Notes under the pieces: model-generated
The model's database searches: none
The model's input: the letters and a program-made list of their open reading frames with translations, nothing else
Told to the model about the DNA's origin: nothing
Source: a virus
Length of the DNA stretch: 25,993 bases
Direction: 5' to 3' (one strand)
UHGV virus genome: UHGV-0145247
In this document: piece by piece, positions 1 to 25,993 of the stretch
Layout: the number at the start of each line of letters is the position of its first letter
Numbering within the stretch: position 1 is the first letter of the stretch
Position numbers and translations under genes: made by a program

Positions 1-49
1 ACGAGATGCAGCGTAGTCTCGTGGGCTCGGAGATGTGTATAAGAGACAG
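1..49. other. Illumina Nextera library adapter (P7 tail ACGAGAT + 8-nt index GCAGCGTA + GTCTCGTGGGCTCGG + mosaic end AGATGTGTATAAGAGACAG); assembly artefact
   Basis: Exact match to the well-known Nextera read-2 transposase adapter and Tn5 mosaic end; genomic sequence starts at 50. Confidence 0.85.
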
Positions 50-54
50 GGTGA

Positions 55-876
55 TTACCTGTCCAACAGGTTCAGCATGTTCTCCGCCATCACCCAGAGC
101 GCACGGTTTAACTTAACGTCGCCATCAATTCCGTTAACTGGGCGGGTTTGGGTGCGTTTCCCCTGCGCGGTACGGCCACTTAGCCCGCCTTTCAGCAGGT
201 TTTCCTGGATGCGCTGGTAAGTGGTCCACAGGTCATCGCTCTCGTCCTGCCAGCGGCGAGGTGCAAGAATTTGCGATTCAGTCACTGGCTGGTACTCTTC
301 CCCAAAACGATATGTGAGCGCCGCTTTAGCCAGTGCATGTTGTGCGGGTGACGGGAGTTGCATGGACTGCATGGCGTCACGTTTCTCTTCCACCCGCTCA
401 AAGACGCTGAGAACCTCATAGGCCCCCTCAATCACCTTCCCGACAACGTCGCCCCTGTGTGGCACGCGGATCTCGCCAAACGACTGTCCGCAAACGAGCG
501 AATTGGTGCAGACGCTTCGGAATATCCCTGGCAGTAACTGAAAACTTGATGCGCCATCGTGCGAATTCAGAATGATGATTTCCGGTACCTGCTGACCGTT
601 TATCTGACCGGCACGACGCAGGCGCAGCATATGCTTTGTATGTTCCCGTCGGCTCTGGTCGCGCACTCGTGACTGACAGGCAAAGAATGGCTGGAACCCT
701 TCGCGTTTAAGGTTCTCCAGCAGGGTAATGGTGGGTATGTAGGTGTACTTTTCGCTTCTGGAGTCGTGCTTGTCTTCCCCGAAGACGCTGGGGACATGCT
801 GCATCAGTTCTTCGCGGGTTAAGGGACGGTCACGGCGAATCTGGTTCACCCGACCAAAACGGCTAGCTAATCGCAT
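55..876 (-). CDS. DUF932 family protein (YfjQ/YafZ-like), 273 aa
   Basis: Full ORF with RBS GAGGAA 7 nt upstream of ATG at 876; length and sequence resemble E. coli prophage YfjQ-type proteins (from memory). Confidence 0.75.
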   Translation of the reverse strand: MRLASRFGRVNQIRRDRPLTREELMQHVPSVFGEDKHDSRSEKYTYIPTITLLENLKREGFQPFFACQSRVRDQSRREHTKHMLRLRRAGQINGQQVPEIIILNSHDGASSFQLLPGIFRSVCTNSLVCGQSFGEIRVPHRGDVVGKVIEGAYEVLSVFERVEEKRDAMQSMQLPSPAQHALAKAALTYRFGEEYQPVTESQILAPRRWQDESDDLWTTYQRIQENLLKGGLSGRTAQGKRTQTRPVNGIDGDVKLNRALWVMAENMLNLLDR

Positions 877-910
877 AGTTGATTCCTCATCTGATTAATC
901 TGAAGGCATA

Positions 911-946
911 AAAGCAAAAGCCCCTGCTCCGTGAGGAGGCAGGGGC
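911..946 (-). terminator. Stem-loop (GCCCCTGC/GCAGGGGC, 8 bp) followed by TTTTGCTTTT on minus strand
   Basis: Inverted repeat 920-927 / 939-946 with T-tract on the minus strand, between small ORF and DUF932 gene. Confidence 0.4.
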
Positions 947-986
947 AGATATGTTGTTCACAGTGGGAGGGATATGGCGGACAGGA

Positions 987-1199
987 CTACAGCGTATCCA
1001 GAATCTTCAGTATCTGCGCCATCAGGGCGGTGATAAGTGCAGTGACCAGCAACGTGACCGCTTCCCGGGCTGTATCAATACTGCTGTCATCGTAGCCTGC
1101 CTGACGCAGGCGAATTTCAATAAACTGTCGGGCCTGATGTCCGCCGCACCAGGTCAGTGCCTGGCTCAGGGCCGTCACCAGCATTTTCAGAAAGGTCAT
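987..1199 (-). CDS. Small hypothetical protein (~70 aa), start uncertain
   Basis: Protein-like helical sequence from internal ATG at 1199; longer ORF-track start at 1301 would overlap the upstream gene. Confidence 0.4.
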   Translation of the reverse strand: MTFLKMLVTALSQALTWCGGHQARQFIEIRLRQAGYDDSSIDTAREAVTLLVTALITALMAQILKILDTL

Positions 1200-1279
1200 G
1201 GGGTTTGCTCCGGGCTGCCTGGCGGCAGCCCTCTGGTGGAGTGAAGATTTCTTTGAGGAAGCTGATACAGGAAAGTGGC

Positions 1280-1639
1280 TCAGTGGTAGGTGTAACGCCA
1301 TCCCCCCTTATCAGTGGTGACGACGACTTCTGAAGCAACGCAGTTATTATAAAAATTTACTTTGACGGACTCCCCGTAGCGCAAGGTGGCGGGCAGAATA
1401 GTTTCCTTATTGCTGGAATATAGGTACTTCTGGTTATCAATACGACAGTTACCCCGGTTCACATCTATCTTTTCAACTTTGATACTGTCATCCAGCGAGG
1501 TGACTACGACCGTGACATAGCGTGTTCCGGCAGGATGAACCTGATTACTGGTCTCCACTTTGATGGGCGGCGCTGGCTCTGCCAGCGCCTGTGCTGACAA
1601 TGCAAGCAGTGCGGATACCAGCATATATTTAAATTTCAT
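1280..1639 (-). CDS. Exported protein with N-terminal signal peptide (119 aa)
   Basis: N-terminus MKFKYMLVSALLALSAQALA is a classic Sec signal peptide. Confidence 0.6.
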   Translation of the reverse strand: MKFKYMLVSALLALSAQALAEPAPPIKVETSNQVHPAGTRYVTVVVTSLDDSIKVEKIDVNRGNCRIDNQKYLYSSNKETILPATLRYGESVKVNFYNNCVASEVVVTTDKGGWRYTYH

Positions 1640-1693
1640 AATCTGTTCCTTATAAAAATAATGTCATCAACAGCCGTTAAATTCAGATACAGG

Positions 1694-2158
1694 CTAGAGT
1701 GCATCTTTACCCACGCAGCCGTGTGTCCCGAATGCCGGTAGTACCTTAGCCGCACCGGCCAGCGTGAATGTGGCAGGCTTAACACCGTCTCCTGTCACTG
1801 AGACCTGTTTGCCATTACGTAACTGAGCCCAGGCCAGCGCCAGGTTATTACCGCCCACGCGACTGCCAGATTCGCTGATATCAATAAGTGCCCCACCATC
1901 GATACTGACCTGAAGGCTTTTATCTTCATCCATACTGACCTGATGTCCGCTTGCGTCAGTAAATATGATCGTGGCCGGTTGCGAGCCATAATCCTCGCAA
2001 CTCAGAGACAGTTGTGACTGACCTTTTCCTTTGATAACAAACTCTGATACACCCTGTCCCCAACCCCGGGTCCAGGTCCCCTGACTGCCAGATGCCAGCG
2101 CCATAACCGGCAGCAGACTGCCAGCCAATACCAGGATGCTGAGTGATACATTTTTCAA
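1694..2158 (-). CDS. Exported protein with N-terminal signal peptide (154 aa)
   Basis: N-terminus MKNVSLSILVLAGSLLPVMALA; Ser/Gly-rich mature part. Confidence 0.6.
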   Translation of the reverse strand: MKNVSLSILVLAGSLLPVMALASGSQGTWTRGWGQGVSEFVIKGKGQSQLSLSCEDYGSQPATIIFTDASGHQVSMDEDKSLQVSIDGGALIDISESGSRVGGNNLALAWAQLRNGKQVSVTGDGVKPATFTLAGAAKVLPAFGTHGCVGKDAL

Positions 2159-2211
2159 GACGAACTCCTTCTGTTAGTAAAACTGCGGTGCTGACGAATG
2201 AACATGCGGGT

Positions 2212-2889
2212 TCATTCCCGGATGAGCCTGCTGATGTAATGAAAATGCGGCAGGGCCTGAATAAATCGCGGGTCTTCAAAAATTCGCCGGATATGATTGT
2301 TTCTGGTGAAGCCCCCGATGGTCATAACCACATCGGTGATGGCTGAAAGGGTAAATACCTGAATCCGCTCGCCAGTTATTGCCGTCAGGTACCACTCGCC
2401 TTCCAGACAGATAAGCCGGTAAGGGGCAACGGCGGACTGATGGTGTCCGTGGTGCAGAAAATGAATACGGCGACTGCTGATGATGGCCTGGATAATGACC
2501 TGAAAACCGCCAAACAACGCCGGAGCCTGACGGGGTGGCGTATTCCAGATAATGCAGGGGGAGTCTTGGCCGCTGTCGAGCAAGACCGACAACAATTTAG
2601 GGTCAAGTGCCGGAAAGTAATGTGCCACCTGGGTTATCTGGGCAAAGCGGATAATGTCGCAGTTAGTGCGAAAGGGGCCCCGTGCATCCCGCAGGCGAAA
2701 ATTACCCCCGGAATATTCCGTGTCGATATAGCGCAGGCGTTCACGCAGGTCGCGCTGCACGGTACGCTCAGAGACGCCAAACTCCTGAGCAAGTTGCCTG
2801 ACACTGAGCGTTTCTCCCATAAAGAGGCGGCTGACCAGTATGGCGAGACGGCTTGCCAGGCGGTCATAGCGTTGTTTCTGTTCAGACAT
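2212..2889 (-). CDS. HTH + WYL-domain transcriptional regulator (YfjR-like), 226 aa
   Basis: N-terminal HTH (LSVRQLAQEFGVSERTVQRDL), literal WYL motif (GEWYLTAI) in C-terminal half; start taken at internal ATG 2889 (MSEQKQ), the ORF-track start at 3120 is an antisense extension. Confidence 0.7.
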   Translation of the reverse strand: MSEQKQRYDRLASRLAILVSRLFMGETLSVRQLAQEFGVSERTVQRDLRERLRYIDTEYSGGNFRLRDARGPFRTNCDIIRFAQITQVAHYFPALDPKLLSVLLDSGQDSPCIIWNTPPRQAPALFGGFQVIIQAIISSRRIHFLHHGHHQSAVAPYRLICLEGEWYLTAITGERIQVFTLSAITDVVMTIGGFTRNNHIRRIFEDPRFIQALPHFHYISRLIRE

Positions 2890-2948
2890 GAGGGATGCTT
2901 CCTGCGCAAATAGCAGCCCTGTCGGGCTGGTGGTTAAGTAAAAAGATG

Positions 2949-3677
2949 TTAACGGGAAAGGTGCTGCTGTCTCAGCCAGGACACGATGATGCATGCGGGT
3001 ATCGTGACCCGATAAGCCGGACCGGTGATGTCGGAAATCATCCACGCTGAACTCAGGGCGATGGCAAGAGGACCAGCCAGAACGGAAAGAGCACGTGAAG
3101 CGACCACAACAGTTCCCCAAGTGGCAATGCCGCCCAGGGAGGTGATGACACTAGCAGACAACATCGTTGCCAGCTCGAGCGCAGCCAGCGAGGAAGTCCG
3201 GATGGCGGCCTGAACGGCGATAAGAATGAGTTGTGGCGTGGGGTTTGTCAGATCCAGATGCATATTGTGGGAGAAAGCAGCCAGCTCTTCTGGTGACATC
3301 TGATCCAAGCTTTTTTCCAGAACCTTCATCAACAGAGCAAGCTCAATGGTTTCGGTAGTACTTTTCTGGTTGTAATTCACATCAAGCTTGTCACAGACAT
3401 CAACGAGAATTTCCCGATAGGTCACGCCTTGCCCCAGCCGGACCAGGCTCGCCAGGGTATTCGCGCCGTAACGCTGAAGCTCAGCGGCTATCAGTTGCCA
3501 GTAGCGGCGATGGTCTGGTGCCAGCAGACGAAACTCCGGGGTTCCGGTAAGACTCTCTGTCCAACGAGTGTCGCCGTCTCGTGGGTCAGTGGTCAGGATG
3601 GAAATCAGCAATTGCAGTTCTTCATTGCTGCATTGGCCCAGCAGATTCAAATCAGGGTCATTACGGTAGACAGCCAT
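2949..3677 (-). CDS. Hypothetical protein (242 aa) with hydrophobic Ala/Ser/Gly-rich C-terminal region
   Basis: ORF with RBS GAGGA 7 nt upstream of ATG 3677; first gene of the WYL-regulator cluster. Confidence 0.55.
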   Translation of the reverse strand: MAVYRNDPDLNLLGQCSNEELQLLISILTTDPRDGDTRWTESLTGTPEFRLLAPDHRRYWQLIAAELQRYGANTLASLVRLGQGVTYREILVDVCDKLDVNYNQKSTTETIELALLMKVLEKSLDQMSPEELAAFSHNMHLDLTNPTPQLILIAVQAAIRTSSLAALELATMLSASVITSLGGIATWGTVVVASRALSVLAGPLAIALSSAWMISDITGPAYRVTIPACIIVSWLRQQHLSR

Positions 3678-3691
3678 TATCTATCCTCAGT

Positions 3692-3714
3692 CAGTGTGAT
3701 GTGAGGTCACACTG
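3692..3714. promoter_or_regulatory. Perfect palindrome CAGTGTGA-N7-TCACACTG, candidate operator or 5'-UTR hairpin
   Basis: 8-bp perfect inverted repeat 15-37 nt upstream of the start codon at 3677. Confidence 0.35.
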
Positions 3715-4282
3715 TAAAAGGGGCTATTGCACGGATGTGTCGTCAGAAATGGTTAATATATGCTCTATGGAAAGATATACGGACAGGGTGTGGCTGGAAA
3801 AATAGGGGAGGAACCAAACAGCTATAACGATTTTTATCGTGCCTGAGTGTTATCAATATAACGATAATGGCTAGTGAGTTTGTTTTTTTTGCTGCTTTAG
3901 GGTGATTATATATTTCCCAAATATTAATGAGCTTACATTTGTTTCTTTTGCTGCGTGTTGTTTCGTAGTATTAGGTAATCGATGCCTTCCACTTTGATGG
4001 CTAACGACAATTTTAATTTTAGTACTATAGTTTATTTATGGAGAAGTGATTGAAGTATAAAAGAGAGGTCTTGCTGAGTAAGGCTTCAGGAAGGTATCCG
4101 TTTGGAACGTAATAGGAAAGGTGGCAAAGTGTATGATGATGCCACCTTTCTAATATGTTAAATCTGACCTCTTTGTGTTAACAATAGGCCGGTTTTGTCC
4201 ATTTTTCAGTTGAAAGAAAGCCGGATTTAGCTGACTTTAGCTGTCCCAGGTAAGGTGCCAGATGCTAGTACGCAACTTACCA

Positions 4283-5497
4283 TTAGAAGTGATGTGGTAT
4301 GATTAAAACCCCATGTTTGTCCAAAGGCGGCACTGTGAAAAATGAATTGTAAAATAAAATACATGACTCCTGATTGTGTAAGTCTATTTGGAAATAACGG
4401 GATACATACCGTTCCAGAATGTTTTGATAATAATCATGGTTTAATTTTTCTTTATTCCTAGCTCGTTCAATTATGTCTTCGTGCAGACTTGAAAATACCT
4501 CAATTAAGTCATCCTTATCCCCATTTAACATGGCATGAAAAGCAGCAGCAGCAAATAACTCATTTGCAGGACCTGCAGACAGCCAGTGACTGCTTTCAAT
4601 AGAATTAATGGACTCCCTCAAACGCCAGAGACCCAAGCGCATTGCCTGATCGTTTAAAAGTTTCAGTAATGGTGGATAAGCATAAATGTCCGTACCAAAC
4701 AGCCTGCGTGGTACACTCAGATCTGCAAAGGTCACATGTTTTACAGAGGCTAGCGCTTCCTGTATTTCATCCTGACCATATTGCATCGTGAGCGCCTTTA
4801 ATAACGTCGATTTTACAGGCAGGGGAGAACCTGCCGCTTTTATGCCGCTGAACGTTCCTCGGGTTTTGCTCACGGGAATAGTGTCCTTCATCATCCTGTT
4901 AATCAACGCAGGGGCAATAATGATGTTATCCGCTGTATTGGCCCCCCCTTTGGAATTCGGATATATGTGACATAACTCCAGCTCCAGCCAGGGTATCAGG
5001 CGTTTAATAACCTGCCCCTGTGAATCAATAACCCTTTGCCCATTTAGAGTATTGTAAGCTTTCTGGTAGTCTGCTTTGCGCTGGTACAACCGGATGAGAT
5101 CAGCAATGTCATCAGGGCTGGTGATACTTCCCAGCCCGAGGGGATTATTCTTTAGCTTGGACTCCACGTTGATCCAGTAAGAATGTTTTACCAGACTGAC
5201 AATGGCATCGTCATCTATGAGCCTTCTATCTTTATTACGATGCCCAATACAACAATACCGTTGATTGCGAGTACCAGACAGGCTAATACCACAGGGCGGG
5301 TACTGACACGTCAGATTCCACCTTTGCGCTCTTTTAGCTGCATTAGAAAGCTTACCCTGATAATGTACAGAACATAAGCGGAATTTACGCTCATCAGGTA
5401 ATTCACCAATTGAGAGCGTACAGTTATTTCTTTTACAAATAGCCATAATAAGACTCTTATCACAGTTAATCATGTTGCATGATAAATAAATAGCCAC
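4283..5497 (-). CDS. HNH nuclease-domain protein with Cys-rich N-terminus (404 aa)
   Basis: Cys pairs in first ~110 aa, then HNH-like motif ELELCHIYPNSKGGANTADNIIIAPALINR; AT-rich gene between AT-rich spacers; GTG start at 5497 without clear SD, alternative ATG at 5473. Confidence 0.6.
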   Translation of the reverse strand: MAIYLSCNMINCDKSLIMAICKRNNCTLSIGELPDERKFRLCSVHYQGKLSNAAKRAQRWNLTCQYPPCGISLSGTRNQRYCCIGHRNKDRRLIDDDAIVSLVKHSYWINVESKLKNNPLGLGSITSPDDIADLIRLYQRKADYQKAYNTLNGQRVIDSQGQVIKRLIPWLELELCHIYPNSKGGANTADNIIIAPALINRMMKDTIPVSKTRGTFSGIKAAGSPLPVKSTLLKALTMQYGQDEIQEALASVKHVTFADLSVPRRLFGTDIYAYPPLLKLLNDQAMRLGLWRLRESINSIESSHWLSAGPANELFAAAAFHAMLNGDKDDLIEVFSSLHEDIIERARNKEKLNHDYYQNILERYVSRYFQIDLHNQESCILFYNSFFTVPPLDKHGVLIIPHHF

Positions 5498-5664
5498 TCA
5501 TTAATCATGATCATAATTGATGGTATTTTTTAATATATCGTTAGTAATTAAGATGTTTATGTCTCAAATGAATCTGAAATATACTAGTGGTTTAATAATA
5601 AATTAATTGTTAGTGCTCTTTTTATCACGTGGCATTGCTAAGTGGGCAGCAGATAATGCTGCAT

Positions 5665-5898
5665 TTATGGTTGTTCGGCAATAGTAGTTGATGATGCCAG
5701 ATGACGTTTCAGCAACCACTCATCCAGTTCAGACTCAAGCCAGCCGACAGATTGCATGCCTAGGCGACGTTGTTTAGGGAATGTGGCGTCATATCGTGGT
5801 GACATGGGGTTAATCCAGTCGTAGATGGTAGAACGGGCTACGCCTATCTTGTTGACAACACTAGACATACGCAGGATTTTAATGTGTTGAGTGTTCAT
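5665..5898 (-). CDS. alpA: AlpA-family transcriptional regulator / excisionase-like protein (77 aa)
   Basis: Resembles E. coli AlpA (ATIYDWINPMSPRYDATFPKQRRLG...SVGWLESELDEWL). Confidence 0.8.
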   Translation of the reverse strand: MNTQHIKILRMSSVVNKIGVARSTIYDWINPMSPRYDATFPKQRRLGMQSVGWLESELDEWLLKRHLASSTTIAEQP

Positions 5899-6023
5899 AC
5901 CGATTTGTTCCTTGTTGGCCCTGTATGGATGGGGCTAACTTTACCGAGAGGGCAAAATGGGATCCAGATATGTACCAAAAGTAAAAAAAAACTGTGGAAT
6001 GTGACGTTTTAAGAGAGGTTGGG

Positions 6024-6740
6024 ATGACAGACGATAGTGTTCTGGATGGCATTTTTGATTCAGTAAAGAGCGAAGCTGAGCGTTTTATATCGTGCTACAG
6101 CGGTAGTGATGATGTCAGTAGTTACAATGAACTCCGTGACCGGTGCGAGAGTAAAGCAAAAGAAAAAATTAATAAATTCAAGGAGGAAGGCTGCCACATC
6201 CTGGATGATGATTTTGAATGCATGCTTTACGATGCTAATTTTTCTGCACAATGGAATGGAAAGTTTGGAACGTATCTTGCCATTGCATTCTTCTTTTACC
6301 ACTGGGGGCAGTATTGTTATTCCTCTGGGCACCGGCGTGAAGGATTGCTATTTATGGCAAGAGCAGCTGGTTGTGGTGGAGTCTGGCAGGGGGCTGGGCT
6401 ATACGCTGACCGTGTAGAGACTGCTGAATTGGCGTTAAAGAAAAAGCAAGATCATGGAAAGAAGGGAGGAGAGGCTACTGGCTTGGCTTTAGCACCCGCA
6501 CGGGATGAGTTGAAGCGGTTGCTTAAAATAAACTGCCCGGCAGAAGGATGGAAAACTAAAACTGCAGCAATCGGTGCCGTTGTAGATCAACTTGAGGTTT
6601 TTGTTAAAAAACACAAAATAAATTTGAAAACCGATAATCTTGATAATGCCATATTAACATGGTGTAAGAGATATGATGATTTACGAGACGTATTGGAGAG
6701 TTCTTTAAAAAAGAACATGAAAAATAACCGCGTGGGTTGA
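6024..6740 (+). CDS. Hypothetical protein (238 aa), AT-rich, between alpA and integrase
   Basis: RBS AGAGAGG before ATG at 6024; no recognised motif; opposite strand to flanking genes. Confidence 0.55.
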   Translation: MTDDSVLDGIFDSVKSEAERFISCYSGSDDVSSYNELRDRCESKAKEKINKFKEEGCHILDDDFECMLYDANFSAQWNGKFGTYLAIAFFFYHWGQYCYSSGHRREGLLFMARAAGCGGVWQGAGLYADRVETAELALKKKQDHGKKGGEATGLALAPARDELKRLLKINCPAEGWKTKTAAIGAVVDQLEVFVKKHKINLKTDNLDNAILTWCKRYDDLRDVLESSLKKNMKNNRVG

Positions 6741-6913
6741 TTTTACCCATATGGACATTGGGACGTTGGCATCGTGGTGAAGGAGTACATTAATTAGCCG
6801 AAATCGTGAAGTATCTGCCTATGTGCAATTCGCTTTTTAAGATGGAATCCACGCCGTCTTCATAGACGGCGGAACTTTAACTAAACTGCAACTAAACATT
6901 GTTGGTATCTTCC

Positions 6914-8155
6914 TCATCCAACGAGCCGCATTCCTTTTATCCCCTCCTCAATGATAGTTCCGCGATCTGCAGCCATCACGAAGTCAGCCCACCATTGCAT
7001 CATAGGTCGCCGCTGTTCCAGATAATCGCTGCGATTGTAAGCTCGTCGTACCTCATTTTTGTCCACATGAGCAAGTGCGGCTTCAATGACATCAGGTGGA
7101 AAACCTTGCTCATTGAGTGCTGTGCTGGCGATAGAACGCAGGCCGTGAGAAACGAGTACGCCTCCTAAGCCAGCACGCTTAAGTGCGGCATTAACTGTTT
7201 GGCTGTTCATTGGCTGGGTTGGTTTGATGCGACTGGGAAAGATAAACTCTCGGCCACCGCTGAGGGACTTCATCACTTCCAGAATTGAGATAGCCTCATC
7301 TGATAGTGGAACCGTATGGTCTCGGTTCATCTTCATTCGAGCTGCTGGAATTTTCCATTCGTTAGCATCAAAATCGATCTCATCCCATCGTGCCTCAGCG
7401 GCTTCGGCAGGGCGGGTAATGGTGAGAAGCTGCCACATGAACAAGCACCGCGTTGACATACTGATACTTGCCGTACGCATAGTCTGCATTAGCTGCGGAA
7501 GTTGATCCGGGCGGATGCTTGGCATGTTTTTCTTTTGCGGTTTCTCAAATGCTTTTCCGATATTTACACTGGGAACTGCATCAATCAGGCCTGTGTTCTG
7601 CGCATAAATCATGACTTCGTTAATACGCTGACAAAGGCGGCGAACAGTCTCTAATGCACCTCTGGCCTGAACCGGCTGAACAGCTTTAACTAGAGTATGA
7701 GCCTTAATCTCAGTGACACTAATATCACCGATTGCTGGGAAAACATCTCTCTCAAGCGAGCGCCAGATATCGTCGGCATAGTCCTCTGTTACGCTGGCTT
7801 TCTTCACATTCCACCAACGCTCGGCAACTAACAGGAAAGTGTTGGTTTTAGCCTCTTGAGAATTTCTTACCTGTTCTTTCTGATGTTCCTGAGGATCAAT
7901 GTCTTTCGCCAACAAAACTCGAGATTCAGCTCTGAGTTTACGCGCATCAGAAAGGGAGACAGCAGGGTAGGCACCGAAGCTCTGTTTGGTTCGCTGTTTT
8001 GTCAGCGGTCGATAGTAACGGAACTGCCAGAGCTTACTACCACTGGACTTGATTAATAGAGTAAGCCCGTCACCATCATACAGCTGGTAATCGGCATCTT
8101 TAGGTTTGGCGGCTTTGATTTCCGTATCGGTTAACGGCTTGGTTTTTCTTGCCAT
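6914..8155 (-). CDS. intA: Tyrosine recombinase, P4-type integrase (IntA-like, 413 aa)
   Basis: N-terminus MARKTKPLTDTEIKAAKPKDADYQLYDGDGL typical of P4-family integrases; RBS GGAG 8 nt upstream of ATG 8155. Confidence 0.9.
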   Translation of the reverse strand: MARKTKPLTDTEIKAAKPKDADYQLYDGDGLTLLIKSSGSKLWQFRYYRPLTKQRTKQSFGAYPAVSLSDARKLRAESRVLLAKDIDPQEHQKEQVRNSQEAKTNTFLLVAERWWNVKKASVTEDYADDIWRSLERDVFPAIGDISVTEIKAHTLVKAVQPVQARGALETVRRLCQRINEVMIYAQNTGLIDAVPSVNIGKAFEKPQKKNMPSIRPDQLPQLMQTMRTASISMSTRCLFMWQLLTITRPAEAAEARWDEIDFDANEWKIPAARMKMNRDHTVPLSDEAISILEVMKSLSGGREFIFPSRIKPTQPMNSQTVNAALKRAGLGGVLVSHGLRSIASTALNEQGFPPDVIEAALAHVDKNEVRRAYNRSDYLEQRRPMMQWWADFVMAADRGTIIEEGIKGMRLVG

Positions 8156-8165
8156 GGGGAATCTC

Positions 8166-8200
8166 CATGCGTTTAGGCCCAACGAAAACAATAGAGCTTT
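8166..8200. other. Perfect 13-bp stem hairpin (GGCCCAACGAAAA / TTTTCGTTGGGCC, 9-nt loop) just upstream of integrase start
   Basis: Inverted repeat read directly from sequence. Confidence 0.5.
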
Positions 8201-8276
8201 TCGTTGGGCCTATCAATGGGCCTAAAAGGTTCGGATTTAATTAGTTCTCTTCGGACTTCGCGGGACAAATTCAAGG

Positions 8277-8310
8277 CACAAAAAAGCCCGCAGGGCTTGC
8301 GCCGTGCGGG
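8277..8310 (-). terminator. Rho-independent terminator on minus strand, downstream of the ssrA 3' end
   Basis: GCCCGCA / TGCGGGC stem (8285-8291, 8304-8310) followed on minus strand by T6. Confidence 0.5.
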
Positions 8311-8358
8311 CTCTTAGGACTTCATCGGATGACTCTGGTAATCACCGATGGAGAATTT

Positions 8359-8394
8359 TGGTGGAGCTGGCGGGAGTTGAACCCGCGCCCGAAA
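8359..8394 (-). other. ssrA: 3'-terminal fragment of tmRNA gene ssrA (att core shared by the two elements)
   Basis: Minus strand reads ...CGGACGCGGGTTCAACTCCCGCCAGCTCCACCA, matching the 3' end of E. coli tmRNA with one mismatch; similarity stops after ~36 nt. Confidence 0.8.
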
Positions 8395-8451
8395 ATTTAT
8401 AACCTCATGATAAACAGTGATAAAAAAATTTAGCGTTTTGCTGCGGATCCT

Positions 8452-9642
8452 TTACGGCTCCTTTGAGGTTCCACCGCTGACCAGCTTGGGTCGTTTTTCA
8501 GTGTTGCCGTCATACTCCTTCAGATAGCGTCCATAATGCCTGAACAACATTTCTGGCCCTTTATGTCCCATCTGTGATGCCAGCCAGAACAGGTTAGCGC
8601 CTCGACTTATATGTCGGGTCGCGAACGTATGCCTGGTCTGGTATGGATTGCGGTACCTGATCCCAGCTTTACGTAAAGTTGGCACCCAGGCTTTCTTTCT
8701 TATCGCATCGGCACCCGCCCATGGTTTTTCTGTCTTAGGATCCTCAAAGATCGTTGCATCTTTCATAAAGGTGAAAGGCTTCTGAGAAGTCAGGGCATAC
8801 AAGGCTTCTTCGGTCAACTCAACTTTACGTGTTCCAGCTTTAGTTTTCGTGCCCTTAATTACCCCCACTACGCTGGCATTTTGCACATGCGCTGTTTTGC
8901 CGATAAAGTCGATATCGCGCCAACGGAGGGCGCAGAGTTCAGAACTACGTAGCCCGGTTTCAATTGCAAAGCGGAATATGTTTTCCCACTGCTTATTACC
9001 CGCAGCATGCAAAAGCGCTTCAACCTCGGCCGGTGAAAGCGGATCAACAATATAATCACTTTCATCCTCGGTTTTACTGCTCTGGTAGCGCGAGGCTGTC
9101 ACCAGTGAAACAGGGTTAATCTGCAATACACCATCAGTCACAGCTTCATCCAGTGCTGAGCGTAGGAATGAAAGTTGGTTCCTAATCGTCTTTAATGTCG
9201 TTTTCTGACTCTGGATCCATGTTTTTAAAGCAGCAGGTGTTAATTCGCTGGCAGGAAAAACGTGAAGTGATGCCAGAGCATTTAAACATTTCTTATATCC
9301 GCCGATTGTTGAAGGAGATAATTTTCTCGTTTCACAAATTACAAGATATTCATCGAGATAATTTTTTACCGTTTTTCCTGTTGAAGCATTACCAAATATT
9401 TTAAGTCGTGCCGAACGGGGAAAGTGTTCACCATAATTGAATGTACCACGCTCAATTTTATTGTGAATTTCGCCGAGTGTTCGCTCGGCGTATTTAAGGT
9501 TTTTGCTATTAACTTCAAGGTTTGATAAAGGTTCCCGGCATTTCACCCCCTTATAGGTAAAGGTAATATTGATAGTTTCCCCAGTACTATGTTTCCTGAT
9601 CGTTACGCCGCGCGGGAGTTTAGGCGATTTTGTCGAGCCCAT
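8452..9642 (-). CDS. int: Phage integrase, tyrosine recombinase (396 aa)
   Basis: C-terminal catalytic region (RHTFATRHISRGANLFWLASQMGHKGPEMLFRHYGRY); next to att core. Confidence 0.9.
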   Translation of the reverse strand: MGSTKSPKLPRGVTIRKHSTGETINITFTYKGVKCREPLSNLEVNSKNLKYAERTLGEIHNKIERGTFNYGEHFPRSARLKIFGNASTGKTVKNYLDEYLVICETRKLSPSTIGGYKKCLNALASLHVFPASELTPAALKTWIQSQKTTLKTIRNQLSFLRSALDEAVTDGVLQINPVSLVTASRYQSSKTEDESDYIVDPLSPAEVEALLHAAGNKQWENIFRFAIETGLRSSELCALRWRDIDFIGKTAHVQNASVVGVIKGTKTKAGTRKVELTEEALYALTSQKPFTFMKDATIFEDPKTEKPWAGADAIRKKAWVPTLRKAGIRYRNPYQTRHTFATRHISRGANLFWLASQMGHKGPEMLFRHYGRYLKEYDGNTEKRPKLVSGGTSKEP

Positions 9643-9821
9643 TTTGCAACCTCACTAAGATCTATCCATCTTTCCTTAACGCCTTCGACCTTTAGCACCT
9701 GTACCCCTTCACGCCATACGCCGCGTTGGATGCGCTTATTTATGGCATCAGGGGTTTCGCCTGTCTCTTTGCAATAAGTTGAGATGGGAACACAATCGAG
9801 GCTCAGCATAGATTTCTCCAT
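9603..9821 (-). CDS. xis: Excisionase-like protein (72 aa)
   Basis: Small basic ORF overlapping the int start, position typical for xis. Confidence 0.55.
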   Translation of the reverse strand: MEKSMLSLDCVPISTYCKETGETPDAINKRIQRGVWREGVQVLKVEGVKERWIDLSEVAKWARQNRLNSRAA

Positions 9822-9889
9822 TACCCCGGCTGCACCCGGGGGAAATTATTAAATAACTGCGCTTTTTGGCGCTGGTGGTGCGACCGCGC

Positions 9890-10060
9890 TCATAGCGGTG
9901 AATCATCCCCCAGCTTCGCCTTTAAATCGCCAGTGACAAACCAGGCTGGAATTTCTCCGGCATTATTAGAGGATCGCCCCTGCGGTGAGGTGAATGACCC
10001 ACGCACGGGAATTAGTTTGATGAGGCTGACACATCGGCCAATTTCTTCAATGGTGCGCAT
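9890..10060 (-). CDS. Small ORF (56 aa), translationally coupled to upstream gene
   Basis: ATG overlaps the stop of the 347-aa gene (TGATG), RBS GGAGG upstream; below ORF-track cutoff. Confidence 0.3.
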   Translation of the reverse strand: MRTIEEIGRCVSLIKLIPVRGSFTSPQGRSSNNAGEIPAWFVTGDLKAKLGDDSPL

Positions 10061-11103
10061 CACTTCACCTCCTGCGGGGCGGCTGCGAAGTGATTAATGG
10101 CCTTATCCCAGATTTCTTTGATGGTGGTCCAGTCAATCGGCATGGTGCTCGTCCAGGTTCCCTCGCCGCTGCAGTCGTCGCACCCTTCACCAAAACACTC
10201 ATGGCATGTCAGCGTATATTCAAGATTGAATTCCCCGAGAAGCGCTGCTTTTGCACCGTTCTCAGCGGTTAGCCTCATCGGCACCATCACGTACCCCTCT
10301 GGAATTACCGTGGAGTTGCTAGCATTTGGATGCAGAGCGCGAATCCCTTCGGCTAATTCTTCCAGGGTGGATGAATATCCGCGCTGGGCATCATTGCCGA
10401 ACTCGAACGCTCCGGTATCAGGATTAGACCATCCATGCTCGCTGTCGTATGCCTCACGCTGCTTATCTATCCATTTGGCGGCGGCTTCAATGCCATCGCG
10501 ATAGAAAGTGACTACTGGCGCTGGCTGCTCTTTGATGTGCAAGCGAGGTTCACCGTCTTTCGGCTCAGGCCATTCGCGCTGTTTGTTCACTGCCAGCTTT
10601 TCGATCATCGCCTGGGTAATCTGTTCGTCGGTGATACCGGCACGACGCTGGGCATCCCACATCAGGAATTGCATATCAGCCCACTCCGACAGGTCATCTG
10701 GTTCCGCTGCGGCCTCCATAGCCTCTTTTGCCAGATGCTTCAGTGGTCCAACAGGGCCGACATTACCGAATGTTGCCTGTGACCACTCTGAGTGCTCGCG
10801 GCGTACCTGCTCTCGGTCCTTTGCTGGTTGCGCTGGCGGATAATTTGCCAGCATCCAACTAATGACGTAGTCGTCCTTGAACCGCTCAACCGGAAATCCT
10901 TCATTCCAGTCACGGAAGTGATAGATAACTTTTGCCAGCTCAGGTTGAAGCGCCACCGGCTCGTTGTCCATTGCGGCCAGCGCCATGCGAGACAGCTCCT
11001 CAGCCTCTTCAGCTGGCAGCATTACGTTGCTTCCGGCACCGTAGGTTTCACGCCATGATTTAATTTTTTCCAGGCGCTCTCTGGTTATGGTCGATTTGGT
11101 CAT
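10060..11103 (-). CDS. Phage early protein with DUF550-like domain (Ead/Ea22-like), 347 aa
   Basis: Motif HLAKEAMEAAAEPDDLSEWADMQFLMWDAQRRAGITDEQI resembles the DUF550 family seen in lambdoid early regions (from memory). Confidence 0.5.
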   Translation of the reverse strand: MTKSTITRERLEKIKSWRETYGAGSNVMLPAEEAEELSRMALAAMDNEPVALQPELAKVIYHFRDWNEGFPVERFKDDYVISWMLANYPPAQPAKDREQVRREHSEWSQATFGNVGPVGPLKHLAKEAMEAAAEPDDLSEWADMQFLMWDAQRRAGITDEQITQAMIEKLAVNKQREWPEPKDGEPRLHIKEQPAPVVTFYRDGIEAAAKWIDKQREAYDSEHGWSNPDTGAFEFGNDAQRGYSSTLEELAEGIRALHPNASNSTVIPEGYVMVPMRLTAENGAKAALLGEFNLEYTLTCHECFGEGCDDCSGEGTWTSTMPIDWTTIKEIWDKAINHFAAAPQEVK

Positions 11104-11393
11104 GGTTGGCTCCAGTTATCCTCGATAGCCACGCCCAAGCGGTGTAGCCAGTCTGCAAGTTTGAGCATCGATTCGCGGTCGCTAAGTCCTTCCGGAAAGT
11201 CTTTCAGTTCGATAGTCGGTATAAAGCGACCGAAGCTATCGCGCTCTACCGTTAGAAATTGCTCCAGAACAGTCTGCTGAATGCGGCTGTTATGCCGCAC
11301 CAGGTAAACATATTTGGAGTCTTTGGCTTTAGGCTCGTAGAGATACTCGGTCAGTATCATCTGGCTTCTGGTGCGATCGGTTCCTCTCCACAT
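11100..11393 (-). CDS. Hypothetical phage protein (~97 aa), abuts IS110 insertion
   Basis: ORF with ATGA overlap to downstream gene; ATG at 11393 preferred over GTG at 11396. Confidence 0.45.
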   Translation of the reverse strand: MWRGTDRTRSQMILTEYLYEPKAKDSKYVYLVRHNSRIQQTVLEQFLTVERDSFGRFIPTIELKDFPEGLSDRESMLKLADWLHRLGVAIEDNWSQP

Positions 11394-11396
11394 CAC

Positions 11397-12550
<1,154 letters not shown>

Positions 12551-12561
12551 TGAAGTGGTGT

Positions 12562-13065
12562 TCAAGACAGTTGCTCCACCTTGATGCCAGCGGCGGTCAG
12601 CGCCGCTAGAAATTCGTCAACTTCATCACGCATGTATATTCCAAGCTTCTCTCCGCCGACTGTGATATGCCCCGGCCGCATCGGTTTCACGGTGACGGTG
12701 CGGGACTCCAGCTCGGCGATGCGCTCTTTTGCCACCAATAATTCAGCAGCAATTTCACGCCAACTTTCATAACTGGCCTCAAGCTTGTCCCAATCAGGGT
12801 TGAAGTTGGCAAGCTCAGACAACTGGCCTTTCAGAAACGCATTACTCTTCTGCGCCTTCTCCAGCGCCTCTGCCATCTCAGCGCCAGCCGCTTTCCATGC
12901 CTCCCACATTCCCTCAAGCTCTGAGTCGTCATCGTCAACCTTATAGCCTTCCCCATCGCGCCAGTGCGACCAGCCAAAACGCGGCGGATTGCCGTTATGC
13001 TGGGTGCGCTCCCACCACGCTTCGAATTTCTCTCTCTGCGCCAGTTCGGTGATATCAGTTGTCAT
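12562..13065 (-). CDS. Hypothetical phage protein (167 aa)
   Basis: Acidic, coiled-coil-like ORF; start overlaps methyltransferase stop (ATGA). Confidence 0.55.
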   Translation of the reverse strand: MTTDITELAQREKFEAWWERTQHNGNPPRFGWSHWRDGEGYKVDDDDSELEGMWEAWKAAGAEMAEALEKAQKSNAFLKGQLSELANFNPDWDKLEASYESWREIAAELLVAKERIAELESRTVTVKPMRPGHITVGGEKLGIYMRDEVDEFLAALTAAGIKVEQLS

Positions 13066-13790
13066 GCTGCACGCTCCCGTTTAATCACCATGCGCTCGAA
13101 TGCGGTGCAAAATATTTCCGGATCTTTTTCTACGCCTATAAACCGGCGCCCTGATTGCTGACACGCAACGCCAGCAGTCCCGCTACCCATAGTGAAGTCC
13201 AGTACTGTATCGCCATGATTGCTGTAGGTTTCAATCAGGTATTTCACAAGCGCCAAAGGCTTTTGCGTTGAATGAAGAGCTTGTTTTTGCTTATCACTAG
13301 AGAATTTCTGCACATCTCGCGGATAGCGGCTTGTTGAATCGTAAGTGACTTTTTTCAACGCCTCGCCATAGACATCAGTATTCGGCGTGCCTCTTGTTGC
13401 AGTTTTTCTGGCGTGCCCATGCGTCATCTGTGGGTTGTATGTCGGCTGCTTTCTGTAAAAAACCTCAATATTTTCATGTGCACGAAGAGGTTGTTTTTTC
13501 GCATTCAGGAAACCTGTAGCGTGTGGCTTCTCCCAAATCCACTCCGACCGCCAGTCCCGCAGATTGCTGTTAATCAGCACGCTGGTGAACGGCTGAGCGG
13601 AAAACAGCACAATAGCGGCGCTGGGCTTAGCGATGCGGTAGAGTTGCTCCCACATCAGAGCCAAGTCGAGAACAGAATCCCAGCGGCACTGAGTGGTACC
13701 GTATGGGATATCAGCACATACCAGGTCAACGGTACCGCTGGCGATTTTCGGGAATACGTCGAAGCAATCTGCGTTGTGAAGGTAGATCAT
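13062..13790 (-). CDS. DNA methyltransferase, N6-adenine/N4-cytosine type (242 aa)
   Basis: Motif IV-like DIPYGT near N-terminus and AdoMet-binding DFTMGSGTAGVA near C-terminus. Confidence 0.8.
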   Translation of the reverse strand: MIYLHNADCFDVFPKIASGTVDLVCADIPYGTTQCRWDSVLDLALMWEQLYRIAKPSAAIVLFSAQPFTSVLINSNLRDWRSEWIWEKPHATGFLNAKKQPLRAHENIEVFYRKQPTYNPQMTHGHARKTATRGTPNTDVYGEALKKVTYDSTSRYPRDVQKFSSDKQKQALHSTQKPLALVKYLIETYSNHGDTVLDFTMGSGTAGVACQQSGRRFIGVEKDPEIFCTAFERMVIKRERAA

Positions 13791-14380
13791 TTGTCGGCCC
13801 CCTCGCGCAGCTGCTGGGCGTAGTAGTCACGCAGCGCACAGGCCGCAACAGAAATAAGCGTGTCAAAATCACAAACAACCGTATCGCCGTTGTGCTGTTC
13901 TGAATTTGCGATCACCTTAAGAGCGCTCACCAGCGGGGCTGCAGCATCAGCCTTAATCCCGGCTACGATGCGATCGGTGGCGGGGGTTGCCACCGAGTCA
14001 ACCAACCGGTAATTGCATGTTTGATAGGTGTGCTGGCTATCGGAGGTATGCAGCCCTTGAGCATCGAAGCCTTGAGCCTGTTGAATCACGACACCCCATG
14101 ACACGCGCTGAACATCTTCGCTCCAGCCGTCGTCTGCGTCCTCACGGTAAGCGTCAATCTCTTCCTGCGCTGTATCAATAGCGTTCTGCTTGTCTTTGAA
14201 ATAATCAAAACCGTATTCAGGCGAGTATGCGAAGTAAGTTACGCCAGCCTTTAGCCCCACATTCTCCGCAGCCACATCCAGATATGCTTTCGCCAGCGCC
14301 ATAACCTTTGTCTCTTTGATCGACAGCTCGCCCGCAGACTCAAGCGACTGAATGAGCTCGTTTACTGTTTCGATGTTCAT
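13787..14380 (-). CDS. Hypothetical phage protein (197 aa)
   Basis: Start taken at internal ATG 14380 (MNIETV), which overlaps the stop of the upstream small ORF. Confidence 0.5.
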   Translation of the reverse strand: MNIETVNELIQSLESAGELSIKETKVMALAKAYLDVAAENVGLKAGVTYFAYSPEYGFDYFKDKQNAIDTAQEEIDAYREDADDGWSEDVQRVSWGVVIQQAQGFDAQGLHTSDSQHTYQTCNYRLVDSVATPATDRIVAGIKADAAAPLVSALKVIANSEQHNGDTVVCDFDTLISVAACALRDYYAQQLREGADK

Positions 14381-14511
14381 GCCGTCACCCATTCGATCAT
14401 CATGCATACGCCCCAGGTCACAGCGACTACTGCAACCCACCCGATAACACTGACCAGTGCAGCAAACCAGAGAAGGGCGCGCCGGCTGTAATTTTCAGGT
14501 TCAAAGTTCAT
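14377..14511 (-). CDS. Small hydrophobic protein (44 aa), likely membrane peptide
   Basis: MNFEPENYSRRALLWFAALVSVIGWVAVVAVTWGVCMMIEWVTA; ATGA overlaps at both ends; below ORF-track cutoff. Confidence 0.35.
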   Translation of the reverse strand: MNFEPENYSRRALLWFAALVSVIGWVAVVAVTWGVCMMIEWVTA

Positions 14512-15293
14512 TGCGCCTCCCCAATTACCCAGCGCAGAGCCTCGGCATATTCGCCGCTGGCATCTTCAAGGGCTTTAGTGATTTCCTTACGCGATTTGAT
14601 GCGCGGCTTTGCCTCACCGAGAACCTGACGCTGCCGACGGGATTTTTCATGGCCTTTGGTACCAGCTGTCGCCAGCTCGATTTCTGCCACTTTTGCCCGC
14701 TGCTCTTCAGGTGGGAGCGCGCCAAGCTGACGCGCCTGGGTAACGGTAACTGTGCCAGACTCGACCGCTTCACGAACAGCCTGGGTAGCATCGAGTAGTG
14801 ACAGCGTTGCACGGACAGTCTGAACGCTACAGCCAAACAACACCGCAAGGTCGTCCTCGTCATGACCACGATCCAGCGCGTCTGACATTTTCTTAGCTCG
14901 ACCTAATGGCGTATCAGGTCGGCGGATTTCGTTTTCGCTGACCATATATTTGGCCATTTGGTTTGCAGACCCACGCTTAACGACTCCAGGAACAAGCAGC
15001 GGTGTTTTGCCTTCTTTCAGCAGGAGCTTATTGGCTTCCAGCGTATGTTTAACGCGCTGACGACCGACAACCACACAGGTGAGCCCCTTTTCAGGGTCTT
15101 TCCAGACAATAATCGGCTCAAGAACACCCAGCTCCTTGATATTCAGCACCATCCCTTCATCGATCGGCAGATTGACTCGCTCATCGTAAAGCGGGTGGGC
15201 CTTGTCAGTGACAATATGCAGATTTTCCGGCTCGAACATCAGAACGTTTGTCTTGCCGCTGGCGCCATAAGCATCGATCGAGTTTTTAGCCAT
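14508..15293 (-). CDS. ParB-like nuclease-domain protein (261 aa)
   Basis: ParB N-terminal-domain-like segment LGVLEPIIVWKDPEKGLTCVVVGRQRVKHTLEA; RBS GAGGAA. Confidence 0.65.
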   Translation of the reverse strand: MAKNSIDAYGASGKTNVLMFEPENLHIVTDKAHPLYDERVNLPIDEGMVLNIKELGVLEPIIVWKDPEKGLTCVVVGRQRVKHTLEANKLLLKEGKTPLLVPGVVKRGSANQMAKYMVSENEIRRPDTPLGRAKKMSDALDRGHDEDDLAVLFGCSVQTVRATLSLLDATQAVREAVESGTVTVTQARQLGALPPEEQRAKVAEIELATAGTKGHEKSRRQRQVLGEAKPRIKSRKEITKALEDASGEYAEALRWVIGEAQ

Positions 15294-15486
15294 TTCTGTT
15301 TTCCTCGCTCAGGTTCGCTATCATCGCGGCCATAGCGGTGTTCTGGTCCATTGCCTCTGTAAGGGCGACAAAGGTCACATCCAGCCTTGACGCTATGTCT
15401 TGCATTAATTGTGCTGCTGCTGGTGGTAGGTCAGGTGCTGCAGCGTATGCTGCAGCAACCAATTCTTTCACTTTCACGTGTGCCAT
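15286..15486 (-). CDS. Hypothetical small protein (66 aa)
   Basis: Ala-rich ORF with RBS, overlaps start of ParB-like gene. Confidence 0.4.
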   Translation of the reverse strand: MAHVKVKELVAAAYAAAPDLPPAAAQLMQDIASRLDVTFVALTEAMDQNTAMAAMIANLSEENRNG

Positions 15487-15517
15487 TAGCGCCGCTCCAT
15501 CAGTTGGTTAAAGCGGT

Positions 15518-16012
15518 TCATGAACAGGCCATAAGATTGACCAGGGCGGCGGGATTAATCACAAATTGGTCGGTGGGAATAATACCGTCGAGCATCGGCC
15601 AGTGGGTGCCGTCGTCGATCTCAAAGTCGCGACGTTCGCTGGCGAGCATCACAAGGTCGGCATACTTTACGGTCGGGTGCTGCTCAGCTGGCAGGCAGAA
15701 TTTTTGACGGATAGCAGCATCAACCCGATCCTCAATGGCGCGGTAGTCCGGGAGCAGGCGCTTAAGCGGTGCTGGAATATCCTGCAAATAAGCCTCTGCG
15801 GCATCGTGCAGTAGTGCTTCAAGAGCAAACTCCTGTGGTACCAGGTGGCTGGTTAACACGCTGTGCTGACCGACGCTGTAGAACTCCGGAAGATGGCCAG
15901 CAAAGCGGCAAATATTCGAGAGCGCGTTAGCGATATCTTCGATCTCAATGGCATCCAACTGGATATCGAGATAGTTAAAGTGCTTGCCTGTGAACGTTTG
16001 AATAAAGCTCAT
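15518..16012 (-). CDS. HD-domain phosphohydrolase (YfdR-like), 164 aa
   Basis: HD motif context ALEALLHDAAEAY; start at internal ATG 16012 with RBS GGAGAA. Confidence 0.7.
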   Translation of the reverse strand: MSFIQTFTGKHFNYLDIQLDAIEIEDIANALSNICRFAGHLPEFYSVGQHSVLTSHLVPQEFALEALLHDAAEAYLQDIPAPLKRLLPDYRAIEDRVDAAIRQKFCLPAEQHPTVKYADLVMLASERRDFEIDDGTHWPMLDGIIPTDQFVINPAALVNLMACS

Positions 16013-16108
16013 CGTATTTCTCCATTTAATTGCGCTCTGCACAGCGCTGATTTTTAGGTGTAGGAATCCCTCGCCGGGTGGCGATTAATTTCAGGATTAC
16101 GCTTTAAT

Positions 16109-16132
16109 AAATCCCCGCAACGACGGGGATTT
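16109..16132 (-). other. Stem-loop AAATCCCCG-CAACGA-CGGGGATTT between YfdQ-like and HD genes
   Basis: Perfect 9-bp inverted repeat; weak T-tract on minus strand. Confidence 0.3.
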
Positions 16133-16144
16133 AATGGAGAGCAA

Positions 16145-16972
16145 TCAGGCTTTGAAGTTGCCGATAAAGGTTTCTACCGGCTTGCCGTCGAACTTGCCAA
16201 CCAGAAGATCACGGAACTCATTAGCGATCGCTTCTTCCTGGGCCTCCAGTTGGACAATTCGCAGAACGAACACCGGGTCGCTACTTTTCAGCAGACTGTT
16301 GCGCAGACTGAAACGACGTTCGCCCAGGCCTTCATAGGGTACACACTTAAACTCAAACGCGACCGGCATAACATCTTTACTGCTGGCTTCGATACTTTGC
16401 ATCAGCGATTTTTTGCCGCTGAAATCACCGTCTTCATGATCGGCGGCATTAGTTTGCTGGATAGTGACACGGCGAACCGCCTGCGCTGCCTGTGCAATTT
16501 TCATTGTCTGTCCGTCAGCATCGAACGCAGTGAGATAGTCGCTCCAGTCTTCGAGCCATTCGGCGATTTGCTTCTGATTAAGGTGATCGCCGTTGATCGC
16601 CAGTAACGCGCGGAAGGGCGCTGTTTTCTTTAGCTTGATCGAGGCGACGTTATCAGCATGACCAGGGTTGTCCAACGTGCCGATATTGAAGATAGAACGA
16701 GCCAGCATGTTATCGGCATCAATAAAGCAACGTGCTTTTTCTTCTTCCAGGGCATAAGCGACAGAATAGCGAACGAAATCATCAATGCTAGTCGTGTCCA
16801 TGGCACCGCGGAAACGGAAACGCTCAAGAGCAAAACGCTCCAGGCTTTCAATGCTGGTATTCTGCGGTAGCAGGGCGGTCGGACAGGCCAGGCCGGGGAT
16901 ATCGTTCAGGTGATAACCGGAAAGCACCAGATCTTTAACCTGCTGAAAAGTACCGCTGTCTAACTGAGACAT
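16145..16972 (-). CDS. YfdQ-like (DUF2303-type) phage protein, 275 aa
   Basis: Size and gene order (123-aa / 275-aa / HD hydrolase) resemble the yfdP-yfdQ-yfdR module of an E. coli prophage (from memory); RBS AAGGAA. Confidence 0.55.
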   Translation of the reverse strand: MSQLDSGTFQQVKDLVLSGYHLNDIPGLACPTALLPQNTSIESLERFALERFRFRGAMDTTSIDDFVRYSVAYALEEEKARCFIDADNMLARSIFNIGTLDNPGHADNVASIKLKKTAPFRALLAINGDHLNQKQIAEWLEDWSDYLTAFDADGQTMKIAQAAQAVRRVTIQQTNAADHEDGDFSGKKSLMQSIEASSKDVMPVAFEFKCVPYEGLGERRFSLRNSLLKSSDPVFVLRIVQLEAQEEAIANEFRDLLVGKFDGKPVETFIGNFKA

Positions 16973-17028
16973 AAAAATTCCTTATTTACTGATTAGCGAA
17001 GTGGTATCAGTGAATTTGTACGTGCGGT

Positions 17029-17400
17029 TCACTGAGCCGCTTTAAGCTTTCCGTCCACCGCGCCGGTGATACCGAAGAGTTGCCCCTGATCCTCCTGCAG
17101 GATAGTGAGCTTGCCGCCTTTGTTAACCCACATTGGTGTTTCGGTGGTGTCCTCTTCCGACGCTTTGCCGCGGGGAGTAGGAGTGCTGTAGTTCAGCTTG
17201 TGCTTAATCTTGACGCGCTTCTCTTCAACAGAGTTGCCCATACGCTCAAAATCAAAGGTGAGGACAACCTTGCCTTTGTTGCCATTGTTCAGAACGCCGA
17301 GCGCGGTGGTATTAAGAGCCGCCGCAATCTTGTTCATGAATACGCCGGCGTCCAGTTCACCGAGGAAATCGGGCACTACTGTCATGCGATCATTACTCAT
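17029..17400 (-). CDS. Hypothetical phage protein (123 aa)
   Basis: Start at internal ATG 17400 (MSNDRMTVV) with RBS GAGGG. Confidence 0.5.
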   Translation of the reverse strand: MSNDRMTVVPDFLGELDAGVFMNKIAAALNTTALGVLNNGNKGKVVLTFDFERMGNSVEEKRVKIKHKLNYSTPTPRGKASEEDTTETPMWVNKGGKLTILQEDQGQLFGITGAVDGKLKAAQ

Positions 17401-18497
17401 GGTTTTACCCTCTCGAAAGGCGGCTGCCACCGCCGGGAATTTCTCCGTACACAACACAGAAGAGCACCTGCGGTTAGGACGCCGCCCGGGTGGATTGGGT
17501 AATGAGCCCGTCGCCCGGTGATGCTCTTTTGTATTGTGTAAAAAGGGCGGTTATCCATCAGAACGTTATCCTCTTCCTCCTTTGGATAGTGGAAAACTGG
17601 ATAACCGCCAAGACTACACACAGCACAGTTAACTAGGTTGTGGCGGTGGTGCCTCCACCTGCCGGGTTAAGCCATTACCGGCGACGTACACTGCCCGGAA
17701 ACGCATTCCATGAACGGGTTGGCTCGCCACGTGCGCATAGCCGCAATTACCACAACGGAAAGAGCACTCCGATCTTCTACCAACGCCCCGTCGTAGCTTT
17801 TCGGCGCATCCACATGGCGCTTGGGTTTCAGCCTCGTGTGGCGGGAATGCTCTTACCTGTTGTGTCCCGGACTCTTCCCGGGCGTCACACCTTTTCGCCG
17901 CGCTGGTGGGGCGCACGTCGTGCCTGAAACACTTGGCTTGCACATTCCAGTTGTCCGGATAGCGCATGGAACTTCAAGGGAACCATCCGGGCTGCTAACG
18001 CTGCATGTGCCATACAACGGTTGTGAATATTGCCGTTCACAACTGGAAGCGCACTCCTTCAGTTACAAACCAGTCCCCACGACGGATGAAGATGGAATGC
18101 GCTTTCATGTTGTGTACGGTTCACCTACCCCGGTCCGGCGGCGCCACATCGCCGGGGCAGATGCAAAGGATCGTTACGCGATCATTCGGCTTGTTGATAT
18201 GGCCGGAAGTATCAAGTCCCGACATCGCGGATTCTGCTTCTCCGCCCCGATTTCACCCCCGCTATTGTTTAGCGCGCAAACCGAGAAAATCGCCTTCAAC
18301 GCTGTCGGCTTTCGCCATGTTCGATCAGGTATCTTCGGGCGGGGAGCCGGCGACCAACCGGCACAACCCCTACAGTATTAATCCAGGTCTACTGGACCCT
18401 CGACGCCGTGGGTTAAACGGCTGCTGTATGTCGGGTGAGTTTCTGTTGCTGGTGGTCAATCCAGCTCCGCAACCCCTCCCGAAGACACCTGAGGTAA

Positions 18498-18731
18498 TTA
18501 AATTGCCTTAGCCGGCAGGCCGAGGACGCTACGCATTTCTTTTTGAGTGCGAATGGCTATGGCGATCGTTAGGTCAATATCTCCGCGGTAAGCTGTGCCA
18601 TCTTCACAAATAATAAGAGTGATTGATTTTTTGCCTTTCTTGCTTACCTCGAAGCGATGCGCTTTACGGACTACATGACAGCCGTTTGCTAATGCGTCCT
18701 TGATAAGGTTTTCAATGCCTTTGCTCGCCAT
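18498..18731 (-). CDS. Hypothetical protein (77 aa), first leftward gene beyond cI
   Basis: RBS AGGAA 7 nt upstream of ATG 18731. Confidence 0.5.
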   Translation of the reverse strand: MASKGIENLIKDALANGCHVVRKAHRFEVSKKGKKSITLIICEDGTAYRGDIDLTIAIAIRTQKEMRSVLGLPAKAI

Positions 18732-18865
18732 GTTCTGTTCCTATTTGGTTTATCTGTTAGCGAATCATCCCGGTCTTCATATGCCCCGGGCGGCTACTTC
18801 GTGGGCGTCCTGCCTCTTCGCTGTTGATAGATGAAAATCTAACTTAACTTAGTTTTGTCGTCAAG

Positions 18866-18896
18866 AAAAAACACCAAACTTTTCTTAGCTTGGTGT
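18866..18896 (-). terminator. Rho-independent terminator downstream of cI
   Basis: ACACCAA / TTGGTGT stem followed on minus strand by T6 (18866-18871). Confidence 0.45.
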
Positions 18897-18916
18897 CGAA
18901 GGGAGATTAGCTTAGA

Positions 18917-19543
18917 TCAGAGCTCGTATTGAACGCCTTTAACCACACCAATAATGACGCAGTTACCATTGATGGCGATGTTAGGATAACGGGGATTTAG
19001 CGGGACAAGAAATTTTTGCGGACCGTCTACAACCAGTTTTTTGACCGTGGCCTCGTTGGTCCCATCTATTCGTGCAACTACAATCTTTCCATGAATGGGC
19101 TCAATGTCTGGATCAACGATGACCGTTGCGCCTTCAGGAATCGTGGGCAGTCCATTAGGATTTGTCATTGAGTCTCCCTTTACTTCAAGGGCAAACGAGT
19201 TATCGCTGATGCGGAGAGACGTTTCCACCCATTTTTCGGCATCATGCAAGACATCTTCAGGCTTTGATTCAGTGAATAATCCTGCTTGCACCCACGATAT
19301 CACGGGAACTTTTCGCATCTTAGTTATTAAGTTTCCCTCAAACTCAGTGCCAAAAAGTATGTAATCAATTGATGTATTGAAGAATTTTGCTAGTTTGGAA
19401 AGAGATTCCCCTCCTGGGACGTTTACATCCTTTTCCCAATACCCAACTGCGACATCACTGACCCCACAAAACTTCCCAAGCTCTTTTTGTGAGGTTCTGG
19501 TGATTCGCCTAAGCGATTTTATTCGTTGTCCGACAGTTTCCAT
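18917..19543 (-). CDS. cI: CI-like repressor (HTH + LexA-like S24 peptidase domain), 208 aa
   Basis: N-terminal HTH (TSQKELGKFCGVSDVAVGYWE), C-terminal S24-like region (EVKGDSMTNP...GKIVVARIDG); no SD before ATG, consistent with leaderless cI. Confidence 0.85.
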   Translation of the reverse strand: METVGQRIKSLRRITRTSQKELGKFCGVSDVAVGYWEKDVNVPGGESLSKLAKFFNTSIDYILFGTEFEGNLITKMRKVPVISWVQAGLFTESKPEDVLHDAEKWVETSLRISDNSFALEVKGDSMTNPNGLPTIPEGATVIVDPDIEPIHGKIVVARIDGTNEATVKKLVVDGPQKFLVPLNPRYPNIAINGNCVIIGVVKGVQYEL

Positions 19544-19643
19544 TTACACACCAGTAGTCAATCAAGCTAAGCAATCTTAGTTTTTATTGACCAAAGATAG
19601 ATTGGTAATTATTATCTAATCAAACTTAGTTAAAGGAGCCATT
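19544..19643. promoter_or_regulatory. Divergent cI/cro promoter-operator region
   Basis: 100-bp AT-rich interval between divergent cI and cro; palindrome CTAAGCAATCTTAG and related ACTTAG half-sites. Confidence 0.55.
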
Positions 19644-19853
19644 ATGACCACCGATGATGTTGAAAAGTACTTTGGAAACGCTGAGAAGGTAGCCGAGTTC
19701 TTTGGCATATCCAGCGAAGCTGTTTATCAGTGGCGGAACAGACCCGGTCGCTTGATCCCAAAAGGGAGGGCTGCTGAAGCCGCGTACCGCACCGATGGGA
19801 AACTTGTTTTCCAACCGGAGCTGTATAGCAAGCTTAAAGAACAAAAAGTTTGA
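19644..19853 (+). CDS. cro: Cro-like HTH regulator (69 aa)
   Basis: Strong RBS AAGGAG; small HTH protein divergent from cI. Confidence 0.7.
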   Translation: MTTDDVEKYFGNAEKVAEFFGISSEAVYQWRNRPGRLIPKGRAAEAAYRTDGKLVFQPELYSKLKEQKV

Positions 19854-19881
19854 TAGGAACCACAGAGATAAGGGGTAAGCC

Positions 19882-20364
19882 GTGGGTAATTCAACAGACA
19901 AAAATAATAGCAATAACGAAGTAACTCTGAAGGTGTTTAAAGACAGCCCGCACGTCTGGGCCGGCGGGCTGGATGGGCGTGACTTGGCATGCTGGTTAAT
20001 GGCAAGAGCGAACGCCATTTTGTTTATGGTTGAAAACCAAGAAAAACGAGACGCTATGTGTGCCGAATTGGTAAGGCTAAATGCACACTCTCTTCTTATT
20101 CAGGCTTACGCAGACCTTGGGCTTTCTCGGCTTGAGTGTAATCCCATTCGCTCTCCAAGCAAGGTGGCAATTCAATTCGATATTCAGTCTGGCCATAGAG
20201 TTCGTACTCATCACTCCAACGAACTGAATCAGGTAGCTCCAATACCTTTTCCGGAATTTTCACATTTGCCAGATCTTTCTGAAGCACAAGGAGAATATCA
20301 GCGAATGAAAGTTGCTGCACTCGGTCAGGGCTCCATCCAGTACGAGAAAAAACAAGATGATTAA
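19882..20364 (+). CDS. Hypothetical protein (160 aa, GTG start); conflicts with antiparallel ORF 20096-20566
   Basis: RBS AAGGGG before GTG; N-terminal 70 aa protein-like; 3' part overlaps minus-strand ORF. Confidence 0.3.
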   Translation: MGNSTDKNNSNNEVTLKVFKDSPHVWAGGLDGRDLACWLMARANAILFMVENQEKRDAMCAELVRLNAHSLLIQAYADLGLSRLECNPIRSPSKVAIQFDIQSGHRVRTHHSNELNQVAPIPFPEFSHLPDLSEAQGEYQRMKVAALGQGSIQYEKKQDD

Positions 20365-20566
20365 GCCCTGTTCTTCCGAAAAGAGGCTCCCACTTTGTTC
20401 CGAAGGCCTCTCTGTGTTCAGCAAGCAAAATATCAAGCCTCAGAAGATGCTCGGCCCGCAACCAGGCTCTGTAAAAAGGCAAGGAATCACCTTCGTTAAA
20501 CCATTGATGGATTTTTGCCATGTTCCAGACATGGAATCGGTAAACGCGAGACAAATCCAACGTCAT
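20096..20566 (-). CDS. Hypothetical protein (156 aa), reverse-oriented within early-right region
   Basis: Strong RBS GAAGGAGG 6 nt upstream of ATG 20566; protein-like composition. Confidence 0.45.
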   Translation of the reverse strand: MTLDLSRVYRFHVWNMAKIHQWFNEGDSLPFYRAWLRAEHLLRLDILLAEHREAFGTKWEPLFGRTGLNHLVFSRTGWSPDRVQQLSFADILLVLQKDLANVKIPEKVLELPDSVRWSDEYELYGQTEYRIELPPCLESEWDYTQAEKAQGLRKPE

Positions 20567-20643
20567 GTCGAACCTCCTTCGGTTCTTACTTGTGGAAAAG
20601 AAAGAATATCCGAAGGAAGGTTCGGCACCAATAGAGGTGTTGA

Positions 20644-21195
20644 ATGATGAATGAACCTGAATGGAAAGTTGATAAGCAGCCGGCATGGCTGGTGGCTGCG
20701 ATCAAAAAAACGATCACTGATTTGGACGGGGGATATGCAGAAGCAGCTGAATGGCTGGGCGTGACTGAAAACGCATTGTTTAACCGCTTACGTGCCGATG
20801 GTGATCAAATTTTCCCTCTCGGCTGGGCAATGGTCCTGCAGCGGGCTGGTGGGTCAAATCATATCGCCAATGCGATAGCGCGCCACTCGAATGGGGTCTT
20901 TCTACCGCTGGCAGATATTGAGGACGTGGACAATGCCGATATTAACCAGCGCCTGATGGAGTCCATTGAATGGATCGGCAGACATTCACAGTATCTGCGC
21001 AAAGCTACAGCTGACGGTGTTATTGACCAGGCCGAACGAGAGCAGATAGAGGAGAACAGTTATCAGGTAATGGCGAAATGGCAGGAGCATTTGACATTGC
21101 TTTTCCGTGTCTTTTGCCAGCCAGAAAAGAGTGACGCCCGCGAGTGTGCAGCTCCGGGCGTCGTGGCGAATAAATCTTTGTGTATGGAGAAATAA
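20644..21195 (+). CDS. CII-like phage regulatory protein with HTH (183 aa)
   Basis: HTH-like AEWLGVTENALFNRL; position after cro; RBS GAGGT. Confidence 0.45.
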   Translation: MMNEPEWKVDKQPAWLVAAIKKTITDLDGGYAEAAEWLGVTENALFNRLRADGDQIFPLGWAMVLQRAGGSNHIANAIARHSNGVFLPLADIEDVDNADINQRLMESIEWIGRHSQYLRKATADGVIDQAEREQIEENSYQVMAKWQEHLTLLFRVFCQPEKSDARECAAPGVVANKSLCMEK

Positions 21196-21367
21196 TCCGC
21201 ATGAGCAATTTAATCGTAAATCTTCAATTACCGCAACTACGGATGTACCCGATCCCGGGCGTTTCGTCGTTTCGGTATGAGCGCATGGTATGCGGTAAAT
21301 GGGTCGAGTGTAACCACAGTCGGGCGCGCGGAGTCGTGGGGGTCTTTAACCGGAGGGCTAAAGCGTT

Positions 21368-21547
21368 ATGCGAGAAGTTAACCGGAAGTTCAAAGACCAC
21401 TATGGCAATCCAGTCAGAGTTATCCGCTGGGAGCCTGAGACACGTCGTGTCATCTACCTGCGGGAAGGCTATTCCCACGAGTGCTTTAGCCCACTCGATC
21501 AGTTTCAACGCAAGTTCAGGGAAGTAGAGGGCAGCCATGAGCAGTAA
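21368..21547 (+). CDS. Small protein (59 aa), possibly DUF4222-like
   Basis: RBS GGAGGG 10 nt upstream of ATG; in-frame stop just upstream; overlaps start of replication gene; below ORF-track cutoff. Confidence 0.4.
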   Translation: MREVNRKFKDHYGNPVRVIRWEPETRRVIYLREGYSHECFSPLDQFQRKFREVEGSHEQ

Positions 21548-22448
21548 ATTACACGGCCTCGTATGGGAAGCATGCGCTTTCAAAGGGCTGATAATCTCAG
21601 AAATAGCGGTCATGGCTCGCCTGGCAGATTTCAGTAATGACGAAGGTGTGTCATGGCCAGCGGTAACCACTATTCAGCGACAGATCGGCGCCAAGAGCGA
21701 GAATACTGTCCGCAGTGCTATCAAAAAGCTTCAGGCTAAAGGCTGGCTGAAGAAGCAGGAACGGCGCGTGGGCGGAAAGAATAATTCGAACGTTTATAAA
21801 CTCAATGTTGACATGCTGGAACGTGCAGCAGCTGAAGCAAAAATTTTCTACGCAACGCCACGTGAACAATCAAAATTTGATGCCTCAGAATTTGAGGGTT
21901 CAAAATTTGATGGGTCAAATTCTGATGCCTCAAATAATGGGTCTGTACCCCCTCAAATATTGCGGGAGGACCCCTCAATGGTTGAAGGCGATCCGTCATT
22001 AGATCCGTCATTAGATCCGTCATCTAAAAAACCTTCTTGTCGGGCTCCTGCGGAACCCGACGATAAGCCGGATCCTGAAGTTGTTATCACCGATAACGCG
22101 ATCGAAGTTCTGGCACACCTGAATCTGGTCAGCGGTTCCCGTTACCAGAAATCTAAGACCTCACTGGAGAACATTCGCGCCCGCCTCCGCGAAGGTCATA
22201 CCGTTAGCGACTTGAAACTGGTAATCGACGTTAAGCATGAGCACTGGCATGGCAACGACGAGCAATACCAGTACATGCGACCCGAGACACTTTTCGGCCC
22301 TAAAAAATTCGAGGGATATCTGCAAAGCGCTATCCGCTGGGATGCTAAAGGCCGCCCGCCAAAGGAGTCGTGGGACAAAACCAGACCGCGGGATGTTAAT
22401 TCAATTAGTCCAGTACAAACCACAATTCCACGGGGGTTCCGGGGATGA
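21537..22448 (+). CDS. Phage replication initiation protein (lambda O-like), 303 aa
   Basis: N-terminal HTH-like region, internal iteron array at DNA level, position after cII-like gene. Confidence 0.7.
   Translation: MSSKLHGLVWEACAFKGLIISEIAVMARLADFSNDEGVSWPAVTTIQRQIGAKSENTVRSAIKKLQAKGWLKKQERRVGGKNNSNVYKLNVDMLERAAAEAKIFYATPREQSKFDASEFEGSKFDGSNSDASNNGSVPPQILREDPSMVEGDPSLDPSLDPSSKKPSCRAPAEPDDKPDPEVVITDNAIEVLAHLNLVSGSRYQKSKTSLENIRARLREGHTVSDLKLVIDVKHEHWHGNDEQYQYMRPETLFGPKKFEGYLQSAIRWDAKGRPPKESWDKTRPRDVNSISPVQTTIPRGFRG
21870..21944 (+). repeat. Five tandem 15-bp iterons (consensus TCAAAATTTGATGSS), putative phage origin
   Basis: Units at 21870, 21885, 21900, 21915, 21930; degenerate copies near 21953 and 21975. 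Confidence 0.6.
21993..22025 (+). repeat. Tandem 12-bp repeat CCGTCATTAGAT (2.75 copies)
   Basis: Direct tandem repeat adjacent to iteron array (encodes DPSLDPSLDPSS). Confidence 0.6.
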
Positions 22449-22903
22449 ACATAGCCAAGTCGATCTTTGAATTTATTGAGAAGAATCCAGGCAAAATGCT
22501 GCGCGATATCACTGCGGCATTTCCTGAAACCAAACCGGTAACAGTGAAGAGCGCTGTTCATCGCCTTTACTACGACGGGGAACTTGCCAGCGTTGAAGTT
22601 ACTGGTGGGTTTATCTACTTCGTAGCGGGAGCCATCGATATTGAAGAGTACCTGCCTGGTGGGCTTTCGGGGGAGATTCTTGCCCTTGAAGCGACAGCCA
22701 AAAAGCTGGAAGAGAAACGCTATTACCGCCGTGCGGCGACGGTATGGCAGCAACTTTGTGACAGCAACTGTACGGCTAAAGCAAGAGAGCGGTACCTGCG
22801 TCTTAAGAATGCTTCTATTCGAAACGCCAAAAACATGAATGATTCCGCCGGGTCATGCTATCTGGCAGGAAATTACTGCGGAGGTGACTTGTGCTCCGAT
22901 TGA
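22445..22903 (+). CDS. Hypothetical protein (152 aa), coupled to replication gene
   Basis: ATGA overlap with O-like stop; Cys-rich C-terminus. Confidence 0.5.
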   Translation: MNIAKSIFEFIEKNPGKMLRDITAAFPETKPVTVKSAVHRLYYDGELASVEVTGGFIYFVAGAIDIEEYLPGGLSGEILALEATAKKLEEKRYYRRAATVWQQLCDSNCTAKARERYLRLKNASIRNAKNMNDSAGSCYLAGNYCGGDLCSD

Positions 22904-23085
22904 AGAAGATTTTGATAAGTCTCCGGCGCCTTGTGCGTTTGCATCACTGGCGTTACTGGTGGCAGCACGACGTTATTTTTCGCAGAAAATACGCACTCCT
23001 CAGAGATGACCTTTTCAGCTTTGATCGCCGTTACTGGTTACTGAGAGCACTTGTTGATGCTGATCAGCGCAGGGGAAAACTATGA
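22891..23085 (+). CDS. Small Arg/Trp-rich ORF (64 aa, GTG start)
   Basis: RBS GGAGG upstream of GTG; stop overlaps ATG of Dam gene (ATGA). Confidence 0.3.
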   Translation: MLRLKKILISLRRLVRLHHWRYWWQHDVIFRRKYALLRDDLFSFDRRYWLLRALVDADQRRGKL

Positions 23086-24035
23086 GTCAGGAAGTACAAG
23101 AAGCTATGACCGCAGAAGAGCAAACTTTGACAAAAACCATCAACCCTTATTGCCTGGCACTTGAGGAACTGCGCCAGCGCAGTGCGCATTATTTGAAAGA
23201 GGTTGGCGATCAATGGCGTACCCCTGATCTGCTGTTCTGGGGCGTTAACGCTATGTTTGGCCCGTTGGTACTGGACCTGTTTGCAGACGACAGCAATACA
23301 AAATGTCCGGCATGGTATACCGCTGAAGATAATGCGCTGACGCAGGACTGGTCTGGTCGTTTGGTAGAACTCGTAGGAGCGGCCTTTGCTAATCCGCCGT
23401 ACAGCCGTTCGCAGTACCATGAAAAACAAGCCATCACTGGCATGACTCATATTATGAACTATACCGCCGAGCAGCGTGAAAAGGGTGGTCGTTACATTTA
23501 CCTCGTGAAGTCAGCAACAAGTGAAACATGGTGGCCGGAATATGCCGATCACATCATGTTTATTCGTGGTCGTATTGGATTCGATCTCCCAACGTGGTTT
23601 GTGCCGGCCGACGAAAAGCAGAAGCCCACCAGCGCATTCTTTGCCGGGGCCATTGCGGTATTTGATAAGACCTGGCGCGGTGAACATTTTAGCTATATCG
23701 ATCGCGTTGAGCTGGAAGCAAAAGGGCGCGCAAGTATGGCGCTGGCTGAGTTTGCTGCAGGAAAATTCCTGTCACCAGTTTCGCCAGTTCAGTCTCCTGA
23801 AGTGATCATCCCTGATGCTGTTGCATCATTGGCTGAGCCTGAATCCCGGATCTGGCCACTGGAAGTTGGACTCGTCTTTGGACAGGTACAAGGCGCAGAG
23901 GATCTGGAGTTCTCCCAGCAGAACAAGCTGAAGGCCCACATTAACCAGTTGTGGCTGGAGCGCGTGCCCACCAGCGAAATCATCACCGTTGCTGGTGGGC
24001 TGGTCGGCAGCATGAGGGGGACCGCTCATGCGTGA
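23082..24035 (+). CDS. Phage-type DNA N6-adenine methyltransferase (Dam family), 317 aa
   Basis: WRTP motif near N-terminus and NPPY catalytic motif (AFANPPYS). Confidence 0.8.
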   Translation: MSQEVQEAMTAEEQTLTKTINPYCLALEELRQRSAHYLKEVGDQWRTPDLLFWGVNAMFGPLVLDLFADDSNTKCPAWYTAEDNALTQDWSGRLVELVGAAFANPPYSRSQYHEKQAITGMTHIMNYTAEQREKGGRYIYLVKSATSETWWPEYADHIMFIRGRIGFDLPTWFVPADEKQKPTSAFFAGAIAVFDKTWRGEHFSYIDRVELEAKGRASMALAEFAAGKFLSPVSPVQSPEVIIPDAVASLAEPESRIWPLEVGLVFGQVQGAEDLEFSQQNKLKAHINQLWLERVPTSEIITVAGGLVGSMRGTAHA

Positions 24036-25993
24036 GATTATTGTCGATAATTTCGCTGGCGGCGGTGGAGCCAGTACAGGTATTGAACTGGCAATAGGGC
24101 GCAGTGTTGATATTGCGATTAACCACGATGTTAACGCCGTTGCTATGCACCGCACTAACCATCCCGACACGCTTCACTATTGCGAAAGTGTGTTTGATGT
24201 ATCCCCATTAGCCGCTACCAGTGGCAAGCCTGTCGGCCTGGCATGGTTCTCGCCTGACTGTCGTCACTTTTCTAAAGCGAAAGGTGCTAAACCAGTAGAG
24301 AAAGCTATTCGAGGGCTGGCATGGATCGTCATTCGTTGGGCGCTGGATGTTGGCCCGCGAGTCATGATGCTGGAAAACGTCGAAGAGTTTAAAACGTGGG
24401 GCCCGTTACTCGCGGCAGAAATGCGCCCGGATCCGGCACGCATCGGTGAAACTTTCAATGCATTTGTCGGGATGCTTACCACCGGTATTCCAGCAGATCA
24501 TCCTGCACTGGTGGAGTGTTGCGAGTTTCTGGAGTTTTCACCGGATAGCGAGCAGGCCAAGCGCTTAATTGCCGGGCTGGGTTATGTCGTCGATTTTCGC
24601 GAGCTGCGCGCCTGCGATTATGGCGCGCCGACCATCCGTAAGCGGTTCTTCATGGTGATGCGCCGGGACGGGAAACCGATAGTCTGGCCGGAAGCCACGC
24701 ACGGGGATCCGAAGTCTGCCGCCGTGCTGGCGGGCCAGCTTGAGCCGTGGCGTACAGCTGCGGAATGCATAGACTGGTCAATCCCAGCGCCGAGCATCTT
24801 CGGTCGCAAAAAGTCACTGGCAGAGAATACGCTAAAACGGATTGCCCGCGGCATTCAGCGCTTTGTTATCGAAAGTGCTTCGCCGTTCATCGTGAAGTGC
24901 AATCACACAACGACACGCGGCAAATACGACTGTTTCCGGGGACAGGCGCTGGATGATCCGCTACAGACGATTACGAAAACCCACGGCTACGCAATTGCGG
25001 TACCTCATCTGACAAAATTCCGAACTGGAGCTACCGGGCAGGAAGTCACCGATCCGTTGCCGACGGTGACGGCCGGTACCGCAAAACGCCCGGGCGGGAA
25101 TGGTCACGCTCTGGGTATTGTTGAAGCAGAGCTGGCGCCGTTCCTGGCTGGCAATGGCGGCAGCGAGTACCAGGCTAAACCACGCCCGCTCGATAAACCC
25201 GCTCACACCATCCTGAAAGAATCGCGCGCCTGTGTCGTCGCTCCGGTTATCGCCCGGCAGTTCGGCGCCAGCATCGGACACCGGGCGGATGAGCCTAGCG
25301 CAACAATCACCGCGGGCGGCGGAGGTAAATCGCAGCTGGTTGTGCCGACGCTCATTCAAATGGGATACGGGGAACGGCCAGGACAGGCACCTCGTGTGCC
25401 AGGACTGGATAAGCCGCTGGGCACCGTTGTGGCTGGTGGCGGGAAACATGCTGTAGTTGGTGCGTTCCTGGCAAAACACTACGGAGGGAATTATCAGGGC
25501 GCTGGCGTGGGGCTGGATGAGCCAGCGCATTCAGTAACGACTGCCGATCACCATGCATTAGTCGCTTCTCATCTGGTTAAGCTGCGCGGAACCTGCCGCG
25601 ATGGCCAGCGAACTGACGAGCCGATGCCGACTATCACTGCCGGTGGCCAGCATGTAGGGGAGGTTAAAACGACCCTGGCGGTCGAGGACTATGACGAAGA
25701 GCGAGCGCAGCAGGTGCTGTCGTTCCTGCAGGAATACTGCGGAGAGGAATGCACCGGGCTGGTGGAAATCGGCGGAGTGACTTACCGCATCGTTGATATC
25801 GGCATGCGCATGCTGCAGCCGCACGAGCTCTACCGGGCGCAGGGCTTTCCGGAGTGGTACATCATTGACCAGGATTACCGCGGCGTGAAGTACGCGAAAG
25901 ATAAGCAGGTCGCGCGCTGTGGCAATGCCGTTCCGCCACCGTTCGCCGAAGCGCTGGTACGCGCCAACTTACCCGAAATGTGCGTGAACAGAG
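24028..25993 (+). CDS. DNA cytosine-5 methyltransferase, 3'-partial (>=655 aa, runs off window)
   Basis: C5-MTase motifs I (NFAGGGG), IV-like (SPDCRHFSKAKG), VI (ENVEEF), VIII (DYGAPTIRKRFF), X (GNAVPPPF); long repeat-rich variable region. Confidence 0.85.
   Translation, partial: MREIIVDNFAGGGGASTGIELAIGRSVDIAINHDVNAVAMHRTNHPDTLHYCESVFDVSPLAATSGKPVGLAWFSPDCRHFSKAKGAKPVEKAIRGLAWIVIRWALDVGPRVMMLENVEEFKTWGPLLAAEMRPDPARIGETFNAFVGMLTTGIPADHPALVECCEFLEFSPDSEQAKRLIAGLGYVVDFRELRACDYGAPTIRKRFFMVMRRDGKPIVWPEATHGDPKSAAVLAGQLEPWRTAAECIDWSIPAPSIFGRKKSLAENTLKRIARGIQRFVIESASPFIVKCNHTTTRGKYDCFRGQALDDPLQTITKTHGYAIAVPHLTKFRTGATGQEVTDPLPTVTAGTAKRPGGNGHALGIVEAELAPFLAGNGGSEYQAKPRPLDKPAHTILKESRACVVAPVIARQFGASIGHRADEPSATITAGGGGKSQLVVPTLIQMGYGERPGQAPRVPGLDKPLGTVVAGGGKHAVVGAFLAKHYGGNYQGAGVGLDEPAHSVTTADHHALVASHLVKLRGTCRDGQRTDEPMPTITAGGQHVGEVKTTLAVEDYDEERAQQVLSFLQEYCGEECTGLVEIGGVTYRIVDIGMRMLQPHELYRAQGFPEWYIIDQDYRGVKYAKDKQVARCGNAVPPPFAEALVRANLPEMCVNR

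Follow-up and report, generated by a model that had tools for sequence, protein, structure and literature searches.

On the minus strand of the viral genome UHGV-0145247, the region from 2212 to 3800 probably holds the beginning of an operon on an integrative island, namely its control region and two leading genes, in which a homologue of the phage-infection sensor JukA is followed by its own regulator, a short HTH-WYL protein of the YfjR family. The window is the whole stretch of DNA that was analysed, 25,993 nucleotides, and all coordinates refer to it. In the reading preferred here, which as a whole we consider moderately probable, the regulator would govern the operon that encodes it through boxes of the form GACA-N5-TGTC upstream of jukA, and a hairpin in the jukA leader would act post-transcriptionally.

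A jukA homologue and its regulator on an integrative island

An earlier note on this DNA had described a co-directional cluster with a WYL regulator as its second gene, and the order is borne out by the open reading frames and Pfam: on the minus strand follow a 242-aa protein, the regulator, proteins of 154, 119 and 70 aa, and a DUF932 protein. Relatives share this gene order. The features of the island and the cluster are:

8191..6914, minus strand: island integrase
5898..5665, minus strand: AlpA homologue, from a Pfam search
5497..4283, minus strand: 404-aa protein with no Pfam match
Between the 404-aa gene and the 242-aa gene: AT-rich spacer of 600 bp
2949..3677, minus strand: jukA/yaaW homologue, 242 aa, from PADLOC and Pfam
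2212..2889, minus strand: YfjR-family HTH-WYL regulator, 225 aa, from Pfam, PADLOC, identity to YfjR, AlphaFold and Foldseek
1694..2158, minus strand: 154-aa protein with a signal-peptide-like N-terminus and a TTG start, from its translation
1280..1639, minus strand: 119-aa protein with a signal-peptide-like N-terminus, from its translation and conserved synteny
987..1199, minus strand: small hydrophobic protein of 70 aa, kept in relatives
920..946, minus strand: intrinsic terminator, a GC-rich stem followed by TTTTGCTTTT
55..876, minus strand: YfjQ-like DUF932 protein, 273 aa (Pfam E=1.1e-48)

The first gene of the cluster had gone unrecognised. Its product matches the PADLOC JukA model PDLC04113 over its full length (residues 3-240, E=6.8e-64), and Pfam finds in it DUF3944 (E=5e-9) and Ubiq_cyt_C_chap (E=5e-5), a Cbp3-like chaperone fold; by sequence it is a full-length homologue of JukA/YaaW. 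JukA, formerly YaaW, is the infection sensor of Juk, the "jumbo phage killer" defence system; of the defence-associated genes that neighbour jukA, those with a WYL domain are among the commonest, and for some jukA genes paired with transcription regulators JukA alone gave immunity (bioRxiv 10.1101/2022.09.17.508391). The gene in the window likely encodes a phage-infection sensor of this type, as predicted from its sequence. PADLOC found no match to JukB among the five downstream proteins or in the upstream 404-aa protein. The link to phage defence that the earlier note had drawn from the WYL domain is thus stronger than its author knew, since the cluster opens with a JukA homologue, and the locus should be seen as a phage-defence gene of the JukA type, accompanied by a regulator of its own, rather than as an anonymous "WYL cluster".

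In Enterobacterales the order of jukA followed by the WYL gene is kept, usually with the same small genes and DUF932 behind it. In a variant of the type found in E. coli AW1.7, a DUF262 gene and a type I restriction-modification system come after the pair. No WYL partner accompanies the distant jukA genes, which show about 40% identity.

The mechanically called frame of the regulator runs from 2212 to 3120 (302 aa, TTG start). Because dozens of homologues are also 225 aa long, the real start is placed, by comparison of sequences, at the ATG at 2889. Both domains claimed for this YfjR-like protein are present: Pfam gives HTH_11/HTH_DeoR at residues 14-50 and WYL (PF13280) at residues 129-188 (E=8.8e-8), the PADLOC WYL model matches with E=1.3e-20, and the literal motif W166-Y-L occurs. 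Identity to E. coli K-12 YfjR (b2634) is 44% over 219/225 residues (E=3e-58). The AlphaFold model (pLDDT 82.8) consists of a winged HTH, with helices at 30-37 and 41-51 and a wing at 57-66, linker helices and a WYL barrel, beyond which only residues 194-225 remain, as three short helices. Searching the PDB by sequence with the regulator and the 242-aa protein gave nothing useful, and it took a comparison of folds to connect the regulator with BrxR and CapW; in Foldseek the best PDB matches of the model were BrxR, CapW, DriD and PafBC, and for the BrxR/CapW repressors the entries were 7QFZ, 7TB5 and 9C5G (E ~1e-6), with an identity of only 14-18%. The WCX domain of CapW occupies residues 193-297 (PMC11662680). 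Judged by its model, the regulator is a member of the WYL-regulator superfamily that lacks this domain of about 100 residues.

Neither of the next two genes has a Pfam match. As the earlier note had it, both products appear to be exported, their N-termini being signal-peptide-like. The 154-aa protein shares about 30% identity with the YfjT region of K-12, and its tblastn matches fall at the yfjT position of yfjR-type loci. The terminator at 920..946 (938-921 in the scan, minus strand), the sole intrinsic terminator in 1-4300, separates the DUF932 gene from the rest and ends the transcription unit that runs from jukA to the small protein; lying downstream of it, the DUF932 gene is probably a separate unit. 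Its product is about 80% identical to the K-12 YfjQ class, and this gene was also the sole match in a search of E. coli genomes with the window (74-78% identity), so that the window is not E. coli DNA.

The boxes upstream of jukA

For comparison, 23 genomic and 80 metagenomic loci encoding relatives of JukA were collected, together with 42 IMG/VR loci encoding relatives of YfjR; the K-12 CP4-57, E. coli AW1.7 and Klebsiella plasmid loci were also read. Wherever a YfjR-family regulator is present, a palindromic box occurs at a set distance upstream of the operon, GACA-N5-TGTC, in its full form GGACA-N5-TGTCC (consensus GACACACCCTGTC). The corresponding elements of the window, with those of the leader, are:

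3782..3794, minus strand: box 1, GCCACACCCTGTC, a copy with one mismatch in the left half, 105-117 nt upstream of the jukA ATG
3755..3760, minus strand: TATATT, an A/T-rich -10-like hexamer and putative promoter element, in a conserved block of the alignment
3729..3741, minus strand: box 2, GACACATCCGTGC, degenerate, from alignments, the K-12 sequence and yfjR-type loci
3692..3714, minus strand: palindrome in the 5' leader of jukA, with a predicted stem of 8 bp and loop of 7 nt (-10.4 kcal/mol)
3684..3688, minus strand: Shine-Dalgarno sequence of jukA, GAGGA, read from the sequence and conserved in the alignment
3677-3675, minus strand: jukA start codon, ATG

The association of the box with the regulator is close. 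An exact copy lies within 250 nt in 64 of the 73 non-identical upstream regions of the YfjR family, an enrichment of 112-fold (3.8 per kb, compared to 0.034 per kb elsewhere in these loci); the nine exceptions, among them the window, each carry a one-mismatch box when checked by eye. Nearly all relatives from the window's own lineage (group A) have the exact box at -117, -118 or -122, and AW1.7-type loci have it at -62, with a second copy in the gap between jukA and the WYL gene. Two copies stand upstream of K-12 yfjR, of a GTPase-WYL pair on the Klebsiella plasmid and of about 30 further loci of the yfjP/yfjQ/yfjR type. The two in the K-12 yfjQ-yfjR spacer read GGACACCACCTGTCC and TGTCCATACCCTGTCC, and box 2 of the window is homologous to the latter and to the second box of Pectobacterium, GACACATCCTGTC. 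Upstream of about 50 distant jukA genes without a WYL partner the box was not found. Elsewhere in the window there is an exact copy at 21439-21451, in a neighbouring prophage, which is probably due to chance, and one-mismatch copies are scattered inside genes.

Across all gene contexts compared, the regulator is best conserved in its N-terminal HTH, which fits a common DNA target. From this conservation and the co-occurrence of box and gene we infer that the regulator binds the boxes, and on sequence grounds box 1 is the best candidate for its operator. The published evidence on K-12 YfjR points both ways: genomic SELEX lists its own operon as the sole target (PMC8249747), which counts in favour of the boxes, and ChIP-exo gave no peaks (PMC8464067), which counts against them. 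No binding motif for YfjR is known in the literature consulted on the K-12 regulator.

Boxes 1 and 2 bracket the -10-like element, which in relatives reads CAAAAAT or CAATAAT. A scan with the sigma-70 consensus gave no canonical promoter for jukA and no convincing -35. One match, at 3705..3676, was dismissed; it overlaps the hairpin and the start codon.

The predicted hairpin in the jukA leader

The perfect inverted repeat with an N7 spacer reported by the earlier note is present in the 5' region exactly as described: CAGTGTGA TGTGAGG TCACACTG at 3692-3714, with arms that are complementary at 8/8 positions and stand 7 nt apart. Read on the coding, minus strand, it stops 3 nt short of the Shine-Dalgarno GAGGA and 15 nt short of the jukA ATG, and the -10-like element is about 40-60 nt upstream of it. 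Such repeats are common in the window, where perfect 8-bp inverted repeats with loops of 3-12 nt gave 19 hits (about 13 separate sites) compared to 4.4 +/- 2.8 in Markov shuffles, so the repeat alone proves nothing; several of the others fall in the remaining intergenic gaps of the cluster. The expectation of 0.01 for the palindrome applies to the exact pattern, picked after the fact. It is raised above chance by the related leaders: when the 28 distinct leaders of group A were folded one by one, a hairpin was predicted at the same place in 27/28, with energies between -4 and -14 kcal/mol and z averaging -2.2 (-10.4 kcal/mol and z -3.1 in the window).

In these leaders the pairing outlasts the sequence. 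At the loop-closing pair A-U changes to G-C (5 versus 8 variants), and elsewhere in the stem G-C is replaced by A-U in two leaders (L016 and L023) and C-G by U-A in another (L029). The arms of a further leader, L013, read CAGTAATCG/CGATTATTG and are unrelated to those of the window; in Pectobacterium the stem is wholly replaced (CAGUAAUCG/CGAUUAUUG), and the Morganella stems are likewise unrelated. Other members of the family have no such hairpin, neither the yfjR-only leaders (mean -1.8 kcal/mol, z +0.55) nor the AW1.7-type jukA-WYL leaders (z +0.73). The predicted hairpin is conserved as a structure and not as a sequence, and it is lineage-specific.

One alternative is that the hairpin has no function, and either arose neutrally from a conserved leader sequence or was left over where jukA became joined to an older leader of the yfjR type. 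The leader is indeed homologous to the hairpin-less yfjR leader (CCCC..TTTAAAGTAATCACATCATTTTCAGTCAG), inverted repeats of this length abound in the window, and most of the relatives are close, so that conservation could reflect shared ancestry. RNAalifold on an alignment of 30 leaders returned an empty consensus, which also favours this view, although the result probably stems from misalignment of the most distant leaders. A functionless hairpin is nevertheless fairly unlikely, because pairing survives both double changes and the total replacement of the sequence in the most distant members. The observed paired fraction was reached in 0/500 column shuffles, and in slid controls pairing fell from 81% to 32-50%; statistically the covariation is modest, in a set of related sequences of which most are close relatives.

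The earlier note had instead proposed the palindrome as a candidate operator; on this view a dimer of the WYL protein would bind the DNA there and block transcription into jukA. By analogy this was reasonable. Proven BrxR operators have arms of 10-11 bp and a 5-bp spacer and lie just downstream of the promoter in leader DNA (PMC9122601), a geometry to which this perfect 8+7+8 repeat comes close, placed as it is where the operon starts and past the -10-like element, and symmetric changes in both arms are what a dimer site would also show. The arms, however, have diverged fully in L013 and Morganella with the recognition helix nearly the same (the HTH reads ...SERTIQRDLRQRL in L013 and SERTVQRDLRERL in the window; in Pectobacterium too it has hardly altered), and the leaders of other YfjR-family members, with a conserved HTH, have no counterpart. 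A different palindromic box, GACA-N5-TGTC, tracks the family instead, and the site is only 3 nt from the Shine-Dalgarno and well past the -10-like element. Since the sequence is free to vary while the HTH stays fixed, and the repeat is missing in most of the family, it is distinctly unlikely to be the operator of this regulator. Footprinting limited to 3680-3720, as had been proposed, would probably be negative and would miss the better candidate at 3782-3794.

The CRP consensus, TGTGA-N6-TCACA, has a spacing of 6 nt. Binding by another protein, either a CRP-like host factor or an island factor such as AlpA, is highly improbable: the arms do contain the half-site TGTGA/TCACA, in a core TGTGA-N7-TCACA, and an AlpA homologue is encoded on the island, but the N7 spacing and half-sites that are unconserved in relatives (TGTGG/CCACA, TATGG/CCATA or unrelated arms) led to rejection of a CRP site, and many relatives with the same leader have no AlpA nearby.

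Pairing that is conserved beside a ribosome-binding site fits a transcribed stem-loop, the form preferred here for the palindrome. Wobble pairs in the stem favour neither strand (5 G.U in the sense strand against 8 A.C, 5 at the closing pair), so that they do not separate a role in RNA from one at the level of DNA. Predicted pairing of the Shine-Dalgarno was 0.83 compared to 0.71 in composition-matched shuffles, a difference that is not significant. A longer structure, pairing CCUU with the Shine-Dalgarno and AUAGCC with the region of the start codon, was set aside, with moderate pair counts and Shine-Dalgarno pairing not above shuffles. The Rfam 15 covariance models gave only chance-level matches in 3500-4400 (E >= 0.25, far below gathering scores). 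A terminator or attenuator was also rejected: the stem is followed by ACUGAGGAUAG, which has no U-tract, and the terminator scan made no call there.

Proposed control of the operon and comparison with known systems

Most likely, the WYL regulator would bind the GACA-N5-TGTC boxes as a dimer and thereby control its own jukA-regulator operon. If it resembles CapW and BrxR in this, it would probably be a repressor, whose hold would be lifted when a nucleic-acid ligand, for instance ssDNA, binds the WYL domain. Alternatively, the position of box 1, centred near -40, and the poor -35 would be in keeping with activation, as by DriD or PafBC. Transcription most likely includes the palindrome, and the RNA stem-loop would tune mRNA stability or the start of translation rather than bind the regulator. 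Several observations count against this reading: box 1 is mismatched and box 2 degenerate in the window, there is no canonical sigma-70 promoter, RNAalifold gave a null result, covariation is modest, pairing of the Shine-Dalgarno is near that in shuffles, and the geometry of the palindrome is BrxR-like.

Carried further, the jukA leader could gate, in two layers, an anti-jumbo-phage sensor that works as a single protein and travels on a mobile island. In the first layer a minimal WYL regulator without WCX would act, in response to a nucleic-acid signal, on GGACA-N5-TGTCC promoter boxes, and this box would also be the target of K-12 YfjR; in the second, the lineage-specific hairpin and a C/U-rich tract would limit translation of JukA or stabilise the mRNA. 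All of this together is speculative and, taken jointly, unlikely. The neighbourhood of JukA and WYL genes and the YfjR family were already known, and the locus in the window is an ordinary further member. What is new is the identity of the JukA homologue and a family-wide box that offers a concrete operator prediction, cheap to test, for the orphan K-12 YfjR. If confirmed, it would show how a WYL regulator without WCX controls a defence gene.

Compared to the Juk system, the 242-aa protein has the same make-up as JukA, DUF3944 plus a Cbp3-like domain. The window differs in that no JukB was found and the next gene encodes a short HTH-WYL regulator of the YfjR type, and in the setting of the operon, an integrase/AlpA island with YfjT-like and DUF932 genes.

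The regulator shares with BrxR and CapW, which are defence-island repressors of wHTH-WYL-WCX architecture, the N-terminal winged HTH, the central WYL domain, a defence gene as neighbour and palindromic sites in its own promoter region, which in the window are candidate sites only. It is shorter, 225 aa as against about 270-300 aa, and in place of WCX has only about 30 residues after the WYL domain.

The regulator has the layout of K-12 YfjR, an uncharacterised regulator of the cryptic prophage CP4-57. Both proteins consist of HTH, linker, WYL and a short tail, their neighbours overlap (YfjT-like and DUF932/YfjQ-like), and the leaders are homologous DNA with the same GGACA-N5-TGTCC boxes, of which the window copy has one mismatch. 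In K-12, however, the leader directly precedes yfjR, whereas in the window jukA stands between leader and regulator and a stable hairpin has arisen in the leader.

Region upstream of jukA

Some 230-260 nt 5' of jukA, the gene for the 242-aa protein, lies a TTCAGATATATATCA-like block (window ~3903-3935, minus strand) that is kept in all relatives within group A, the window's own lineage of jukA-WYL loci; in the related locus L026 it is found at 5620-5650. It is present 5' of K-12 yfjP as well. The block is separated from box 1, the one-mismatch copy of the GACA-N5-TGTC family box at 3782-3794, by a variable stretch with lineage-specific insertions. The block could serve as a second promoter or mark the edge of a module.

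The jukA start region (3672-3681) is perfectly complementary over 10 nt (GATAATGGCT) to 3863-3872, ~190 nt upstream, which could pair with the jukA start codon in a longer transcript. The upstream arm of this complementarity is inside an insertion common only to L011 and, partly, L004, two related loci. With ~0.2 expected, the match is probably due to chance. Chance probably also accounts for GACACGACGTGTC at 21439-21451 (~0.4 expected per 26 kb), the one place in the window where GACA-N5-TGTC occurs without a mismatch; it is located in the prophage ~90 nt 5' of the replication gene at 21537.

Inverted repeats and the 404-aa neighbor

Inverted repeats of the cluster and the neighboring gene
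4283-5497, minus strand: 404-aa protein
4116-4150: 11-bp perfect inverted repeat, GAAAGGTGGCA-N13-TGCCACCTTTC, just 3' of the 404-aa gene
2196-2217: 8-bp GC-rich hairpin, GAATGAAC-N6-GTTCATTC, spanning the regulator's stop codon
1212-1231: 8-bp GC-rich hairpin, GGGCTGCC-N4-GGCAGCCC, preceding the small gene

The repeat at 4116-4150 is stronger than the palindrome in the jukA leader (3692-3714) that the earlier note proposed as an operator. It may be the terminator of the 404-aa gene, though it has no clear T-tract. Intergenic hairpins seem to be typical of the jukA operon as a whole.

The 404-aa protein had no match in Pfam or NCBIfam and no meaningful match in PADLOC. It is kept beside AlpA in several relatives, with 68-100% identity. 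Inspection by eye revealed a Cys-rich N-terminus and a putative HNH-like H...N...N stretch.

Mobile elements and the contig end

Two mobile elements are arranged in tandem in window 6914-25993. The second integrase, directly after that of the island, is followed by a lambdoid prophage early region encoding a MazG-like pyrophosphohydrolase, DNA methylases, a ParB-like protein, DUF2303, CII and a replication protein. We found no tRNA gene in the window.

Principal genes of the tandem elements
6914-8191: island integrase
8452-9642: second integrase, adjoining the first
18917-19543: CI-type S24 repressor, in the prophage early region

At the other end, bases 1-49 are what we take to be the Illumina Nextera i7 adapter (...ACGAGAT-GCAGCGTA-GTCTCGTGGGCTCGGAGATGTGTATAAGAGACAG), and the contig end is therefore a library artefact. 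Genomic sequence runs from ~50 onward, with the DUF932 stop codon only 5 nt further.

Related loci

JukA and regulator proteins 100% identical to those of the window are encoded in a metagenome contig (L027, OKLY01000951.1) and an IMG/VR contig (L107, IMGVR_UViG_3300011754_000012). Both also have the window's mutated box 1, and the element therefore occurs in public metagenomes. In E. coli AW1.7 (L024, NZ_CP073624.1, 6838-14232), the jukA-WYL pair has diverged to 48% and 38% identity and is immediately followed by a DUF262 gene together with a full type I restriction-modification system; there, GGACA-N5-TGTCC boxes are found 5' of both jukA and the WYL gene.

Follow-up and report, generated by a model that had tools for sequence, protein, structure and literature searches.

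A conserved zinc-finger gene, predicted to encode an HNH nuclease, is a fixed companion of alpA in CP4-57-type islands

INTRODUCTION

McrA, a Type IV restriction nuclease, resides on the e14 prophage, and CP4-57-type islands ferry many defence systems. In E. coli K-12, the CP4-57 operon consists of alpA-yfjI-yfjJ, with rnlAB and abpAB located after yfjJ. YfjI, a DUF3987 protein, matches the PHROG family 'DNA helicase' (E = 5e-100), and YfjJ carries a REP_ORF2-G2P domain. PICMI satellites replicate with the support of a DUF3987 'primase' whose gene lies downstream of alpA (PMC10803314). HNH enzymes also act in mobile elements: those of cos-phages and capsid-forming PICIs serve packaging rather than defence (Quiles-Puchalt 2014, cited in PMC10803314; PMC13612085). 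Our search of the literature on yfjI, yfjJ and the HNH protein described below returned nothing functional.

Here, we analyze an HNH-type gene in a 25,993-nucleotide stretch of DNA (the window) from virus genome UHGV-0145247, for which a defence role had been suggested. We show that the gene is a conserved component of the integrase-proximal, alpA-led block of these islands, and we weigh what its product might do there.

RESULTS

The open reading frame is a conserved gene

The listing of ORFs gives a 404-aa reading frame on the minus strand (4283..5497), counted from a GTG codon. Homologues are mostly 385-387 aa long and begin at the position of Met18 in this frame. Because a Shine-Dalgarno-like AAGAG lies 7 nt 5' of the ATG at 5446 and none precedes the GTG at 5497, the true start is most likely this ATG, which yields a gene of 387 aa (Table 1). 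About 80 cluster representatives of the family were found among 1.84 billion, ∼50 of them with E ≤ 1e-10, and the gene is under purifying selection (omega 0.11-0.28); the ORF is thus more than a chance reading frame. An AF2 model of the protein has a pLDDT of 88.5 and a pTM of 0.80. Judged from these data and the domain analysis below, the ORF is a genuine conserved gene for an uncharacterised zinc-finger protein, predicted to be an HNH-type DNA nuclease. Its GC content is 0.43, versus 0.54-0.56 in the WYL, JukA-like and DUF932 genes.

Table 1. Coordinates of features in and around the HNH gene (positions in the window; residues in 387-aa numbering)
Feature	Position	Strand	Basis
Zinc-finger HNH nuclease gene (nuclease predicted)	4283..5446	-	ORF listing, homologue lengths, SD-like AAGAG, purifying selection, AF2 model
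Tandem zinc-finger region (aa 1-76; zinc binding inferred)	5219..5446	-	ligands (nearly) invariant, alignment A1
HNH / beta-beta-alpha-Me core (aa 146-195)	4862..5011	-	invariant H/N/N, predicted fold, profile and fold searches
HNH core residue His160	4967-4969
HNH core residue Asn174	4925-4927
HNH core residue Asn183	4898-4900
C-terminal helical domain (aa 196-387)	4286..4861	-	no recognisable family
AT-rich alpA-to-HNH spacer (GC 0.28), 218 bp from ATG 5446	5447..5664	-
Conserved non-coding block, 70-190 nt past HNH stop	4095..4215	-
alpA (77 aa), regulator/excision activator	5665..5898	-	Pfam Phage_AlpA E=1e-19
yfjH-like backbone gene (248 aa), divergent from alpA	5994..6740	+	hhalign vs K-12 YfjH, 97.6% probability
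intA, P4-type tyrosine integrase	6914..8191	-	Pfam; 94% identical to K-12 IntA
Integrase-ssrA intergenic region and ssrA 3' end, attachment-site copy	8192..8394	-	megablast vs E. coli intA/ssrA
WYL regulator	2212-2889
JukA-like gene	2949-3677		PADLOC JukA E=7e-64

Hundreds of contigs from clinical genomes of Klebsiella, Enterobacter and Citrobacter carry a member of the family, almost always annotated as 'hypothetical protein', and all related loci with the HNH gene are from Enterobacterales. Searching phage genomes by tblastn gave no match to the protein. Four matches in IMG/VR represent the same island adjoining prophages, and the single plasmid match, in a K. aerogenes record, represents the same island type. 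No close DNA relatives of the gene were seen in 5,426 complete E. coli genomes; E. coli genomes match the island of the window only in the integrase, the ssrA end and the distal backbone genes. No genomic context other than alpA-led islands was found for the family.

Three regions of the protein

The original prediction described a 404-aa ORF with a Cys-rich N-terminus, an HNH-like motif and a C-terminal region of no recognisable family, set between AT-rich spacers of ∼600 and ∼170 bp. Apart from the probable revision of the start codon, this description holds: the spacers measure 605 bp downstream and 167 bp upstream when counted from GTG 5497, the motif CHIYPNSKGGANTADNIIIAPALINR is present, and the HNH call finds support in the domain profile search and in the invariant His/Asn/Asn residues, the fold search pointing to HNH nucleases as well.

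In the N-terminal region, the alignment contains two conserved sets of metal ligands (Cys3-His/Cys), C4/C9/C25/H28 and C47/C52/C65/(H or C)69, residue 69 being His in the window protein. We infer that these motifs bind zinc. They weakly resemble SBP, treble-clef, PLATZ and MYND fingers.

The middle of the protein contains the HNH core. His160, Asn174 and Asn183 are invariant in 26/26 family members, with identity down to 31%, and are strictly kept in the core members of a 51-sequence set, down to ∼24% identity. Secondary structure predicted by AF2 for the core (beta156-160, beta175-179, alpha180-186) places His160 at the end of the first strand. When a domain-only profile was compared with the PDB, 7/7 matches were HNH-type (McrA, E = 0.075); His160 aligns with the catalytic His of McrA, Gme HNH and Cas8f-HNH, and both Asn174 and Asn183 are covered by the Gme HNH alignment. 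The best 14 matches in a fold search with the domain model were all HNH nucleases, among them the Gme HNH nicking endonuclease, and EcoKMcrA heads the matches of both the domain-only profile and the domain model. The SpCas9 core superposed at 1.1-1.6 Å, over 29-36 columns only. A weak PHROG match of the window protein to HNH, spanning the zinc-finger-to-core region, is non-significant (E = 0.018).

Curated thresholds for HNH families were not reached (HNH_5, 13.7 bits versus a cut-off of 27.5; HNH_4, 12.6 versus 22), and the IscB and Cas9d models scored 12 bits versus cut-offs of 175-375. For 51 family members compared with Pfam, the best E value was 0.0019 and every HNH match was sub-threshold. 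HNH is nevertheless the sole recurrent match to a curated profile. Since all HNH model scores are sub-threshold, the protein is a divergent branch that falls outside every curated HNH family. The core has no canonical CxxC zinc pairs, and the catalytic His is directly preceded by Cys or Ser, not by Asp or His. Among the parts of the protein, omega is lowest in the core (0.07-0.14). We conclude that the centre of the protein is most probably an HNH (beta-beta-alpha-Me) core whose His/Asn/Asn catalytic set is intact, and we predict that it is active.

The C-terminal ∼190 residues gave no match in Pfam, NCBIfam, PADLOC, PHROG, PDB-sequence or Foldseek searches, and on this basis the helical domain appears to be novel. 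Its family alignment contains the motifs ELFAVAxFHAxLxGDxD and FYNxFF. Here dN peaks, and this domain evolves faster than the rest of the protein. In long relatives (550-701 aa) the N-terminus is extended, and neither a Pfam domain nor a clue to function was found in the extensions.

Non-coding DNA around the gene

The spacer between alpA and the HNH gene contains a sigma70-like promoter match at 5559..5532, identified by consensus match only, and a hairpin (5646-5662) directly after the alpA stop. Downstream, the gap (3678-4282, GC 0.39) includes a conserved block that is kept in five related loci (L001, L009, L015, L016, L022) in which the genes on either side show saturation at synonymous sites. 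This block contains a 10-11 bp hairpin (inverted repeat I1; arms 4116-4126 and 4140-4150) with one compensatory pair, followed by UUUCC, and is probably a terminator or 3'-UTR element of the HNH gene. The terminator-like hairpin after the gene is separate for each clade. Rfam has no family for the block, with no match at the gathering threshold; a relaxed search gave one sub-threshold chance match, inside the coding region. We considered an origin beside the HNH gene and rejected it, as no iterons or tandem repeats were found in the ∼600-bp gap and the conserved block looks like a terminator or 3' UTR.

The gene occupies a constant position next to alpA

The window matches the CP4-57-type ssrA backbone, int - yfjH - alpA ... 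yfjR(WYL) - yfjT - DUF932(yfjQ). Besides IntA (Table 1), identity to K-12 is 62% for AlpA, 80% for YfjQ and 44% for YfjR, and yfjH homologues, present in all related loci, are only 16-37% identical. No complete tmRNA gene was detected by ARAGORN or Rfam at 8192..8394. Distal genes of the island include antirestriction, RadC, DUF932 and CbtA/CbeA genes.

We compared the window with 31 related loci, defined as those with an intact active site and available upstream sequence (32-100% protein identity). In the window and in 31/31 of these loci, alpA, or a small ORF whose product weakly resembles AlpA, precedes the HNH gene on the same strand, either directly or, for alpA, with a DUF3987 helicase gene in between. 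Defence-type cargo in related islands lies elsewhere, in the slot between int and the yfjH-like gene: HamA with a helicase, a type I RM S subunit with AAA_21, Multi_ubiq/ThiF/BubE, or GmrSD_N with AAA_15/21. In the window, this interval is empty (173 bp, 6741-6913).

The gene had originally been taken for solitary cargo in a variable slot, the one that carries rnlAB in K-12. Its constant alpA-side position speaks against the first point, and the second does not hold either, since the gene sits at the position of the Rep-like yfjJ, with rnlAB lying after yfjJ. It is a fixed, lineage-specific companion in the int-proximal, alpA-led block of CP4-57-type islands. The further claim that no methyltransferase partner lies in the island stands; the two methyltransferase genes of the window (13062-13790 and 23082-24035) were rejected as partners, as they are part of the lambdoid prophage next to the island.

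Between loci, identity in the HNH protein closely follows identity in AlpA (rho 0.90, p = 2e-5), a correlation that is no proof of shared function because adjacent genes co-diverge by linkage alone; against DUF932, rho is -0.21. Allelic recombination has occurred inside the HNH gene, with breakpoints in and around it. Remote relatives have lost the catalytic His and kept the position in alpA-led units, and one catalytically dead full-length relative immediately adjoins a YfjJ-type gene and alpA. No YfjJ homologue was found in any locus with an active-site-intact HNH member. A search for alpA-yfjI-yfjJ in E. coli recovered mostly K-12 derivatives and was uninformative.

DISCUSSION

We tentatively propose that, as a nuclease of the alpA module, the HNH protein processes the DNA of the island, a predicted function that we regard as possible, if short of probable. 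The gene would be expressed with or after alpA upon induction of the island. The zinc fingers of the protein, perhaps aided by the C-terminal domain, would place the enzyme on DNA, and the HNH site would then nick or cut during the island's induced cycle, in replication initiation or in transfer of the excised island, making the protein a functional substitute for a YfjJ-type initiator. Were the enzyme a nickase or a very rare cutter, this would also account for the lack of need for an immunity or methyltransferase partner. In favour of the proposal are the intact HNH core with its likeness to HNH nucleases, the constant alpA-side position, the correlation with AlpA identity but not with DUF932, the separate slot of known defence-type cargo, the confinement of the family to these islands, the purifying selection and the lack of a YfjJ homologue wherever the active site is intact. 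The alpA-yfjI-yfjJ order of K-12 and the part played by DUF3987 in PICMI satellites also fit, and the gene often directly follows the island's DUF3987 helicase gene. One caveat here is that window-type islands have no helicase or primase and therefore may not replicate. Another is that in PICMI-like elements accessory and defence genes begin right after the replication gene (PMC10803314), and hence the position is also compatible with a conserved accessory gene. Further points against the proposal are the lack of iterons or tandem repeats beside the gene and a downstream block that resembles a terminator or 3' UTR more than an origin. Moreover, HNH enzymes hydrolyse DNA without a covalent tyrosyl intermediate, and none is known to serve as a rolling-circle initiator or relaxase.

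A defence role is rather unlikely, yet deserves serious weight. The gene would then be a long-resident defence gene of the island, encoding a stand-alone nuclease against phages or plasmids that is either modification-dependent (Type IV-like, as McrA) or inhibited through its C-terminal domain and released by a phage cue, in the style of abortive infection. This reading is in keeping with an intact HNH core that finds its nearest counterparts, by sequence and by fold, in the Type IV enzymes EcoKMcrA and ScoMcrA, and with an island that has neither a methyltransferase nor an immunity partner. The AT-rich, horizontally acquired DNA, the fast-evolving C-terminal domain and the allelic recombination within the gene also agree with it. 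The surroundings point the same way: many defence genes are carried across the island family, a JukA-like/WYL pair is a neighbour, and the equivalent K-12 region has abpAB and rnlAB downstream of yfjJ. However, no known modification-reading domain was found with Pfam, NCBIfam, PADLOC, PHROGs, PDB profiles or Foldseek, whether a McrA N-terminal domain, SRA, SBD or a DUF262/GmrSD_N-type reader. As the zinc fingers and C-terminal domain are uncharacterised, a novel reader domain could be present. PADLOC has no model for the family and returned noise only (AbiEi, E = 0.0012 over 39 residues; Cmr6). Moreover, the gene never occurs in the int-yfjH slot, in another mobile element or in a defence island; defence cargo does not usually keep such strict synteny with alpA at identities as low as 32%; the overall omega gives no sign of an arms race; and remote relatives hold the position after loss of the catalytic His. 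The evidence gathered does not favour defence, Type IV-like or triggered, over a role in the island life cycle.

A narrower version of the life-cycle proposal, to which we assign a low probability, is that the HNH protein is a new, non-HUH initiator nickase for island replication or mobilisation. Upon AlpA induction, the enzyme would nick a specific island site, from which DUF3987 or a host helicase would unwind. It would have displaced the YfjJ/Gp2-type Rep across a lineage of Klebsiella and Enterobacter islands, and relatives keeping YfjJ would have let the HNH site decay.

Less probable again is that the island uses an AlpA-induced nuclease in the manner of a satellite, to nick or cut the genome of a helper or competitor phage or plasmid for its own benefit. 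The constant alpA linkage, the helicase gene linked in half of the loci and the intact nuclease core would all suit such interference, and in int-alpA satellites, functions directed against competitors are encoded downstream of the replication gene (PMC10803314). Yet genes for packaging or capsid redirection are missing from the island, its distal genes (antirestriction, RadC, DUF932, CbtA/CbeA) are unlike those of a phage satellite, no helper is known, and there is no sign of a foreign target.

It is very unlikely that the protein is an inactive regulatory or structural DNA-binding protein of the alpA module with an HNH-derived fold. Sub-threshold scores in all curated HNH models, the missing CxxC pairs, the Cys or Ser before the catalytic His, and the persistence in alpA-led units of remote relatives that lost this His are features one might expect of such a protein. 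But strict retention of His160/Asn174/Asn183 to ∼24% identity is hard to explain without catalysis, and omega is lowest in precisely this core.

We find it highly improbable that the HNH protein replaces JukB as the effector of the JukA-like sensor and WYL regulator. The neighbouring gene does match the PADLOC JukA model strongly (Table 1), the two kinds of gene occur together in window-type and L005-type loci, and jukA homologues have been reported near genes for WYL, EcsC-like and uncharacterised HNH nuclease proteins (10.1101/2022.09.17.508391). About half of the loci, though, have the HNH gene without JukA-like/WYL (L002/3, L018-L027, L011), and no JukB or other Juk model in PADLOC matched the HNH protein. 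The 600-bp gap, the hairpin/terminator (each clade having its own) and a distinct conserved, promoter-proximal region before the JukA-like gene also indicate that the HNH and JukA-like genes are separate transcription units.

A free-standing HNH homing endonuclease, a selfish gene invading cognate sites in related islands, is scarcely credible: the HNH core, absence of a partner, AT-rich DNA and recombination breakpoints would fit, but the gene has one fixed position, divergence comparable to that of its neighbours and no sporadic presence or absence, its length and three-domain architecture are unlike those of phage HNH homing enzymes, and its likeness to phage proteins is limited to the core motif.

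What is at stake differs between the leading readings. If a defence nuclease, the protein would by itself constitute a new defence system, and its sensor or specificity domain would be novel. If it processes DNA for the alpA module, the ways in which the very common CP4-57-type islands replicate or move would become easier to explain, and an HNH enzyme would join a task so far held by HUH/Rep-type proteins. Guilt by association would call this gene 'defence' merely from the defence cargo of the island; the lesson is that, in islands that carry defence systems, the backbone must be told apart from the cargo.

Compared with known systems, the core is most like those of EcoKMcrA and ScoMcrA (McrA LEVHHVIPLSSGGADTTDNCVA versus LELCHIYPNSKGGANTADNIII in the HNH protein), although these matches are non-significant (E 0.075-0.7) and span ∼20-40 residues only. 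Like McrA, the HNH protein is a single-polypeptide nuclease (as predicted) of an integrated element, with no methyltransferase. Unlike that of McrA, its core is central rather than C-terminal, has no CxxC pairs, and stands between two N-terminal zinc fingers and a novel domain of 190 aa; and, unlike Type IV enzymes, the protein has no detected 5mC-, SRA- or phosphorothioate-reading domain. The alignment with the Gme HNH nicking endonuclease (PDB 4h9d) spans the whole motif, including the helix Asn. Gme HNH, Cas9, IscB and Cas8f-HNH share the HNH core and cut one strand; for all four, the likeness is confined to the core, with scores far below the family cut-offs, and implies no guide RNA or partner. 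T4 endonuclease VII, to which family member P0043 has a weak and non-significant PHROG match (E = 0.007), also combines zinc-binding cysteines with a His-Me core, but its architecture is different, and we saw no sign of junction-resolving activity in the HNH protein.

With respect to genomic position, the counterpart is the YfjJ/YagK family ('inovirus Gp2 family'; YagK_YfjJ_C and REP_ORF2-G2P), which occupies the same place as the last gene of an alpA-(DUF3987)-X block and whose distribution is complementary to that of active-site-intact HNH members, in few independent contexts. Homology to YfjJ was rejected (hhalign probability 1.6%; no REP_ORF2-G2P match): position alone is common to the two, and the predicted chemistry differs, an HUH/Rep-type domain versus a hydrolytic HNH core. 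The HNH endonucleases of cos-phages and PICIs differ in being ∼100-130 aa long, in belonging to canonical HNH families and in being encoded beside terS/terL, and no terminase or capsid gene was found in the HNH-bearing island. They nonetheless offer a parallel for the role proposed here, in that an HNH nuclease serves the DNA processing of the mobile element itself.

Position of the HNH gene in the island

The window contains the int-proximal end of a CP4-57-type island, with the order 3' end of ssrA, intA, yfjH-like gene, alpA, HNH gene, JukA-like gene, WYL regulator, YfjT-like gene and DUF932 gene. For comparison, we considered 31 related loci that have both upstream sequence and an intact active site (32-100% protein identity). 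In all 31, alpA or a small ORF weakly resembling AlpA lies upstream of the HNH gene in the same orientation, either 177-301 bp away or with a DUF3987 gene in between. By contrast, the genes 3' of the HNH gene vary among islands (JukA-like/WYL, EcsC-like, YfjP-like GTPase or, in some, none), and a different hairpin follows the HNH stop codon in each clade. Given these two features, the constant alpA-proximal block ends with the HNH gene, which is predicted to be transcribed separately from the JukA-like/WYL pair. These data do not support the original reading of the gene as variable cargo.

Variation among the related islands is found mainly between int and the yfjH-like gene. Contents of this slot include HamA with a DEAD helicase (Hachiman-like), a type I RM S subunit with AAA_21, Multi_ubiq/ThiF/BubE (Bil-like) with a UvrD-PDDEXK protein, SMC_N/MComp1/CTD2, and DNA_methylase/GmrSD_N/AAA_15-21. 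This interval is the true variable slot for defence genes in the island lineage; in the window it is empty. The yfjH-like gene bordering it is extremely divergent among otherwise similar islands; identity is 16-37% in most loci (exceptions, 89% in locus L022 and 99% in L038), and only a C-terminal motif, GGE..RA...PVK.ELIRLL...EGWKTKT, is conserved.

A lambdoid prophage lies in tandem beside the island, the two elements being integrated at ssrA. The island's intA is followed by a 3' ssrA fragment, a second integrase and the prophage (8192-9642, onward to about 25500). The Int2/IntA tandem is also seen in the IMG/VR locus L037.

Features of the window
Feature	Coordinates	Strand	Remarks
WYL/HTH regulator	2212-2889	-	after JukA-like gene; YfjR-like, 44% to K-12
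JukA-like gene	2949-3677	-	PADLOC JukA E=7e-64; DUF3944 + Cbp3-like chaperone domain
Non-coding block 2	3680-3800	-	just upstream of JukA-like start; ACACATCCGTGCAA.AG.CC..TTACAGTGTG
Non-coding block 1	4095-4215	-	70-190 nt after HNH stop; TTGTTAAC palindrome + 10-11 bp hairpin
HNH gene, most likely extent	4283-5446	-	387 aa
yfjH-like gene	5994-6740	+
int-yfjH slot	6741-6913		empty, 173 bp
Second integrase	8452-9642
dATP/dGTP pyrophosphohydrolase	10060-11103		lambdoid prophage
N6_N4 methyltransferase	13062-13790		lambdoid prophage
CI-like repressor	18917-19543		lambdoid prophage
Replication protein	21537-22448		lambdoid prophage
Dam methyltransferase	23082-24035		lambdoid prophage
ParB-HTH protein + DUF2303			lambdoid prophage

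Gene extent and flanking sequence

In the ORF listing, the HNH ORF occupies 4283-5497 on the minus strand and encodes 404 aa if a GTG start is used. Of the 39 homologous clusters, most are 385-387 aa and begin at Met18 of this ORF. Since AAGAG precedes ATG 5446 at 7-nt spacing and GTG 5497 has no ribosome-binding site, the ATG is most likely the start. Many public entries of the family are called as 285-296 aa (internal start, zinc fingers lost) or 404 aa (GTG). A 100%-identical IMG/VR copy (L038, 1697-2859) aligns as two segments that are not in the same frame, suggestive of a frameshift or assembly error.

The GC content of the gene is 0.43, compared to 0.54-0.56 for the WYL, JukA-like and DUF932 genes. 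On one side of it lies a 605-bp gap (GC 0.39), and on the other a 218-bp spacer (GC 0.28) separates it from alpA. The original description of the ORF is accurate. The 605-bp gap contains two non-coding blocks that are ~70% or more identical even in loci whose flanking genes have saturated synonymous sites, with one compensatory change in the block 1 hairpin. Neither block matches an Rfam family; block 1 may be a terminator or 3'-UTR RNA, and block 2 a regulated promoter.

A divergent HNH core

All curated HNH models score below threshold against the protein (Pfam HNH_5, 13.7 bits; HNH_4, 12.6 bits), as does NCBIfam IscB/Cas9d (12 bits). When 51 diverse members were scanned one by one, HNH families were the only recurrent matches. 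His160, Pro163, Gly168, Asn170, Asn174, Asn183 and Arg184 are invariant across a 26-sequence alignment. In the AlphaFold2 model (pLDDT 88.5, pTM 0.80), His160 ends strand 156-160, Asn174 precedes strand 175-179 and Asn183 lies on helix 180-186, a predicted HNH (beta-beta-alpha-Me) arrangement. A domain-restricted profile retrieved seven PDB sequences, all HNH-type and all aligned on the catalytic motif, including EcoKMcrA (E=0.075), Gme HNH endonuclease, Cas8f-HNH, Cas9 and EssD. With the domain-only model, the top 14 Foldseek matches are HNH nucleases (E-values 0.1-1.3), and the SpCas9 core superposes on the modelled domain at 1.1-1.6 A. Because these separately insignificant scores converge, we accept a putative, divergent HNH-type catalytic core, and the nuclease assignment originally made appears sound. 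The core lacks CxxC zinc pairs, and the residue before His is Cys or Ser.

Two conserved ligand sets at the N-terminus of the aligned sequences, C4/C9/C25/H28 and C47/C52/C65/(H or C)69, probably form two zinc fingers. The helical region that follows the core (residues 196-387) has no match in Pfam, NCBIfam, PADLOC, PHROG, PDB sequences or Foldseek.

Distribution and evolution

The family is found only in Enterobacterales and is small: clustering at 90% identity gives 39 clusters, a set of 1.84 billion proteins contains 80 representatives, and 185,579 species-representative genomes contain 17 loci. Clinical Klebsiella and Enterobacter commonly carry it, on hundreds of contigs, and its members are nearly always annotated as 'hypothetical protein'. 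No match was found in 5,426 complete E. coli genomes at >=~85% DNA identity, or in phage genomes. The single 'plasmid' match and the four IMG/VR matches proved to be the same island. The catalytic His is missing from the most distant relatives. Inactive relatives form tandem paralog pairs in two loci, L012 (3204-6720; 701 + 447 aa) and L036 (2020-4580; 395 + 438 aa), both downstream of an AlpA-like gene; long forms carry N-terminal extensions of 300-420 aa with no known domain.

Pairwise dN/dS is 0.11-0.28 for the HNH gene and 0.06-0.24 for its neighbours; within the protein, the HNH core has the lowest dN/dS and the C-terminal domain the highest dN. Across loci, HNH protein identity is correlated with AlpA identity (Spearman 0.90, p=2e-5; n=13, loci non-independent) and not with DUF932 identity (-0.21). 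These patterns show an apparently functional gene co-inherited with alpA, although linkage alone could yield the AlpA correlation. Between the window and L022, dS is 0.10 for alpA, 0.27 for the zinc-finger part and ~0.8 for the remaining HNH gene; versus another related locus, L015, the HNH gene is close (0.17), alpA distant (0.58) and yfjH saturated. Region 4283-5898 is thus mosaic in its inheritance, with recombination breakpoints both inside the HNH gene and next to it.

Possible roles

Given its position, co-inheritance, exclusive context and a distribution complementary to that of YfjJ, we tentatively favour a role for the protein in DNA processing inside the island's alpA-controlled programme. 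In the most attractive version, an HNH nickase would substitute for a YfjJ-type initiator. Against this version, no HNH-type initiator is known, a search of the 605-bp gap revealed no iterons, and islands of the window type have no helicase.

Type IV enzymes give the best matches to the core, no partner accompanies the gene, and in int-alpA elements the accessory genes start right behind the replication genes. These observations keep two other readings alive: a defence nuclease, which is possible though somewhat unlikely, and an AlpA-induced anti-phage interference nuclease, which we consider rather improbable. It is very doubtful that the protein is the effector of the neighbouring JukA-like sensor: although the Juk preprint notes HNH genes near jukA homologs (10.1101/2022.09.17.508391), half of the loci have the HNH gene without JukA-like genes, and the two are probably transcribed separately. 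No JukB-type partner was recognised beside the JukA-like/WYL pair; the preprint lists JukA-WYL(-EcsC) arrangements of this kind as predicted immune modules.

Comparison with CP4-57 of E. coli K-12

The equivalent block in K-12 is alpA-yfjI-yfjJ, followed by abpBA, yfjM and rnlAB. YfjI (DUF3987) matches the PHROG 'DNA helicase' (E=5e-100), and PICMI satellites need a DUF3987 'primase', encoded downstream of alpA, to replicate normally (PMC10803314). YfjJ contains YagK_YfjJ_C and REP_ORF2-G2P (29.9 bits versus a cut-off of 27.8), with a weak PHROG match to 'replication initiation protein'. The HNH gene had been placed in the rnlAB slot; its position is instead that of the Rep-like gene yfjJ, since both come last in the alpA-(DUF3987) block and rnlAB lies further on.

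No YfjJ homologue was found in any locus with an active-site-intact HNH member. P0085, a full-length relative whose active site is dead, directly adjoins a YfjJ-type gene and alpA, and two further inactive relatives also lie in AlpA-led units. The HNH family and YfjJ show no sequence similarity and are alike in genomic position only.

Follow-up and report, generated by a model that had tools for sequence, protein, structure and literature searches.

The DNA analysed here (the window) is a stretch of 25,993 nucleotides from virus genome UHGV-0145247. The subject of this work is an ORF located between alpA and the island integrase gene (int), divergent from the former and convergent with the latter. 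The features of the region are as follows, with positions given in the window:

5665–5898, minus strand: alpA (Phage_AlpA family; Pfam PF05930, E 1.1e-19; 63% identity to K-12 AlpA)
5899–6023, no strand assigned: divergent intergenic region of the ORF and alpA, 125 bp, presumed to hold both promoters
6015–6018, plus strand: Shine–Dalgarno sequence GAGG, 5 nt before ATG 6024 (sequence inspection)
6024–6740, plus strand: YfjH-family CDS, 238 aa (ORF listing, PHROG, BLASTP, family alignments, dN/dS, AlphaFold)
6852–6871, no strand assigned: GC-rich hairpin with an 8-bp stem and a 4-nt loop (folding)
6879–6885, no strand assigned: cargo slot, empty here, and site of the recombination breakpoint at which the alpA/ORF module gives way to the int module (blastn breakpoint; site of the insert in related loci L001, L003 and L019)
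6914–8155, minus strand: P4-type tyrosine integrase, convergent with the ORF (Pfam; BLASTP, 94% identity to K-12 IntA)
8359–8394, minus strand: ssrA (tmRNA) 3′-end fragment, the att remnant at the island end (alignment to K-12 ssrA)

Since the integrase is 94% identical to IntA and AlpA is 63% identical to AlpA of Escherichia coli K-12, the island is of the same type as K-12 CP4-57, i.e., ssrA-integrated. The ssrA fragment gives a partial match to the Rfam tmRNA model (38.5 bits, under the gathering score); a full tmRNA gene was sought within the window, and none was found.

The mechanical ORF call places the start of the gene at GTG 5994 (248 aa, ending at 6740), and public gene calls agree with this choice. 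We consider ATG 6024 to be the true start, because all close homologs begin with MTDDS and the first methionine is kept in 96% of the wider YfjH family described below. The resulting frame encodes 238 aa and includes its stop codon within the coordinates listed above. Its GC content is 42.5% (GC3 38.5%) versus 46.6% in alpA, 48.8% in int and 50.3% in the whole window. The AT-richness relative to alpA and int that had been pointed out in the first-pass annotation is thus present, and it is modest only. Comparison with the ortholog from Klebsiella aerogenes gave a dN/dS of 0.23, the same value as for alpA, showing that the ORF is under purifying selection. This value and the existence of a family of 102 clusters (see below) argue that the ORF is more than a chance open frame, and its earlier description as a genuine gene with a good ribosome-binding site holds.

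The ORF had also been described as an orphan gene. This is contradicted by clear homology to a conserved island core protein, YfjH. In a PHROGs profile search, residues 34–205 of the ORF matched phrog_19089 with E 7.4e-9; E. coli K-12 YfjH (b2623) matches the same profile at E 1.4e-112. BLASTP aligned the ORF to K-12 YfjH directly (23% identity over 168 aa, E 2e-9), with the alignment taking in ORF residues 78–230 only. As judged from these alignments, the ORF is a real, diverged copy of E. coli yfjH, itself uncharacterised, and not an orphan; it adds a new, diverged member to a family that is known but has not been characterised. We hold the statements on identity and on YfjH family membership, together with those on synteny made below, with high confidence.

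The motifs common to the ORF and YfjH are GKKGG, P..GWK.K..A, F, L and W, which in the C-terminal part of the ORF are arranged as GKKGG...P..GWK.K..A...F...L...W. Residues GG 148–149, L166, P172, G175–W176, A182, F193 and W213 are all present in the ORF and are conserved in 84–99% of 85 diverged members. An exhaustive HMMER search (cut-off E<=1e-3, clusters at 50% identity) retrieved 102 diverged clusters, mostly of 200–290 aa. Most of these matches rest mainly on the C-terminal 90 residues; profile matches to closer clusters cover residues 6–231, and the N-terminal half averages 14% pairwise identity family-wide. A word-indexed search returned just eight close relatives (at least 83% identity), the named ones being from K. 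aerogenes, Enterobacter kobei and Raoultella, and a single-protein scan of species-representative genomes returned one locus, from Kosakonia sacchari (L003). An IMG/VR contig (L019) is 99.6% identical to window positions 49–7136. No match was obtained when the locus was compared by megablast with complete E. coli genomes or when the ORF was compared by tblastn with phage and plasmid collections. The K-12 yfjH allele was found in 364 of 5426 E. coli genomes, in all cases at 99% identity or more.

Searches of Pfam, NCBIfam and PADLOC with the ORF gave no match, in agreement with the earlier remark that the protein has no recognisable motif. When Pfam (at both E<=0.01 and E<=1) and PADLOC were applied to all 88 family members, scattered single matches only, and nothing consistent, were retrieved. 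With PADLOC-DB 2.0, the ORF had no match and one member out of 88 weakly matched PDC-S05 (E 0.0029).

K-12 YfjH resembles the ORF in location and orientation: in CP4-57, it lies between intA and alpA, is divergent from alpA and is convergent with int. The C-terminal halves of the two proteins can be aligned, whereas the N-terminal halves are not alignable by BLAST, the identity is limited to 23% over 168 aa, and the K-12 protein is longer (318 aa by its annotation, about 291 aa if counted from Met28, compared to 238 aa). The annotated start of K-12 yfjH (L002, 3145–4101) is itself probably placed too far upstream, since the PHROG 19089 match begins at residue 28 and initiation at Met28 restores the usual yfjH–alpA spacer (about 124 bp, versus 43 bp as annotated).

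The genomic context of nine further family representatives, with about 17–92% identity to the ORF, was analyzed. In all contigs long enough to judge, alpA is divergent and located within one gene of the family member. It is directly adjacent and divergent in L001, L004–L008, L015 and L016, as well as in the window and in K-12. In L009 and L010, alpA is divergent, with one small called gene in between in L009. The arrangement in L017 is a variant, where one gene separates the family member from alpA and the family member is co-oriented with int. The spacer to alpA is 117–132 bp in most related loci (127 bp in L015 and 132 bp in L016) and 204 bp in L007; K-12 falls within the 117–132 bp range only when translation of YfjH is taken to begin at Met28. 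In the intergenic sequences of six loci, related loci were seen to share an A-tract and a TTGGnCC-N5-TGGA element close to alpA, and DNA similarity of the window to L004 reaches position 5995. A promoter scan of 5899–6023 called no consensus σ70 promoter, and no operator-like repeats were demonstrated in this region. We conclude that the YfjH family is a conserved backbone gene of AlpA-controlled CP4-57-type islands that integrate at ssrA or tRNA genes. The idea that the ORF itself is inserted variable cargo had to be abandoned, since the divergent pairing with alpA persists in members with as little as about 20% identity.

Comparison of the window with L001 by blastn revealed 89% DNA identity, unbroken from 49 to 6885, followed by only 80% in the int segment. 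The identity breakpoint sits just 3′ of the hairpin. The dS values calculated relative to K. aerogenes were 0.16 for the ORF, 0.10 for alpA and 2.6 for int. Since the ORF shares both the unbroken 89% identity and the low dS with alpA, it forms part of the alpA module. The island has a mosaic structure, and the recombination breakpoint coincides with the empty slot. We also note that the int protein is 94% identical to K-12 IntA, yet the identity between K-12 YfjH and the ORF product is no more than 23%.

The interval between the ORF and int is devoid of cargo in the window (173 bp) and in K-12 (243 bp). The same slot houses PD-Lambda-4 in L004, a type I RM system and a PtuA-like ATPase in L007, Gabija (GajA/GajB) in L008 and L016, and, in L001, L003 and L019, 1.3 kb of inserted DNA with 23-nt inverted repeats at its ends. 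Because the content varies on its int side, the YfjH-family gene forms the fixed inner edge of a slot for defence cargo and is not cargo itself; with the slot empty in the window, the ORF abuts int. The first-pass annotation had proposed that the int–alpA interval carries variable genes in related islands. This is correct for the part between the ORF and int only, and the view that the entire int–alpA spacer varies is corrected accordingly. The interval from the yfjH-like gene to int can thus be used as a practical landmark for mining defence cargo.

Two of the slot contents deserve a description of their own. In L004, positions 7091–10942 (minus strand) encode a full-length PD-Lambda-4_A homolog of 1283 aa with an end-to-end PADLOC profile match, flanked by the yfjH-like gene and a UvrD-like helicase, which places this defence system in this island type. 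The 1.3-kb insert (L001, 10879–12173) lies exactly between the ORF hairpin and the int stop codon. Its inverted repeats are 91% complementary. No transposase is encoded, and the ORFs present are all small (64, 70 and 92 aa, the 70-aa one being zinc-ribbon-like). The insert could represent a non-autonomous mobile element or else a small cassette of cargo.

The hairpin, CGCCGTCT-TCAT-AGACGGCG, is located 112 nt after the ORF stop codon and 43 nt from the int stop codon. It had been noticed earlier at 6855–6874; the structure is real, and its position is 3 nt further to the left. The calculated folding energies are −15.1 kcal/mol for the plus strand and −17.6 kcal/mol for the minus strand (z-scores of −4.9 and −5.8, respectively), and none of 200 shuffled sequences folded as well. 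Since there is no T-tail, the terminator scan made no call. Both L001 and L003 keep the hairpin by means of register-shifting substitutions (CCGCCTTC-ATA-GAAGGCGG), and in these loci it stays beside the ORF, 1.3 kb away from int. We therefore rejected the possibility that it is primarily the int terminator, as it remains with the ORF despite the 1.3-kb insert. The hairpin is probably a T-tail-less terminator or a 3′-end stabiliser of the ORF transcript. It was also considered as a family-wide feature, and this was rejected because it is clear in close relatives only.

The structure of the ORF product was modelled by AlphaFold using 88 diverged sequences; an earlier model built from seven near-identical sequences (pLDDT 62) was discarded. 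The predicted protein is all-helical (pLDDT 92.2, pTM 0.74), with five helices up to about residue 135, one long helix spanning 104–155, then four shorter helices. Among 85 family members, pairwise identity is 14% in the N-terminal half, which is acidic (pI 5.1), and 28% in the basic C-terminal half (pI 9.7); the N-terminal half evolves fast. A structural-neighbour search with the confident model returned no informative fold neighbour, and a full-length profile had no significant match among PDB sequences.

A profile of the C-terminal part produced two borderline matches in the PDB. One is 4FC9, the XL-box E3-ligase domain of Xanthomonas XopL (E 0.033). This match is ungapped over 52 residues and spans both invariant tryptophans and XopL K578; hhalign against a lone partial XopL sequence gave a probability of 19%, and 4FC9 was not among the structural neighbours listed for the ORF model. 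The other is the ribbon-helix-helix protein TraY (9F0X, E 0.032), which matches the helix-GW-helix segment. Both are unproven leads. The model speaks against a ribbon-helix-helix fold of the TraY/CopG/Arc kind, since it has the confident 104–155 helix (pLDDT 95–97 over residues 131–160) where a strand is expected. No HTH domain was detected in the ORF, none was consistent among the 88 members, and none appeared among the fold neighbours.

Several published observations concern K-12 yfjH. The RNA polymerase holoenzyme containing σS preferentially transcribes yfjH, together with the downstream region, in vitro (PMC3141248), and the gene is induced about 2-fold on acid shift (PMC2270276). In a genome-wide screen, overexpressed yfjH blocked RcaT, the toxin of retron-Sen2 (bioRxiv 10.1101/2020.06.22.160242; cited in PMC11951105). 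As late as 2024, the E. coli y-ome included YfjH among the uncharacterised genes (PMC11551758). Four papers on PICIs and tmRNA-associated islands (PMC11773190, PMC12595487, PMC13586616 and PMC5148205) contain nothing on the YfjH family.

Our overall best explanation, to which we assign a probability of about one half, is that the ORF is a YfjH-family backbone gene with a regulatory or adaptor role. The more specific proposal that its product is a regulator or adaptor of the alpA–int excision/induction switch is tentative. The product would be a soluble, all-helical protein in two parts: the variable acidic N-terminal half, a helical hairpin, would recognise a partner and act as a sensor, and the conserved basic C-terminal half would bind nucleic acid or a conserved partner and act as an effector. 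A parallel may be drawn with Stl/Rpr. In Gram-positive PICIs, Stl/Rpr is transcribed divergently from the xis-replication operon, and accessory genes separate Stl/Rpr from int; whether a global repressor exists in Gram-negative PICIs has been described as unclear (PMC6092414). Like Stl/Rpr of SaPIs, the YfjH-family gene is divergent from the alpA side, has accessory genes toward int and combines a variable part with a conserved one. Unlike Stl/Rpr, the ORF product has no detectable HTH or other DNA-binding domain and no sequence or fold similarity to it, the repressor role is putative, and int points in the same direction as alpA, opposite to the YfjH-family gene. In its boldest form, which we offer as speculation, the YfjH family would be the missing master regulator of Gram-negative AlpA-type islands and PICI-like satellites, an all-helical sensor-repressor of a new fold. 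Its basic C-terminal domain would hold alpA and int off at the 125-bp region, its acidic N-terminal domain would receive the phage or stress signal that triggers excision, and the blocking of RcaT would be a by-product of the same binding surface.

The regulatory reading has to be weighed against several facts given above, namely, the lack of a detected DNA-binding domain or a consistent Pfam match among 88 members, of a significant PDB sequence relative or informative fold neighbour, and of demonstrated operator-like repeats or a called promoter in the intergenic region. The L017 gene, being co-oriented with int and one gene off alpA, also fits it poorly. Moreover, the sole experimental phenotype in the family, RcaT blocking, fits an anti-defence function at least equally. 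The main rival, a possibility that we rank lower, is accordingly a counter-defence or toxin-neutralising factor that would bind immune effectors of the host or of competitors (RcaT, for example) and so shield the island or its helper phage, with N-terminal divergence reflecting an arms race. Recovery of K-12 yfjH as an RcaT blocker, the very fast divergence of the N-terminal half (14% pairwise identity), the narrow distribution of the K-12 allele and the proximity of a defence hotspot are all consistent with such a function. However, the blockers found in the RcaT screen are heterogeneous and perhaps indirect, the constant partner of the gene is alpA and not any particular defence system, and the part that is conserved is the basic C-terminal half rather than a target-specific surface.

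That the ORF itself is a single-gene anti-phage or abortive-infection cargo, an idea close to the one implicit in the first-pass annotation, is unlikely. While the gene is AT-rich compared to its neighbours, is located in an interval known for defence genes and has no housekeeping homology, PADLOC is blank for it (with the one weak match among 88 members), the protein has no enzymatic or membrane domain, and tblastn found nothing in the phage and plasmid collections. In addition, the gene is co-inherited with alpA and is present whatever cargo adjoins it, even with the slot empty. Finally, we see hardly any chance that the frame is spurious, or decaying and functionless. Such a reading could draw on the lack of an annotated domain and on the fact that K-12 CP4-57 is a cryptic, decaying element, but it is effectively refuted by the evidence of selection (dN/dS equal to that of alpA) and by the family evidence: orthologs assigned to Klebsiella, Enterobacter and Raoultella, the Kosakonia copy and the copy in the IMG/VR contig (99% identity) all have an intact frame; the 102 family clusters share the conserved motifs; and family covariation yields a confident AlphaFold model. 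The good ribosome-binding site also speaks against it.

The gene itself is thus not exotic, being a diverged yfjH. Its family nevertheless offers a concrete candidate for the as yet missing regulator of Gram-negative AlpA-type islands. It merits attention because it has no Pfam, NCBIfam or PADLOC model and no informative solved fold neighbour, is tightly paired with alpA in ssrA/tRNA islands of a widespread class, and edges the slot that houses Gabija, PD-Lambda-4 or restriction genes.

Several other features of the window were noted. The product of 2949–3677 (minus strand) is a DUF3944 protein that matches PADLOC JukA (E 7e-64) and, under the model cutoff, NCBIfam MsyB (E 3e-28); a gene for a WYL-domain regulator adjoins it (2212–2889, minus strand). 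Since the trio of DUF3944, WYL and YfjT genes recurs in L001, L004 and L007, it looks like island backbone and not like a complete JukAB system. Downstream of alpA, where K-12 and several relatives have YfjI (DUF3987), the window encodes a 404-aa protein (4283–5497, minus strand). Only weak HNH-like matches were obtained for it (Pfam HNH_5, E 0.06; PHROG HNH endonuclease, E 0.02), and L008 has a homolog of its gene (about 68% DNA identity). This gene is flanked within the island by two AT-rich stretches, 3678–4282 (605 bp, GC 0.39) and 5498–5664 (167 bp, GC 0.28), which are overlapped by short ORFs of at most 74 aa only.

On the other side of the island integrase, the 36-nt copy of the ssrA 3′ end separates it from a second integrase of the Arm-DNA-bind_2 type (8452–9642, minus strand), which is accompanied by an excisionase, phrog_2917 (9603–9821, minus strand). 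The location of the ssrA copy between the two integrases indicates that a prophage and the island are integrated in tandem at ssrA. The same tandem arrangement of prophage and island is common to Kosakonia sacchari (L003) and the IMG/VR contig (L019).

Follow-up and report, generated by a model that had tools for sequence, protein, structure and literature searches.

Known Elements at ssrA and Organization of the Locus

Several integrase subfamilies target the 3' end of ssrA. With each integration the gene is restored and a displaced piece of it stays behind, so that the members of an array are separated by copies of the core. Tandem arrays of integrated elements at ssrA have long been known, reportedly from a 2003 account by Williams in the Journal of Bacteriology (185:1059, cited in PMC10107115). 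In CP4-57 of E. coli K-12, an IntA/AlpA element residing in ssrA, AlpA is the activator of intA and of excision. The ssrA-integrated elements are covered by the Islander/TIGER resources (PMC4383910). Furthermore, the excision of CP4-57 in K-12 leads to a one-base deletion in ssrA, by which trans-translation is lost and rescue is switched to ArfA (PMC10107115). The attR remnant of CP4-57 in K-12 has a known deletion of one T (PMC10107115, Table 1). Among phages, Escherichia phage LLS, Citrobacter phage phiNP, and Klebsiella phage Kp4866-6 (a putative prophage record) are lambdoid and possess a DUF3596-type integrase, as is the case here.

The window, that is, the whole stretch of 25,993 nt of the virus genome UHGV-0145247 that was analysed, was compared with about 250 related loci. 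Over 19.6 kb, contig DAZOCO010000011.1 of GCA_043714115.1 showed 99.94% identity to it. The features are as follows:

5665-5898, minus strand: AlpA-family regulator of the island (Pfam Phage_AlpA, E = 1e-19; gene order as in CP4-57)
6914-8155, minus strand: P4-type island integrase, IntA-like, 413 aa (Pfam Arm-DNA-bind_3, Phage_int_M and Phage_integrase; megablast to E. coli intA/ssrA)
8174-8226, minus strand: three copies of TAGGCCCA, direct at 8226-8217 and 8212-8198 and inverted at 8188-8174 (repeat search)
8277-8358, minus strand: ssrA trailer hairpin (8320-8353) and intrinsic terminator with stem and T-run (about 8280-8315), from fold and terminator scan
8359-8381, minus strand: common 23-nt core TTCAACTCCCGCCAGCTCCACCA, tmRNA T-loop to CCA, exact in 61 integrase-relative loci with 37 different P arms
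8382-8394, minus strand: phage-borne tmRNA mimic TTTCGGGCGCGGG, with G at 8388 where host ssrA has A; polymorphic in the P arms of relatives
8395-8451, minus strand: P arm of the phage, 57 nt, separating the tmRNA-like segment from the integrase gene (which ends 58 nt away), identical in L006-L015 whatever comes after the core
8452-9642, minus strand: prophage integrase, DUF3596-type tyrosine recombinase, 396 aa (Pfam Arm-DNA-bind_2 and Phage_integrase)
9603-9821, minus strand: probable excisionase of 72 aa whose gene overlaps the start of the integrase gene, in the position of xis in phage phiNP and of the putative excisionase in phage LLS
11404-12573, plus strand: IS110-family insertion sequence in the prophage early region, outside the att structure (Pfam DEDD_Tnp_IS110 and Transposase_20)

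The island resembled CP4-57 in most respects. The integrases were 92-99% identical; residues 1-95 matched K-12 IntA at 98.9% and the remainder of the protein at 92.1%. The P4-subfamily integrase gene lies directly downstream of the ssrA core and is read away from it, which is also the layout in K-12. In addition, the two elements have the same trailer, terminator, and TAGGCCCA repeats before the integrase, although the inverted repeat of K-12 has one mismatch, and the same core at the ssrA 3' end, the K-12 attR remnant covering the same 23-nt block. The gene types AlpA, DUF932, YfjT, antirestriction, RadC, DUF987, and CbeA are likewise common to both. The DUF932 gene was detected with Pfam at 55-876 of the window; the YfjT, antirestriction, RadC, DUF987, and CbeA modules come next in L010 and L096, and the island in related loci runs on into Hachiman-like defence genes. 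The island extends past the window on the left and, in L096-L103, past the 10-kb flank. An AlpA-family regulator together with these CP4-57-like accessory modules places the element among islands of this type. It was different from CP4-57 in the cargo from alpA to the DUF932 gene, which here consists of DUF3944 and WYL proteins, and in that a whole prophage separates the island from the working ssrA. At high identity, the island was absent from 5,426 complete E. coli genomes, where only the DUF932 gene was matched (78%).

On the other side, a lambdoid Klebsiella prophage ends in the integrase and probable excisionase genes, and a tyrosine integrase gene at one end of the element is typical of a tRNA- or tmRNA-targeting prophage. 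The Phage_integrase domain scored 63.5 bits (cut-off 27.1), whereas the 72-aa probable excisionase had no match in Pfam. The Pfam domains of both integrases bear out the initial annotation, which had a P4-type island integrase on one side and a phage integrase on the other. The integrase and excisionase module is homologous to those of LLS, phiNP, and Kp4866-6, with 77-90% DNA identity (about 77% for the integrase region of LLS), but the P arm sequences differ. In phage LLS, the annotated attP shares the core and has a P' arm homologous to that considered here, with one additional gene between the integrase and attP. Moreover, in Kp4866-6 a phage integrase, the core, and a P4-type integrase likewise stand in tandem. 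No phage record spanned 80% of window 8395-16000, and the early regions were mosaic.

The array is of a well-described, ordinary kind. It does not differ in principle from known ssrA arrays and adds one more combination to them, namely a DUF3596-type phage integrase with a P4-type island integrase in a Klebsiella-type host. It shows ssrA gathering elements of unrelated integrase families.

The tmRNA-Like Segment and the Common Core

The minus strand at 8359-8394 corresponds to the last 36 nt of enterobacterial tmRNA, including CCA, with an identity of 35/36, in agreement with the roughly 36 nt reported previously. When aligned to the full ssrA genes of island-only relatives, the only mismatch was at 8388 (GGGCG here versus GGACG in host ssrA), and the similarity to ssrA ended at 8394, in this alignment as well as by megablast against E. 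coli intA/ssrA. The 29-mer CGCGGGTTCAACTCCCGCCAGCTCCACCA occurred once in the window (8359-8387, minus strand) and had no match in 100 shuffles. No second degenerate core was found in the window with up to 2 substitutions or indels allowed.

The segment had been interpreted as an att duplicate rather than the intact gene, and this was supported. Neither ARAGORN nor Rfam at the gathering threshold detected a tmRNA gene in the window, and hence no complete adjacent ssrA, which would have changed that interpretation. A permissive Rfam search gave a sub-threshold tmRNA match ending at 8359 (37.2 bits versus a gathering score of 47). The fragment does not have the complete tRNA-like and mRNA-like domains with the tag reading frame that a functional tmRNA gene requires. 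Caution is needed in annotation, since the tmRNA-like stretch is not a gene. Rfam aligns a stretch at the stop codon of the integrase gene, GGAGCCGTAAAGGATCC, to the 5' end of tmRNA, and a tRNA-like fold of this stretch with the core was also considered; it is probably due to chance, because the P arm of LLS, with its extra gene between integrase and attP, shows nothing comparable.

The alignment of the att cores gave the limits of the exchange region. The tmRNA core was located 3' of the integrase gene in all 61 related loci in which the 23-nt core was found, while the remaining related loci mostly stop too soon past the integrase gene to show it. The polymorphism of the relatives' P arms extends to the base preceding TTCAAC, the 23-nt block is exact in the 61 loci, and all island and chromosome variants diverge immediately 3' of CCA(A). 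Judging from these alignments, strand exchange by both integrases must fall inside the core at 8359-8381. This fixes the annotation boundary: the prophage begins at 8395, and the island begins at or within the core ending at 8359.

Junctions in Related Loci and the Order of Insertion

The same phage integrase and P arm were found beside at least five different right-hand neighbours. After the identical integrase and P arm came the island-free chromosome (L006, L012), 413-aa IntA islands with three cargos (L008; L009, L011, and L013; L010), a 397-aa P4-like satellite (L007), or a 412-aa integrase island (L014), and the divergence among these loci always began right past CCA(A). Conversely, the same island was located directly 3' of an intact ssrA, adjoining smpB, in phage-free genomes (L096-L103; 813 collection blocks), and the sequence from CCA to the intA start codon in island-only genomes was the same as in the window. 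The presence of each junction without the other element supports the earlier proposal of two elements in tandem at ssrA with a common core. Very probably, the 36-nt segment is a hybrid att junction, which combines the integrase-proximal junction of the prophage (P-O-B') with the ssrA-proximal junction of a CP4-57-like island; a tmRNA leftover would lie between the two integrases because both elements inserted into the same ssrA spot.

The sequence at 8277-8358 was identical to that of island-only loci and had 2 SNPs compared with island-free lysogens; the 89-nt trailer had a folding energy of -38 kcal/mol (z = -5.5). The terminator had been called native-looking and placed at 8277-8310. Its position was essentially right, but it carries the island haplotype and is therefore probably island-borne rather than strictly native.

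The array was very probably formed as follows. Both tyrosine integrases would recombine within the last 23 nt of ssrA, from the T-loop to CCA, and the phage attP would bring some 36 nt resembling tmRNA. Once the phage is integrated, the working ssrA would keep its own 5' part, with the core at its end followed by the other phage arm, which would supply a terminator of its own at a distance of about 125 nt. The other copy of the core, now displaced, would stay beside the phage integrase, joined to the former ssrA-downstream DNA. In this locus that DNA would be the island, which carries a separate ssrA trailer and terminator, followed by intA. Most likely, the island was inserted first and the phage then entered the regenerated ssrA. 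The order of events, like the excision competence and the role of the repeats discussed below, is deduced from sequence comparison.

The opposite order, in which the phage first entered an island-free strain and the island then inserted into the displaced core beside the phage integrase instead of the working ssrA, is unlikely but deserves consideration. Some lysogens have this integrase and core but no island (L006, L012, L017), and the displaced copy retains the full 23-nt core, so it could act as a target. However, the phage integrase protein and P arm are identical beside at least five different neighbours, whereas the DNA of the 413-aa islands differs by about 10% among loci, which fits a recently spreading phage entering island-bearing strains. 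Moreover, the island-only arrangement is far commoner than the exact prophage integrase protein (813 versus 155 blocks of the assembly collection), and a P4-type integrase may need ssrA sequence 5' of the core, which is missing from the fragment. Both insertion orders yield an identical final sequence.

Either element should still excise alone, because core copies bracket each of them, and joint excision via the outermost cores is conceivable. Islands of the CP4-57/P4 type often have a damaged second core, with one T lost, at their far end. In the island remnant of L015, the core is without one T, as in the K-12 CP4-57 attR remnant. If the far-end core of the present island were damaged as well, it is possible, though doubtful, that a prophage between the working ssrA and the island uncouples island excision from tmRNA inactivation. 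In that case, only the dead fragment at 8359-8394 would be scarred when the island leaves, and the scar would reach the live ssrA only via a later phage excision with a crossover 5' of the deleted base. The tandem order would then be a two-step, phage-gated version of the switch from tmRNA to ArfA. Possible protection of tmRNA from the excision scar by a prophage sitting upstream of a CP4-57-like island is one of two testable points raised by the locus, the other being the repeats before intA; neither changes current understanding.

Repeats Upstream of intA

A perfect 13-bp hairpin had been noted at 8166-8200 upstream of the island integrase gene. The hairpin is real, but it measures 15 bp: the last two copies of TAGGCCCA form a perfect inverted repeat at 8174-8188/8198-8212 with a 9-nt spacer. 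A promoter scan found a sigma-70-like promoter among the repeats, with the -35 at 8216-8211 and the -10 at 8193-8188. Other P4-type ssrA islands keep this arrangement, two copies direct and one inverted, with different motifs. The repeat motif covaries with the arm-binding domain of the integrase: the arm domain was 98.9% identical to that of K-12 IntA, which has the same motif, but only 73.7% identical to that of the L008 integrase, which has a different motif, while outside the arm domain the identity to the L008 integrase was 90.9%.

Most likely, the TAGGCCCA repeats act as arm-type sites to which the N-terminal domain of IntA binds. As they overlap the intA promoter, they would serve both recombination and autoregulation. 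The inverted repeat might instead act as an RNA hairpin in the intA leader, for example as an attenuator or an AlpA-dependent antitermination element, since it folds stably (-27 kcal/mol, z = -4.7), lies 18 nt upstream of the intA start codon, and keeps its inverted symmetry through sequence change in other islands. This is improbable: no U-run is present 3' of the repeat, the hairpin leaves out the third copy of the motif, which is direct, and the only promoter-like site has its -10 in the loop, so that the left arm would not be transcribed. The covariation with the arm-binding domain is also against an RNA element. The repeats behave as arm-type sites would, varying together with the N-terminal domain of the integrase, and offer a small testable point.

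attP and the Far End of the Prophage

An attP-type junction, consisting of integrase, core, and P', was found in L016/L106, whose integrase is 99% identical to that of the window. Similarly, in phage LLS a tmRNA fragment is followed by a P' arm, and the record annotates a tmRNA pseudogene and attP. The attP of L016/L106 and of LLS duplicates the 3' portion of the target gene, in the manner that regenerates the gene on integration. The P' arm, starting with ATCATGATTGGAC, was found behind complete tmRNA genes adjoining smpB in related lysogens, with smpB, ssrA, and P' adjacent in L226-L245, and a terminator lies in the P' arm 123-150 nt past CCA. In the IMG/VR contig 2884398328_000007 (44.7 kb; L118 and L050), the full tmRNA gene with P' was at one end and a relative of the integrase at the other; in two more contigs, the ssrA 3' end with P' and the integrase likewise occupied opposite ends.

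Considering these junctions, it is highly improbable that the fragment is the stump of an ssrA wrecked by deletion or rearrangement rather than site-specific integration: one window alone would leave a loss of the 5' part of the gene possible, but the phage DNA joins at the same base in every lysogen examined, the same junction occurs in the attP of the 99% identical relative and of phage LLS, position 8388 carries the phage variant, and related lysogens retain a full tmRNA copy at the other prophage end. The tmRNA is near-universal. Judging from the relatives, an intact ssrA would be expected at the far end of this prophage. Since the far ends of both the prophage and the island lie beyond the window and the fetched loci, the second and third core copies are likewise placed by reference to relatives.

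The exact junction 42-mer had no match in IMG/VR or the GTDB representative genomes. Look-ups with three variants of the DUF4236 protein adjoining P' (P0002, P0005, P0007) returned many loci with smpB, ssrA, and P', none of them from records holding the identical integrase, and the contig of L017 was not among the matches listed for a broader P' pattern. The E. coli genome H41 (integrase 76% related) was discarded as far-end evidence, because its prophage is rearranged, with the integrase at an internal position and not near ssrA. In addition, the prophage may be defective, as it carries the IS110-family insertion, which is missing from L007, L009, and L015 at exactly these breakpoints.

tmRNA Fragment and Flanking Elements

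The minus strand of the window from 8394 to 8359 reads TTTCGGGCGCGGGTTCAACTCCCGCCAGCTCCACCA, and the full ssrA (tmRNA gene) of related loci ends in TTTCGGACGCGGGTTCAACTCCCGCCAGCTCCACCA. The two sequences agreed at 35 of 36 positions, with the sole mismatch at 8388. The match stopped at 8394, as it did in a megablast search against 4,226 E. coli genomes. The CCA-terminated 29-mer of the fragment occurred once in the window and in 0 of 100 shuffles. No tmRNA gene was found in the whole 26 kb by ARAGORN or by Rfam at the gathering threshold; a permissive Rfam search gave a sub-threshold tmRNA match (37.2 bits against 47) ending at 8359. The initial annotation had stated that this strand reproduces the tmRNA 3′ end, that similarity to ssrA ends after the fragment with no intact gene present, and that a P4-type island integrase lies on one side and a phage integrase on the other. 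These statements were borne out, the last by the Pfam domains of both proteins.

Features of the island and prophage sides
5665–5898: AlpA (Pfam), followed by DUF3944, WYL and DUF932 proteins
8155–6914, minus: 413-aa island integrase (Pfam Arm-DNA-bind_3, Phage_int_M, Phage_integrase)
8174–8226, minus: repeat cluster, downstream of the tmRNA fragment
~8280–8315, minus: intrinsic terminator, downstream of the fragment
8320–8353, minus: trailer hairpin, downstream of the fragment
Between phage integrase and tmRNA-like segment, minus: 57-nt spacer, upstream of the fragment
9642–8452, minus: 396-aa phage integrase (Pfam Arm-DNA-bind_2 (DUF3596), Phage_integrase)
9821–9603, minus: 72-aa reading frame overlapping the phage integrase gene
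11404–12573: IS110-family element (1,170 bp; transposase 11564–12550, plus) interrupting the prophage early region

A lambdoid prophage lies to the right of the core (the tmRNA 3′-end stretch where the phage and island junctions meet). Its genes code for a candidate excisionase, a dATP/dGTP pyrophosphohydrolase, a ParB-like protein, a cI-like S24 repressor, a Cro-type protein, a replication protein and a Dam methylase. Among the members of the phage collection, Klebsiella phages are closest to it. The related loci L007, L009 and L015 lack the IS110-family element at exactly the breakpoints 11404/12573. In addition, the Rfam tmRNA model aligned its 5′ end to 8445–8461 in the integrase stop region (GGAGCCGUAAAGGAUCC), which forms 6 of 7 acceptor-stem pairs with the core, so that attP takes on a miniature tRNA-like fold. 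This fold is probably due to chance, because the P arm (between integrase and core) of phage LLS, in which another gene separates integrase from attP, shows nothing comparable.

The element to the left is a CP4-57-like island. In near-identical loci, YfjT, antirestriction, RadC, DUF987 and CbeA/CbtA modules come next, with Hachiman-like defence genes after them. Past the CbeA/CbtA module, L096–L103 (13241–20822) encode a 988-aa DEAD/ResIII helicase and, in addition, a Hachiman-like defence pair made up of a HamA/Cap4-nuclease protein and a helicase. The island thus exceeds 18 kb and acts as a defence island. Two island ORFs without a Pfam match, 4283–5497 (404 aa, minus) and 5994–6740 (248 aa, plus), flank alpA on both sides; in related loci the called genes are 404 or 387 aa long for the first and 238 aa for the second.

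Junctions in Related Loci

In the assembly collection, 155 indexed blocks contained the exact phage integrase protein, and 10 loci were read. All 10 were identical in the integrase stop, the 57-nt spacer and the tmRNA-like segment, and the sequence after CCA(A) varied. In L006 and L012 it was island-free chromosome, which carried T6SS and fimbrial genes. A 413-aa IntA island with one of three different cargos followed in L008, in L009, L011 and L013, and in L010; L014 had a 412-aa integrase island, L007 a 397-aa P4-like satellite encoding Psu, Delta and primase, and L015 an island remnant. Over 19.6 kb, L010 and the window shared 99.94% identity. The same island, traced by an identical DUF932 protein, was indexed in 813 blocks. 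It usually followed smpB and an intact ssrA immediately, and the stretch between CCA and the start codon of intA was then the same as in the window.

In L016 and L106 (integrase 99% identical), the core was followed by a different sequence, ATCATGATTGGACAGTGATAGG..., and homology to the window stopped at 8358. The core joined to this other phage arm (P′) is an attP; the GenBank record of phage LLS, with a homologous arrangement, annotates a "tmRNA pseudogene" and attP. In IMG/VR prophage contigs (L104, L109, L111, L118, L120–L122), P′ followed complete tmRNA genes, and in Klebsiella chromosomes (L226–L245) it adjoined smpB. Most of the named homologues of the protein adjoining P′ belonged to Klebsiella michiganensis, K. 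oxytoca or relatives. A bidirectional terminator 123–150 nt after CCA in P′ would serve the regenerated ssrA. On contig 2884398328_000007 (44.7 kb), one end (L118) had a full tmRNA gene and P′, and the opposite end (L050) had an integrase relative. In the same way, the ssrA 3′ end with P′ lay at the end opposite the integrase on contigs 3300011889_000036 and 3300011630_000065. The far end of the window prophage is therefore expected ~26 kb past the right edge of the window. The constant phage side, the phage-independent island, and the attP and P′ junctions of relatives support the earlier proposal that the fragment is an att duplicate rather than the intact gene.

In other loci (L105, L108, L113, L115, L119, L124; L112, L117, L123, L125–L128), P′ was preceded by arms of other elements instead of ssrA, and some of these arms carried tmRNA fragments of ~45 nt. 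Arrays of at least two elements in various orders thus appear frequent at the ssrA site.

Recombination Core

An exact 23-nt block, TTCAACTCCCGCCAGCTCCACCA, followed the integrase gene in each of 61 related loci, which together had 37 distinct P arms. The 13–15 nt 5′ of this block were tmRNA-like but polymorphic: P arms matched host tmRNA in 17/37 at position −5, 32/37 at −3 and 33/37 at −7, and the resemblance was gone by −16. The G at 8388 (−7) is one of the phage variants, so the exchange took place 3′ of 8388. Every right-hand variant diverged directly after CCA or CCAA. On the island side, the annotated CP4-57 prophage start in E. coli K-12 lies inside the last 15 nt of ssrA, and the far-end remnant is TTCAGACTCCGCCAGC-CCACCA. 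Since the phage and island junction limits fall in the same stretch, both integrases act within the same 23 bp. The sharing of a core, put at 36 nt in the initial annotation, thus held, but its length is 23 nt; the remaining 13 of 36 nt are phage-borne mimicry.

According to Table 1 of PMC10107115 (citing Williams 2003), the T missing from the CP4-57 remnant is a known excision scar that inactivates tmRNA. L015 (11170–11500), with the same phage integrase and P arm, has a core without one T (CCAGCCCACCA), the same scar as in CP4-57 attR; trailer and degenerate arm repeats are kept, and the island integrase and cargo are gone.

Trailer, Terminator and Repeats Upstream of intA

The 89-nt trailer fold had −38 kcal/mol and z = −5.5. 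Trailer and terminator were identical to those of most island-only loci and differed at 2 positions from island-free lysogens, the sequences parting directly after the T-run; other P4-type islands had clearly different ones of the same design. By position and haplotype, the window's trailer and terminator are probably part of the island, an assignment that the K-12 annotation implies too. Calling the terminator "native-looking" was fair as to its look, but with the island's haplotype it is probably not truly native. Over this region, at 8280–8368, Rfam matched part of the Salmonella sRNA IsrM model weakly, with 32 bits where the gathering score is 376; this model may include island sequence adjoining ssrA.

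The hairpin reported upstream of intA is indeed a perfect inverted repeat, of 15 bp at 8174–8188/8198–8212 with a 9-nt spacer, and not of 13 bp at 8166–8200. The motif TAGGCCCA (intA sense) has two direct copies and one inverted, the second and third forming the palindrome. In a predicted sigma-70-like promoter, the −35 element falls between the first and second copies and the −10 element within the palindrome spacer. Other P4-type ssrA islands showed the same layout with other motifs (GGCACC, GGTACACG, GCACCA, GGTACC, GGTATAC), and the motif tracked the integrase arm-binding domain. K-12 IntA, 98.9% identical to the island integrase over residues 1–95 (the arm domain) and 92.1% over the remainder, has the same motif, whereas the L008-type integrase, with a different motif, is only 73.7% identical in the arm domain and 90.9% in the rest. 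From the layout, the promoter overlap and this covariation, we read the repeats as putative IntA arm-type sites overlying the intA promoter. Comparable integrase-binding repeats overlap the int promoter in the attP of satellite phage P4. An RNA hairpin is less likely: no U-run follows it, it does not take in the third motif copy, and transcription probably does not cover its left arm.

Order of Insertion and Comparison with Known Arrays

The phage integrase protein and P arm were identical beside several different islands, and the 413-aa islands differed among themselves by ~10% in DNA. This identical module beside diverse islands points to a phage that entered strains already carrying an island; island first and phage second is the most likely order, and phage first a possible, less probable one. 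With core copies apparently still bracketing each element, either could excise by itself. Speculatively, island excision here would scar only the dead fragment and spare the working ssrA, whereas in K-12 the scar falls in ssrA.

The observation was confirmed, hairpin coordinates excepted, and the tandem-att interpretation is supported by these comparisons, with a far-end ssrA expected from the relatives. The array adds a further case to an arrangement that is already known. Williams (2003) reportedly described tandem ssrA arrays with different integrase subfamilies, separated by displaced gene fragments. Such arrays are catalogued by Islander and TIGER (PMC4383910), and both CP4-57 and the scar left by its excision have been well studied (PMC10107115). 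GenBank already annotates the attP of an LLS-type phage. Kp4866-6, a Klebsiella pneumoniae record that is unverified and probably represents a predicted prophage, has phage integrase, core and P4-type integrase in the same tandem.

In K-12 (NC_000913.3, L250, 23473–23640), the 14-nt ssrA remnant psaA at the CP4-57 far end is directly followed by ATCATGATTGGACGGTG...CAGGAAGTTAGAAGTCTCAGC...GACCAGACGGTGAGGAGAC and then a terminator, homologous to P′ of the LLS/L016 phage family. Behind CP4-57, K-12 thus seems to have retained a left-end stump from such a phage; this would mean a former array in the opposite order.

Follow-up and report, generated by a model that had tools for sequence, protein, structure and literature searches.

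Organization of the early operons

The window analysed here is the whole stretch of 25,993 nt from virus genome UHGV-0145247. It appears to belong to a lambdoid prophage of the Klebsiella oxytoca complex, with two divergent early operons bearing three orphan DNA methyltransferases (MTases). The genes and features concerned are as follows.

13062-13790, minus strand: MTase 1, a beta-class amino-MTase of 242 aa in the early-left operon (PF01555, N6_N4_Mtase)
13787-14440, minus strand: gene of phrog_492, function not assigned, overlapping MTase 1 by 4 nt and coupled to it in this way
14508-15293, minus strand: ParB/RepB/Spo0J-like protein of 261 aa, encoded by a gene of its own, with the next ORF 67 nt downstream
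18917-19543, minus strand: CI-like repressor with HTH and S24 peptidase (phrog_4, 1.8e-54)
19644-19853, plus strand: Cro, which opens the early-right operon (PF14549 P22_Cro, 47 bits against a cut-off of 30.2)
21537-22448, plus strand: replication initiator (HTH_36 and Phg_2220_C), in the same operon as the Dam/C5 pair and upstream of it
23082-24035, plus strand: phage Dam-family N6-adenine MTase of 317 aa (PF05869, TIGR01712, NPPY)
24028-25993, plus strand: C5-cytosine MTase, 655 aa within the window, running into the window end (PF00145, motifs, Foldseek)
24928-25707, plus strand: tandem array within the C5-MTase, aa 301-560, made up of seven units that measure 33-47 aa each (unit alignment, leave-one-out HMM)

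The original prediction had placed three MTases of three classes in one prophage arm. The classes were confirmed, as all three genes are intact and each matched its profiles far beyond chance. The single arm was not. The early-right operon runs in the order of Cro, CII, the replication gene and then the Dam-family and C5 genes, and CI lies on the other side of the divergence. Because this immunity region (CI/Cro) separates MTase 1 from the Dam/C5 pair, the three genes belong to two divergent early operons. Exact copies of the MTase 1, Dam and ParB proteins are present and already annotated in K. oxytoca assemblies. Since these copies and a 98% identical homologue of the C5-MTase are already annotated, and temperate phages with several orphan MTases are known, the occurrence of three orphan MTases in a temperate phage is ordinary, and represents a known anti-restriction arrangement whose genes or close homologues are on record in Klebsiella.

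MTase 1 and the ParB-like gene

The PF01555 model covered aa 21-230 of MTase 1 with an E-value of 3.5e-27 (96.2 bits against a cut-off of 26.7), and phrog_67 (1.1e-65) and PADLOC MTase_II (5.6e-75) matched it as well. The motif order is that of the beta class, with DIPY at aa 27-30 preceding FTMGSGT (FxGxG, AdoMet) at aa 198-204. The best-matching solved relatives were DpnA, MboIIA, RsrI and CcrM, with E-values from 1e-9 to 1e-13. From the Asp in DIPY, the target base is probably N6-adenine. The gene overlaps the neighbouring ORF by 4 nt at both its start and its stop. In phage Mulock, a close relative, a 114-bp ORF fills the same slot with the same junctions, and a K. michiganensis relative keeps the ParB gene and lacks MTase 1. 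Judged from these relatives, MTase 1 is a swappable and dispensable accessory cassette of the early-left operon.

The gene at 14508-15293 had been predicted to encode a ParB-like nuclease domain. The ParB-like part of this assignment stood, with matches to HTH_ParB of Pfam (3.3e-10) and to PHROG 1033, 'ParB-like partition protein' (4.9e-77); TIGR00180 gave 32.8 bits, which is below the model cut-off. The nuclease part was not supported, as the Pfam ParB N-terminal ('nuclease') model failed to reach an E-value of 0.01 on this gene, and HTH_ParB was the sole Pfam match. The suggested link to phage ParB-MTase fusions was not supported either. The ParB-like gene and MTase 1 are separate ORFs with the phrog_492 gene, probably translated from the ATG at codon 21, between them, and the pairing is not conserved in relatives; in E. 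coli, no ParB gene adjoins the homologues of MTase 1. What the locus has in common with the fusions known from plasmids and phages is that one operon holds both a ParB-like gene and, two genes away, a beta-class MTase. It differs from them in that the two domains reside on separate polypeptides, and a ParB-MTase fusion was rejected on this ground.

The Dam-family MTase

The product of 23082-24035 matched PF05869 (Dam) with an E-value of 1.7e-42 (145 bits against a cut-off of 28.1) and the TIGR01712 equivalog 'phage N-6-adenine-methyltransferase' with 187.1 bits against a cut-off of 97.05. The catalytic motif NPPY is present (FANPPYSRS). The catalytic core spans aa 36-216, about 100 aa extend beyond it at the C terminus, and aa 21-220 share 69% identity with the homologue from an Stx2 phage. 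The protein resembles the phage Dam family (T1 Dam, HP1 Dam and VT2/Stx-phage Dam) in its score above the equivalog cut-off, its NPPY motif and its core, but differs from it in the long extension, and its specificity is a predicted one. The Stx2-phage homologue is fused to a PAPS-reductase domain (phrog_33262), whereas the present protein has no such domain.

Characterised members of the PF05869/TIGR01712 family methylate GATC. Together with the Stx2-phage homologue, they make GATC the most likely target of this enzyme. Since GATC is already methylated by the Dam of the Klebsiella host (PMC9684165), the phage enzyme most likely contributes completeness of methylation and not new breadth. In lambda DNA, the host Dam methylates only about 50% of the GATC sites before packaging (PMC3299994).

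The C5-MTase and its seven-unit array

The C5-MTase starts at the ATG at 24028, within an 8-nt overlap that includes the Dam stop (ATGCGTGA). The two genes are translationally coupled, which agrees with the predicted direct coupling. PF00145 matched the protein with an E-value of 6.8e-19, and the motifs follow the canonical order: I (FAGGGG), IV (SPDC78, with the catalytic Cys), VI (E116-N117-V118), VIII (RKR, R204/R206), IX (a region reading RMLQPHE...QGFP) and X (GNAV). All of these motifs are invariant in 127 homologues. AlphaFold2 modelled the catalytic domain with pLDDT >90, and the top Foldseek matches of this domain were 3g7u, DNMT1, M.HhaI and M.HaeIII (E-values from 1e-6 to 1e-9). A frameshift in the unseen remainder of the gene had been raised as a concern. 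The complete homologue P0002, which is 98% identical, consists of 660 aa as compared with 655 aa here; therefore, only about five codons are missing, and no frameshift was found.

The seven tandem units lie between motifs VIII and IX, at the site normally held by a single target-recognition domain (TRD). The array had been overlooked in the first reading of this DNA. The core of the unit is D-x-P-x-x-T-[IV]-T ... hV ... L.K..G. In the leave-one-out HMM analysis, the units scored 9.7-27 bits, while the best shuffle gave at most 10.4 bits, and for each of the seven units none of 1000 shuffles equalled the real score. Family-wide, the P of the core is conserved in 99% and the T in 96% of 2068 units. 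Therefore, every unit is constrained at the position that matches the conserved TRD threonine of M.HhaI-type enzymes.

The relationship of the units to known TRDs was not demonstrable at the sequence level. Comparison of the units with the characterised Bacillus TRDs (SPR, rho11s or H2) by hhalign gave a probability of 1%, and the unit HMM gave a best i-E of 0.06, for one SPR/rho11s segment in a four-sequence database. The unit profile matched none of the solved C5-MTases. The AlphaFold2 pLDDT of the array was <50 whether the 660-aa protein or a natural four-unit relative was modelled, and hence the array was not modelled reliably. Most of the family has one particular unit type ('PLHTVTTKDRFGLV') next to motif IX, and this type is truncated in the Klebsiella proteins. 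Repeats at the DNA level are nearly absent within the array.

The C5-MTase family and its natural alleles

At E<=1e-30, the C5-MTase family comprises 2512 clusters (50% identity) from Proteobacteria, Firmicutes and other phyla. Its proteins carry from 1 to 12 units, with a mode of 8, and are 470-1100 aa long. The first, penultimate and last unit types are fixed, and the internal types recur at varying ordinal positions and in varying orders. Among the 120 closest cluster representatives from Klebsiella and Raoultella (at least 85% identity), eight cassette architectures were found, one of which is common to 102. Near-identical Klebsiella alleles differ by the deletion of a unit or by a clean swap (E to I, G to J). 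In Burkholderia and Brevibacillus, members of the family are encoded within early or replication modules of prophages, and the array region matched 94 isolated phage genomes.

Comparison with known multispecific and prophage MTases

In temperate phages of Bacillus, several TRDs are arrayed in one polypeptide and protect against many restriction-modification systems (PMC12707154). Like the present protein, M.SPRI, M.Phi3TI, M.Rho11sI and M.H2I are orphan C5-MTases of temperate phages in which motifs VIII and IX flank a tandem series of short modules, all with a T-[LIV] core (SPTITT, SHTLSA and PAFTVN in SPR). One catalytic domain serves all of the modules in the Bacillus enzymes, which have an anti-restriction role (PMC12707154), whereas multispecificity is putative here. 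At lengths of 439-503 aa, the Bacillus enzymes contain 3-4 modules, in contrast to seven units here and to the ranges given above for the family. The modules share no significant sequence or profile similarity, and the catalytic domains fall into separate C5 subfamilies.

By its published description, the prophage of Bacillus cereus ATCC 10987 likewise pairs an adenine MTase with a C5-MTase, neither of which has a nuclease. Its multispecific C5 enzyme M.BceSV and its promiscuous m6A enzyme M.BceSVII show no activity in the host genome and are active upon cloning (PMC3526280). M.BceSVII is promiscuous, whereas the adenine MTase here is of the Dam family (PF05869) and probably GATC-specific. M.EcoGII, a non-specific adenine MTase from an E. 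coli prophage, is silent in lysogens (PMC5778455). MTase 1 resembles it as a prophage-borne orphan of the beta class with a DPPY-type motif before FxGxG and an expected silence in the lysogen, but M.EcoGII has 349 aa and MTase 1 has 242 aa, and no close similarity between them was established. A 359-aa MTase encoded after Q in the relatives, outside the window, is closer to M.EcoGII in size than MTase 1 is.

A proposed model for anti-restriction methylation

In the lysogen, CI would hold all three MTase genes off, and as members of early operons they should be silent. Upon induction or infection, they would be transcribed along with the recombination and replication genes, and the enzymes would methylate freshly replicated phage DNA ahead of packaging, so that the progeny genomes would reach the next host already protected from restriction. 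Silent orphan MTases in early operons have been interpreted as self-protective 'Trojan horse' methylation (PMC12707154; PMC5778455). The Dam-family enzyme would complete the GATC methylation left unfinished by the host Dam on rapidly replicating DNA. Any breadth of methylation most plausibly comes from the tandem array of the C5-MTase, in which one catalytic domain may use the seven TRD-core-like cassettes alternately on different sequences; the array may thus confer multispecificity, with one specificity per cassette. The broad anti-restriction strategy put forward in the original prediction is partly supported: the three classes, the early operons, the lack of a nuclease and the arrangement known from the literature all speak in favour, and the duplication of host methylation by a GATC-specific Dam speaks against breadth from that enzyme. 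Because 5mC renders DNA open to type IV restriction by McrBC-like enzymes, broad cytosine methylation is not purely protective. Taken as a whole, with the cassettes as the source of the C5 breadth, we regard this model as somewhat probable.

The array might instead be a structural or DNA-binding repeat, such as a clamp, a spacer or a processivity element, in an enzyme of single or very relaxed specificity in which one unit recognises the target. The unit types that are fixed family-wide are scaffold-like, the failure to demonstrate homology to the Bacillus or solved TRDs fits such a repeat, the near absence of DNA-level repeats points to an old and stable array that is not freshly duplicating, and the architecture shared by most of the closest representatives is in keeping with it. 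However, the P..T core is kept in every unit, the internal types shift in position and order between proteins, and clean single-unit swaps in near-identical alleles are expected of specificity modules and not of a rigid scaffold. On balance, we consider a structural array rather unlikely. It is still less probable that the MTases mainly serve the phage life cycle, in replication, packaging, transcription timing or lysis-lysogeny control, as with P1 Dmt at pac. The position of the Dam and C5 genes directly behind the replication genes would suit this role, as would a Dam likely specific for GATC, which the host already methylates, and P1 packaging requires Dam methylation at pac sites (review PMC12707154). 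On the other hand, MTase 1 is dispensable, being replaced in one close relative and absent from another, and regulation leaves seven to twelve variable recognition-like units unexplained.

We consider it very improbable that one or more of the MTases belong to a restriction-modification or exclusion system with a nuclease beyond the window. The C5 gene is cut by the window end, a fourth MTase follows right after Q in the colinear relatives with an HNH_3 gene next to it in K. michiganensis, and DUF968 gave a weak HNHc_6 match. Nevertheless, restriction nuclease models from PADLOC and Pfam matched none of the neighbouring genes in the window. Downstream of C5 in the colinear relatives Kp4866-6 and K. 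michiganensis, no cognate nuclease was seen; the genes there encode a LexA-DNA-binding-domain protein, RusA, a KilA-N protein, DUF968 and Q, an ordinary lambdoid nin region. In the Burkholderia and Brevibacillus family members, no nuclease adjoins the C5-MTase, and HNH_3/AP2 genes of phages are usually of the homing type. These results uphold the original statement that a cognate nuclease is lacking, both for the window and for the colinear relatives. A type II restriction-modification system was rejected, as no endonuclease gene adjoins the MTases and the relatives carry nin-region genes in that place.

Implications

The three-MTase observation by itself adds little, as orphan MTases are a textbook restriction counter-measure of temperate phages. 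Returning to the cassettes as specificity modules, we tentatively propose, as a possibility short of an even chance, a large uncharacterised family of phage-borne multispecific C5-MTases with 1-12 exchangeable cassettes, each about 40 aa long and dedicated to one target, whose spectrum would be retuned by cassette loss or swap; the cassettes would be of independent origin from those of Bacillus phages SPR and phi3T, or diverged from them beyond recognition. A 2025 review reports multispecific MTases solely from Bacillus phages (PMC12707154). The natural alleles that lie one cassette apart, such as ABCDEFGH and ABCDEFH, make the proposal cheap to test. Should the units each prove functional in recognition, the principle of the multispecific MTase would extend far past a few Bacillus phages, and the unusual length of these phage C5-MTases would be explained. 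The family would then offer enzyme engineering a natural library of minimal modules for 5mC recognition, and would help to predict the host range of phages, also when they are to be chosen for Klebsiella therapy.

Three methyltransferase genes and their setting

The presence of three intact DNA methyltransferases of different classes, as noticed in the original prediction, was confirmed by the agreement of profiles and motifs: a 242-aa amino-methyltransferase (MTase 1), a phage Dam-family enzyme (Dam) and a cytosine methyltransferase (C5-MTase). The window is a Klebsiella-type lambdoid prophage adjoining another integrative element.

Features of the window
55-876: DUF932 gene, left-hand island (1-6740)
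2212-3120: WYL/HTH regulator, left-hand island
2949-3677: DUF3944 gene, left-hand island
6914-8191, minus: P4-type tyrosine integrase (Arm-DNA-bind_3), end of the left island
8452-9642, minus: prophage tyrosine integrase, phage type (Arm-DNA-bind_2)
10060-11103: 347-aa protein with a dATP/dGTP pyrophosphohydrolase domain (PF04447), early-left operon
11564-12550, plus: IS110-family transposase (PF01548 and PF02371)
13062-13790, minus: MTase 1
15518-16042: HD-domain deoxyribonucleoside 5'-monophosphate phosphatase, YfdR-like, early-left operon
Early-left operon, leftward: PF04447-domain gene, inserted IS110-family element, MTase 1, ParB, HD phosphatase, DUF2303/YfdQ
18917-19543, minus: CI
19644-19853, plus: Cro, then a CII-like gene, the replication initiator and two small genes
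23082-24035, plus: Dam, after the two small genes
24028 to the window end, plus: C5-MTase, running off the end

From about 15.3 kb to its end, the window showed 93.8% identity with Klebsiella phage Kp4866-6. Klebsiella oxytoca assemblies contain identical copies of MTase 1, ParB and Dam, already annotated there as 'site-specific DNA-methyltransferase', 'ParB/RepB/Spo0J family partition protein' and 'phage N-6-adenine-methyltransferase', respectively. The three methyltransferase genes had been assigned to one prophage arm, but the CI/Cro region separates MTase 1, on its left, from Dam and C5-MTase, on its right. The two integrases (6914-8191 and 8452-9642) directly follow each other on the minus strand, which suggests that two mobile elements share one site in tandem; the window yielded no tRNA genes or Rfam families. 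The left-hand island has a low GC content (41–43%) at 4000-7000, and the ORFs 4283-5497 (minus) and 5994-6740 (plus) in this stretch, which had no Pfam or PADLOC match, could be defence cargo. In the early-left operon, an IS110-family insertion sequence (11404-12573) lies between the genes 11100-11396 and 12562-13065, and in Klebsiella phage Mulock this site is empty, with contiguous flanks. A 390-aa ORF at 11393-12565 (minus) was rejected as an antisense artefact, and the 5' non-coding part of the element (160 nt) gave no Rfam match. Since this operon encodes the PF04447-domain protein and the YfdR-like phosphatase, the phage has nucleotide-pool enzymes beside its DNA-modification genes.

The original prediction that no cognate nuclease accompanies these enzymes held. 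No nuclease model from Pfam or PADLOC matched the genes neighbouring the methyltransferases, and in two colinear relatives, Kp4866-6 and a K. michiganensis prophage, the genes 3' of C5-MTase encode a LexA-DNA-binding-domain protein, RusA, a KilA-N protein, DUF968 and Q. Immediately behind the antiterminator Q, both relatives carry a fourth methyltransferase (359 aa, PF01555), followed in the K. michiganensis prophage by an HNH_3 gene; in that prophage, an Acb2/Tad1-hairpin gene (anti-CBASS/Thoeris-type) is found close to the lysis genes. The window ends before the post-Q region, and its prophage may therefore carry the fourth methyltransferase as well.

Features after Q in the colinear relatives
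Kp4866-6, 20697-21776: fourth methyltransferase
K. michiganensis prophage, 16870-17949: fourth methyltransferase
K. michiganensis prophage, 18226-18726: HNH_3 gene
K. michiganensis prophage, 21447-21740: Acb2/Tad1-hairpin gene

MTase 1 is an exchangeable cassette

MTase 1 matched PF01555 (E 3.5e-27), with DIPY before FTMGSGT, the motif order of the beta class. No specificity is predicted for it; the nearest solved relatives are distant. The suggested link with a ParB-like gene did not stand: ParB is an ORF of its own, and one further gene separates it from MTase 1. In E. coli, the homologues (83% nucleotide identity with MTase 1) occur in ea regions of P22-like type and on plasmids of roughly 97 kb, with no ParB neighbour; the K. 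michiganensis relative carries this ParB gene and lacks MTase 1; and in phage Mulock the slot of MTase 1, between conserved junctions, is filled by a 114-bp ORF. A functional ParB-methyltransferase pairing was therefore rejected, and MTase 1 is an exchangeable accessory cassette. The 'nuclease-domain' label of ParB was likewise not borne out, because the protein matched a ParB HTH domain and the PHROG of ParB-like partition proteins, and the Pfam ParB N-terminal 'nuclease' model gave no match at E<0.01.

Dam probably methylates GATC

Dam scored 187 bits against TIGR01712 ('phage N-6-adenine-methyltransferase'; equivalog cut-off 97), matched PF05869 (E 1.7e-42) and contains NPPY, and its catalytic core showed 69% identity with a homologue in Stx2-converting phages. 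The T1, HP1 and VT2 members of this phage family make G-m6A-TC, and from its sequence Dam probably makes GATC methylation. Hia5-type non-specific methyltransferases were rejected as relatives because they belong to the E. coli Dam/DpnM lineage. GATC is already methylated in all Klebsiella strains examined (PMC9684165). Since about half of the GATC sites of lambda DNA are left unmethylated by host Dam at packaging (PMC3299994), the gain from a phage Dam would be completeness of GATC methylation. At its C-terminus, the Dam of the window has a conserved ~100-aa extension (aa 217-317; 23730-24035), which is covered by PHROG 111 and PADLOC PDLC03332 and in which no Pfam domain was found; in the Stx2 phages, a PAPS-reductase domain (phrog_33262) is instead fused in front of this catalytic core.

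C5-MTase carries an array of seven units

The ATG of C5-MTase (24028), preceded by the Shine-Dalgarno sequence GAGGGGG, lies inside the stop region of Dam with an 8-nt overlap (ATGCGTGA). The frame is open for 655 codons up to the window end and a 98% identical homologue has 660 aa, so that about five codons are unseen, and the concern over frameshifts in the unseen remainder falls away. The motifs are complete (FAGGGG, the catalytic Cys in SPDC, ENV, RKR, RMLQPHE..QGFP and GNAV) and were invariant across 127 homologues. Foldseek matched the model of the catalytic domain to 3g7u, DNMT1, M.HhaI and M.HaeIII by superposition; this search confirmed the catalytic fold only.

About 385 residues separate motif VIII (about aa 203) from motif IX (about aa 593). 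Conservation across the family covers the first ~90 residues past motif VIII, and AlphaFold2 was reasonably confident up to about aa 285 (block pLDDT 67–95). Residues 301-560 consist of seven head-to-tail units of 33–47 aa with the pattern (L)D-x-P-x-x-T-[IV]-T-x-(G)G-x-h-x-h-V-x-x-x-L-x-K-x-x-G. In a leave-one-out HMM analysis, every unit scored 9.7–27 bits against the other six, and shuffled units never reached the real score (0 in 7 x 1000 trials). DNA-level repeats are nearly absent; the array is therefore an old one, with maintenance acting at the protein level. AlphaFold2 gave pLDDT <50 over aa 285-590 for the 660-aa protein with 127 diverse homologues, and 30–40 over the array of P0143, a natural 4-unit relative, with 57 homologues; no packing model of the array was derivable from these two attempts.

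An exhaustive search at E<=1e-30 yielded 2512 clusters (50% identity), with named members in Enterobacterales, Burkholderiales, Aeromonas, Paenibacillus, Brevibacillus, Sporomusaceae and Verrucomicrobia. Searched alone, the array region found matches in 94 genomes of isolated phages, among them Pseudomonas F116, Pectobacterium ZF40, Myxococcus Mx4 and Rhodobacter RcapNL. In Burkholderia and Brevibacillus, the family members are part of recombination or replication modules of prophages, and no nuclease accompanies them. Proteins have 1 to 12 units (mode 8), and the Pro and the Thr of the unit pattern are present in 99% and 96%, respectively, of 2068 units across the family. Unit types were defined by greedy clustering of the unit cores, as single-linkage had merged all into one cluster. 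Some types are tied to a position: one set invariably opens the array, another is penultimate, and a third closes it next to motif IX. Internal types vary in ordinal position and in order between proteins. The 120 closest cluster representatives (>=85% identity) showed eight orders of unit types: ABCDEFGH in 102, the window order ABCDEFH in three, and six further architectures in the other 15, in which E is swapped for I, G is swapped for J, or units are deleted. The natural alleles include ABCDEFJH and ABCDFJH. In most members the last unit type is PLHTVTTKDRFGLV, followed by Y.IVDIGMRML, and this unit is complete in the Serratia, Pectobacterium and Brenneria relatives. The Klebsiella enzymes retain it without its core at aa 555-588 (window 25690-25790), and their penultimate unit carries an inserted helix (EDYDEERAQQVLSFLQEYCGEE).

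The array may serve as alternative recognition cassettes

The multispecific C5-methyltransferases of Bacillus phages match this architecture in array position, T-[IVL] core and modular exchange; SPR, rho11s and H2 have 3–4 such segments, e.g., SPTITT, SHTLSA and PAFTVN. By eye, the last unit type of the family lines up with the region of M.HhaI that holds the conserved threonine of the target-recognition domain (TRD) and the strand into motif IX. We therefore favour the reading that one catalytic domain may alternately use several recognition cassettes, for which support is incomplete. A serious rival is that the array is a repeat scaffold or clamp in an enzyme of single or relaxed specificity. 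The cassette reading is limited by non-significant profile matches, by the unmodelled array and by the core-less terminal unit of the Klebsiella enzymes. A profile of 104 units gave chance matches only (E 0.4 or worse) against all PDB sequences, and neither the unit HMM against SPR, rho11s and H2 nor hhalign of the units against an alignment of their TRD segments was significant. The prophage phBC6A51, looked at for the multispecific C5-methyltransferase M.BceSV, has locus tags of the BC series, not the BCE of ATCC 10987, and shows no annotated methyltransferase in the 50 kb listed.

Expression and significance

CI should silence the operons that hold all three methyltransferase genes. Prophage methyltransferases have been described as inactive in the lysogen and acting on DNA destined for export (PMC5778455; PMC3526280; PMC12707154), and the predicted expression from these operon positions fits that picture. 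The broad anti-restriction strategy originally proposed is partly supported and generic. Temperate phages with several orphan methyltransferases are well established and the genes were already annotated, so that the finding as first written is ordinary. TRD arrays have been reported only for Bacillus temperate phages, according to a 2025 review (PMC12707154), and no publication on this C5-MTase family or its repeats was found in the literature searched. The putative cassette array is the one feature found undescribed there, and it is directly testable, as natural alleles differ by one unit.

What the first reader, a model, noticed from the sequence alone, without database searches (positions are those of the whole stretch)
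17401..18497. 1.1-kb GC-rich ORF-poor block inside the tightly packed early-left operon: candidate large structured RNA or decayed gene
Flanking genes are packed with 0-60 bp gaps and frequent ATGA overlaps, yet this 1097-bp interval has no credible CDS. The only ORFs are short, overlap in several frames and translate to Arg/Pro/Gly-rich low-complexity sequence. GC content is visibly higher than the neighbours and there are many inverted repeats, including a perfect 12-bp pair GGCGGTTATCCA (17546-17557) / TGGATAACCGCC (17598-17609). It lies where lambda has pL-nutL-N-tL1, but no N-like Arg-rich antiterminator and no exo/bet/erf-type recombination genes are recognisable.
Basis: seen in the sequence. 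Interest (0 to 1): 0.6.

Follow-up and report, generated by a model that had tools for sequence, protein, structure and literature searches.

The report
Array of phage hairpin RNA cassettes
The 1.1-kb "empty" block is not a dead gene but a chain of conserved, folded non-coding RNA modules, including three copies of an unannotated hairpin "cassette" found in many phages of enteric bacteria, often beside their tRNA genes; two of the three copies display tRNA anticodon-loop look-alikes.

Summary
Window 17401-18497 is ORF-poor, GC-richer than its flanks and packed with inverted repeats. It does not evolve like coding DNA: variable sites show no codon periodicity, 343 of 400 indels are not multiples of 3, and its ORFs hit no protein family.

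It is not one large RNA. On the minus strand, the direction of the leftward early operon, it is a chain of separately conserved modules: hairpin U1, module U2, three "units" (C, B, A), spacers and an intrinsic terminator.

The units share a ~20-bp closing helix (CACAAC...GUUGUG plus AAGAGCAUU/AGUGCUCUU). It shows strong compensatory covariation and a conserved U·G wobble. The interior "cargo" differs completely between phages.

The family is absent from Rfam 15 and unannotated in RefSeq. Its arms occur in 1050 of 5426 complete E. coli genomes and in unrelated phage families, P1 included, often abutting tRNA genes on the same strand.

Unit A carries an initiator-tRNA-like anticodon arm. Unit C carries the anticodon loop of phage tRNA-Thr(UGU).

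Function is untested. My best inference is processed stable RNAs on a scaffold helix, some acting as tRNA-arm mimics. A cis-regulatory leader and a purely DNA-level mobile element remain rivals.

The parts
18836..18864 (-). pL-like sigma-70 promoter (TTGACG-17-TAGATT), the likely start of the leftward early transcript that contains the block
   Evidence: It lies between the cI-type repressor 18917-19543(-) and orf77. Consensus match only.
18498..18731 (-). orf77 (phrog_12911), the first gene after pL. Context only, not part of the RNA array.
   Evidence: Variable sites show codon periodicity, p=1e-7. Shared by only ~4 loci.
18325..18492 (-). Module U1: a ~170-nt branched hairpin closed by the 20-bp helix CAGGUGUCUUCGGGAGGGG/CCCCGCCCGAAGAUACCUG
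   Evidence: (I7). In the 6-sequence alignment, 50 pairs are predicted and 3 show compensatory change. In ST64B the 5' end of the 74-nt ncRNA STnc1310 maps into the 3' arm of this helix.
18121..18324 (-). Module U2: a ~200-nt multi-hairpin module. It includes the hairpin GAUC-GCGUAAC-GAUC, which varies to GGCA-GCGUAAC-UGCC in relatives.
   Evidence: 7 sequences, 52 predicted pairs, 8 with compensatory change.
18038..18120 (-). Unit C: a cassette hairpin with closing helix ACACAAC-A-UG-A-AAGCGCAUUCC / GGAGUGCGCUU-C-CA-GUUGUG. The cargo holds a 7-nt loop UUUGUAA (18063-18069).
   Evidence: z=-4.1; 19 variants. The model R1 scores it 35.5 bits on the minus strand and 11.9 on the plus strand. The loop is identical to the anticodon loop of phage tRNA-Thr(UGU) in L005, L008 and L009.
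18008..18030 (-). Mini-hairpin CACAAC-C-GUUGUA: a closing helix with no cargo
   Evidence: The 13-nt core is present in all 19 homologous copies but varies in sequence. Significance uncertain.
17868..18007 (-). Spacer S1 between units C and B
   Evidence: Conserved in ~25 loci. Structure not analysed separately.
17750..17867 (-). Unit B: a cassette hairpin with the canonical closing helix ACACAACAGGUAAGAGCAUUCC / GGAGUGCUCUUUCCGUUGUG. The cargo, about 17771-17846, is hypervariable.
   Evidence: The arms are conserved in 27-36 loci and the cargo in only 6. Closing-helix covariation.
17621..17749 (-). Spacer S2. It holds hairpin h2 (UGCGGCUAUGCGCA, 17732-17745), hairpin h3 (GGUGG-AGGCA-CCACC, 17645-17659) and the module boundary ..GCCACAAC.
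   Evidence: It matches 94 places on E. coli plasmids; the one fetched is a ~93-kb P1-like plasmid. The h3 stem covaries: GGUGG/CCACC, CCUGG/CCAGG, UCUGG/CCAGA, CAUGG/CCAUG. Homology between phages breaks right after CCACAAC.
17540..17620 (-). It abuts unit A directly.
   Evidence: I6. There is a weak DicF-like match over its stem and U-run only (16.5 bits, gathering score 48). Homologues keep the hairpin plus U-tract with entirely different, fully compensated stems. My simple terminator scan missed it because its loop is long.
17448..17540 (-). Unit A: a cassette hairpin without the bulge. Its cargo has an invariant core GACGGGCUCAUUACCCAAUCC (GGG-CUCAUUA-CCC at 17487-17499), which looks like an initiator-tRNA anticodon arm, plus a second, covarying hairpin.
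   Evidence: z=-5.8; 23 variants; 23 predicted pairs, 8 with compensatory change; GGG/CCC and U-CAU-A invariant. Most homologues read CGGGCUCAUAACCC, identical to 14 nt of E. coli tRNA-fMet, whose sequence was verified.
17401..17447 (-). 5' leader of orf123 (phrog_204): GGAGAAA, the hairpin GGCGGUGGCAGCCGCC (17419-17434), and a Shine-Dalgarno sequence before the ATG at 17400
   Evidence: Conserved together with unit A in ~26-30 loci.

Best explanation
The block is a non-coding RNA island inside the repressor-controlled leftward early operon. It is transcribed on the minus strand from the pL-like promoter. It is a chain of independently conserved, independently exchangeable structured modules.

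Three of the modules (units C, B, A) belong to a large, so far unannotated family of hairpin cassettes in phages of Enterobacterales. Each cassette has two parts. The first is a conserved, slightly irregular closing helix of about 20 bp: an invariant outer CACAAC/GUUGUG, then a bulge or mismatch, then AAGAGCAUU/AGUGCUCUU with a U·G wobble. The second is an interior cargo of 30-140 nt that is interchangeable.

What is shown: the block is non-coding, the helix is under structural selection, the RNA strand is assigned, the modules are mosaic and spread horizontally, they are linked to tRNA genes, and they are absent from Rfam and from RefSeq annotation.

What is inferred:
- The long helix acts as a scaffold and processing signal, cut by a host double-strand- or structure-specific endonuclease such as RNase III or RNase P. 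The cargo RNAs would then accumulate as stable small RNAs alongside phage tRNAs.
- At least some cargos act as mimics of tRNA arms. Unit A resembles the initiator-tRNA anticodon arm, unit C carries a tRNA-Thr(UGU) anticodon loop, and other phages carry T-arm-like hairpins.
- Such mimics would decoy or titrate host factors that recognise tRNA arms, for example anticodon nucleases of the VapC type, which are known to cut initiator tRNA.
- Terminator T just upstream of unit A limits read-through into the early genes.

My confidence in each layer: non-coding structured RNA array of this family, about 0.85-0.9. Scaffold-and-processing model, about 0.4. tRNA-mimic or decoy function, about 0.2-0.25.
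For: Non-coding: there is no codon periodicity and indels break the frame, while flanking genes give p=1e-7 to 1e-20. No Pfam or PHROG hit in any ORF.

Structure: in the closing helix, 95.2% of cells are paired, against 37-56% when partners are slid. Seven of 18 pairs carry compensatory changes (47 cells), and 0 of 500 shuffles reach this. Units A, U1 and U2 and hairpins h3 and T also covary.

Strand:
- The conserved wobble reads U·G in 32 sequences, C-G in 7 and U-A in 6 on the minus-strand reading. It would be a C·A mismatch on the other strand.
- Oriented independently by neighbouring tRNA genes, 27 of the 28 well-paired units read CACAAC..GUUGUG on the tRNA strand, and their arms hold 33 G·U against 16 A·C.
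- T-arm-like hairpins occur 7 times on the RNA strand and 0 times on the reverse.
- The downstream ORF is co-oriented in 74 of 95 cases.

Link to tRNAs: units start 1-2 nt after the CCA end of tRNA-Thr or tRNA-Ser in P1-like elements. They sit next to tRNA arrays in an N4-like and an Ackermannviridae phage, and elsewhere.

Family size and novelty: the arms occur in 1050 of 5426 complete E. coli genomes, never under an annotated feature in the listed rows, and in 145 GenBank phages. Rfam 15 returns nothing, even at E<=10. No paper in the searchable library prints the arm or core sequences.

Cargo exchange: Bas77 and nithesis share a ~350-nt module but carry different cargo. One 47-nt cargo is 100% identical in phages with genomes of 47, 72 and 146-160 kb.

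tRNA mimicry: the unit A core has GGG/CCC plus U-CAU-A invariant in 22-23 variants, and 14 nt are identical to tRNA-fMet. The unit C loop UUUGUAA equals the anticodon loop of phage tRNA-Thr(UGU).

Transcription of the homologous region: in prophage ST64B, the 74-nt ncRNA STnc1310 reaches 200-2400 TPM. It maps from the 3' arm of U1 to an intrinsic terminator. The downstream genes rise on induction (PMC7067206 main text and supplement).
Against: - There are no expression or processing data for this window or for any unit. STnc1310 overlaps only the edge of U1.
- Most cargos resemble nothing known. Anticodon-loop-like 7-nt loops are not enriched over the reverse strand overall (12 against 23). 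tRNA mimicry therefore covers only some cargo families, and it was noticed post hoc.
- The 14-nt match to tRNA-fMet alone has a chance expectation of about 0.05 over the comparisons I made (my estimate). P1 variants read GGGGUCAUAUCCC and GGGUUCAUAUCCC, and all variants share an extra conserved tail AAUC(C/U)AC that tRNA-fMet lacks.
- The outer 6 bp, and often 30-40 nt of arm plus flank, are identical in unrelated phages. That fits recent DNA transfer at least as well as RNA-level constraint.
- G·T pairs also stabilise single-stranded DNA hairpins, so the strand asymmetry does not strictly prove RNA.
- In the Bas77 record the unit lies antisense to annotated neighbouring genes.
- No nuclease or binding partner has been identified.
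Confidence: 0.5

Rival explanations
1. Cis-acting regulatory leader. The hairpins and terminator T, plus the extra terminator in ST64B, control how much pL transcription and mRNA reaches the early genes. This could work through RNA-mediated processive antitermination, as with HK022 put. It could also work through RNase III cleavage that sets mRNA stability, as in the lambda N leader or sib. On this view the cargo is largely unconstrained loop sequence.
For: - The block lies between pL and the first conserved early genes, with a covarying intrinsic terminator directly upstream of unit A and the orf123 leader.
- Unit A, T and the leader are conserved as one block with the phrog_204 gene in ~26-36 loci.
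- No N-like protein is evident. ST64B has two terminators and no annotated ORF between pL and sb37, yet sb37 and sb36 are strongly expressed on induction.
- The 5' end of STnc1310 lies inside the long U1 helix, as expected for cleavage by a double-strand-specific nuclease.
Against: - The same units occur where this logic does not apply: inside tRNA arrays of virulent N4-like and Ackermannviridae phages, in a virulent siphophage (Bas77), and directly after tRNA 3' ends in P1.
- Cargos contain conserved, covarying sub-structures and invariant loops, so they are not free loops.
- No second copy lies downstream of pR, which a put-like system would have.
- There is no sequence similarity to the HK022 putL region.
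Confidence: 0.2
2. DNA-level selfish or recombination element. The inverted arms (core CACAAC...GTTGTG) are recombination or insertion sites of a small mobile cassette. It would be MITE-like, or integron-attC-like with a conserved imperfect palindrome and a variable terminal structure. Any transcription is incidental.
For: - Arms plus flanks, and whole cargos, are 95-100% identical in phages that share no other DNA.
- Cargo is swapped exactly at the arms inside an otherwise conserved module.
- Homology between phages breaks exactly at ..CCACAAC.
- The outer 6 bp are invariant rather than covarying.
- CACAAC/GTTGTG loosely recalls the attC core RYYYAAC/GTTRRRY (my knowledge of integrons).
- Cargo-free mini-hairpins exist.
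Against: - The inner helix shows many compensatory changes and a U·G/C-G/U-A series. The units have a fixed orientation relative to tRNA genes and downstream ORFs.
- The cargos carry RNA motifs readable only on that strand: T-loops 7 against 0, a hammerhead core, anticodon-type loops.
- No target-site duplications were seen. The flanks are themselves conserved modules.
- No dedicated recombinase co-occurs. The window's two integrases are ordinary phage or island integrases beside an ssrA att site.
- The mini-hairpin site shows no filled/empty polymorphism.
- Ordinary homologous recombination at arms conserved for RNA reasons explains the mosaicism equally well.
Confidence: 0.12
3. Base-pairing regulatory RNAs or sponges. 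The 5' arm ACACAACA is the consensus target of the GcvB R1 seed, as used by the prophage anti-sRNA AgvB. The 3' arm plus flank (GUUGUGAUG/GUUGUGGUG) resembles the GcvB seed itself. The cargos would be antisense guides against host or competitor-phage RNAs.
For: - CACAACA is the published GcvB target consensus, and AgvB lies in lambdoid moron sites (PMC4104026).
- The units sit in the same kinds of site.
- Hypervariable cargo is what one expects of guides.
Against: - The CA-rich and GU-rich arms are locked together in a stable 20-bp helix.
- Rfam AgvB, AsxR, STnc100 and DicF models do not match the window above noise.
- Seventeen different cargos, searched in 50,697 phage records, matched only other copies of themselves in unannotated or tiny-ORF DNA. 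None fell under a feature with an assigned function.
- Apart from hairpin T upstream of unit A, no unit is followed by a terminator with a U-tail of the Hfq-binding type.
Confidence: 0.08
4. One large ornate RNA, comparable to GOLLD or ROOL, which also lie next to tRNA genes in phages. The hairpin units would be its peripheral domains.
For: - The ~1.1 kb is continuously structured and non-coding.
- It is associated with phage tRNA genes, as GOLLD and ROOL are (PMC12286853 was listed; the tRNA association is my own knowledge of those families).
Against: - The modules are conserved in different, partly non-overlapping sets of phages, and their number and order vary. ST64B has U1-terminator-B'-T-A. 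L043 has an extra unit. P1 and the virulent phages have only units and spacers.
- An intrinsic terminator lies inside the block.
- No long-range covarying helix was found.
- No Rfam GOLLD or ROOL hit.
Confidence: 0.05
5. Decayed protein-coding gene (pseudogene).
For: Only the presence of ORFs of 95-186 aa in several frames.
Against: - No codon periodicity in the block or in any of its ORFs (p=0.09-0.41), while all three flanking genes are highly periodic. 86% of indels are not multiples of 3.
- No Pfam or PHROG match for 10 ORFs.
- No relative among the fetched loci carries the modules in a coding-like form. Instead the modules show RNA covariation.
Confidence: 0.02

Closest known systems
Small stable RNAs co-transcribed and co-processed with phage tRNAs (T4 'species 1 and 2' RNAs; phage phi80 M3 RNA, an RNase P substrate). 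Recalled from the literature, not tested here.
   Same: Non-coding hairpin RNAs of about 60-140 nt that lie within or beside phage tRNA clusters on the same strand. Function unknown for decades.
   Different: No sequence relationship could be tested. The units here have a family-wide conserved 20-bp closing helix with swappable cargo. They also occur in lambdoid early and late operons without tRNAs, as in this window.
Bacterial Y RNAs (YrlA), which bind Rsr/Ro
   Same: A conserved stem formed by the 5' and 3' ends closes a variable module that can mimic tRNA. Some units carry T-arm-like hairpins.
   Different: No Rfam Y RNA or YrlA hit, even at E<=10. The stem sequence is different. No rsr or rtcB was noticed in the neighbourhoods I inspected. 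Most cargos are not tRNA-like.
Integron attC sites
   Same: An imperfect inverted repeat with a conserved outer core (CACAAC/GTTGTG against RYYYAAC/GTTRRRY), an internal bulge or mismatch, and a highly variable terminal structure of similar total length. Strand-asymmetric. Cassette-like exchange.
   Different: There is no IntI, and no ORF cassettes lie between sites. The core deviates from the consensus. The variable part carries RNA motifs. The units are co-oriented with tRNA genes and with transcription.
HK022 put RNAs (cis-acting antiterminator RNAs downstream of pL and pR)
   Same: Structured RNA just downstream of pL in a lambdoid phage that lacks a recognisable N protein, with terminators downstream.
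   Different: put is a ~70-nt V-shaped pair of stem-loops (PMC9378689). There is no sequence similarity and no copy after pR. The units also occur in non-lambdoid, virulent phages.
GOLLD and ROOL large phage-associated RNAs
   Same: Unexplained structured non-coding RNA next to tRNA genes in phages and prophages.
   Different: Those are single large RNAs with a fixed architecture. This is a modular, recombining array. No Rfam hit.
Salmonella ST64B ncRNA STnc1310, and prophage sRNAs such as DicF, AgvB/AsxR, STnc100 and Pas
   Same: Small RNAs from the same kinds of prophage site. STnc1310 comes from the homologous pL-proximal gap of ST64B. STnc100 lies in the same RNA island of Klebsiella phage Magnus.
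   Different: STnc1310 shares only the 3' arm of U1 with this window. DicF, AgvB, AsxR and STnc100 models do not match the window.

Membership tests
tRNA / tmRNA | Cloverleaf (or tRNA-like domain plus tag reading frame) detectable by ARAGORN or the Rfam models | tested here: not met
   ARAGORN finds 0 genes in the window. Rfam gives no tRNA or tmRNA hit in 17300-18900 even at E<=10. The only tmRNA-related sequence in the window is the ssrA att fragment at 8359-8406.
DicF sRNA (RF00039) | Score at or above the Rfam gathering threshold (48 bits) | tested here: not met
   16.5 bits, E=1.8, at 17545-17622(-). Only the terminator stem and the U-run align, with a 28-nt insertion.
HK022 put antiterminator RNA | Sequence or structure similarity to putL/putR (about 70 nt, two stem-loops) | tested here: not met
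   blastn with word size 7 of HK022 23000-30000 (Nun, putL, cI) against the window block found only chance 14-mers. The units are single long hairpins.
HK022 put antiterminator RNA | Paired copies downstream of both pL and pR | tested here: not met
   The arm-motif search and the covariance model find units only at 17.4-18.2 kb on the minus strand.
HK022 put antiterminator RNA | Protein-independent suppression of downstream terminators through the RNA polymerase beta' zinc-binding domain | not testable with these tools
   Needs transcription assays.
Integron attC site | R''/R' core RYYYAAC ... GTTRRRY in an imperfect palindrome with extrahelical bases | tested here: inconclusive
   The core is ACACAAC ... 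GTTGTGG, with one deviation per side. A bulged A and a U·U mismatch are present.
Integron attC site | Adjacent IntI integrase, with ORF cassettes between successive sites | tested here: not met
   The DNA between units is non-coding. The window's integrases flank an ssrA att site about 8 kb away and have phage-type arm-binding domains. IntI-specific features were not examined.
Y RNA / YrlA | Match to the Rfam Y-RNA models | tested here: not met
   No hit at E<=10 in the window block or in a unit with two T-arm-like hairpins.
Y RNA / YrlA | Rsr/Ro protein encoded in the neighbourhood | not tested
   I did not search systematically for Rsr.
GOLLD / ROOL | Match to RF01998 or RF03087; a single large conserved architecture | tested here: not met
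   No Rfam hit. The architecture is modular and variable.
Type III antitoxin RNA arrays (ToxI-like) | Short (about 34-36 nt) tandem direct repeats next to a ToxN/AbiQ-type endoribonuclease gene | tested here: not met
   Unit spacing is 250-330 nt. The units are hairpins, not short direct repeats. The neighbouring genes are phrog_12911, phrog_204 and DUF2303.
CACAAC...GUUGUG hairpin-cassette family (defined here) | Closing helix with outer CACAAC/GUUGUG, a bulge or mismatch, and AAGAGCAUU/AGUGCUCUU with a U·G wobble, enclosing variable cargo | tested here: met
   Units A, B and C match the arm motif with 0 mismatches on the minus strand. They align with the 47-62 family members and fit the covarying structure.
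CACAAC...GUUGUG hairpin-cassette family (defined here) | Same orientation as the local transcription unit or tRNA genes | tested here: met
   All three units are on the minus strand, the operon direction. Across the family, units are co-oriented with tRNAs in the loci that have them.
Protein-coding gene or pseudogene | Codon-position bias of substitutions, frame-preserving indels, homology to a protein family | tested here: not met

The most novel reading that the evidence does not exclude
Enterobacterales phages share a previously unrecognised, horizontally mobile RNA cassette system. A conserved ~20-bp scaffold helix is embedded in tRNA or early-gene transcripts. It presents interchangeable small structured RNAs: tRNA-arm mimics, a hammerhead ribozyme, and many unknowns. 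These are shuffled between unrelated phages, including P1, lambdoid, N4-like, Ackermannviridae and other virulent phages. It would be an RNA-level counterpart of protein anti-defence islands, with the cargos acting as decoys or effectors in phage-host or phage-phage conflict.
Probability: 0.3. Interest if true: 0.85.

Novelty: new variant of a known kind. Interest (0 to 1): 0.72.

Why it matters
If these RNAs are real, about a fifth of complete E. coli genomes carry an unannotated family of structured RNAs, as do many phages, P1 among them. In some GenBank phage records the region is annotated as rows of tiny hypothetical proteins. In P1 it is annotated as the opposite-strand genes upl and plp.

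The family links three open questions:
- why phages carry tRNA islands;
- what the unexplained stable RNAs next to phage tRNAs do;
- how lambdoid phages without N organise their early-left leader.

A conserved scaffold with hypervariable cargo, identical cargos in unrelated phages, and tRNA-arm look-alikes together suggest an arms-race function that can be tested directly. The scaffold helix could also serve as a natural platform for expressing stable RNAs. At the least, genome annotation pipelines should stop calling ORFs across these arrays.

Tried and rejected
1. Rfam 15 at gathering thresholds on the whole window, and at E<=10 on the block. Only noise came back: mir-1246, a DicF-like terminator, mir-971. 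Thirteen related loci gave only tRNAs. A unit with two T-arms gave nothing.

2. ARAGORN on the window found nothing.

3. Pfam and PHROGs on all block ORFs found nothing.

4. HK022 put: no similarity.

5. E. coli ssrA against the modules: only att-site matches. The tmRNA-like tag module found in related phages is absent from the window.

6. A covariance model of the closing helix, with a GAAA linker in place of cargo, handled long cargo insertions badly. It recovered unit C well and units A and B only weakly, so it was not used for family counts.

7. My first structure string for the pair counting was off by one column and was corrected.

8. Cargo as antisense guides: 17 cargos matched only other copies of themselves.

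9. General enrichment of anticodon-loop-like loops in cargos: not found.

10. Filled/empty polymorphism at the mini-hairpin: not found.

11. The genome-contig scan with a 17-mer returned many chance hits. Only the 38 loci with both arms were used. Non-Enterobacterales titles were mostly short or low-coverage contigs and were discounted.

12. Literature: nine full-text searches found no description of the element.
Full report
**1. The observation**

The interval 17401-18497 lies between two minus-strand genes: orf77 (18498-18731, phrog_12911) and orf123 (17029-17400, phrog_204). Downstream come a DUF2303/YfdQ-like gene and a YfdR-like gene. Upstream are a pL-like promoter (18864-18836), an S24-type cI repressor (18917-19543, minus) and a divergent Cro (19644-19853, plus).

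GC is 0.55-0.58 in the block and 0.41-0.53 around it. The ORFs inside overlap in several frames and hit nothing in Pfam or PHROGs. Twenty-one further inverted repeats are present.

**2. Coding or not**

I aligned the block with its homologues in other phage loci and counted variable sites by codon position.
- The block gives 168/131/142 (p=0.086). Its three longest ORFs give p=0.17-0.41.
- The three flanking genes give p=1e-7, 3e-15 and 1e-20.
- Of 400 indels in the block, 343 are not multiples of three.

Together with the empty protein-family searches, this rejects the decayed-gene reading.

**3. Anatomy**

Reading the minus strand 5' to 3', the block consists of:
- U1 (18492-18325): a ~170-nt branched hairpin closed by a 20-bp helix.
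- U2 (18324-18121): several hairpins.
- Unit C (18120-18038).
- A cargo-less mini-hairpin (18030-18008).
- Spacer S1.
- Unit B (17867-17750).
- Spacer S2, with two small hairpins (h2 and h3).
- A terminator-like hairpin T (17620-17546) followed by CUUUUU.
- Unit A (17540-17448), directly after T.
- A 47-nt leader to the orf123 start codon.

The three units share their arms. The 5' arm reads ACACAAC-A-nG-n-AAGMGCAUUCC and the 3' arm reads GGAGUGCKCUU-n-Cn-GUUGUG. They fold far better than shuffled sequence, with z = -5.8, -2.1 and -4.1. The arm motif occurs four times in the window against 0.08 expected.

**4. Each module has its own distribution**

BLAST against GenBank phages and E. coli genomes hits the block piecewise: query 1-256, 237-361, 446-723 and so on. 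Among about 120 viral contigs fetched with the arm motif:
- Units A and C, the spacers and T are shared by 16-36 loci.
- U2 is shared by about 10 and U1 by about 6.
- The interior of unit B is shared by only 6, although its arms are shared by 27-36.

ST64B has pL - U1 - terminator - a B-type unit - spacer - T - unit A - sb37. Other prophages have four units. The block is therefore a mosaic, not a single RNA gene.

**5. The unit family**

Across the fetched loci, most true motif hits have the same architecture. A conserved closing helix, typically ACACAACAGGUAAGAGCAUUG ... CAGUGCUCUUUCCGUUGUG, encloses 30-140 nt that differ completely from phage to phage.

On 47 distinct B/C-type arm pairs:
- 95.2% of cells form standard pairs, against 37-56% when the partners are slid by 1-3 columns.
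- Seven of 18 pairs carry compensatory double changes (47 cells). Examples are A-U/C-G/G-C at one position and G-C/U-A at another.
- None of 500 column shuffles reaches the observed values.
- One position is U·G in 32 sequences, C-G in 7 and U-A in 6. That is the series expected for an RNA helix on this strand. On the opposite strand the majority state would be a C·A mismatch.
- The outer six pairs CACAAC/GUUGUG hardly vary at all.

Unit A forms a sub-family without the bulge, and its helix also covaries. Hairpins h3, T, U1 and U2 show compensatory changes too.

**6. Strand and genomic company**

In the loci that contain tRNA genes, 27 of the 28 well-paired units within 1.5 kb of them read CACAAC..GUUGUG on the tRNA strand. 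Oriented this independent way, their arms hold 33 G·U against 16 A·C.

In P1-like phage-plasmids and in P1 itself, units begin 1-2 nt after the CCA end of tRNA-Thr and tRNA-Ser. In P1 the stretch is annotated as the opposite-strand genes upl and plp.

In the N4-like phage nithesis and the Ackermannviridae phage Magnus, the units lie in tracts of 30-45-codon "hypothetical proteins" just upstream of tRNA genes, on the same strand. In the virulent siphophage Bas77, by contrast, the unit lies antisense to the annotated neighbouring genes.

The nearest downstream ORF of 120 aa or more is co-oriented in 74 of 95 cases. The nearest upstream ORF is co-oriented in only about half.

**7. Spread**

- The arm sequences occur in 1050 of 5426 complete E. 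coli genomes, with no annotated feature beneath the listed matches.
- They occur in 145 GenBank phage records from unrelated groups: lambdoid HK629, HK633, mEp460 and Stx2 phages, 46-48-kb Klebsiella and E. coli phages, N4-like, Ackermannviridae, P1-like, a Mu-like phage (by its vB_EcoM name and 42-kb genome), and Erwinia and Cronobacter phages.
- In one genome per species of GTDB, full units were found in 38 of 120 candidate loci. All credible hosts are Enterobacterales. The others are mostly short or low-coverage contigs.
- The 3' arm plus 12-20 downstream bases are 100% identical in many of these phages.
- One 47-nt cargo is 100% identical in phages with genomes of 47, 72 and 146-160 kb.
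- Bas77 and nithesis share a ~350-nt non-coding module around a unit but carry different cargo in it.
- Homology between phages often ends exactly at ..CCACAAC.

The modules therefore move horizontally, and the conserved arms are the joints of the mosaic.

**8. What the cargos look like**

Unit A (23 variants):
- It has an invariant core GACGGG-YUCAUWA-CCC-AAUCC on a covarying helix.
- That is a three-G-C-pair stem with a 7-nt loop whose middle reads U-CAU-A.
- Most copies read CGGGCUCAUAACCC, identical to 14 nt of the anticodon arm of E. coli initiator tRNA. I verified that sequence against all 5426 E. coli genomes.
- Three consecutive G-C pairs next to a CAU anticodon loop are the classical hallmark of initiator tRNA (established knowledge).
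- P1 carries two more copies of the motif, with loops UUCAUAU and GUCAUAU.

Unit C (19 variants) keeps a hairpin with the loop UUUGUAA. This is identical to the anticodon loop of the tRNA-Thr(UGU) genes found in the phage tRNA islands.

Seven of 108 units carry T-arm-like hairpins (G-UUCRANY-C on a stem of 4 bp or more) on the RNA strand, and none on the reverse strand. One cargo is a complete minimal hammerhead core (L105).

Most cargos resemble nothing I could recognise. Anticodon-type loops are not enriched overall, at 12 on the RNA strand against 23 on the reverse.

**9. Expression evidence from a relative**

In Salmonella D23580, the ST64B prophage expresses the 74-nt ncRNA STnc1310 at 200-2400 TPM. 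Levels are highest under peroxide or nitric-oxide shock, when the prophage is induced. The genes downstream of cI rise in parallel (PMC7067206).

Mapping coordinates through cI and sb36 places STnc1310 at L002 about 2895-2968. That runs from inside the 3' arm of the U1 helix to an intrinsic terminator.

This shows that the homologous pL-proximal gap is transcribed on this strand. It also suggests a processing site in the long helix. It does not cover the units themselves.

**10. Interpretation**

Shown:
- The block is a non-coding, structurally constrained, modular RNA array on the operon strand.
- It contains three members of a widespread, unannotated cassette family tied to phage tRNA islands.

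Inferred:
- The ~20-bp irregular helix is a scaffold or processing signal. Cargo RNAs would then accumulate as stable small RNAs beside the tRNAs. Some of them mimic tRNA arms and may decoy tRNA-directed host factors.
- VapC toxins of enteric bacteria, which cleave initiator tRNA in the anticodon arm, are one concrete candidate. This comes from my own knowledge and was not tested.

Rivals:
- A cis-regulatory leader is the main rival for this particular window, because T, unit A and the orf123 leader travel together. It does not explain the units in tRNA arrays of virulent phages.
- A purely DNA-level mobile or recombination element is favoured by the near-identity across unrelated phages and by the invariant outer core. 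It is disfavoured by the strand-specific RNA motifs, the compensatory changes and the fixed orientation.
- Antisense-guide, GcvB-sponge, single-large-RNA and pseudogene readings are weak or rejected.

**11. Known families**

The block is not a member of any of these: tRNA, tmRNA, DicF, AgvB/AsxR, STnc100, Y RNA, GOLLD, ROOL, put or ToxI.

It works most like the unexplained stable RNAs of phage tRNA clusters. In architecture it is most like a Y RNA (conserved end-to-end stem plus variable module) or an attC site (conserved imperfect palindrome plus variable terminal structure).

No paper in the searchable library prints the arm or core sequences. I could not compare it with PasA/PasC or the EcOnc RNAs.

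**12. Verdict**

- Identity as a structured RNA array of a new family: high confidence.
- Mechanism: low to moderate confidence.
- Novelty: a new variant among phage tRNA-island or structured non-coding RNAs. There is about a 0.3 chance that it represents a distinct kind, a mobile RNA cassette system.

Noticed in passing
window 8359-8406 (minus), between integrase genes 6914-8191 and 8452-9642: An 88% match to the last 49 nt of E. coli ssrA (tmRNA). It lies between a P4-type integrase (Arm-DNA-bind_3) and the prophage integrase (Arm-DNA-bind_2). This looks like two elements integrated in tandem at the tmRNA gene. The left element (1-8191) carries DUF932, a WYL/HTH regulator and DUF3944.
   Followed up: partly
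L125 (phage nithesis) 2268-2404; also L014, L035, L047, L057, L088, L105, L124, L126: Next to the units, nine phage loci carry a tmRNA-like tag reading frame: AUAAAU-GCA AAC GAU GAU GUU AUU CUG AUG GCG GCG UAA, encoding ANDDVILMAA*. It gives sub-threshold hits to three Rfam tmRNA models (E down to 0.001). No tRNA-like domain was found and ARAGORN is silent. It is either a phage tmRNA derivative or a decoy. It is absent from this window.
   Followed up: partly
L125 2700-2775 and about 2781-2910: Two tRNA-like RNAs with a 7-bp acceptor stem, a T-arm and an ACCA end, but no normal anticodon arm. One is 66 nt long. The other is about 125 nt with a large insert. Neither is called as a tRNA by ARAGORN or Rfam.
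   Followed up: no
L105 about 7779-7987 (minus): The cargo of one unit is a complete minimal hammerhead core: GCGCGC-CUGACGAG-stem II-CGAAAC-stem III-GUC-GCGCGG. It scores below the Rfam gathering threshold.
   Followed up: no
L249 (phage P1, AF234172) 1400-2000 of the locus: Phage P1 itself carries at least three units directly downstream of tRNA-Thr on the tRNA strand. The record annotates the opposite strand there as the genes upl and plp (putative lipoprotein). Those ORFs may be spurious.
   Followed up: partly
L003 (P1-like plasmid pE2863-2) 2312-4734: The array of units and tRNAs is immediately followed by a Tad2 (anti-Thoeris) gene. The RNA island thus adjoins a known anti-defence gene.
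   Followed up: no
L126 (Klebsiella phage Magnus) 4071-4285: The prophage sRNA family STnc100 (RF02076) scores above its gathering threshold (52.9 against 47 bits). It lies inside the same non-coding tract, upstream of tRNA-Met and tRNA-Arg, in a virulent Ackermannviridae phage.
   Followed up: no
L125 1360-3330 and L126 1900-4430: GenBank records annotate rows of 30-45-codon "hypothetical proteins" across these non-coding RNA tracts. In Salmonella D23580 the annotated start of STMMW_20251 extends over terminator T and unit A of ST64B. These are probably annotation artefacts.
   Followed up: partly
window 17619-17642: The loop of the small hairpin just upstream of terminator T contains AGTTAACTAG, 10 of the central 12 bases of the E. 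coli trp operator palindrome. Probably chance. Homologues vary here.
   Followed up: no
window 10060-15293 (minus): The early-left operon encodes a dATP/dGTP pyrophosphohydrolase-like protein (10060-11103), a DNA methylase (13062-13790), a ParB-HTH protein (14508-15293) and a YfbR/YfdR-like 5'-deoxynucleotidase (15518-16042). No exo/bet/erf family appeared among the ORFs scanned.
   Followed up: partly

Follow-up and report, generated by a model that had tools for sequence, protein, structure and literature searches.

Two open reading frames (ORFs) face each other on opposite strands between the cro gene and the cII-like gene of a viral genome (UHGV-0145247), raising the question of whether both can be genes. 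We analyzed the locus within a window of 25,993 nucleotides, whose contents (cI, cro, cII-like and replication genes) associate it with a phage or prophage. The minus ORF (156 aa, ATG start) and the plus ORF (160 aa, GTG start) share 269 nt, with their 3′ ends facing each other, and 77 bp (20567-20643) separate the start of the minus ORF from the divergent YmfL/CII-like gene (Table 1). A first-pass annotation had described this layout, including the ribosome-binding site (RBS) of the minus ORF and its 6-nt spacer, and each of these features is present in the sequence; it had also judged that both ORFs could not easily be real. Our analysis instead favors a mobile two-gene cassette of ~760 bp between cro and the cII-like gene in which both ORFs are genes, a reading to which we assign a probability of roughly two in three. 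Public annotations of such loci vary, listing either gene alone or, now and then, the two together. ARAGORN found no tRNA, and Rfam gave no match, either in the region at a relaxed threshold or in the whole window.

Table 1 Features of the locus, with positions in the window
Feature	Position	Strand	Description
S24/HTH repressor gene	18917-19543	-	Neighboring gene
PR-like sigma-70 promoter	19587-19615	+	TTGACC-17-TATTAT, upstream of cro
Cro-type repressor gene	19644-19853	+	Pfam P22_Cro, E 2.2e-12
Partner RBS	19870-19881	+	AAGGGG (19870-19875) and 6-nt spacer before GTG
Partner gene	19882-20364	+	phrog_8304 family, 160 aa; codons 72-160 antisense through ECs1072
Partner conserved N-terminal domain	19921-20022	+	VTLKVFKDSPHVWAGGLDGRDLACWLMARANAIL
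Terminator-like hairpin	19936-19971	-	10-bp stem 19944-19971, then U-tract UCUUUAAA
Putative antiparallel dual-coding overlap	20096-20364	both	ECs1072 codons 68-156 and stop against partner codons 72-160 and stop
ECs1072-family gene	20096-20566	-	156 aa, soluble, all-alpha, no fold match among solved or viral structures
ECs1072 RBS	20567-20580	-	GAAGGAGG (plus-strand 20573-20580) and 6-nt spacer TTCGAC
Conserved inverted repeat	20570-20625	both	Arms 20570-20585 (holds ECs1072 SD) and 20610-20625 (promoter spacer)
ECs1072 promoter-like element	20603-20631	-	-35 TTGGTG (20626-20631), 17-nt spacer, -10 TATTCT (20603-20608)
YmfL/CII-like regulator gene	20644-21195	+	NF041471, 185 bits; Pfam Phage_CP76

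The minus-strand protein is matched over residues 5-150 of 156 by the NCBIfam model NF033230 ("ECs1072 family phage-associated protein") with 133.8 bits (E 4.4e-39), the curated cutoff for the whole-protein HMM score being 70 bits. Homologs with 45-97% identity occur in Klebsiella, Enterobacter, Salmonella, Serratia, Raoultella and Yokenella, and ECs1072 homologs are located in prophages and phage contigs. The protein is predicted to be soluble (GRAVY -0.46, pI 5.6), and its AlphaFold2 model is all-alpha (pLDDT 89, pTM 0.85), with a match neither among solved nor among viral structures. Differences at codon positions 1, 2 and 3 in the 5′ half of the gene amount to ~0.35-0.5, 0.14-0.43 and 0.61-0.67, respectively, and distant solo homologs, which occur without a partner gene, retain the motifs LD.L..EHRK, LSF and EWDP. 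Judged by these comparisons, the reverse 156-aa gene is real, as the first-pass annotation had supposed. The opposite view, which accepts the plus ORF alone and treats the minus ORF as an annotation artefact from the other strand, could appeal to the antiparallel orientation of the minus ORF relative to its neighbors in every context seen, and to pipelines that call the plus ORF alone (as at L111), but it conflicts with a curated match far over the cutoff, a confident structure model, the classic codon-position pattern of the 5′ half, and solo homologs of 27% identity that keep the motifs without any open antisense frame. On present evidence, this view is already very unlikely, to the point of being nearly negligible.

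For the plus-strand protein, the phrog_8304 profile aligned residues 11-147 with profile positions 4-137 of 169 (E 2.6e-19); the family comprises ~20 clusters at 50% identity, mostly of 146-169 aa, and tblastn with the plus ORF found no match in phage genomes. The homology search of both translations suggested at first pass thus placed each in a family and, given that both also have full-length homologs at 45-56% identity, neither ORF can be attributed to chance. The partner gene begins just past cro, in the direction of the early rightward operon; its codons 1-71 precede the overlap, and the last 89 are antisense to the 3′ half of the ECs1072 gene. Divergent pairs gave pS values of 0.5-0.9 versus pN values of 0.15-0.25 in the partner N-terminal domain; this domain is evidently under purifying selection, and the substitution pattern of the first ~70 codons is that of coding sequence. 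All lineages with a partner that were examined have an RBS and a start codon 3-15 codons upstream of a conserved VTL motif, and the partner indels seen are in frame, since the spacing between motif and overlap is only ever 151 nt or, in two lineages, 154 nt. One lineage (L081) carries a frameshifted partner. Pfam, PADLOC and PDB sequence searches gave no usable match for either protein, and homology to a defence or other activity was found for neither. All matches to a profile built from the ECs1072 alignment were named "ECs1072 family" or hypothetical, and the literature on ECs1072 consists of a single microarray table from Sakai, in which the solo gene is listed among growth-phase-regulated genes.

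The ECs1072 gene appears to carry expression signals of its own. Its RBS, a strong one, is nearly invariant among lineages, and ~75 nt upstream of the gene are conserved in all contexts. The promoter-like element is likewise kept in all contexts (with -10 = TATAAT in L053/L072 and GATAAT in L046); its match to the consensus is weak and scored under the threshold of a consensus scan. The inverted repeat can form a long hairpin on either strand (dG -33 kcal/mol, z -7.0 on the plus strand; dG -29.3 kcal/mol, z -6.3 on the minus strand). An RNA element at this SD/anti-SD repeat was considered and rejected: very stable as the hairpin is, covariation was not significant and not above controls (83.5% of cells paired), and we therefore claim no RNA structure here. 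The terminator-like hairpin (dG -19.4 kcal/mol, z -2.4) lies ~125 nt 3′ of the ECs1072 stop, and it and its U-tract are the same in most lineages and degraded in L009, L011 and L053. Its sequence falls inside the partner codons VFKDSPHVWAGGL, at which position 3 differs at 0.31 versus 0.64 next door, and conservation of the N-terminal domain at this motif may be RNA-driven in part, since it coincides with the hairpin.

The partner motif with the strongest conservation is also the site of the hairpin and U-tract, which would suit a reading in which only ECs1072 is functional and the plus ORF is a by-product, conserved in its 5′ part through the 3′ UTR and terminator of ECs1072 and open in the overlap by accident of ECs1072 amino-acid and codon composition. 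So would the poor AlphaFold2 model of the partner (pLDDT 43 from 6 sequences), the stop-free antisense frame in L003 and L006/L007, from which the partner N-terminal domain is nonetheless absent, and the several gene callers that predict ECs1072 alone. We consider this reading distinctly improbable. The 19 partner codons past the hairpin vary at the third position of the plus frame (nucleotide differences at positions 1/2/3 of 0.29/0.29/0.64), the RBS and start recur where the upstream sequence is otherwise unrelated, and the N-terminal domain invariably shares its phase with the open antisense frame. The distribution of stop codons also argues against it.

Long antisense overlaps of two protein-coding genes are rare and often disputed in bacteria and phages. 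The present case is unusually testable because it offers 12 diverged lineages, frame-specific depletion of stops and synonymous constraint, and because solo homologs serve as a negative control. Across the 12 lineages (29-64% identity), the partner frame contains a single stop within the overlap, at its boundary, versus 38.1 expected from 1000 simulations (SD 4.5, minimum 23). The other two antisense frames contain 43 stops versus 32 expected and 56 versus 48 expected, and the deficit of the partner frame in the ECs1072 5′ half is much weaker (33 versus 44 expected, P ~0.013). Fisher's combined p for the depletion is 1e-11, and such combined P-values are optimistic because the lineages are not fully independent. 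Solo homologs, which have no partner, show 4-5 antisense-frame stops versus ~5 expected. Composition of the ECs1072 gene alone would account poorly for a depletion seen in one of three antisense frames and so much more strongly in the overlap than in the 5′ half, or for the expected stop number in solo homologs. With the plus ORF also conserved as coding sequence, and its frame open through the overlap in every lineage, the first-pass judgment that both ORFs could hardly be real was not supported.

The synonymous-substitution analysis, also suggested at first pass, bears on both genes, with pN below pS in the partner N-terminal domain, as given above, and constraint on ECs1072 synonymous sites in the overlap. 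The latter sites correspond to second codon positions of the partner. ECs1072 dS is approximately halved within the overlap, and its synonymous sites are constrained in two blocks (codons ~84-114 and ~124-156), in both of which identical amino acids are encoded by identical codons at 0.6-0.78, versus 0.35-0.48 in the 5′ half. The two blocks coincide with the conserved partner motifs AYAxLGLS..DPIxPLSxEAIQFD and PVGYSxLPDL. Recombination mosaicism alone was rejected as the cause of the lowered dS, as it leaves the frame-specific stop depletion at 30-50% identity unexplained. Among the closest pairs, dN falls along with dS in the overlap, and mosaicism may contribute there.

For close pairs, pN equals or exceeds pS in the partner frame of the overlap, which indicates that the tail sequence is largely dictated by ECs1072. 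This result could mean that only the N-terminal ~50-70 residues of the partner are functional, the 89-codon tail being kept open so that ribosomes follow RNA polymerase across the insert and transcription from PR into the cII-like and replication genes is spared Rho-dependent polarity, with the tail sequence itself irrelevant. The predicted disorder of the tail (pLDDT <50 at aa 79-136) and the position of the cassette within an essential early operon in most lineages would be in keeping with such a role, but mere openness needs no strong constraint in two blocks at partner second codon positions that match partner motifs, and ~280 nt between the partner stop and the cII-like gene stay untranslated. 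We regard this explanation as unlikely, while leaving it some weight. Among the lineages compared, both frames are demonstrably conserved, the overlap is held open, and the two genes always occur together; the overlap DNA probably codes on both strands.

The insert usually lies just 3′ of the Cro-type gene (directly after it in at least 7 of the 12 lineages). In the window, its left edge is the Cro-type gene and its right edge the YmfL/CII-like gene. Its status as an insertion, proposed at first pass, is borne out by mEp460, LLS and Kp4866-6, in which cro abuts the ymfL-like gene, the two matches lying ~370 bp apart without the insert. The cassette is found at several genome positions in different phages, including sites away from cro and cII (L009, L011). 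ECs1072 is present in 107/107 loci scoring for both profiles, a count that is partly circular because the partner profile includes the tail antisense to ECs1072. Independent evidence of a unit comes from the partner N-terminal domain, which was never found apart from ECs1072; lineages with this domain in frame carry both genes in 11/11 cases.

The layout also allows a scheme for how the pair might work. The PR-like promoter is presumed to give rise to the transcript carrying the partner gene. In a lysogen, repression of PR would silence the partner, while ECs1072 would be expressed through a promoter of its own. Upon infection or induction, PR transcription would meet the ECs1072 gene head-on, yielding a transcript complementary to ~450 nt of the ECs1072 mRNA, so that ECs1072 would be shut off by convergent and antisense transcription and the partner protein produced, which may also neutralise leftover ECs1072 protein. 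The outcome would be an accessory function, plausibly the exclusion or defence raised as a possibility at first pass, that is on in lysogeny and off in lysis, with the off switch built in. We infer this function tentatively, and give the scheme as a whole somewhat less than even odds. The proposal that the antiparallel dual-coding pair (89 codons) is a self-contained lysogeny/lysis toggle, with ECs1072 as a lysogen-expressed exclusion or defence effector that the PR-driven partner switches off, is doubtful. If it were true, ECs1072 would represent a previously unseen fold, the partner would act doubly, through convergent/antisense transcription and as a protein antidote, and the terminator and 3′ coding half of the effector would be written within the antidote gene. 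More broadly, the locus offers a first functional lead for the widespread, uncharacterised ECs1072 family, the solo form of which occurs in about one fifth of complete E. coli genomes (1103/5426), and its layout suggests a way, possibly a general one, for a prophage to tie an accessory gene to lysogeny and turn it off at induction.

Within the NF033230/phrog_5286 family, the minus-strand protein shares the family motifs and the association with prophages, and solo members in SfIV and Klebsiella phages run antiparallel to their neighbors, as does the window gene. Named members from E. coli/Shigella have ~144 aa and stand alone, with no partner and the expected number of antisense-frame stops, whereas the window protein belongs to a subfamily of 151-159 aa that always has the overlapping partner. 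The first-pass annotation had proposed a moron-type insertion. Lambdoid morons, lambda bor among them, are accessory genes that each bring a promoter and a terminator, and in its classical form a moron makes up one self-contained transcription unit. The cassette resembles them in being extra DNA that close relatives lack at this site, in occupying several genome positions, and in an ECs1072 gene that opposes the flanking operon; its own promoter-like and terminator-like signals make this gene moron-like. The cassette differs in having a second gene on the other strand that would rely on the host operon for its transcription and that overlaps the terminator, 3′ UTR and 3′ coding half of ECs1072.

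Two regulatory arrangements invite comparison. The type I toxin-antitoxin pairs txpA/RatA and bsrG/SR4 of B. subtilis prophages overlap convergently at their 3′ ends, so that the antisense transcript can pair with the other mRNA and promote its decay; the antitoxin is a non-coding antisense RNA and the toxin a small hydrophobic peptide. Here, too, convergent prophage transcription units would have overlapping 3′ ends, but both transcripts would encode soluble proteins of ~155 aa (GRAVY ~-0.4), and the cassette falls outside the type I class, ECs1072 being soluble and 156 aa long and its antisense partner protein-coding. In lambda, the PRE transcript is antisense to cro and codes for cI only once past cro, and the non-coding OOP RNA is antisense to cII. 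The cassette shares this neighborhood and, putatively, the leftward transcription against the PR transcript, whereas neither PRE nor OOP carries coding sequence opposite cro or cII. A PRE-like role, with the ECs1072 transcript running antisense through cro into cI, was rejected: the terminator-like hairpin lies ahead of cro in the leftward direction and would stop the transcript there, and the mobile cassette is found at sites other than cro as well.

In S. aureus prophages, the overlapping antisense genes of the Tha/Ith system link immunity to the phage life cycle, the lysogen-expressed defence gene and the protein inhibitor of its product being expressed mutually exclusively (Rostol et al. 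2024, PMC11087260). Both systems consist of prophage-borne protein genes on opposite strands, the overlap of transcription units being read here from the gene layout, and in both an antisense gene with its own promoter (a candidate in our case) is nested in a life-cycle-controlled operon. We found neither a HEPN RNase domain, as in Tha, nor any other domain in the cassette proteins, which are unrelated to those of Tha/Ith. The coding overlap of the cassette is long (89 codons) and convergent, and the orientation of the roles is reversed: lysogeny would here be served by the antisense gene and its candidate promoter, and the off switch by the gene in the operon. Were the toggle reading true, ECs1072 and its partner, although unrelated to Tha and Ith, would be their Gram-negative equivalent in enterobacterial lambdoid phages.

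The two opposed reading frames that the first-pass annotation had placed between cro and the cII-like gene are present in the sequence with the coordinates, minus-strand ribosome-binding site (RBS), plus-strand start and overlap it described. In the related phages mEp460, LLS and Kp4866-6, ~370 bp separate the match to cro from that to ymfL, so the ~760 bp found between them in the window represent an insertion, here called the cassette. The annotation had held that both genes could not easily be real. Instead, both frames are conserved and the overlap is kept open across 12 lineages, and we put the probability that both genes are real and their overlap selected at roughly 75–80%. We refer to the minus-strand gene as ECs1072, after its protein family, and to the plus-strand gene as the partner.

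Coordinates of the cassette and neighbouring features (window positions unless a locus is named)
Feature	Position	Strand	Remarks
Minus ORF (ECs1072)	20096-20566	-	156 aa, ATG start; GAAGGAGG and 6-nt spacer ahead
Plus ORF (partner)	19882-20364	+	160 aa, GTG start; AAGGGG and 6-nt spacer ahead
Overlap of minus and plus ORFs	20096-20364	both	269 nt
Putative ECs1072 terminator	19936-19971	-	hairpin and U-rich run
Inverted repeat	20562-20632	both	
S24/HTH repressor	18917-19543	-	left flank
PR-like promoter	19587-19615		upstream of P22_Cro-type gene
P22_Cro-type gene	19644-19853		flanking gene, behind PR-like promoter
YmfL/CII-like regulator	20644-21195		right flank
77-aa ORF	18498-18731	-	just downstream of cI
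Conserved region left of cI	17450-18520		~1 kb
Lar-type homolog in L008	3353-3760 (partner-sense orientation) = 4694-5101 (locus coordinates)	-	

Two further features were observed on the left. The 77-aa ORF, on the same strand as cI and in the position of rexAB in lambda, matches phrog_12911 (E = 2e-37, no assigned function), with no match in Pfam, PADLOC or NCBIfam. The conserved region holds only overlapping low-quality ORFs, none convincing; parts of it recur at 70–91% identity in 131 phage records (Klebsiella, Escherichia, Salmonella and Stx phages), mostly unannotated, and a 280-nt core (about 17846–18123) is 88% identical in many Klebsiella phages. Rfam and tRNA searches of the region gave no match, and it may be an uncharacterised non-coding element.

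NCBIfam NF033230, 'ECs1072 family phage-associated protein', matches the minus-strand protein at 133.8 bits, above its cutoff of 70, and phrog_5286 matches it too. Homologs at 45–97% identity come from Klebsiella, Enterobacter, Salmonella, Serratia, Raoultella and Yokenella. Pseudogenes turn up occasionally among the collected loci, with ECs1072 truncated in L074 and L080 and the partner frameshifted in L081. An AlphaFold2 model, from 13 sequences only, is confidently all-alpha (pLDDT 89, pTM 0.85), and the protein is computed to be mildly acidic and soluble. Judged by homology, the minus-strand gene is real; taken alone, it is a further member of a catalogued hypothetical family, named in the literature we found only in a microarray table. 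That the plus-strand ORF alone is real is very unlikely, given this profile score and confident model, the codon and synonymous-site sliding-window comparison of ECs1072, and the solo homologs (family members lacking a partner), in which partner-frame stops occur at the expected number.

Distant solo homologs (~27–32% identity) have motifs in common with the window protein, and 1103 of 5426 complete E. coli genomes carry an annotated solo ECs1072. One such gene separates the left operon from cI in Shigella phage SfIV, and others occupy the interval from Q to the holin gene of Klebsiella phages (L002 3381–3854, L114 2345–2854 and L115 1224–1670); all of these run antiparallel to their neighbours, and in L002 and L115 the Q antiterminator adjoins tRNA-Thr. 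The Q-to-holin interval is the classic site of Stx-type lysogenic-conversion cargo.

The plus-strand ORF is, by sequence comparison, conserved as well. Its match to phrog_8304 has E = 2.6e-19, it shares 52–56% identity with full-length 160-aa homologs, and an exhaustive HMMER search with residues 1–71 returned about 20 clusters at 50% identity, most of 146–169 aa. In all partner-bearing lineages examined, an RBS and start codon lie 3–15 codons upstream of the conserved motif (K/E)VTLxV(F/Y)xxSPH(I/V)WxGGLEGxxLAxWLxGxANAI. Diverged pairs give pS of 0.5–0.9 versus pN of 0.15–0.25 in the N-domain, and the 19 codons past the putative terminator hairpin bear the mark of coding in the plus frame, with nucleotides differing at 0.29/0.29/0.64 for codon positions 1/2/3. 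In 12 of 14 sequences with an in-frame motif, 151 nt separate the motif from the ECs1072 stop, and in the other two 154 nt, so the indels seen are in-frame; L081, where the partner is frameshifted, is the exception. The AlphaFold2 model of the partner is poor (pLDDT 43).

From viral, genome and metagenome collections we gathered 115 loci, comprising 58 distinct cassette sequences in 12 lineages with between-lineage ECs1072 identities of 29% to 64%. The two genes are invariably linked. Both score in 107 of the 115 loci, a count made partly circular by the inclusion, in the partner profile, of the tail antisense to ECs1072; independent evidence is that the partner N-domain adjoins an ECs1072 gene wherever the contig reaches far enough, standing alone in only two contigs, both ending early (L096 and L110). 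The preferred site is just downstream of cro, a Cro-type gene directly preceding the cassette in at least 7 of the 12 lineages, and where neighbours are readable the partner is co-oriented with them and ECs1072 antiparallel. Public gene calls disagree, as seen across L012–L015, L111 and L112: some assemblies annotate ECs1072 only, some (L111) the partner only, and one, GCA_021727475.1 (L112 3001–3685, Klebsiella variicola), both, with the 269-nt overlap. At locus L008, the partner directly follows a restriction-alleviation homolog of Lar type (Pfam Lar_restr_allev, E = 2e-9), itself preceded by an antirepressor-like gene and cro, placing that cassette among other early counter-defence or accessory genes.

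Selection on the overlap was assessed by resampling the synonymous codons of each ECs1072 gene in 1000 simulations and counting partner-frame stops. The last 85 codons in the 12 lineages contain one stop, at the boundary, versus 38.1 expected (SD 4.5; lowest simulated count 23). For the remaining two antisense frames the counts are 43 (32 expected) and 56 (48 expected), and for the 5′ part of the gene 33 (44 expected). Per-lineage P values were 0.001–0.07; their Fisher's combination, 1e-11, is optimistic as lineages share ancestry. Two independent solo types carry 4–5 stops in the equivalent region, matching expectation. The synonymous-substitution comparison suggested in the first-pass annotation likewise found ECs1072 constrained here, with synonymous divergence about halved in the overlap (dS 0.84 vs 0.40 between the window and L012, 0.90 vs 0.34 between L012 and L015; pS ~0.8 vs ~0.55 in diverged pairs). 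By sliding window, the constraint falls in two blocks, codons ~84–114 and ~124–156, where identical amino acids share identical codons at 0.6–0.78 versus 0.35–0.48 in the 5′ half. These blocks match the partner motifs PVGYSxLPDL and AYAxLGLS...DPIxPLSxEAIQFD, and since ECs1072 third positions are partner second positions, such constraint is as expected from purifying selection on the partner tail. On the stop counts and substitution patterns together, selection keeps the overlap open on both strands.

In close pairs, pN equals or exceeds pS in the partner frame of the overlap, so the tail owes most of its sequence to ECs1072. Its open frame may serve chiefly to hold ribosomes on the transcript from PR, the rightward early promoter ahead of cro, preventing Rho-dependent polarity; the two synonymous-site blocks nevertheless point to some constraint on the sequence itself. 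A point against the two-gene reading is that in L003, adjoining an IS element, and in L006/L007 the partner N-domain is missing and the antisense frame is still stop-free (at L006 4014–4472 (-), and the same in L007, it is open for 148 codons from an ATG lying 13 nt beyond the ECs1072 stop). The L006/L007 variant follows a lambda-type cII and lacks the embedded terminator as well.

The putative terminator lies ~125 nt downstream of the ECs1072 stop (dG -19.4, z -2.4). Its hairpin is encoded by partner codons VFKDSPHVWAGGL, whose synonymous variation is lower than that of adjacent ones (0.31 vs 0.64), so it seems that the 5′ coding region of the partner also serves ECs1072 as a terminator. Most lineages keep the hairpin intact; it is degraded in L009, L011 and L053. 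Conservation of the ~75 nt upstream of ECs1072 holds in every context and exceeds that of the coding sequence; this stretch includes a promoter-like TTGGTG-17-TATTCT (-10 TATAAT in L053/L072, GATAAT in L046). The inverted repeat pairs the promoter spacer with the Shine–Dalgarno region (plus strand, dG -33 kcal/mol, z -7). Its sequence is conserved across lineages with covariation not above controls, so we claim no RNA structure there; candidate roles are an operator pair, a translational control element and, on the PR transcript, an RNase III site or stabiliser. The cassette's own predicted expression signals serve ECs1072 only.

At somewhat under even odds, we propose that the cassette acts as a switch with an antidote. 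In the lysogen, with PR repressed, ECs1072 would be expressed from its own putative promoter and the partner would be silent. Once PR fires, transcription would converge on ECs1072, yielding an mRNA complementary to the ECs1072 3′ UTR in full and to its coding sequence over the 3′ half; colliding polymerases and duplexed RNA would silence ECs1072 while the partner protein is produced, which may also neutralise ECs1072 protein already made.

In databases and a limited literature search, we found no description of an obligate partner gene of ECs1072, of the 89-codon antiparallel dual-coding overlap, of a terminator embedded in the partner coding sequence or of the cro-proximal cassette. Among described architectures, the nearest is Tha/Ith, an antisense noncontiguous operon of S. 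aureus prophages. The switch logic proposed here was demonstrated experimentally for that pair, whose lysogen-expressed defence protein is inhibited by the product of an overlapping antisense gene (PMC11087260). The ECs1072 and partner proteins are unrelated to Tha and Ith, and a defence role for the cassette would be conjectural.

Follow-up and report, generated by a model that had tools for sequence, protein, structure and literature searches.

Tandem target recognition domains (TRDs) that confer multiple specificities have been documented for C5-cytosine DNA methyltransferases of Bacillus phages (PMC8936443; PMC12707154), and a 2025 review names multispecific enzymes of this class from Bacillus phages only (PMC12707154). 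In M.SPRI, M.Phi3TI, M.Rho11sI and M.H2I of temperate Bacillus phages, and in M.(phi)BssHII, a phage-borne orphan with a single catalytic domain carries several short units with a TL motif, arranged one after another between motif VIII and motif IX; entire units set relatives apart, and these enzymes have no cognate restriction endonuclease. The TRDs of the Bacillus phage enzymes span 38-51 aa. The monospecific enzymes M.HhaI, M.HaeIII, Dcm and the methylase of prophage CP-933R (3g7u) have one recognition domain and the canonical PC dipeptide; the recognition core of HhaI is made up of a strand, a Gly-rich loop 1 and a loop 2 with T250-L251. A further phage enzyme, the DNA cytosine C5-carboxymethyltransferase CmoX (8yf3), has SPPC, an Arg350 that binds the carboxylate, the partners CmoA and CmoY, and a single short recognition region for a GC motif (PMC12783734).

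The methyltransferase gene described here closes a window of 25,993 nucleotides, the whole stretch of viral DNA that was analysed. Like the Bacillus phage enzymes, its product is a phage-borne orphan with one catalytic domain and tandem TL-type units between motifs VIII and IX, with a conserved last unit before motif IX (EPAFTVNTIDRHG there, EPLHTVTTKDRFG in the present family), and its relatives likewise differ by whole units; the units, at 32-48 aa, are also of similar length. The two groups differ in motif IV (SPDC here, SPCQ there), in motif VIII (TIRKR here, QNRER there), in a segment of 80 aa that follows motif VIII and is specific to the present family, and in unit number: the Bacillus sequences have 2-4 TL-type motifs, the present protein has seven units and its relatives reach 12. 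The gene also lies in a Gram-negative lambdoid prophage next to a Dam-like gene, and its specificities are predicted where those of the Bacillus enzymes are documented. A preliminary description of this DNA had suggested alignment against known multispecific methyltransferases as a check; tandem TL-type units prove to be shared, whereas similarity between individual units is not significant. Judged from sequence, the relationship to SPR, phi3T, rho11s and H2 is thus one of analogous architecture, not of membership in the same subfamily. With the monospecific enzymes, the protein shares the fold and the motif order I-X but has seven modules in place of one recognition domain and an Asp before the catalytic Cys; one module resembles the HhaI recognition core, as known from its structure, in make-up.

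An orphan C5-methyltransferase gene in a lambdoid early-right operon

The gene overlaps an upstream Dam-like gene by 8 nt, and the same pair is found in relatives:

23082..24035, plus strand: Dam-like N6-adenine methyltransferase gene (Pfam PF05869, 1.7e-42; PHROG 111)
24028..25993, plus strand: C5-cytosine DNA methyltransferase ORF with 655 codons inside the window and no stop before its end

The gene order cI-cro-cII-O...Dam-C5 methyltransferase-RusA...Q is that of the early-right operon of a lambdoid prophage (Klebsiella-type), in which the C5-methyltransferase gene has a Dam-like methyltransferase, a LexA_DNA_bind protein and RusA as neighbours. No restriction gene adjoins it. A megablast search against complete E. 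coli genomes gave no match, and a tRNA scan for an attachment site found none. Close relatives, 656-660 aa at full length, stop five codons past the window end and finish in EEQAA, so the ORF is nearly complete, with about five codons cut off. The preliminary description, which asked for the full gene beyond the window, was right that the gene runs past the end, although little of it is missing.

The assignment to the C5-methyltransferases, also made in that description, is supported by several comparisons. The ORF matches Pfam PF00145 with an E-value of 6.8e-19 (68.9 bits against a curated cut-off of 22) as well as PHROG DNA methyltransferase families, while the NCBIfam model TIGR00675 scores 44.8 bits, under its cut-off of 100.65. 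HMMER alignments to 3g7u and DNMT1 take in motifs I, VIII, IX and X, and motifs I, VI, VIII (with two Arg), IX and X (GN[AS]V) occur in the order expected for this class. An AlphaFold2 (AF2) model built with a 48-sequence alignment has the two-domain C5-methyltransferase fold, with a catalytic core at pLDDT 85-95 that Foldseek matches to DNMT1, 3g7u, HhaI and HaeIII. By class, the product is an orphan, phage-borne C5-cytosine DNA methyltransferase with predicted activity.

Catalytic motifs and an unusual motif IV

The catalytic motifs lie on both sides of a long central region. Their conservation was judged on two family alignments, A1 (the more diverse) and A2:

24052..24069, plus strand: motif I, FAGGGG (AdoMet binding), aa 9-14; F9 and G11-G14 invariant in the family
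24250..24261, plus strand: motif IV, SPDC, aa 75-78, with the predicted catalytic Cys78; HMMER pairs SPDC with PPC of 3g7u
24373..24381, plus strand: motif VI, ENV, aa 116-118; E116, N117 and V118 invariant
24628..24645, plus strand: motif VIII, PTIRKR (QxRxR-type, Q replaced by T), aa 201-206; aligned with PTIRTR of 3g7u
25807..25851, plus strand: motif IX, RMLQPHELYRAQGFP, aa 594-608
25921..25938, plus strand: motif X, GNAVPP, Asn kept, aa 632-637; G632, N633, V635 and P637 invariant

Position and alignment agree with the earlier placement of motifs I, IV, VI, VIII and X. In motif VIII, T202, R204 and R206 are invariant in A1, and in A2 both Arg residues are invariant and T202 is nearly so. 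The unusual SPDC form of motif IV, likewise pointed out before, holds up across the family: D77 is at least 90% conserved and the other three residues (S75, P76, C78) never vary, such that Asp stands directly before Cys where Pro is usual and the Pro is shifted one position upstream. Since the variant is family-wide, it is presumably functional.

Seven degenerate modules between motifs VIII and IX

The interval between motifs VIII and IX covers 387 aa, close to the variable region of about 400 aa proposed earlier. A conserved family-specific segment (aa 207-288) follows motif VIII, and the module array itself takes up no more than 255 aa (aa 289-543), with seven degenerate modules of 32-48 aa that each combine a beta-strand, a Gly-rich loop and a (D/E/K)PxxT(I/V)T core ("TL-type" loop). 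They are followed by a segment delimited by AF2 and by comparison with relatives:

24892..24993, plus strand: module 1 (type D), core DDPLQTITKTHG, core P at nt 24958
24994..25089, plus strand: module 2 (type F), core TDPLPTVTAGT
25090..25233, plus strand: module 3 (type G), core DKPAHTILKES, preceded by a longer Gly-rich stretch
25234..25329, plus strand: module 4 (type E), core DEPSATITAGGGG
25330..25449, plus strand: module 5 (type A), core DKPLGTVVAGGG
25450..25557, plus strand: module 6 (type C), core DEPAHSVTTADHH
25558..25656, plus strand: module 7 (type B), core DEPMPTITAGGQH
25660..25755, plus strand: strand-plus-helix segment (EVKTTLAV...QEYCGEECT), aa 545-576

All six repeats listed in the preliminary description are real (core P at nt 25054, 25198, 25294, 25414, ~25522 and 25621); the first of the seven copies, with core DDPLQTITKTHG, had been overlooked.

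The tandem repeat is far beyond chance. The best off-diagonal self-alignment scores 137, compared to 34.3 +/- 5.5 in shuffled sequences; the motif [DEK]P..[TS][IVL] occurs seven times against 0.136 expected, a count reached in 0 of 20,000 shuffles; and an HMM of any six modules scores the remaining one above all 200 of its shuffles. Pairwise identity among the modules is only 9-41%, and a nucleotide repeat search of 24800-25800 found short chance matches only, pointing to an old repeat at the protein level. The lack of a nucleotide-level repeat rules out recent duplication or an assembly artefact.

Modules recur as cassettes in a large family

The family comprises 2552 clusters at 50% identity (E<1e-30) from prophages of Klebsiella, Salmonella, Enterobacter, Yersinia, Pseudomonas and Vibrio, actinobacteriophages and others. 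Its proteins are 434-1113 aa long and carry 1-12 modules each, and the more modules a protein has, the longer it tends to be (r = 0.61). Module types were set by greedy clustering at 65% and then checked by blastp-short against reference modules; single-linkage clustering at 60% identity was dropped, as it merged 1035 modules into one cluster.

Discrete module types recur, in differing order, among proteins with no more than about 50% identity between their cores; module 6 (type C) is one of them. The window order is D-F-G-E-A-C-B, that of a common 695-aa allele D-F-G-E-A-C-I-B, and that of Klebsiella phage Kp4866-6 D-F-G-E-C-I-B, with more extensive rearrangement in P0290 (D-F-G-A-U-E-C-B-H), P0288 (D-F-U-E-C-A-B-H) and P0124 (D-A-C-E-B-H). 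Relative to the 695-aa allele, the window lacks one type I cassette of 105 nt (35 codons) after nt 25566, and module 5 (type A) is missing from Kp4866-6 as a 117-nt in-frame gap; both indels coincide exactly with cassette borders and keep the reading frame. Type B (module 7) is constant and is present even in the minimal members (434-437 aa), which have two modules, B+L, to which members of 456-461 aa add one of three alternative cassettes upstream. In most relatives, the slot filled by the strand-plus-helix segment in the window protein holds the last module (type H, L or N). Across diverged hosts the module types hold 60-100% identity. By these comparisons, modules behave as independent cassettes that are gained, lost and reordered in frame at their borders.

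Purifying selection on the modules is as strong as on the catalytic core, with dN/dS of 0.063 in the module region and 0.048 in the core; at such low values, no cassette is decaying. Compared to phage 5 LV-2017, dN/dS is 0-0.12 for each of the modules with enough comparable codons. Module A, which is absent from LV-2017, has a dN/dS of 0.06 relative to P0001, and for module C the one comparison of three in which dS was not saturated, with Kp4866-6, gives 0.042. The dS pattern is mosaic, a sign that the 3' half of the gene recombines often. Natural alleles that differ by exact in-frame loss, gain or reordering of cassettes remain intact and under purifying selection.

Profile and structure comparisons with known recognition domains

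The last module type maps onto PF00145 from position 254 onward, where the model has its conserved TRD element immediately ahead of motif IX. The family HMM pairs this module with the conserved EPAFTVNTIDRHG before motif IX in SPR, phi3T, rho11s and H2, at a score of ~0 bits, and gives weak core matches to the same four sequences (i-E 0.005-0.3 in a four-sequence search). Searches of these four sequences with module HMMs were not significant (~0 bits or below), and the comparison with the Bacillus phage TRDs leaves the short (D)EPxxT(I/V)xT core alone in common. A 50-sequence module profile searched against the PDB matched no C5-methyltransferase TRD; the sole match, to TFIIS at E 0.94, is a chance match. 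In the window protein, aa 243-555 are predicted at pLDDT <50, as is the extra cassette of a relative, P0389, so AF2 is uninformative on how the cassettes fold. The strand-plus-helix segment is modelled with a helix at 557-571 (pLDDT ~56-60). In the window allele, the canonical TRD slot beside motif IX is a helical segment that lacks a TL motif, which counts against a multispecific reading.

From position and make-up, we infer that the cassettes are TRDs. This had been the reading of the preliminary description, and it is strengthened by the cassette behaviour, the purifying selection and the last module in the TRD slot; the absence of a significant match to Bacillus phage TRDs or solved structures, and the low AF2 confidence over the array, weigh on the other side.

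A candidate multispecific anti-restriction methylase

We propose, with a probability of roughly 0.6, that the enzyme is a multispecific anti-restriction methylase, analogous to the SPR and phi3T enzymes of Bacillus phages and outside their subfamily. Since it carries seven recognition-type cassettes where ordinary enzymes carry one, several DNA motifs may be methylated at once. One catalytic domain would take the cassettes in turn, each or most of them steering methylation to a different short DNA motif. Produced from the early-right operon in lytic growth, the enzyme would shield progeny phage DNA from many host type II restriction systems simultaneously, and recombination at the conserved cassette borders would add, drop and reorder cassettes, retuning the set of protected motifs. 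Multispecificity, independent action of the cassettes, silence in the lysogen and the anti-restriction role are what we infer from the features above.

A broader version of this proposal is more tentative, its odds falling a little short of even. It describes a very large phage family in which one C5-methyltransferase core would be combined with 2-12 independent recognition cassettes of 30-40 aa, shuffled by recombination out of dozens of conserved types, with the window enzyme methylating up to seven motifs. No natural library of minimal, portable recognition cassettes for cytosine methylation would be larger, and temperate phages that infect Enterobacterales and many other bacteria would have in this family a main means of evading restriction.

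A literature search returned no described enterobacterial multispecific C5-methyltransferase and no biochemical or methylome data on any family member. Bisulfite methylomes of 14 K. pneumoniae strains contained only CCWGG and MTCGAK (PMC9684165), a result that fits silence in lysogens and lends no positive support to multispecificity. Because PacBio sequencing detects 5mC poorly and the family genes are probably silent in lysogens, such enzymes would escape standard methylomes. Multispecific C5-methyltransferases have so far been treated as a Bacillus phage curiosity; if the proposal is true, the design is widespread, estimates of phage escape from restriction in clinically important hosts would change, with a bearing on host-range engineering for phage therapy, and the cassettes would be small natural modules for re-targeting cytosine methylases. 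The family would also offer a tractable system for the unsolved structural question of how a single catalytic site can serve several recognition domains.

Alternatively, the modules might build a single DNA-binding domain in which their strands form one extended sheet, with one, relaxed or near-nonspecific specificity and with module number tuning affinity or processivity. We regard this as unlikely, though the model of P0389 points in its direction, as the modules there share a sheet, each supplying one long strand (310-318, 342-351, 374-379, 382-393). Two modules are kept even in minimal members, with none found that has fewer, none of the modules matches a TRD whose specificity is proven, and non-specific phage methylases exist that act on adenine (PMC5778455). 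However, module order is not conserved, the extra cassettes are predicted to be disordered and outside the sheet, and although the modules share only 9-41% identity with one another, each type is conserved in distantly related proteins, the pattern of distinct specificities and not of a structural repeat.

Somewhat more doubtful is the idea that one or a few modules are active, for example the constant module B, and that the others are pseudo-domains, spacers or a reservoir for switching specificity by recombination. The retention of B even in minimal members would be expected from this, as would the mosaic dS values, and inactive pseudo-TRDs were reportedly found in Bacillus phage enzymes by Lange and colleagues in 1991. 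However, both the low dN/dS in every module with enough comparable codons and the 60-100% identity of module types in diverged hosts are unlike the behaviour of unused sequence. A TALE-like arrangement, in which successive modules read successive bases of one long site, is judged unlikely, given the strong dissimilarity of the modules and the lack of a conserved order.

Transfer of a group other than methyl, with SPDC reflecting a different chemistry as in CmoX, is very improbable and largely rejected: CmoX candidates are defined by SPPC and Arg350, neither of which was recognised here at the level of motifs, seven modules stand in place of one short recognition region, motif X keeps its canonical form GNAVPP with the invariant Asn, and the window and two related loci (L007 and L008) hold no cmoA- or cmoY-like gene. 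In relatives that carry inteins, these sit exactly at SPD|C, directly before the predicted catalytic Cys.

The C5-methylase gene and its catalytic motifs

Translation of frame 1 gives 655 open codons from nt 24028 (plus strand) to the window end. The earlier identification of a C5-cytosine methyltransferase was borne out by a match to PF00145 (C5-cytosine DNA methylases; 68.9 bits against a Pfam cut-off of 22), by matches to PHROG DNA methyltransferase families, and by HMMER alignments to 3g7u (the prophage CP-933R methylase structure) and DNMT1/MET1, which cover motifs I, VIII, IX and X. Nearly the whole gene is present, since its closest relatives, from Klebsiella phage Kp4866-6 (96% nucleotide identity) and P0002 (a 660-aa metagenomic protein, 98% identical), both stop five residues past the window end (…CVNREEQAA).

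Conserved motifs of the window protein
aa 9-14, FAGGGG
aa 75-78, SPDC (motif IV)
aa 116-118, ENV
aa 201-206, PTIRKR (motif VIII)
aa 594-608, RMLQPHELYRAQGFP (motif IX)
aa 632-637, GNAVPP

The unusual SPDC was correctly noted and is family-wide: S75, P76 and C78 never vary across two alignments, one of 40 and one of 48 diverse relatives, and conservation of D77 is 90% or higher. HMMER placed P-D-C over P-P-C of 3g7u, so Asp stands where Pro normally precedes the catalytic Cys. Relatives of ~940-1110 aa (P0133, P0173, P0174, P0222, P0263, P0242, P0181) carry an intein, a Hint domain plus LAGLIDADG homing endonuclease, exactly between SPD and the catalytic Cys ('...WFSPD|CFPAGT...VVHN|CKHFS'). 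The equivalent site in the window, which has no intein, is aa 77/78 (nt 24258/24259). The catalytic Cys is thus the +1 extein residue, and the insertion marks the motif IV site as functionally critical. The intein accounts for the extra length of the ~1000-aa members, a cause other than module number.

A diverged tandem repeat between motifs VIII and IX

The preliminary description had claimed six or more degenerate repeats in a variable region of ~400 aa. All six listed positions bear the core (D/E/K)PxxT(I/V), which occurs a seventh time further upstream, at nt 24958. The ~400-aa figure holds for the motif VIII-IX interval (387 aa) but not for the modules, which span only aa 289-543. The seven modules (32-48 aa each, together nt 24892-25656) share a plan of hydrophobic strand, Gly-containing loop and (D/E)PxxT(I/V)TAGG. 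They are preceded by a conserved family-specific segment (aa 207-288, the first 82 aa past motif VIII) and followed by a strand-plus-helix element and then two conserved strands (aa 545-593).

Modules of the window protein
aa 289-322, module 1
aa 323-354, module 2
aa 355-402, module 3
aa 403-434, module 4
aa 435-474, module 5
aa 475-510, module 6
aa 511-543, module 7

The best off-diagonal score in self-alignment of the region was 137, compared with 34.3 ± 5.5 in shuffles. The core motif occurred 7 times against 0.136 expected, a count reached in 0 of 20,000 shuffles, and each module outscored all 200 of its own shuffles with an HMM built from the other six. With pairwise module identities of just 9-41%, and no repeat in a DNA-level search of the array region, the protein repeat is old and diverged. 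The repeat observation is thus confirmed and extended.

Cassette-like behaviour of the modules

Module types were assigned by greedy clustering at 65% identity, with key cases verified by blastp-short against reference modules.

Module orders in the window protein and relatives
Window protein: D-F-G-E-A-C-B
P0001, the common 695-aa Klebsiella/Raoultella allele: D-F-G-E-A-C-I-B
Phages Kp4866-6 and 5 LV-2017: D-F-G-E-C-I-B
P0116: D-F-G-E-C-J-B
P0279: D-F-G-U-E-A-C-I-B
P0290: D-F-G-A-U-E-C-B-H
P0288: D-F-U-E-C-A-B-H
P0295: D-F-G-U-E-C-A-B-H
P0124: D-A-C-E-B-H

Comparison of the nine rows shows type A before E, after E or after C. Aligned to P0001, the window gene has an in-frame gap of exactly 105 nt (35 codons, type I) following nt 25566 and Kp4866-6 one of exactly 117 nt (type A), each coinciding with module borders. 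Nucleotide identity between the window and P0001 is 97-100% across most of the 5´ two-thirds, with 91% in the initial 90-nt block, and falls to 76-88% around modules C and B. The dS against the 695-aa allele (window 24028-25993 versus 6001-8088 of locus L007) is 0.065 in the core and reaches 0.8 or is saturated in modules C and B. Both measures mark the gene as a recombinational mosaic. Minimal members of 434-437 aa retain two modules, B then L; in those of 456-461 aa an additional cassette, drawn from three alternatives, directly precedes B. In most of the family the constant C-terminal pair is B followed by H, L or N; the window allele retains B, with the strand-plus-helix segment in place of H/L.

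Do the modules act as recognition domains?

In Bacillus phages, tandem recognition domains confer several specificities and have an anti-restriction role (PMC8936443; PMC12707154); a 2025 review names no other phages (PMC12707154). The architecture here matches that of multispecific phage methylases, and the proposal that the modules are target-recognition domains of a multispecific enzyme is partly supported by our analysis. Judged from sequence comparison, the population behaviour of the cassettes is as would be expected of independent recognition units.

Selection also bears on this reading. Against phage 5 LV-2017 (about 80% nucleotide identity), dN/dS was 0.048 in the core, 0.063 in the module region and 0.065 in the C-terminal part, and 0 to 0.12 in the five modules giving estimates. 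Module A, missing from LV-2017, gave 0.06 in the comparison with P0001. Module C yielded a single estimate, 0.042 against Kp4866-6, dS being saturated in the other two comparisons. The modules are thus constrained like the catalytic domain, which counts against decaying pseudo-domains. It is possible that only some cassettes are active, but this is disfavoured by the uniformity of purifying selection. A single repeat-built domain of single or relaxed specificity is a less likely alternative and fits poorly with module types that are conserved, dissimilar and reorderable.

Structural comparisons bear on the recognition-domain reading as well. The HhaI recognition core comprises a strand (227-232), a Gly-rich loop (233-240) and a loop (250-257) beginning Thr250-Leu251, and we take one module of the window family to present the same succession of elements. 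In the AF2 model of P0389, a 456-aa relative (mean pLDDT 78, pTM 0.81), modules B and L form long strands (310-318 and 342-351) that join two conserved strands (374-379, 382-393) running into motif IX. The pLDDT was below 50 across the entire window-protein array and for the extra cassette of P0389, which could reflect misalignment of cassettes in the input or real flexibility.

Module HMMs had no significant match to the Bacillus phage SPR, rho11s, H2 and phi3T enzymes, and in sequence the window enzyme falls outside the SPR/phi3T subfamily. A PDB search with a 50-sequence module profile returned nothing relevant. The position of the last module speaks for a recognition domain: in relatives, its '…NEPLHTATAKPRFG' core is where the C-terminal match to the Pfam C5-MTase model (positions 254-321 of 324) begins. 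The family HMM places this module over 'GEPAFTVNTIDRHGVA', ahead of motif IX in the four Bacillus phage enzymes, with a score of ~0 bits, an alignment that is consistent but short of proof of homology.

Family size and spread

An exhaustive profile-free search yielded 8239 representatives (50% identity) at E ≤ 0.001 and 2552 at E ≤ 1e-30, of about 400 to 1113 aa. An iterated module HMM found 1-12 modules per representative, module number correlating with protein length (r = 0.61). Word-indexed searches gave at least 8000 candidates; among the matches listed, named sources include Klebsiella, Raoultella, Salmonella, Enterobacter, Citrobacter, Yersinia, Serratia, Pectobacterium, Dickeya, Shewanella and Vibrio. 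By tblastn the family is present in 348 phage records, including Citrobacter phiNP, Aeromonas, Vibrio, Rhodobacter RcapNL, Roseburia Jekyll, Pseudomonas F116 and many Gordonia and Mycobacterium phages. In the literature searched, no description of such a cassette architecture was found for this methylase family.

Prophage context and likely role

In the window, an island bearing a P4-type integrase lies ahead of a lambdoid prophage.

Features of the window
55-876, minus, DUF932 (left-hand island)
2212-3120, minus, WYL-domain protein (left-hand island)
2949-3677, minus, DUF3944 (left-hand island)
6914-8191, minus, P4-type integrase (Arm-DNA-bind_3)
8452-9642, minus, prophage integrase (Arm-DNA-bind_2)
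10060-11103, minus, dATP/dGTP pyrophosphohydrolase-domain protein (PF04447), prophage early-left region
13062-13790, minus, N6/N4 methylase (PF01555, N6_N4_Mtase), early-left operon
14508-15293, minus, ParB-like
18917-19543, minus, CI-type repressor
20644-21195, plus, CII-like
21537-22448, plus, O-like replication protein
23082-24035, plus, Dam-like N6-adenine methylase (PF05869)
24028 onward, plus, C5 methylase

The 8-nt overlap with the Dam-like gene (24028-24035) suggests translational coupling, and the gene pair recurs in relatives L007 and L008. Two related loci continue with a LexA_DNA_bind protein, RusA, a Q-type antiterminator and another N6/N4 methylase. With the Dam-like, C5 and one or two PF01555 genes, these phages encode three or four DNA methylases. 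No restriction gene was found next to the C5 methylase in the window or two related loci. Because the gene sits downstream of the replication genes, we infer that it is expressed as a delayed-early lytic gene and is silent in the lysogen. For 14 K. pneumoniae strains, bisulfite methylomes report CCWGG and MTCGAK as the only 5mC motifs (PMC9684165), which would be compatible with such silence if those strains carry the gene.

Several further observations were made. The GC content of the C5-methylase gene is 58.1%, against 50.6% in the rest of the prophage. Of the 779 positions in the PHROG 116 profile, only those from 206 onward match the C5 enzyme, hinting that fused versions may exist elsewhere. 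In related prophages a further PF01555 gene lies downstream of the Q antiterminator (L007 12870-13949). The deposited phage 5 LV-2017 annotation (KY271399.1, 5815-7962) places the start of this gene 59 codons further upstream, within the gene before it, giving 715 aa; conservation of the start in all relatives suggests that the annotated start is too early. The same record lists an 85-aa 'putative DNA methyltransferase' as a CDS of its own (5735-5992), which is the tail of a Dam-like gene. The match to Enterobacteria phage mEp237 (NC_019704.1, 36084-36437; 81% identity) is confined to the final 118 aa of the window protein and falls in a gene annotated DNA methyltransferase that may be either a remnant or a methylase with only the C-terminal block in common.

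A tRNA gene search of the whole window found none. The two tyrosine integrase genes (6914-8191 and 8452-9642, both minus) are 260 nt apart, which implies tandem insertion of two mobile elements. The left-hand island, in which ORFs 4283-5497 and 5994-6740 matched no Pfam family, may serve in defence or antirestriction.
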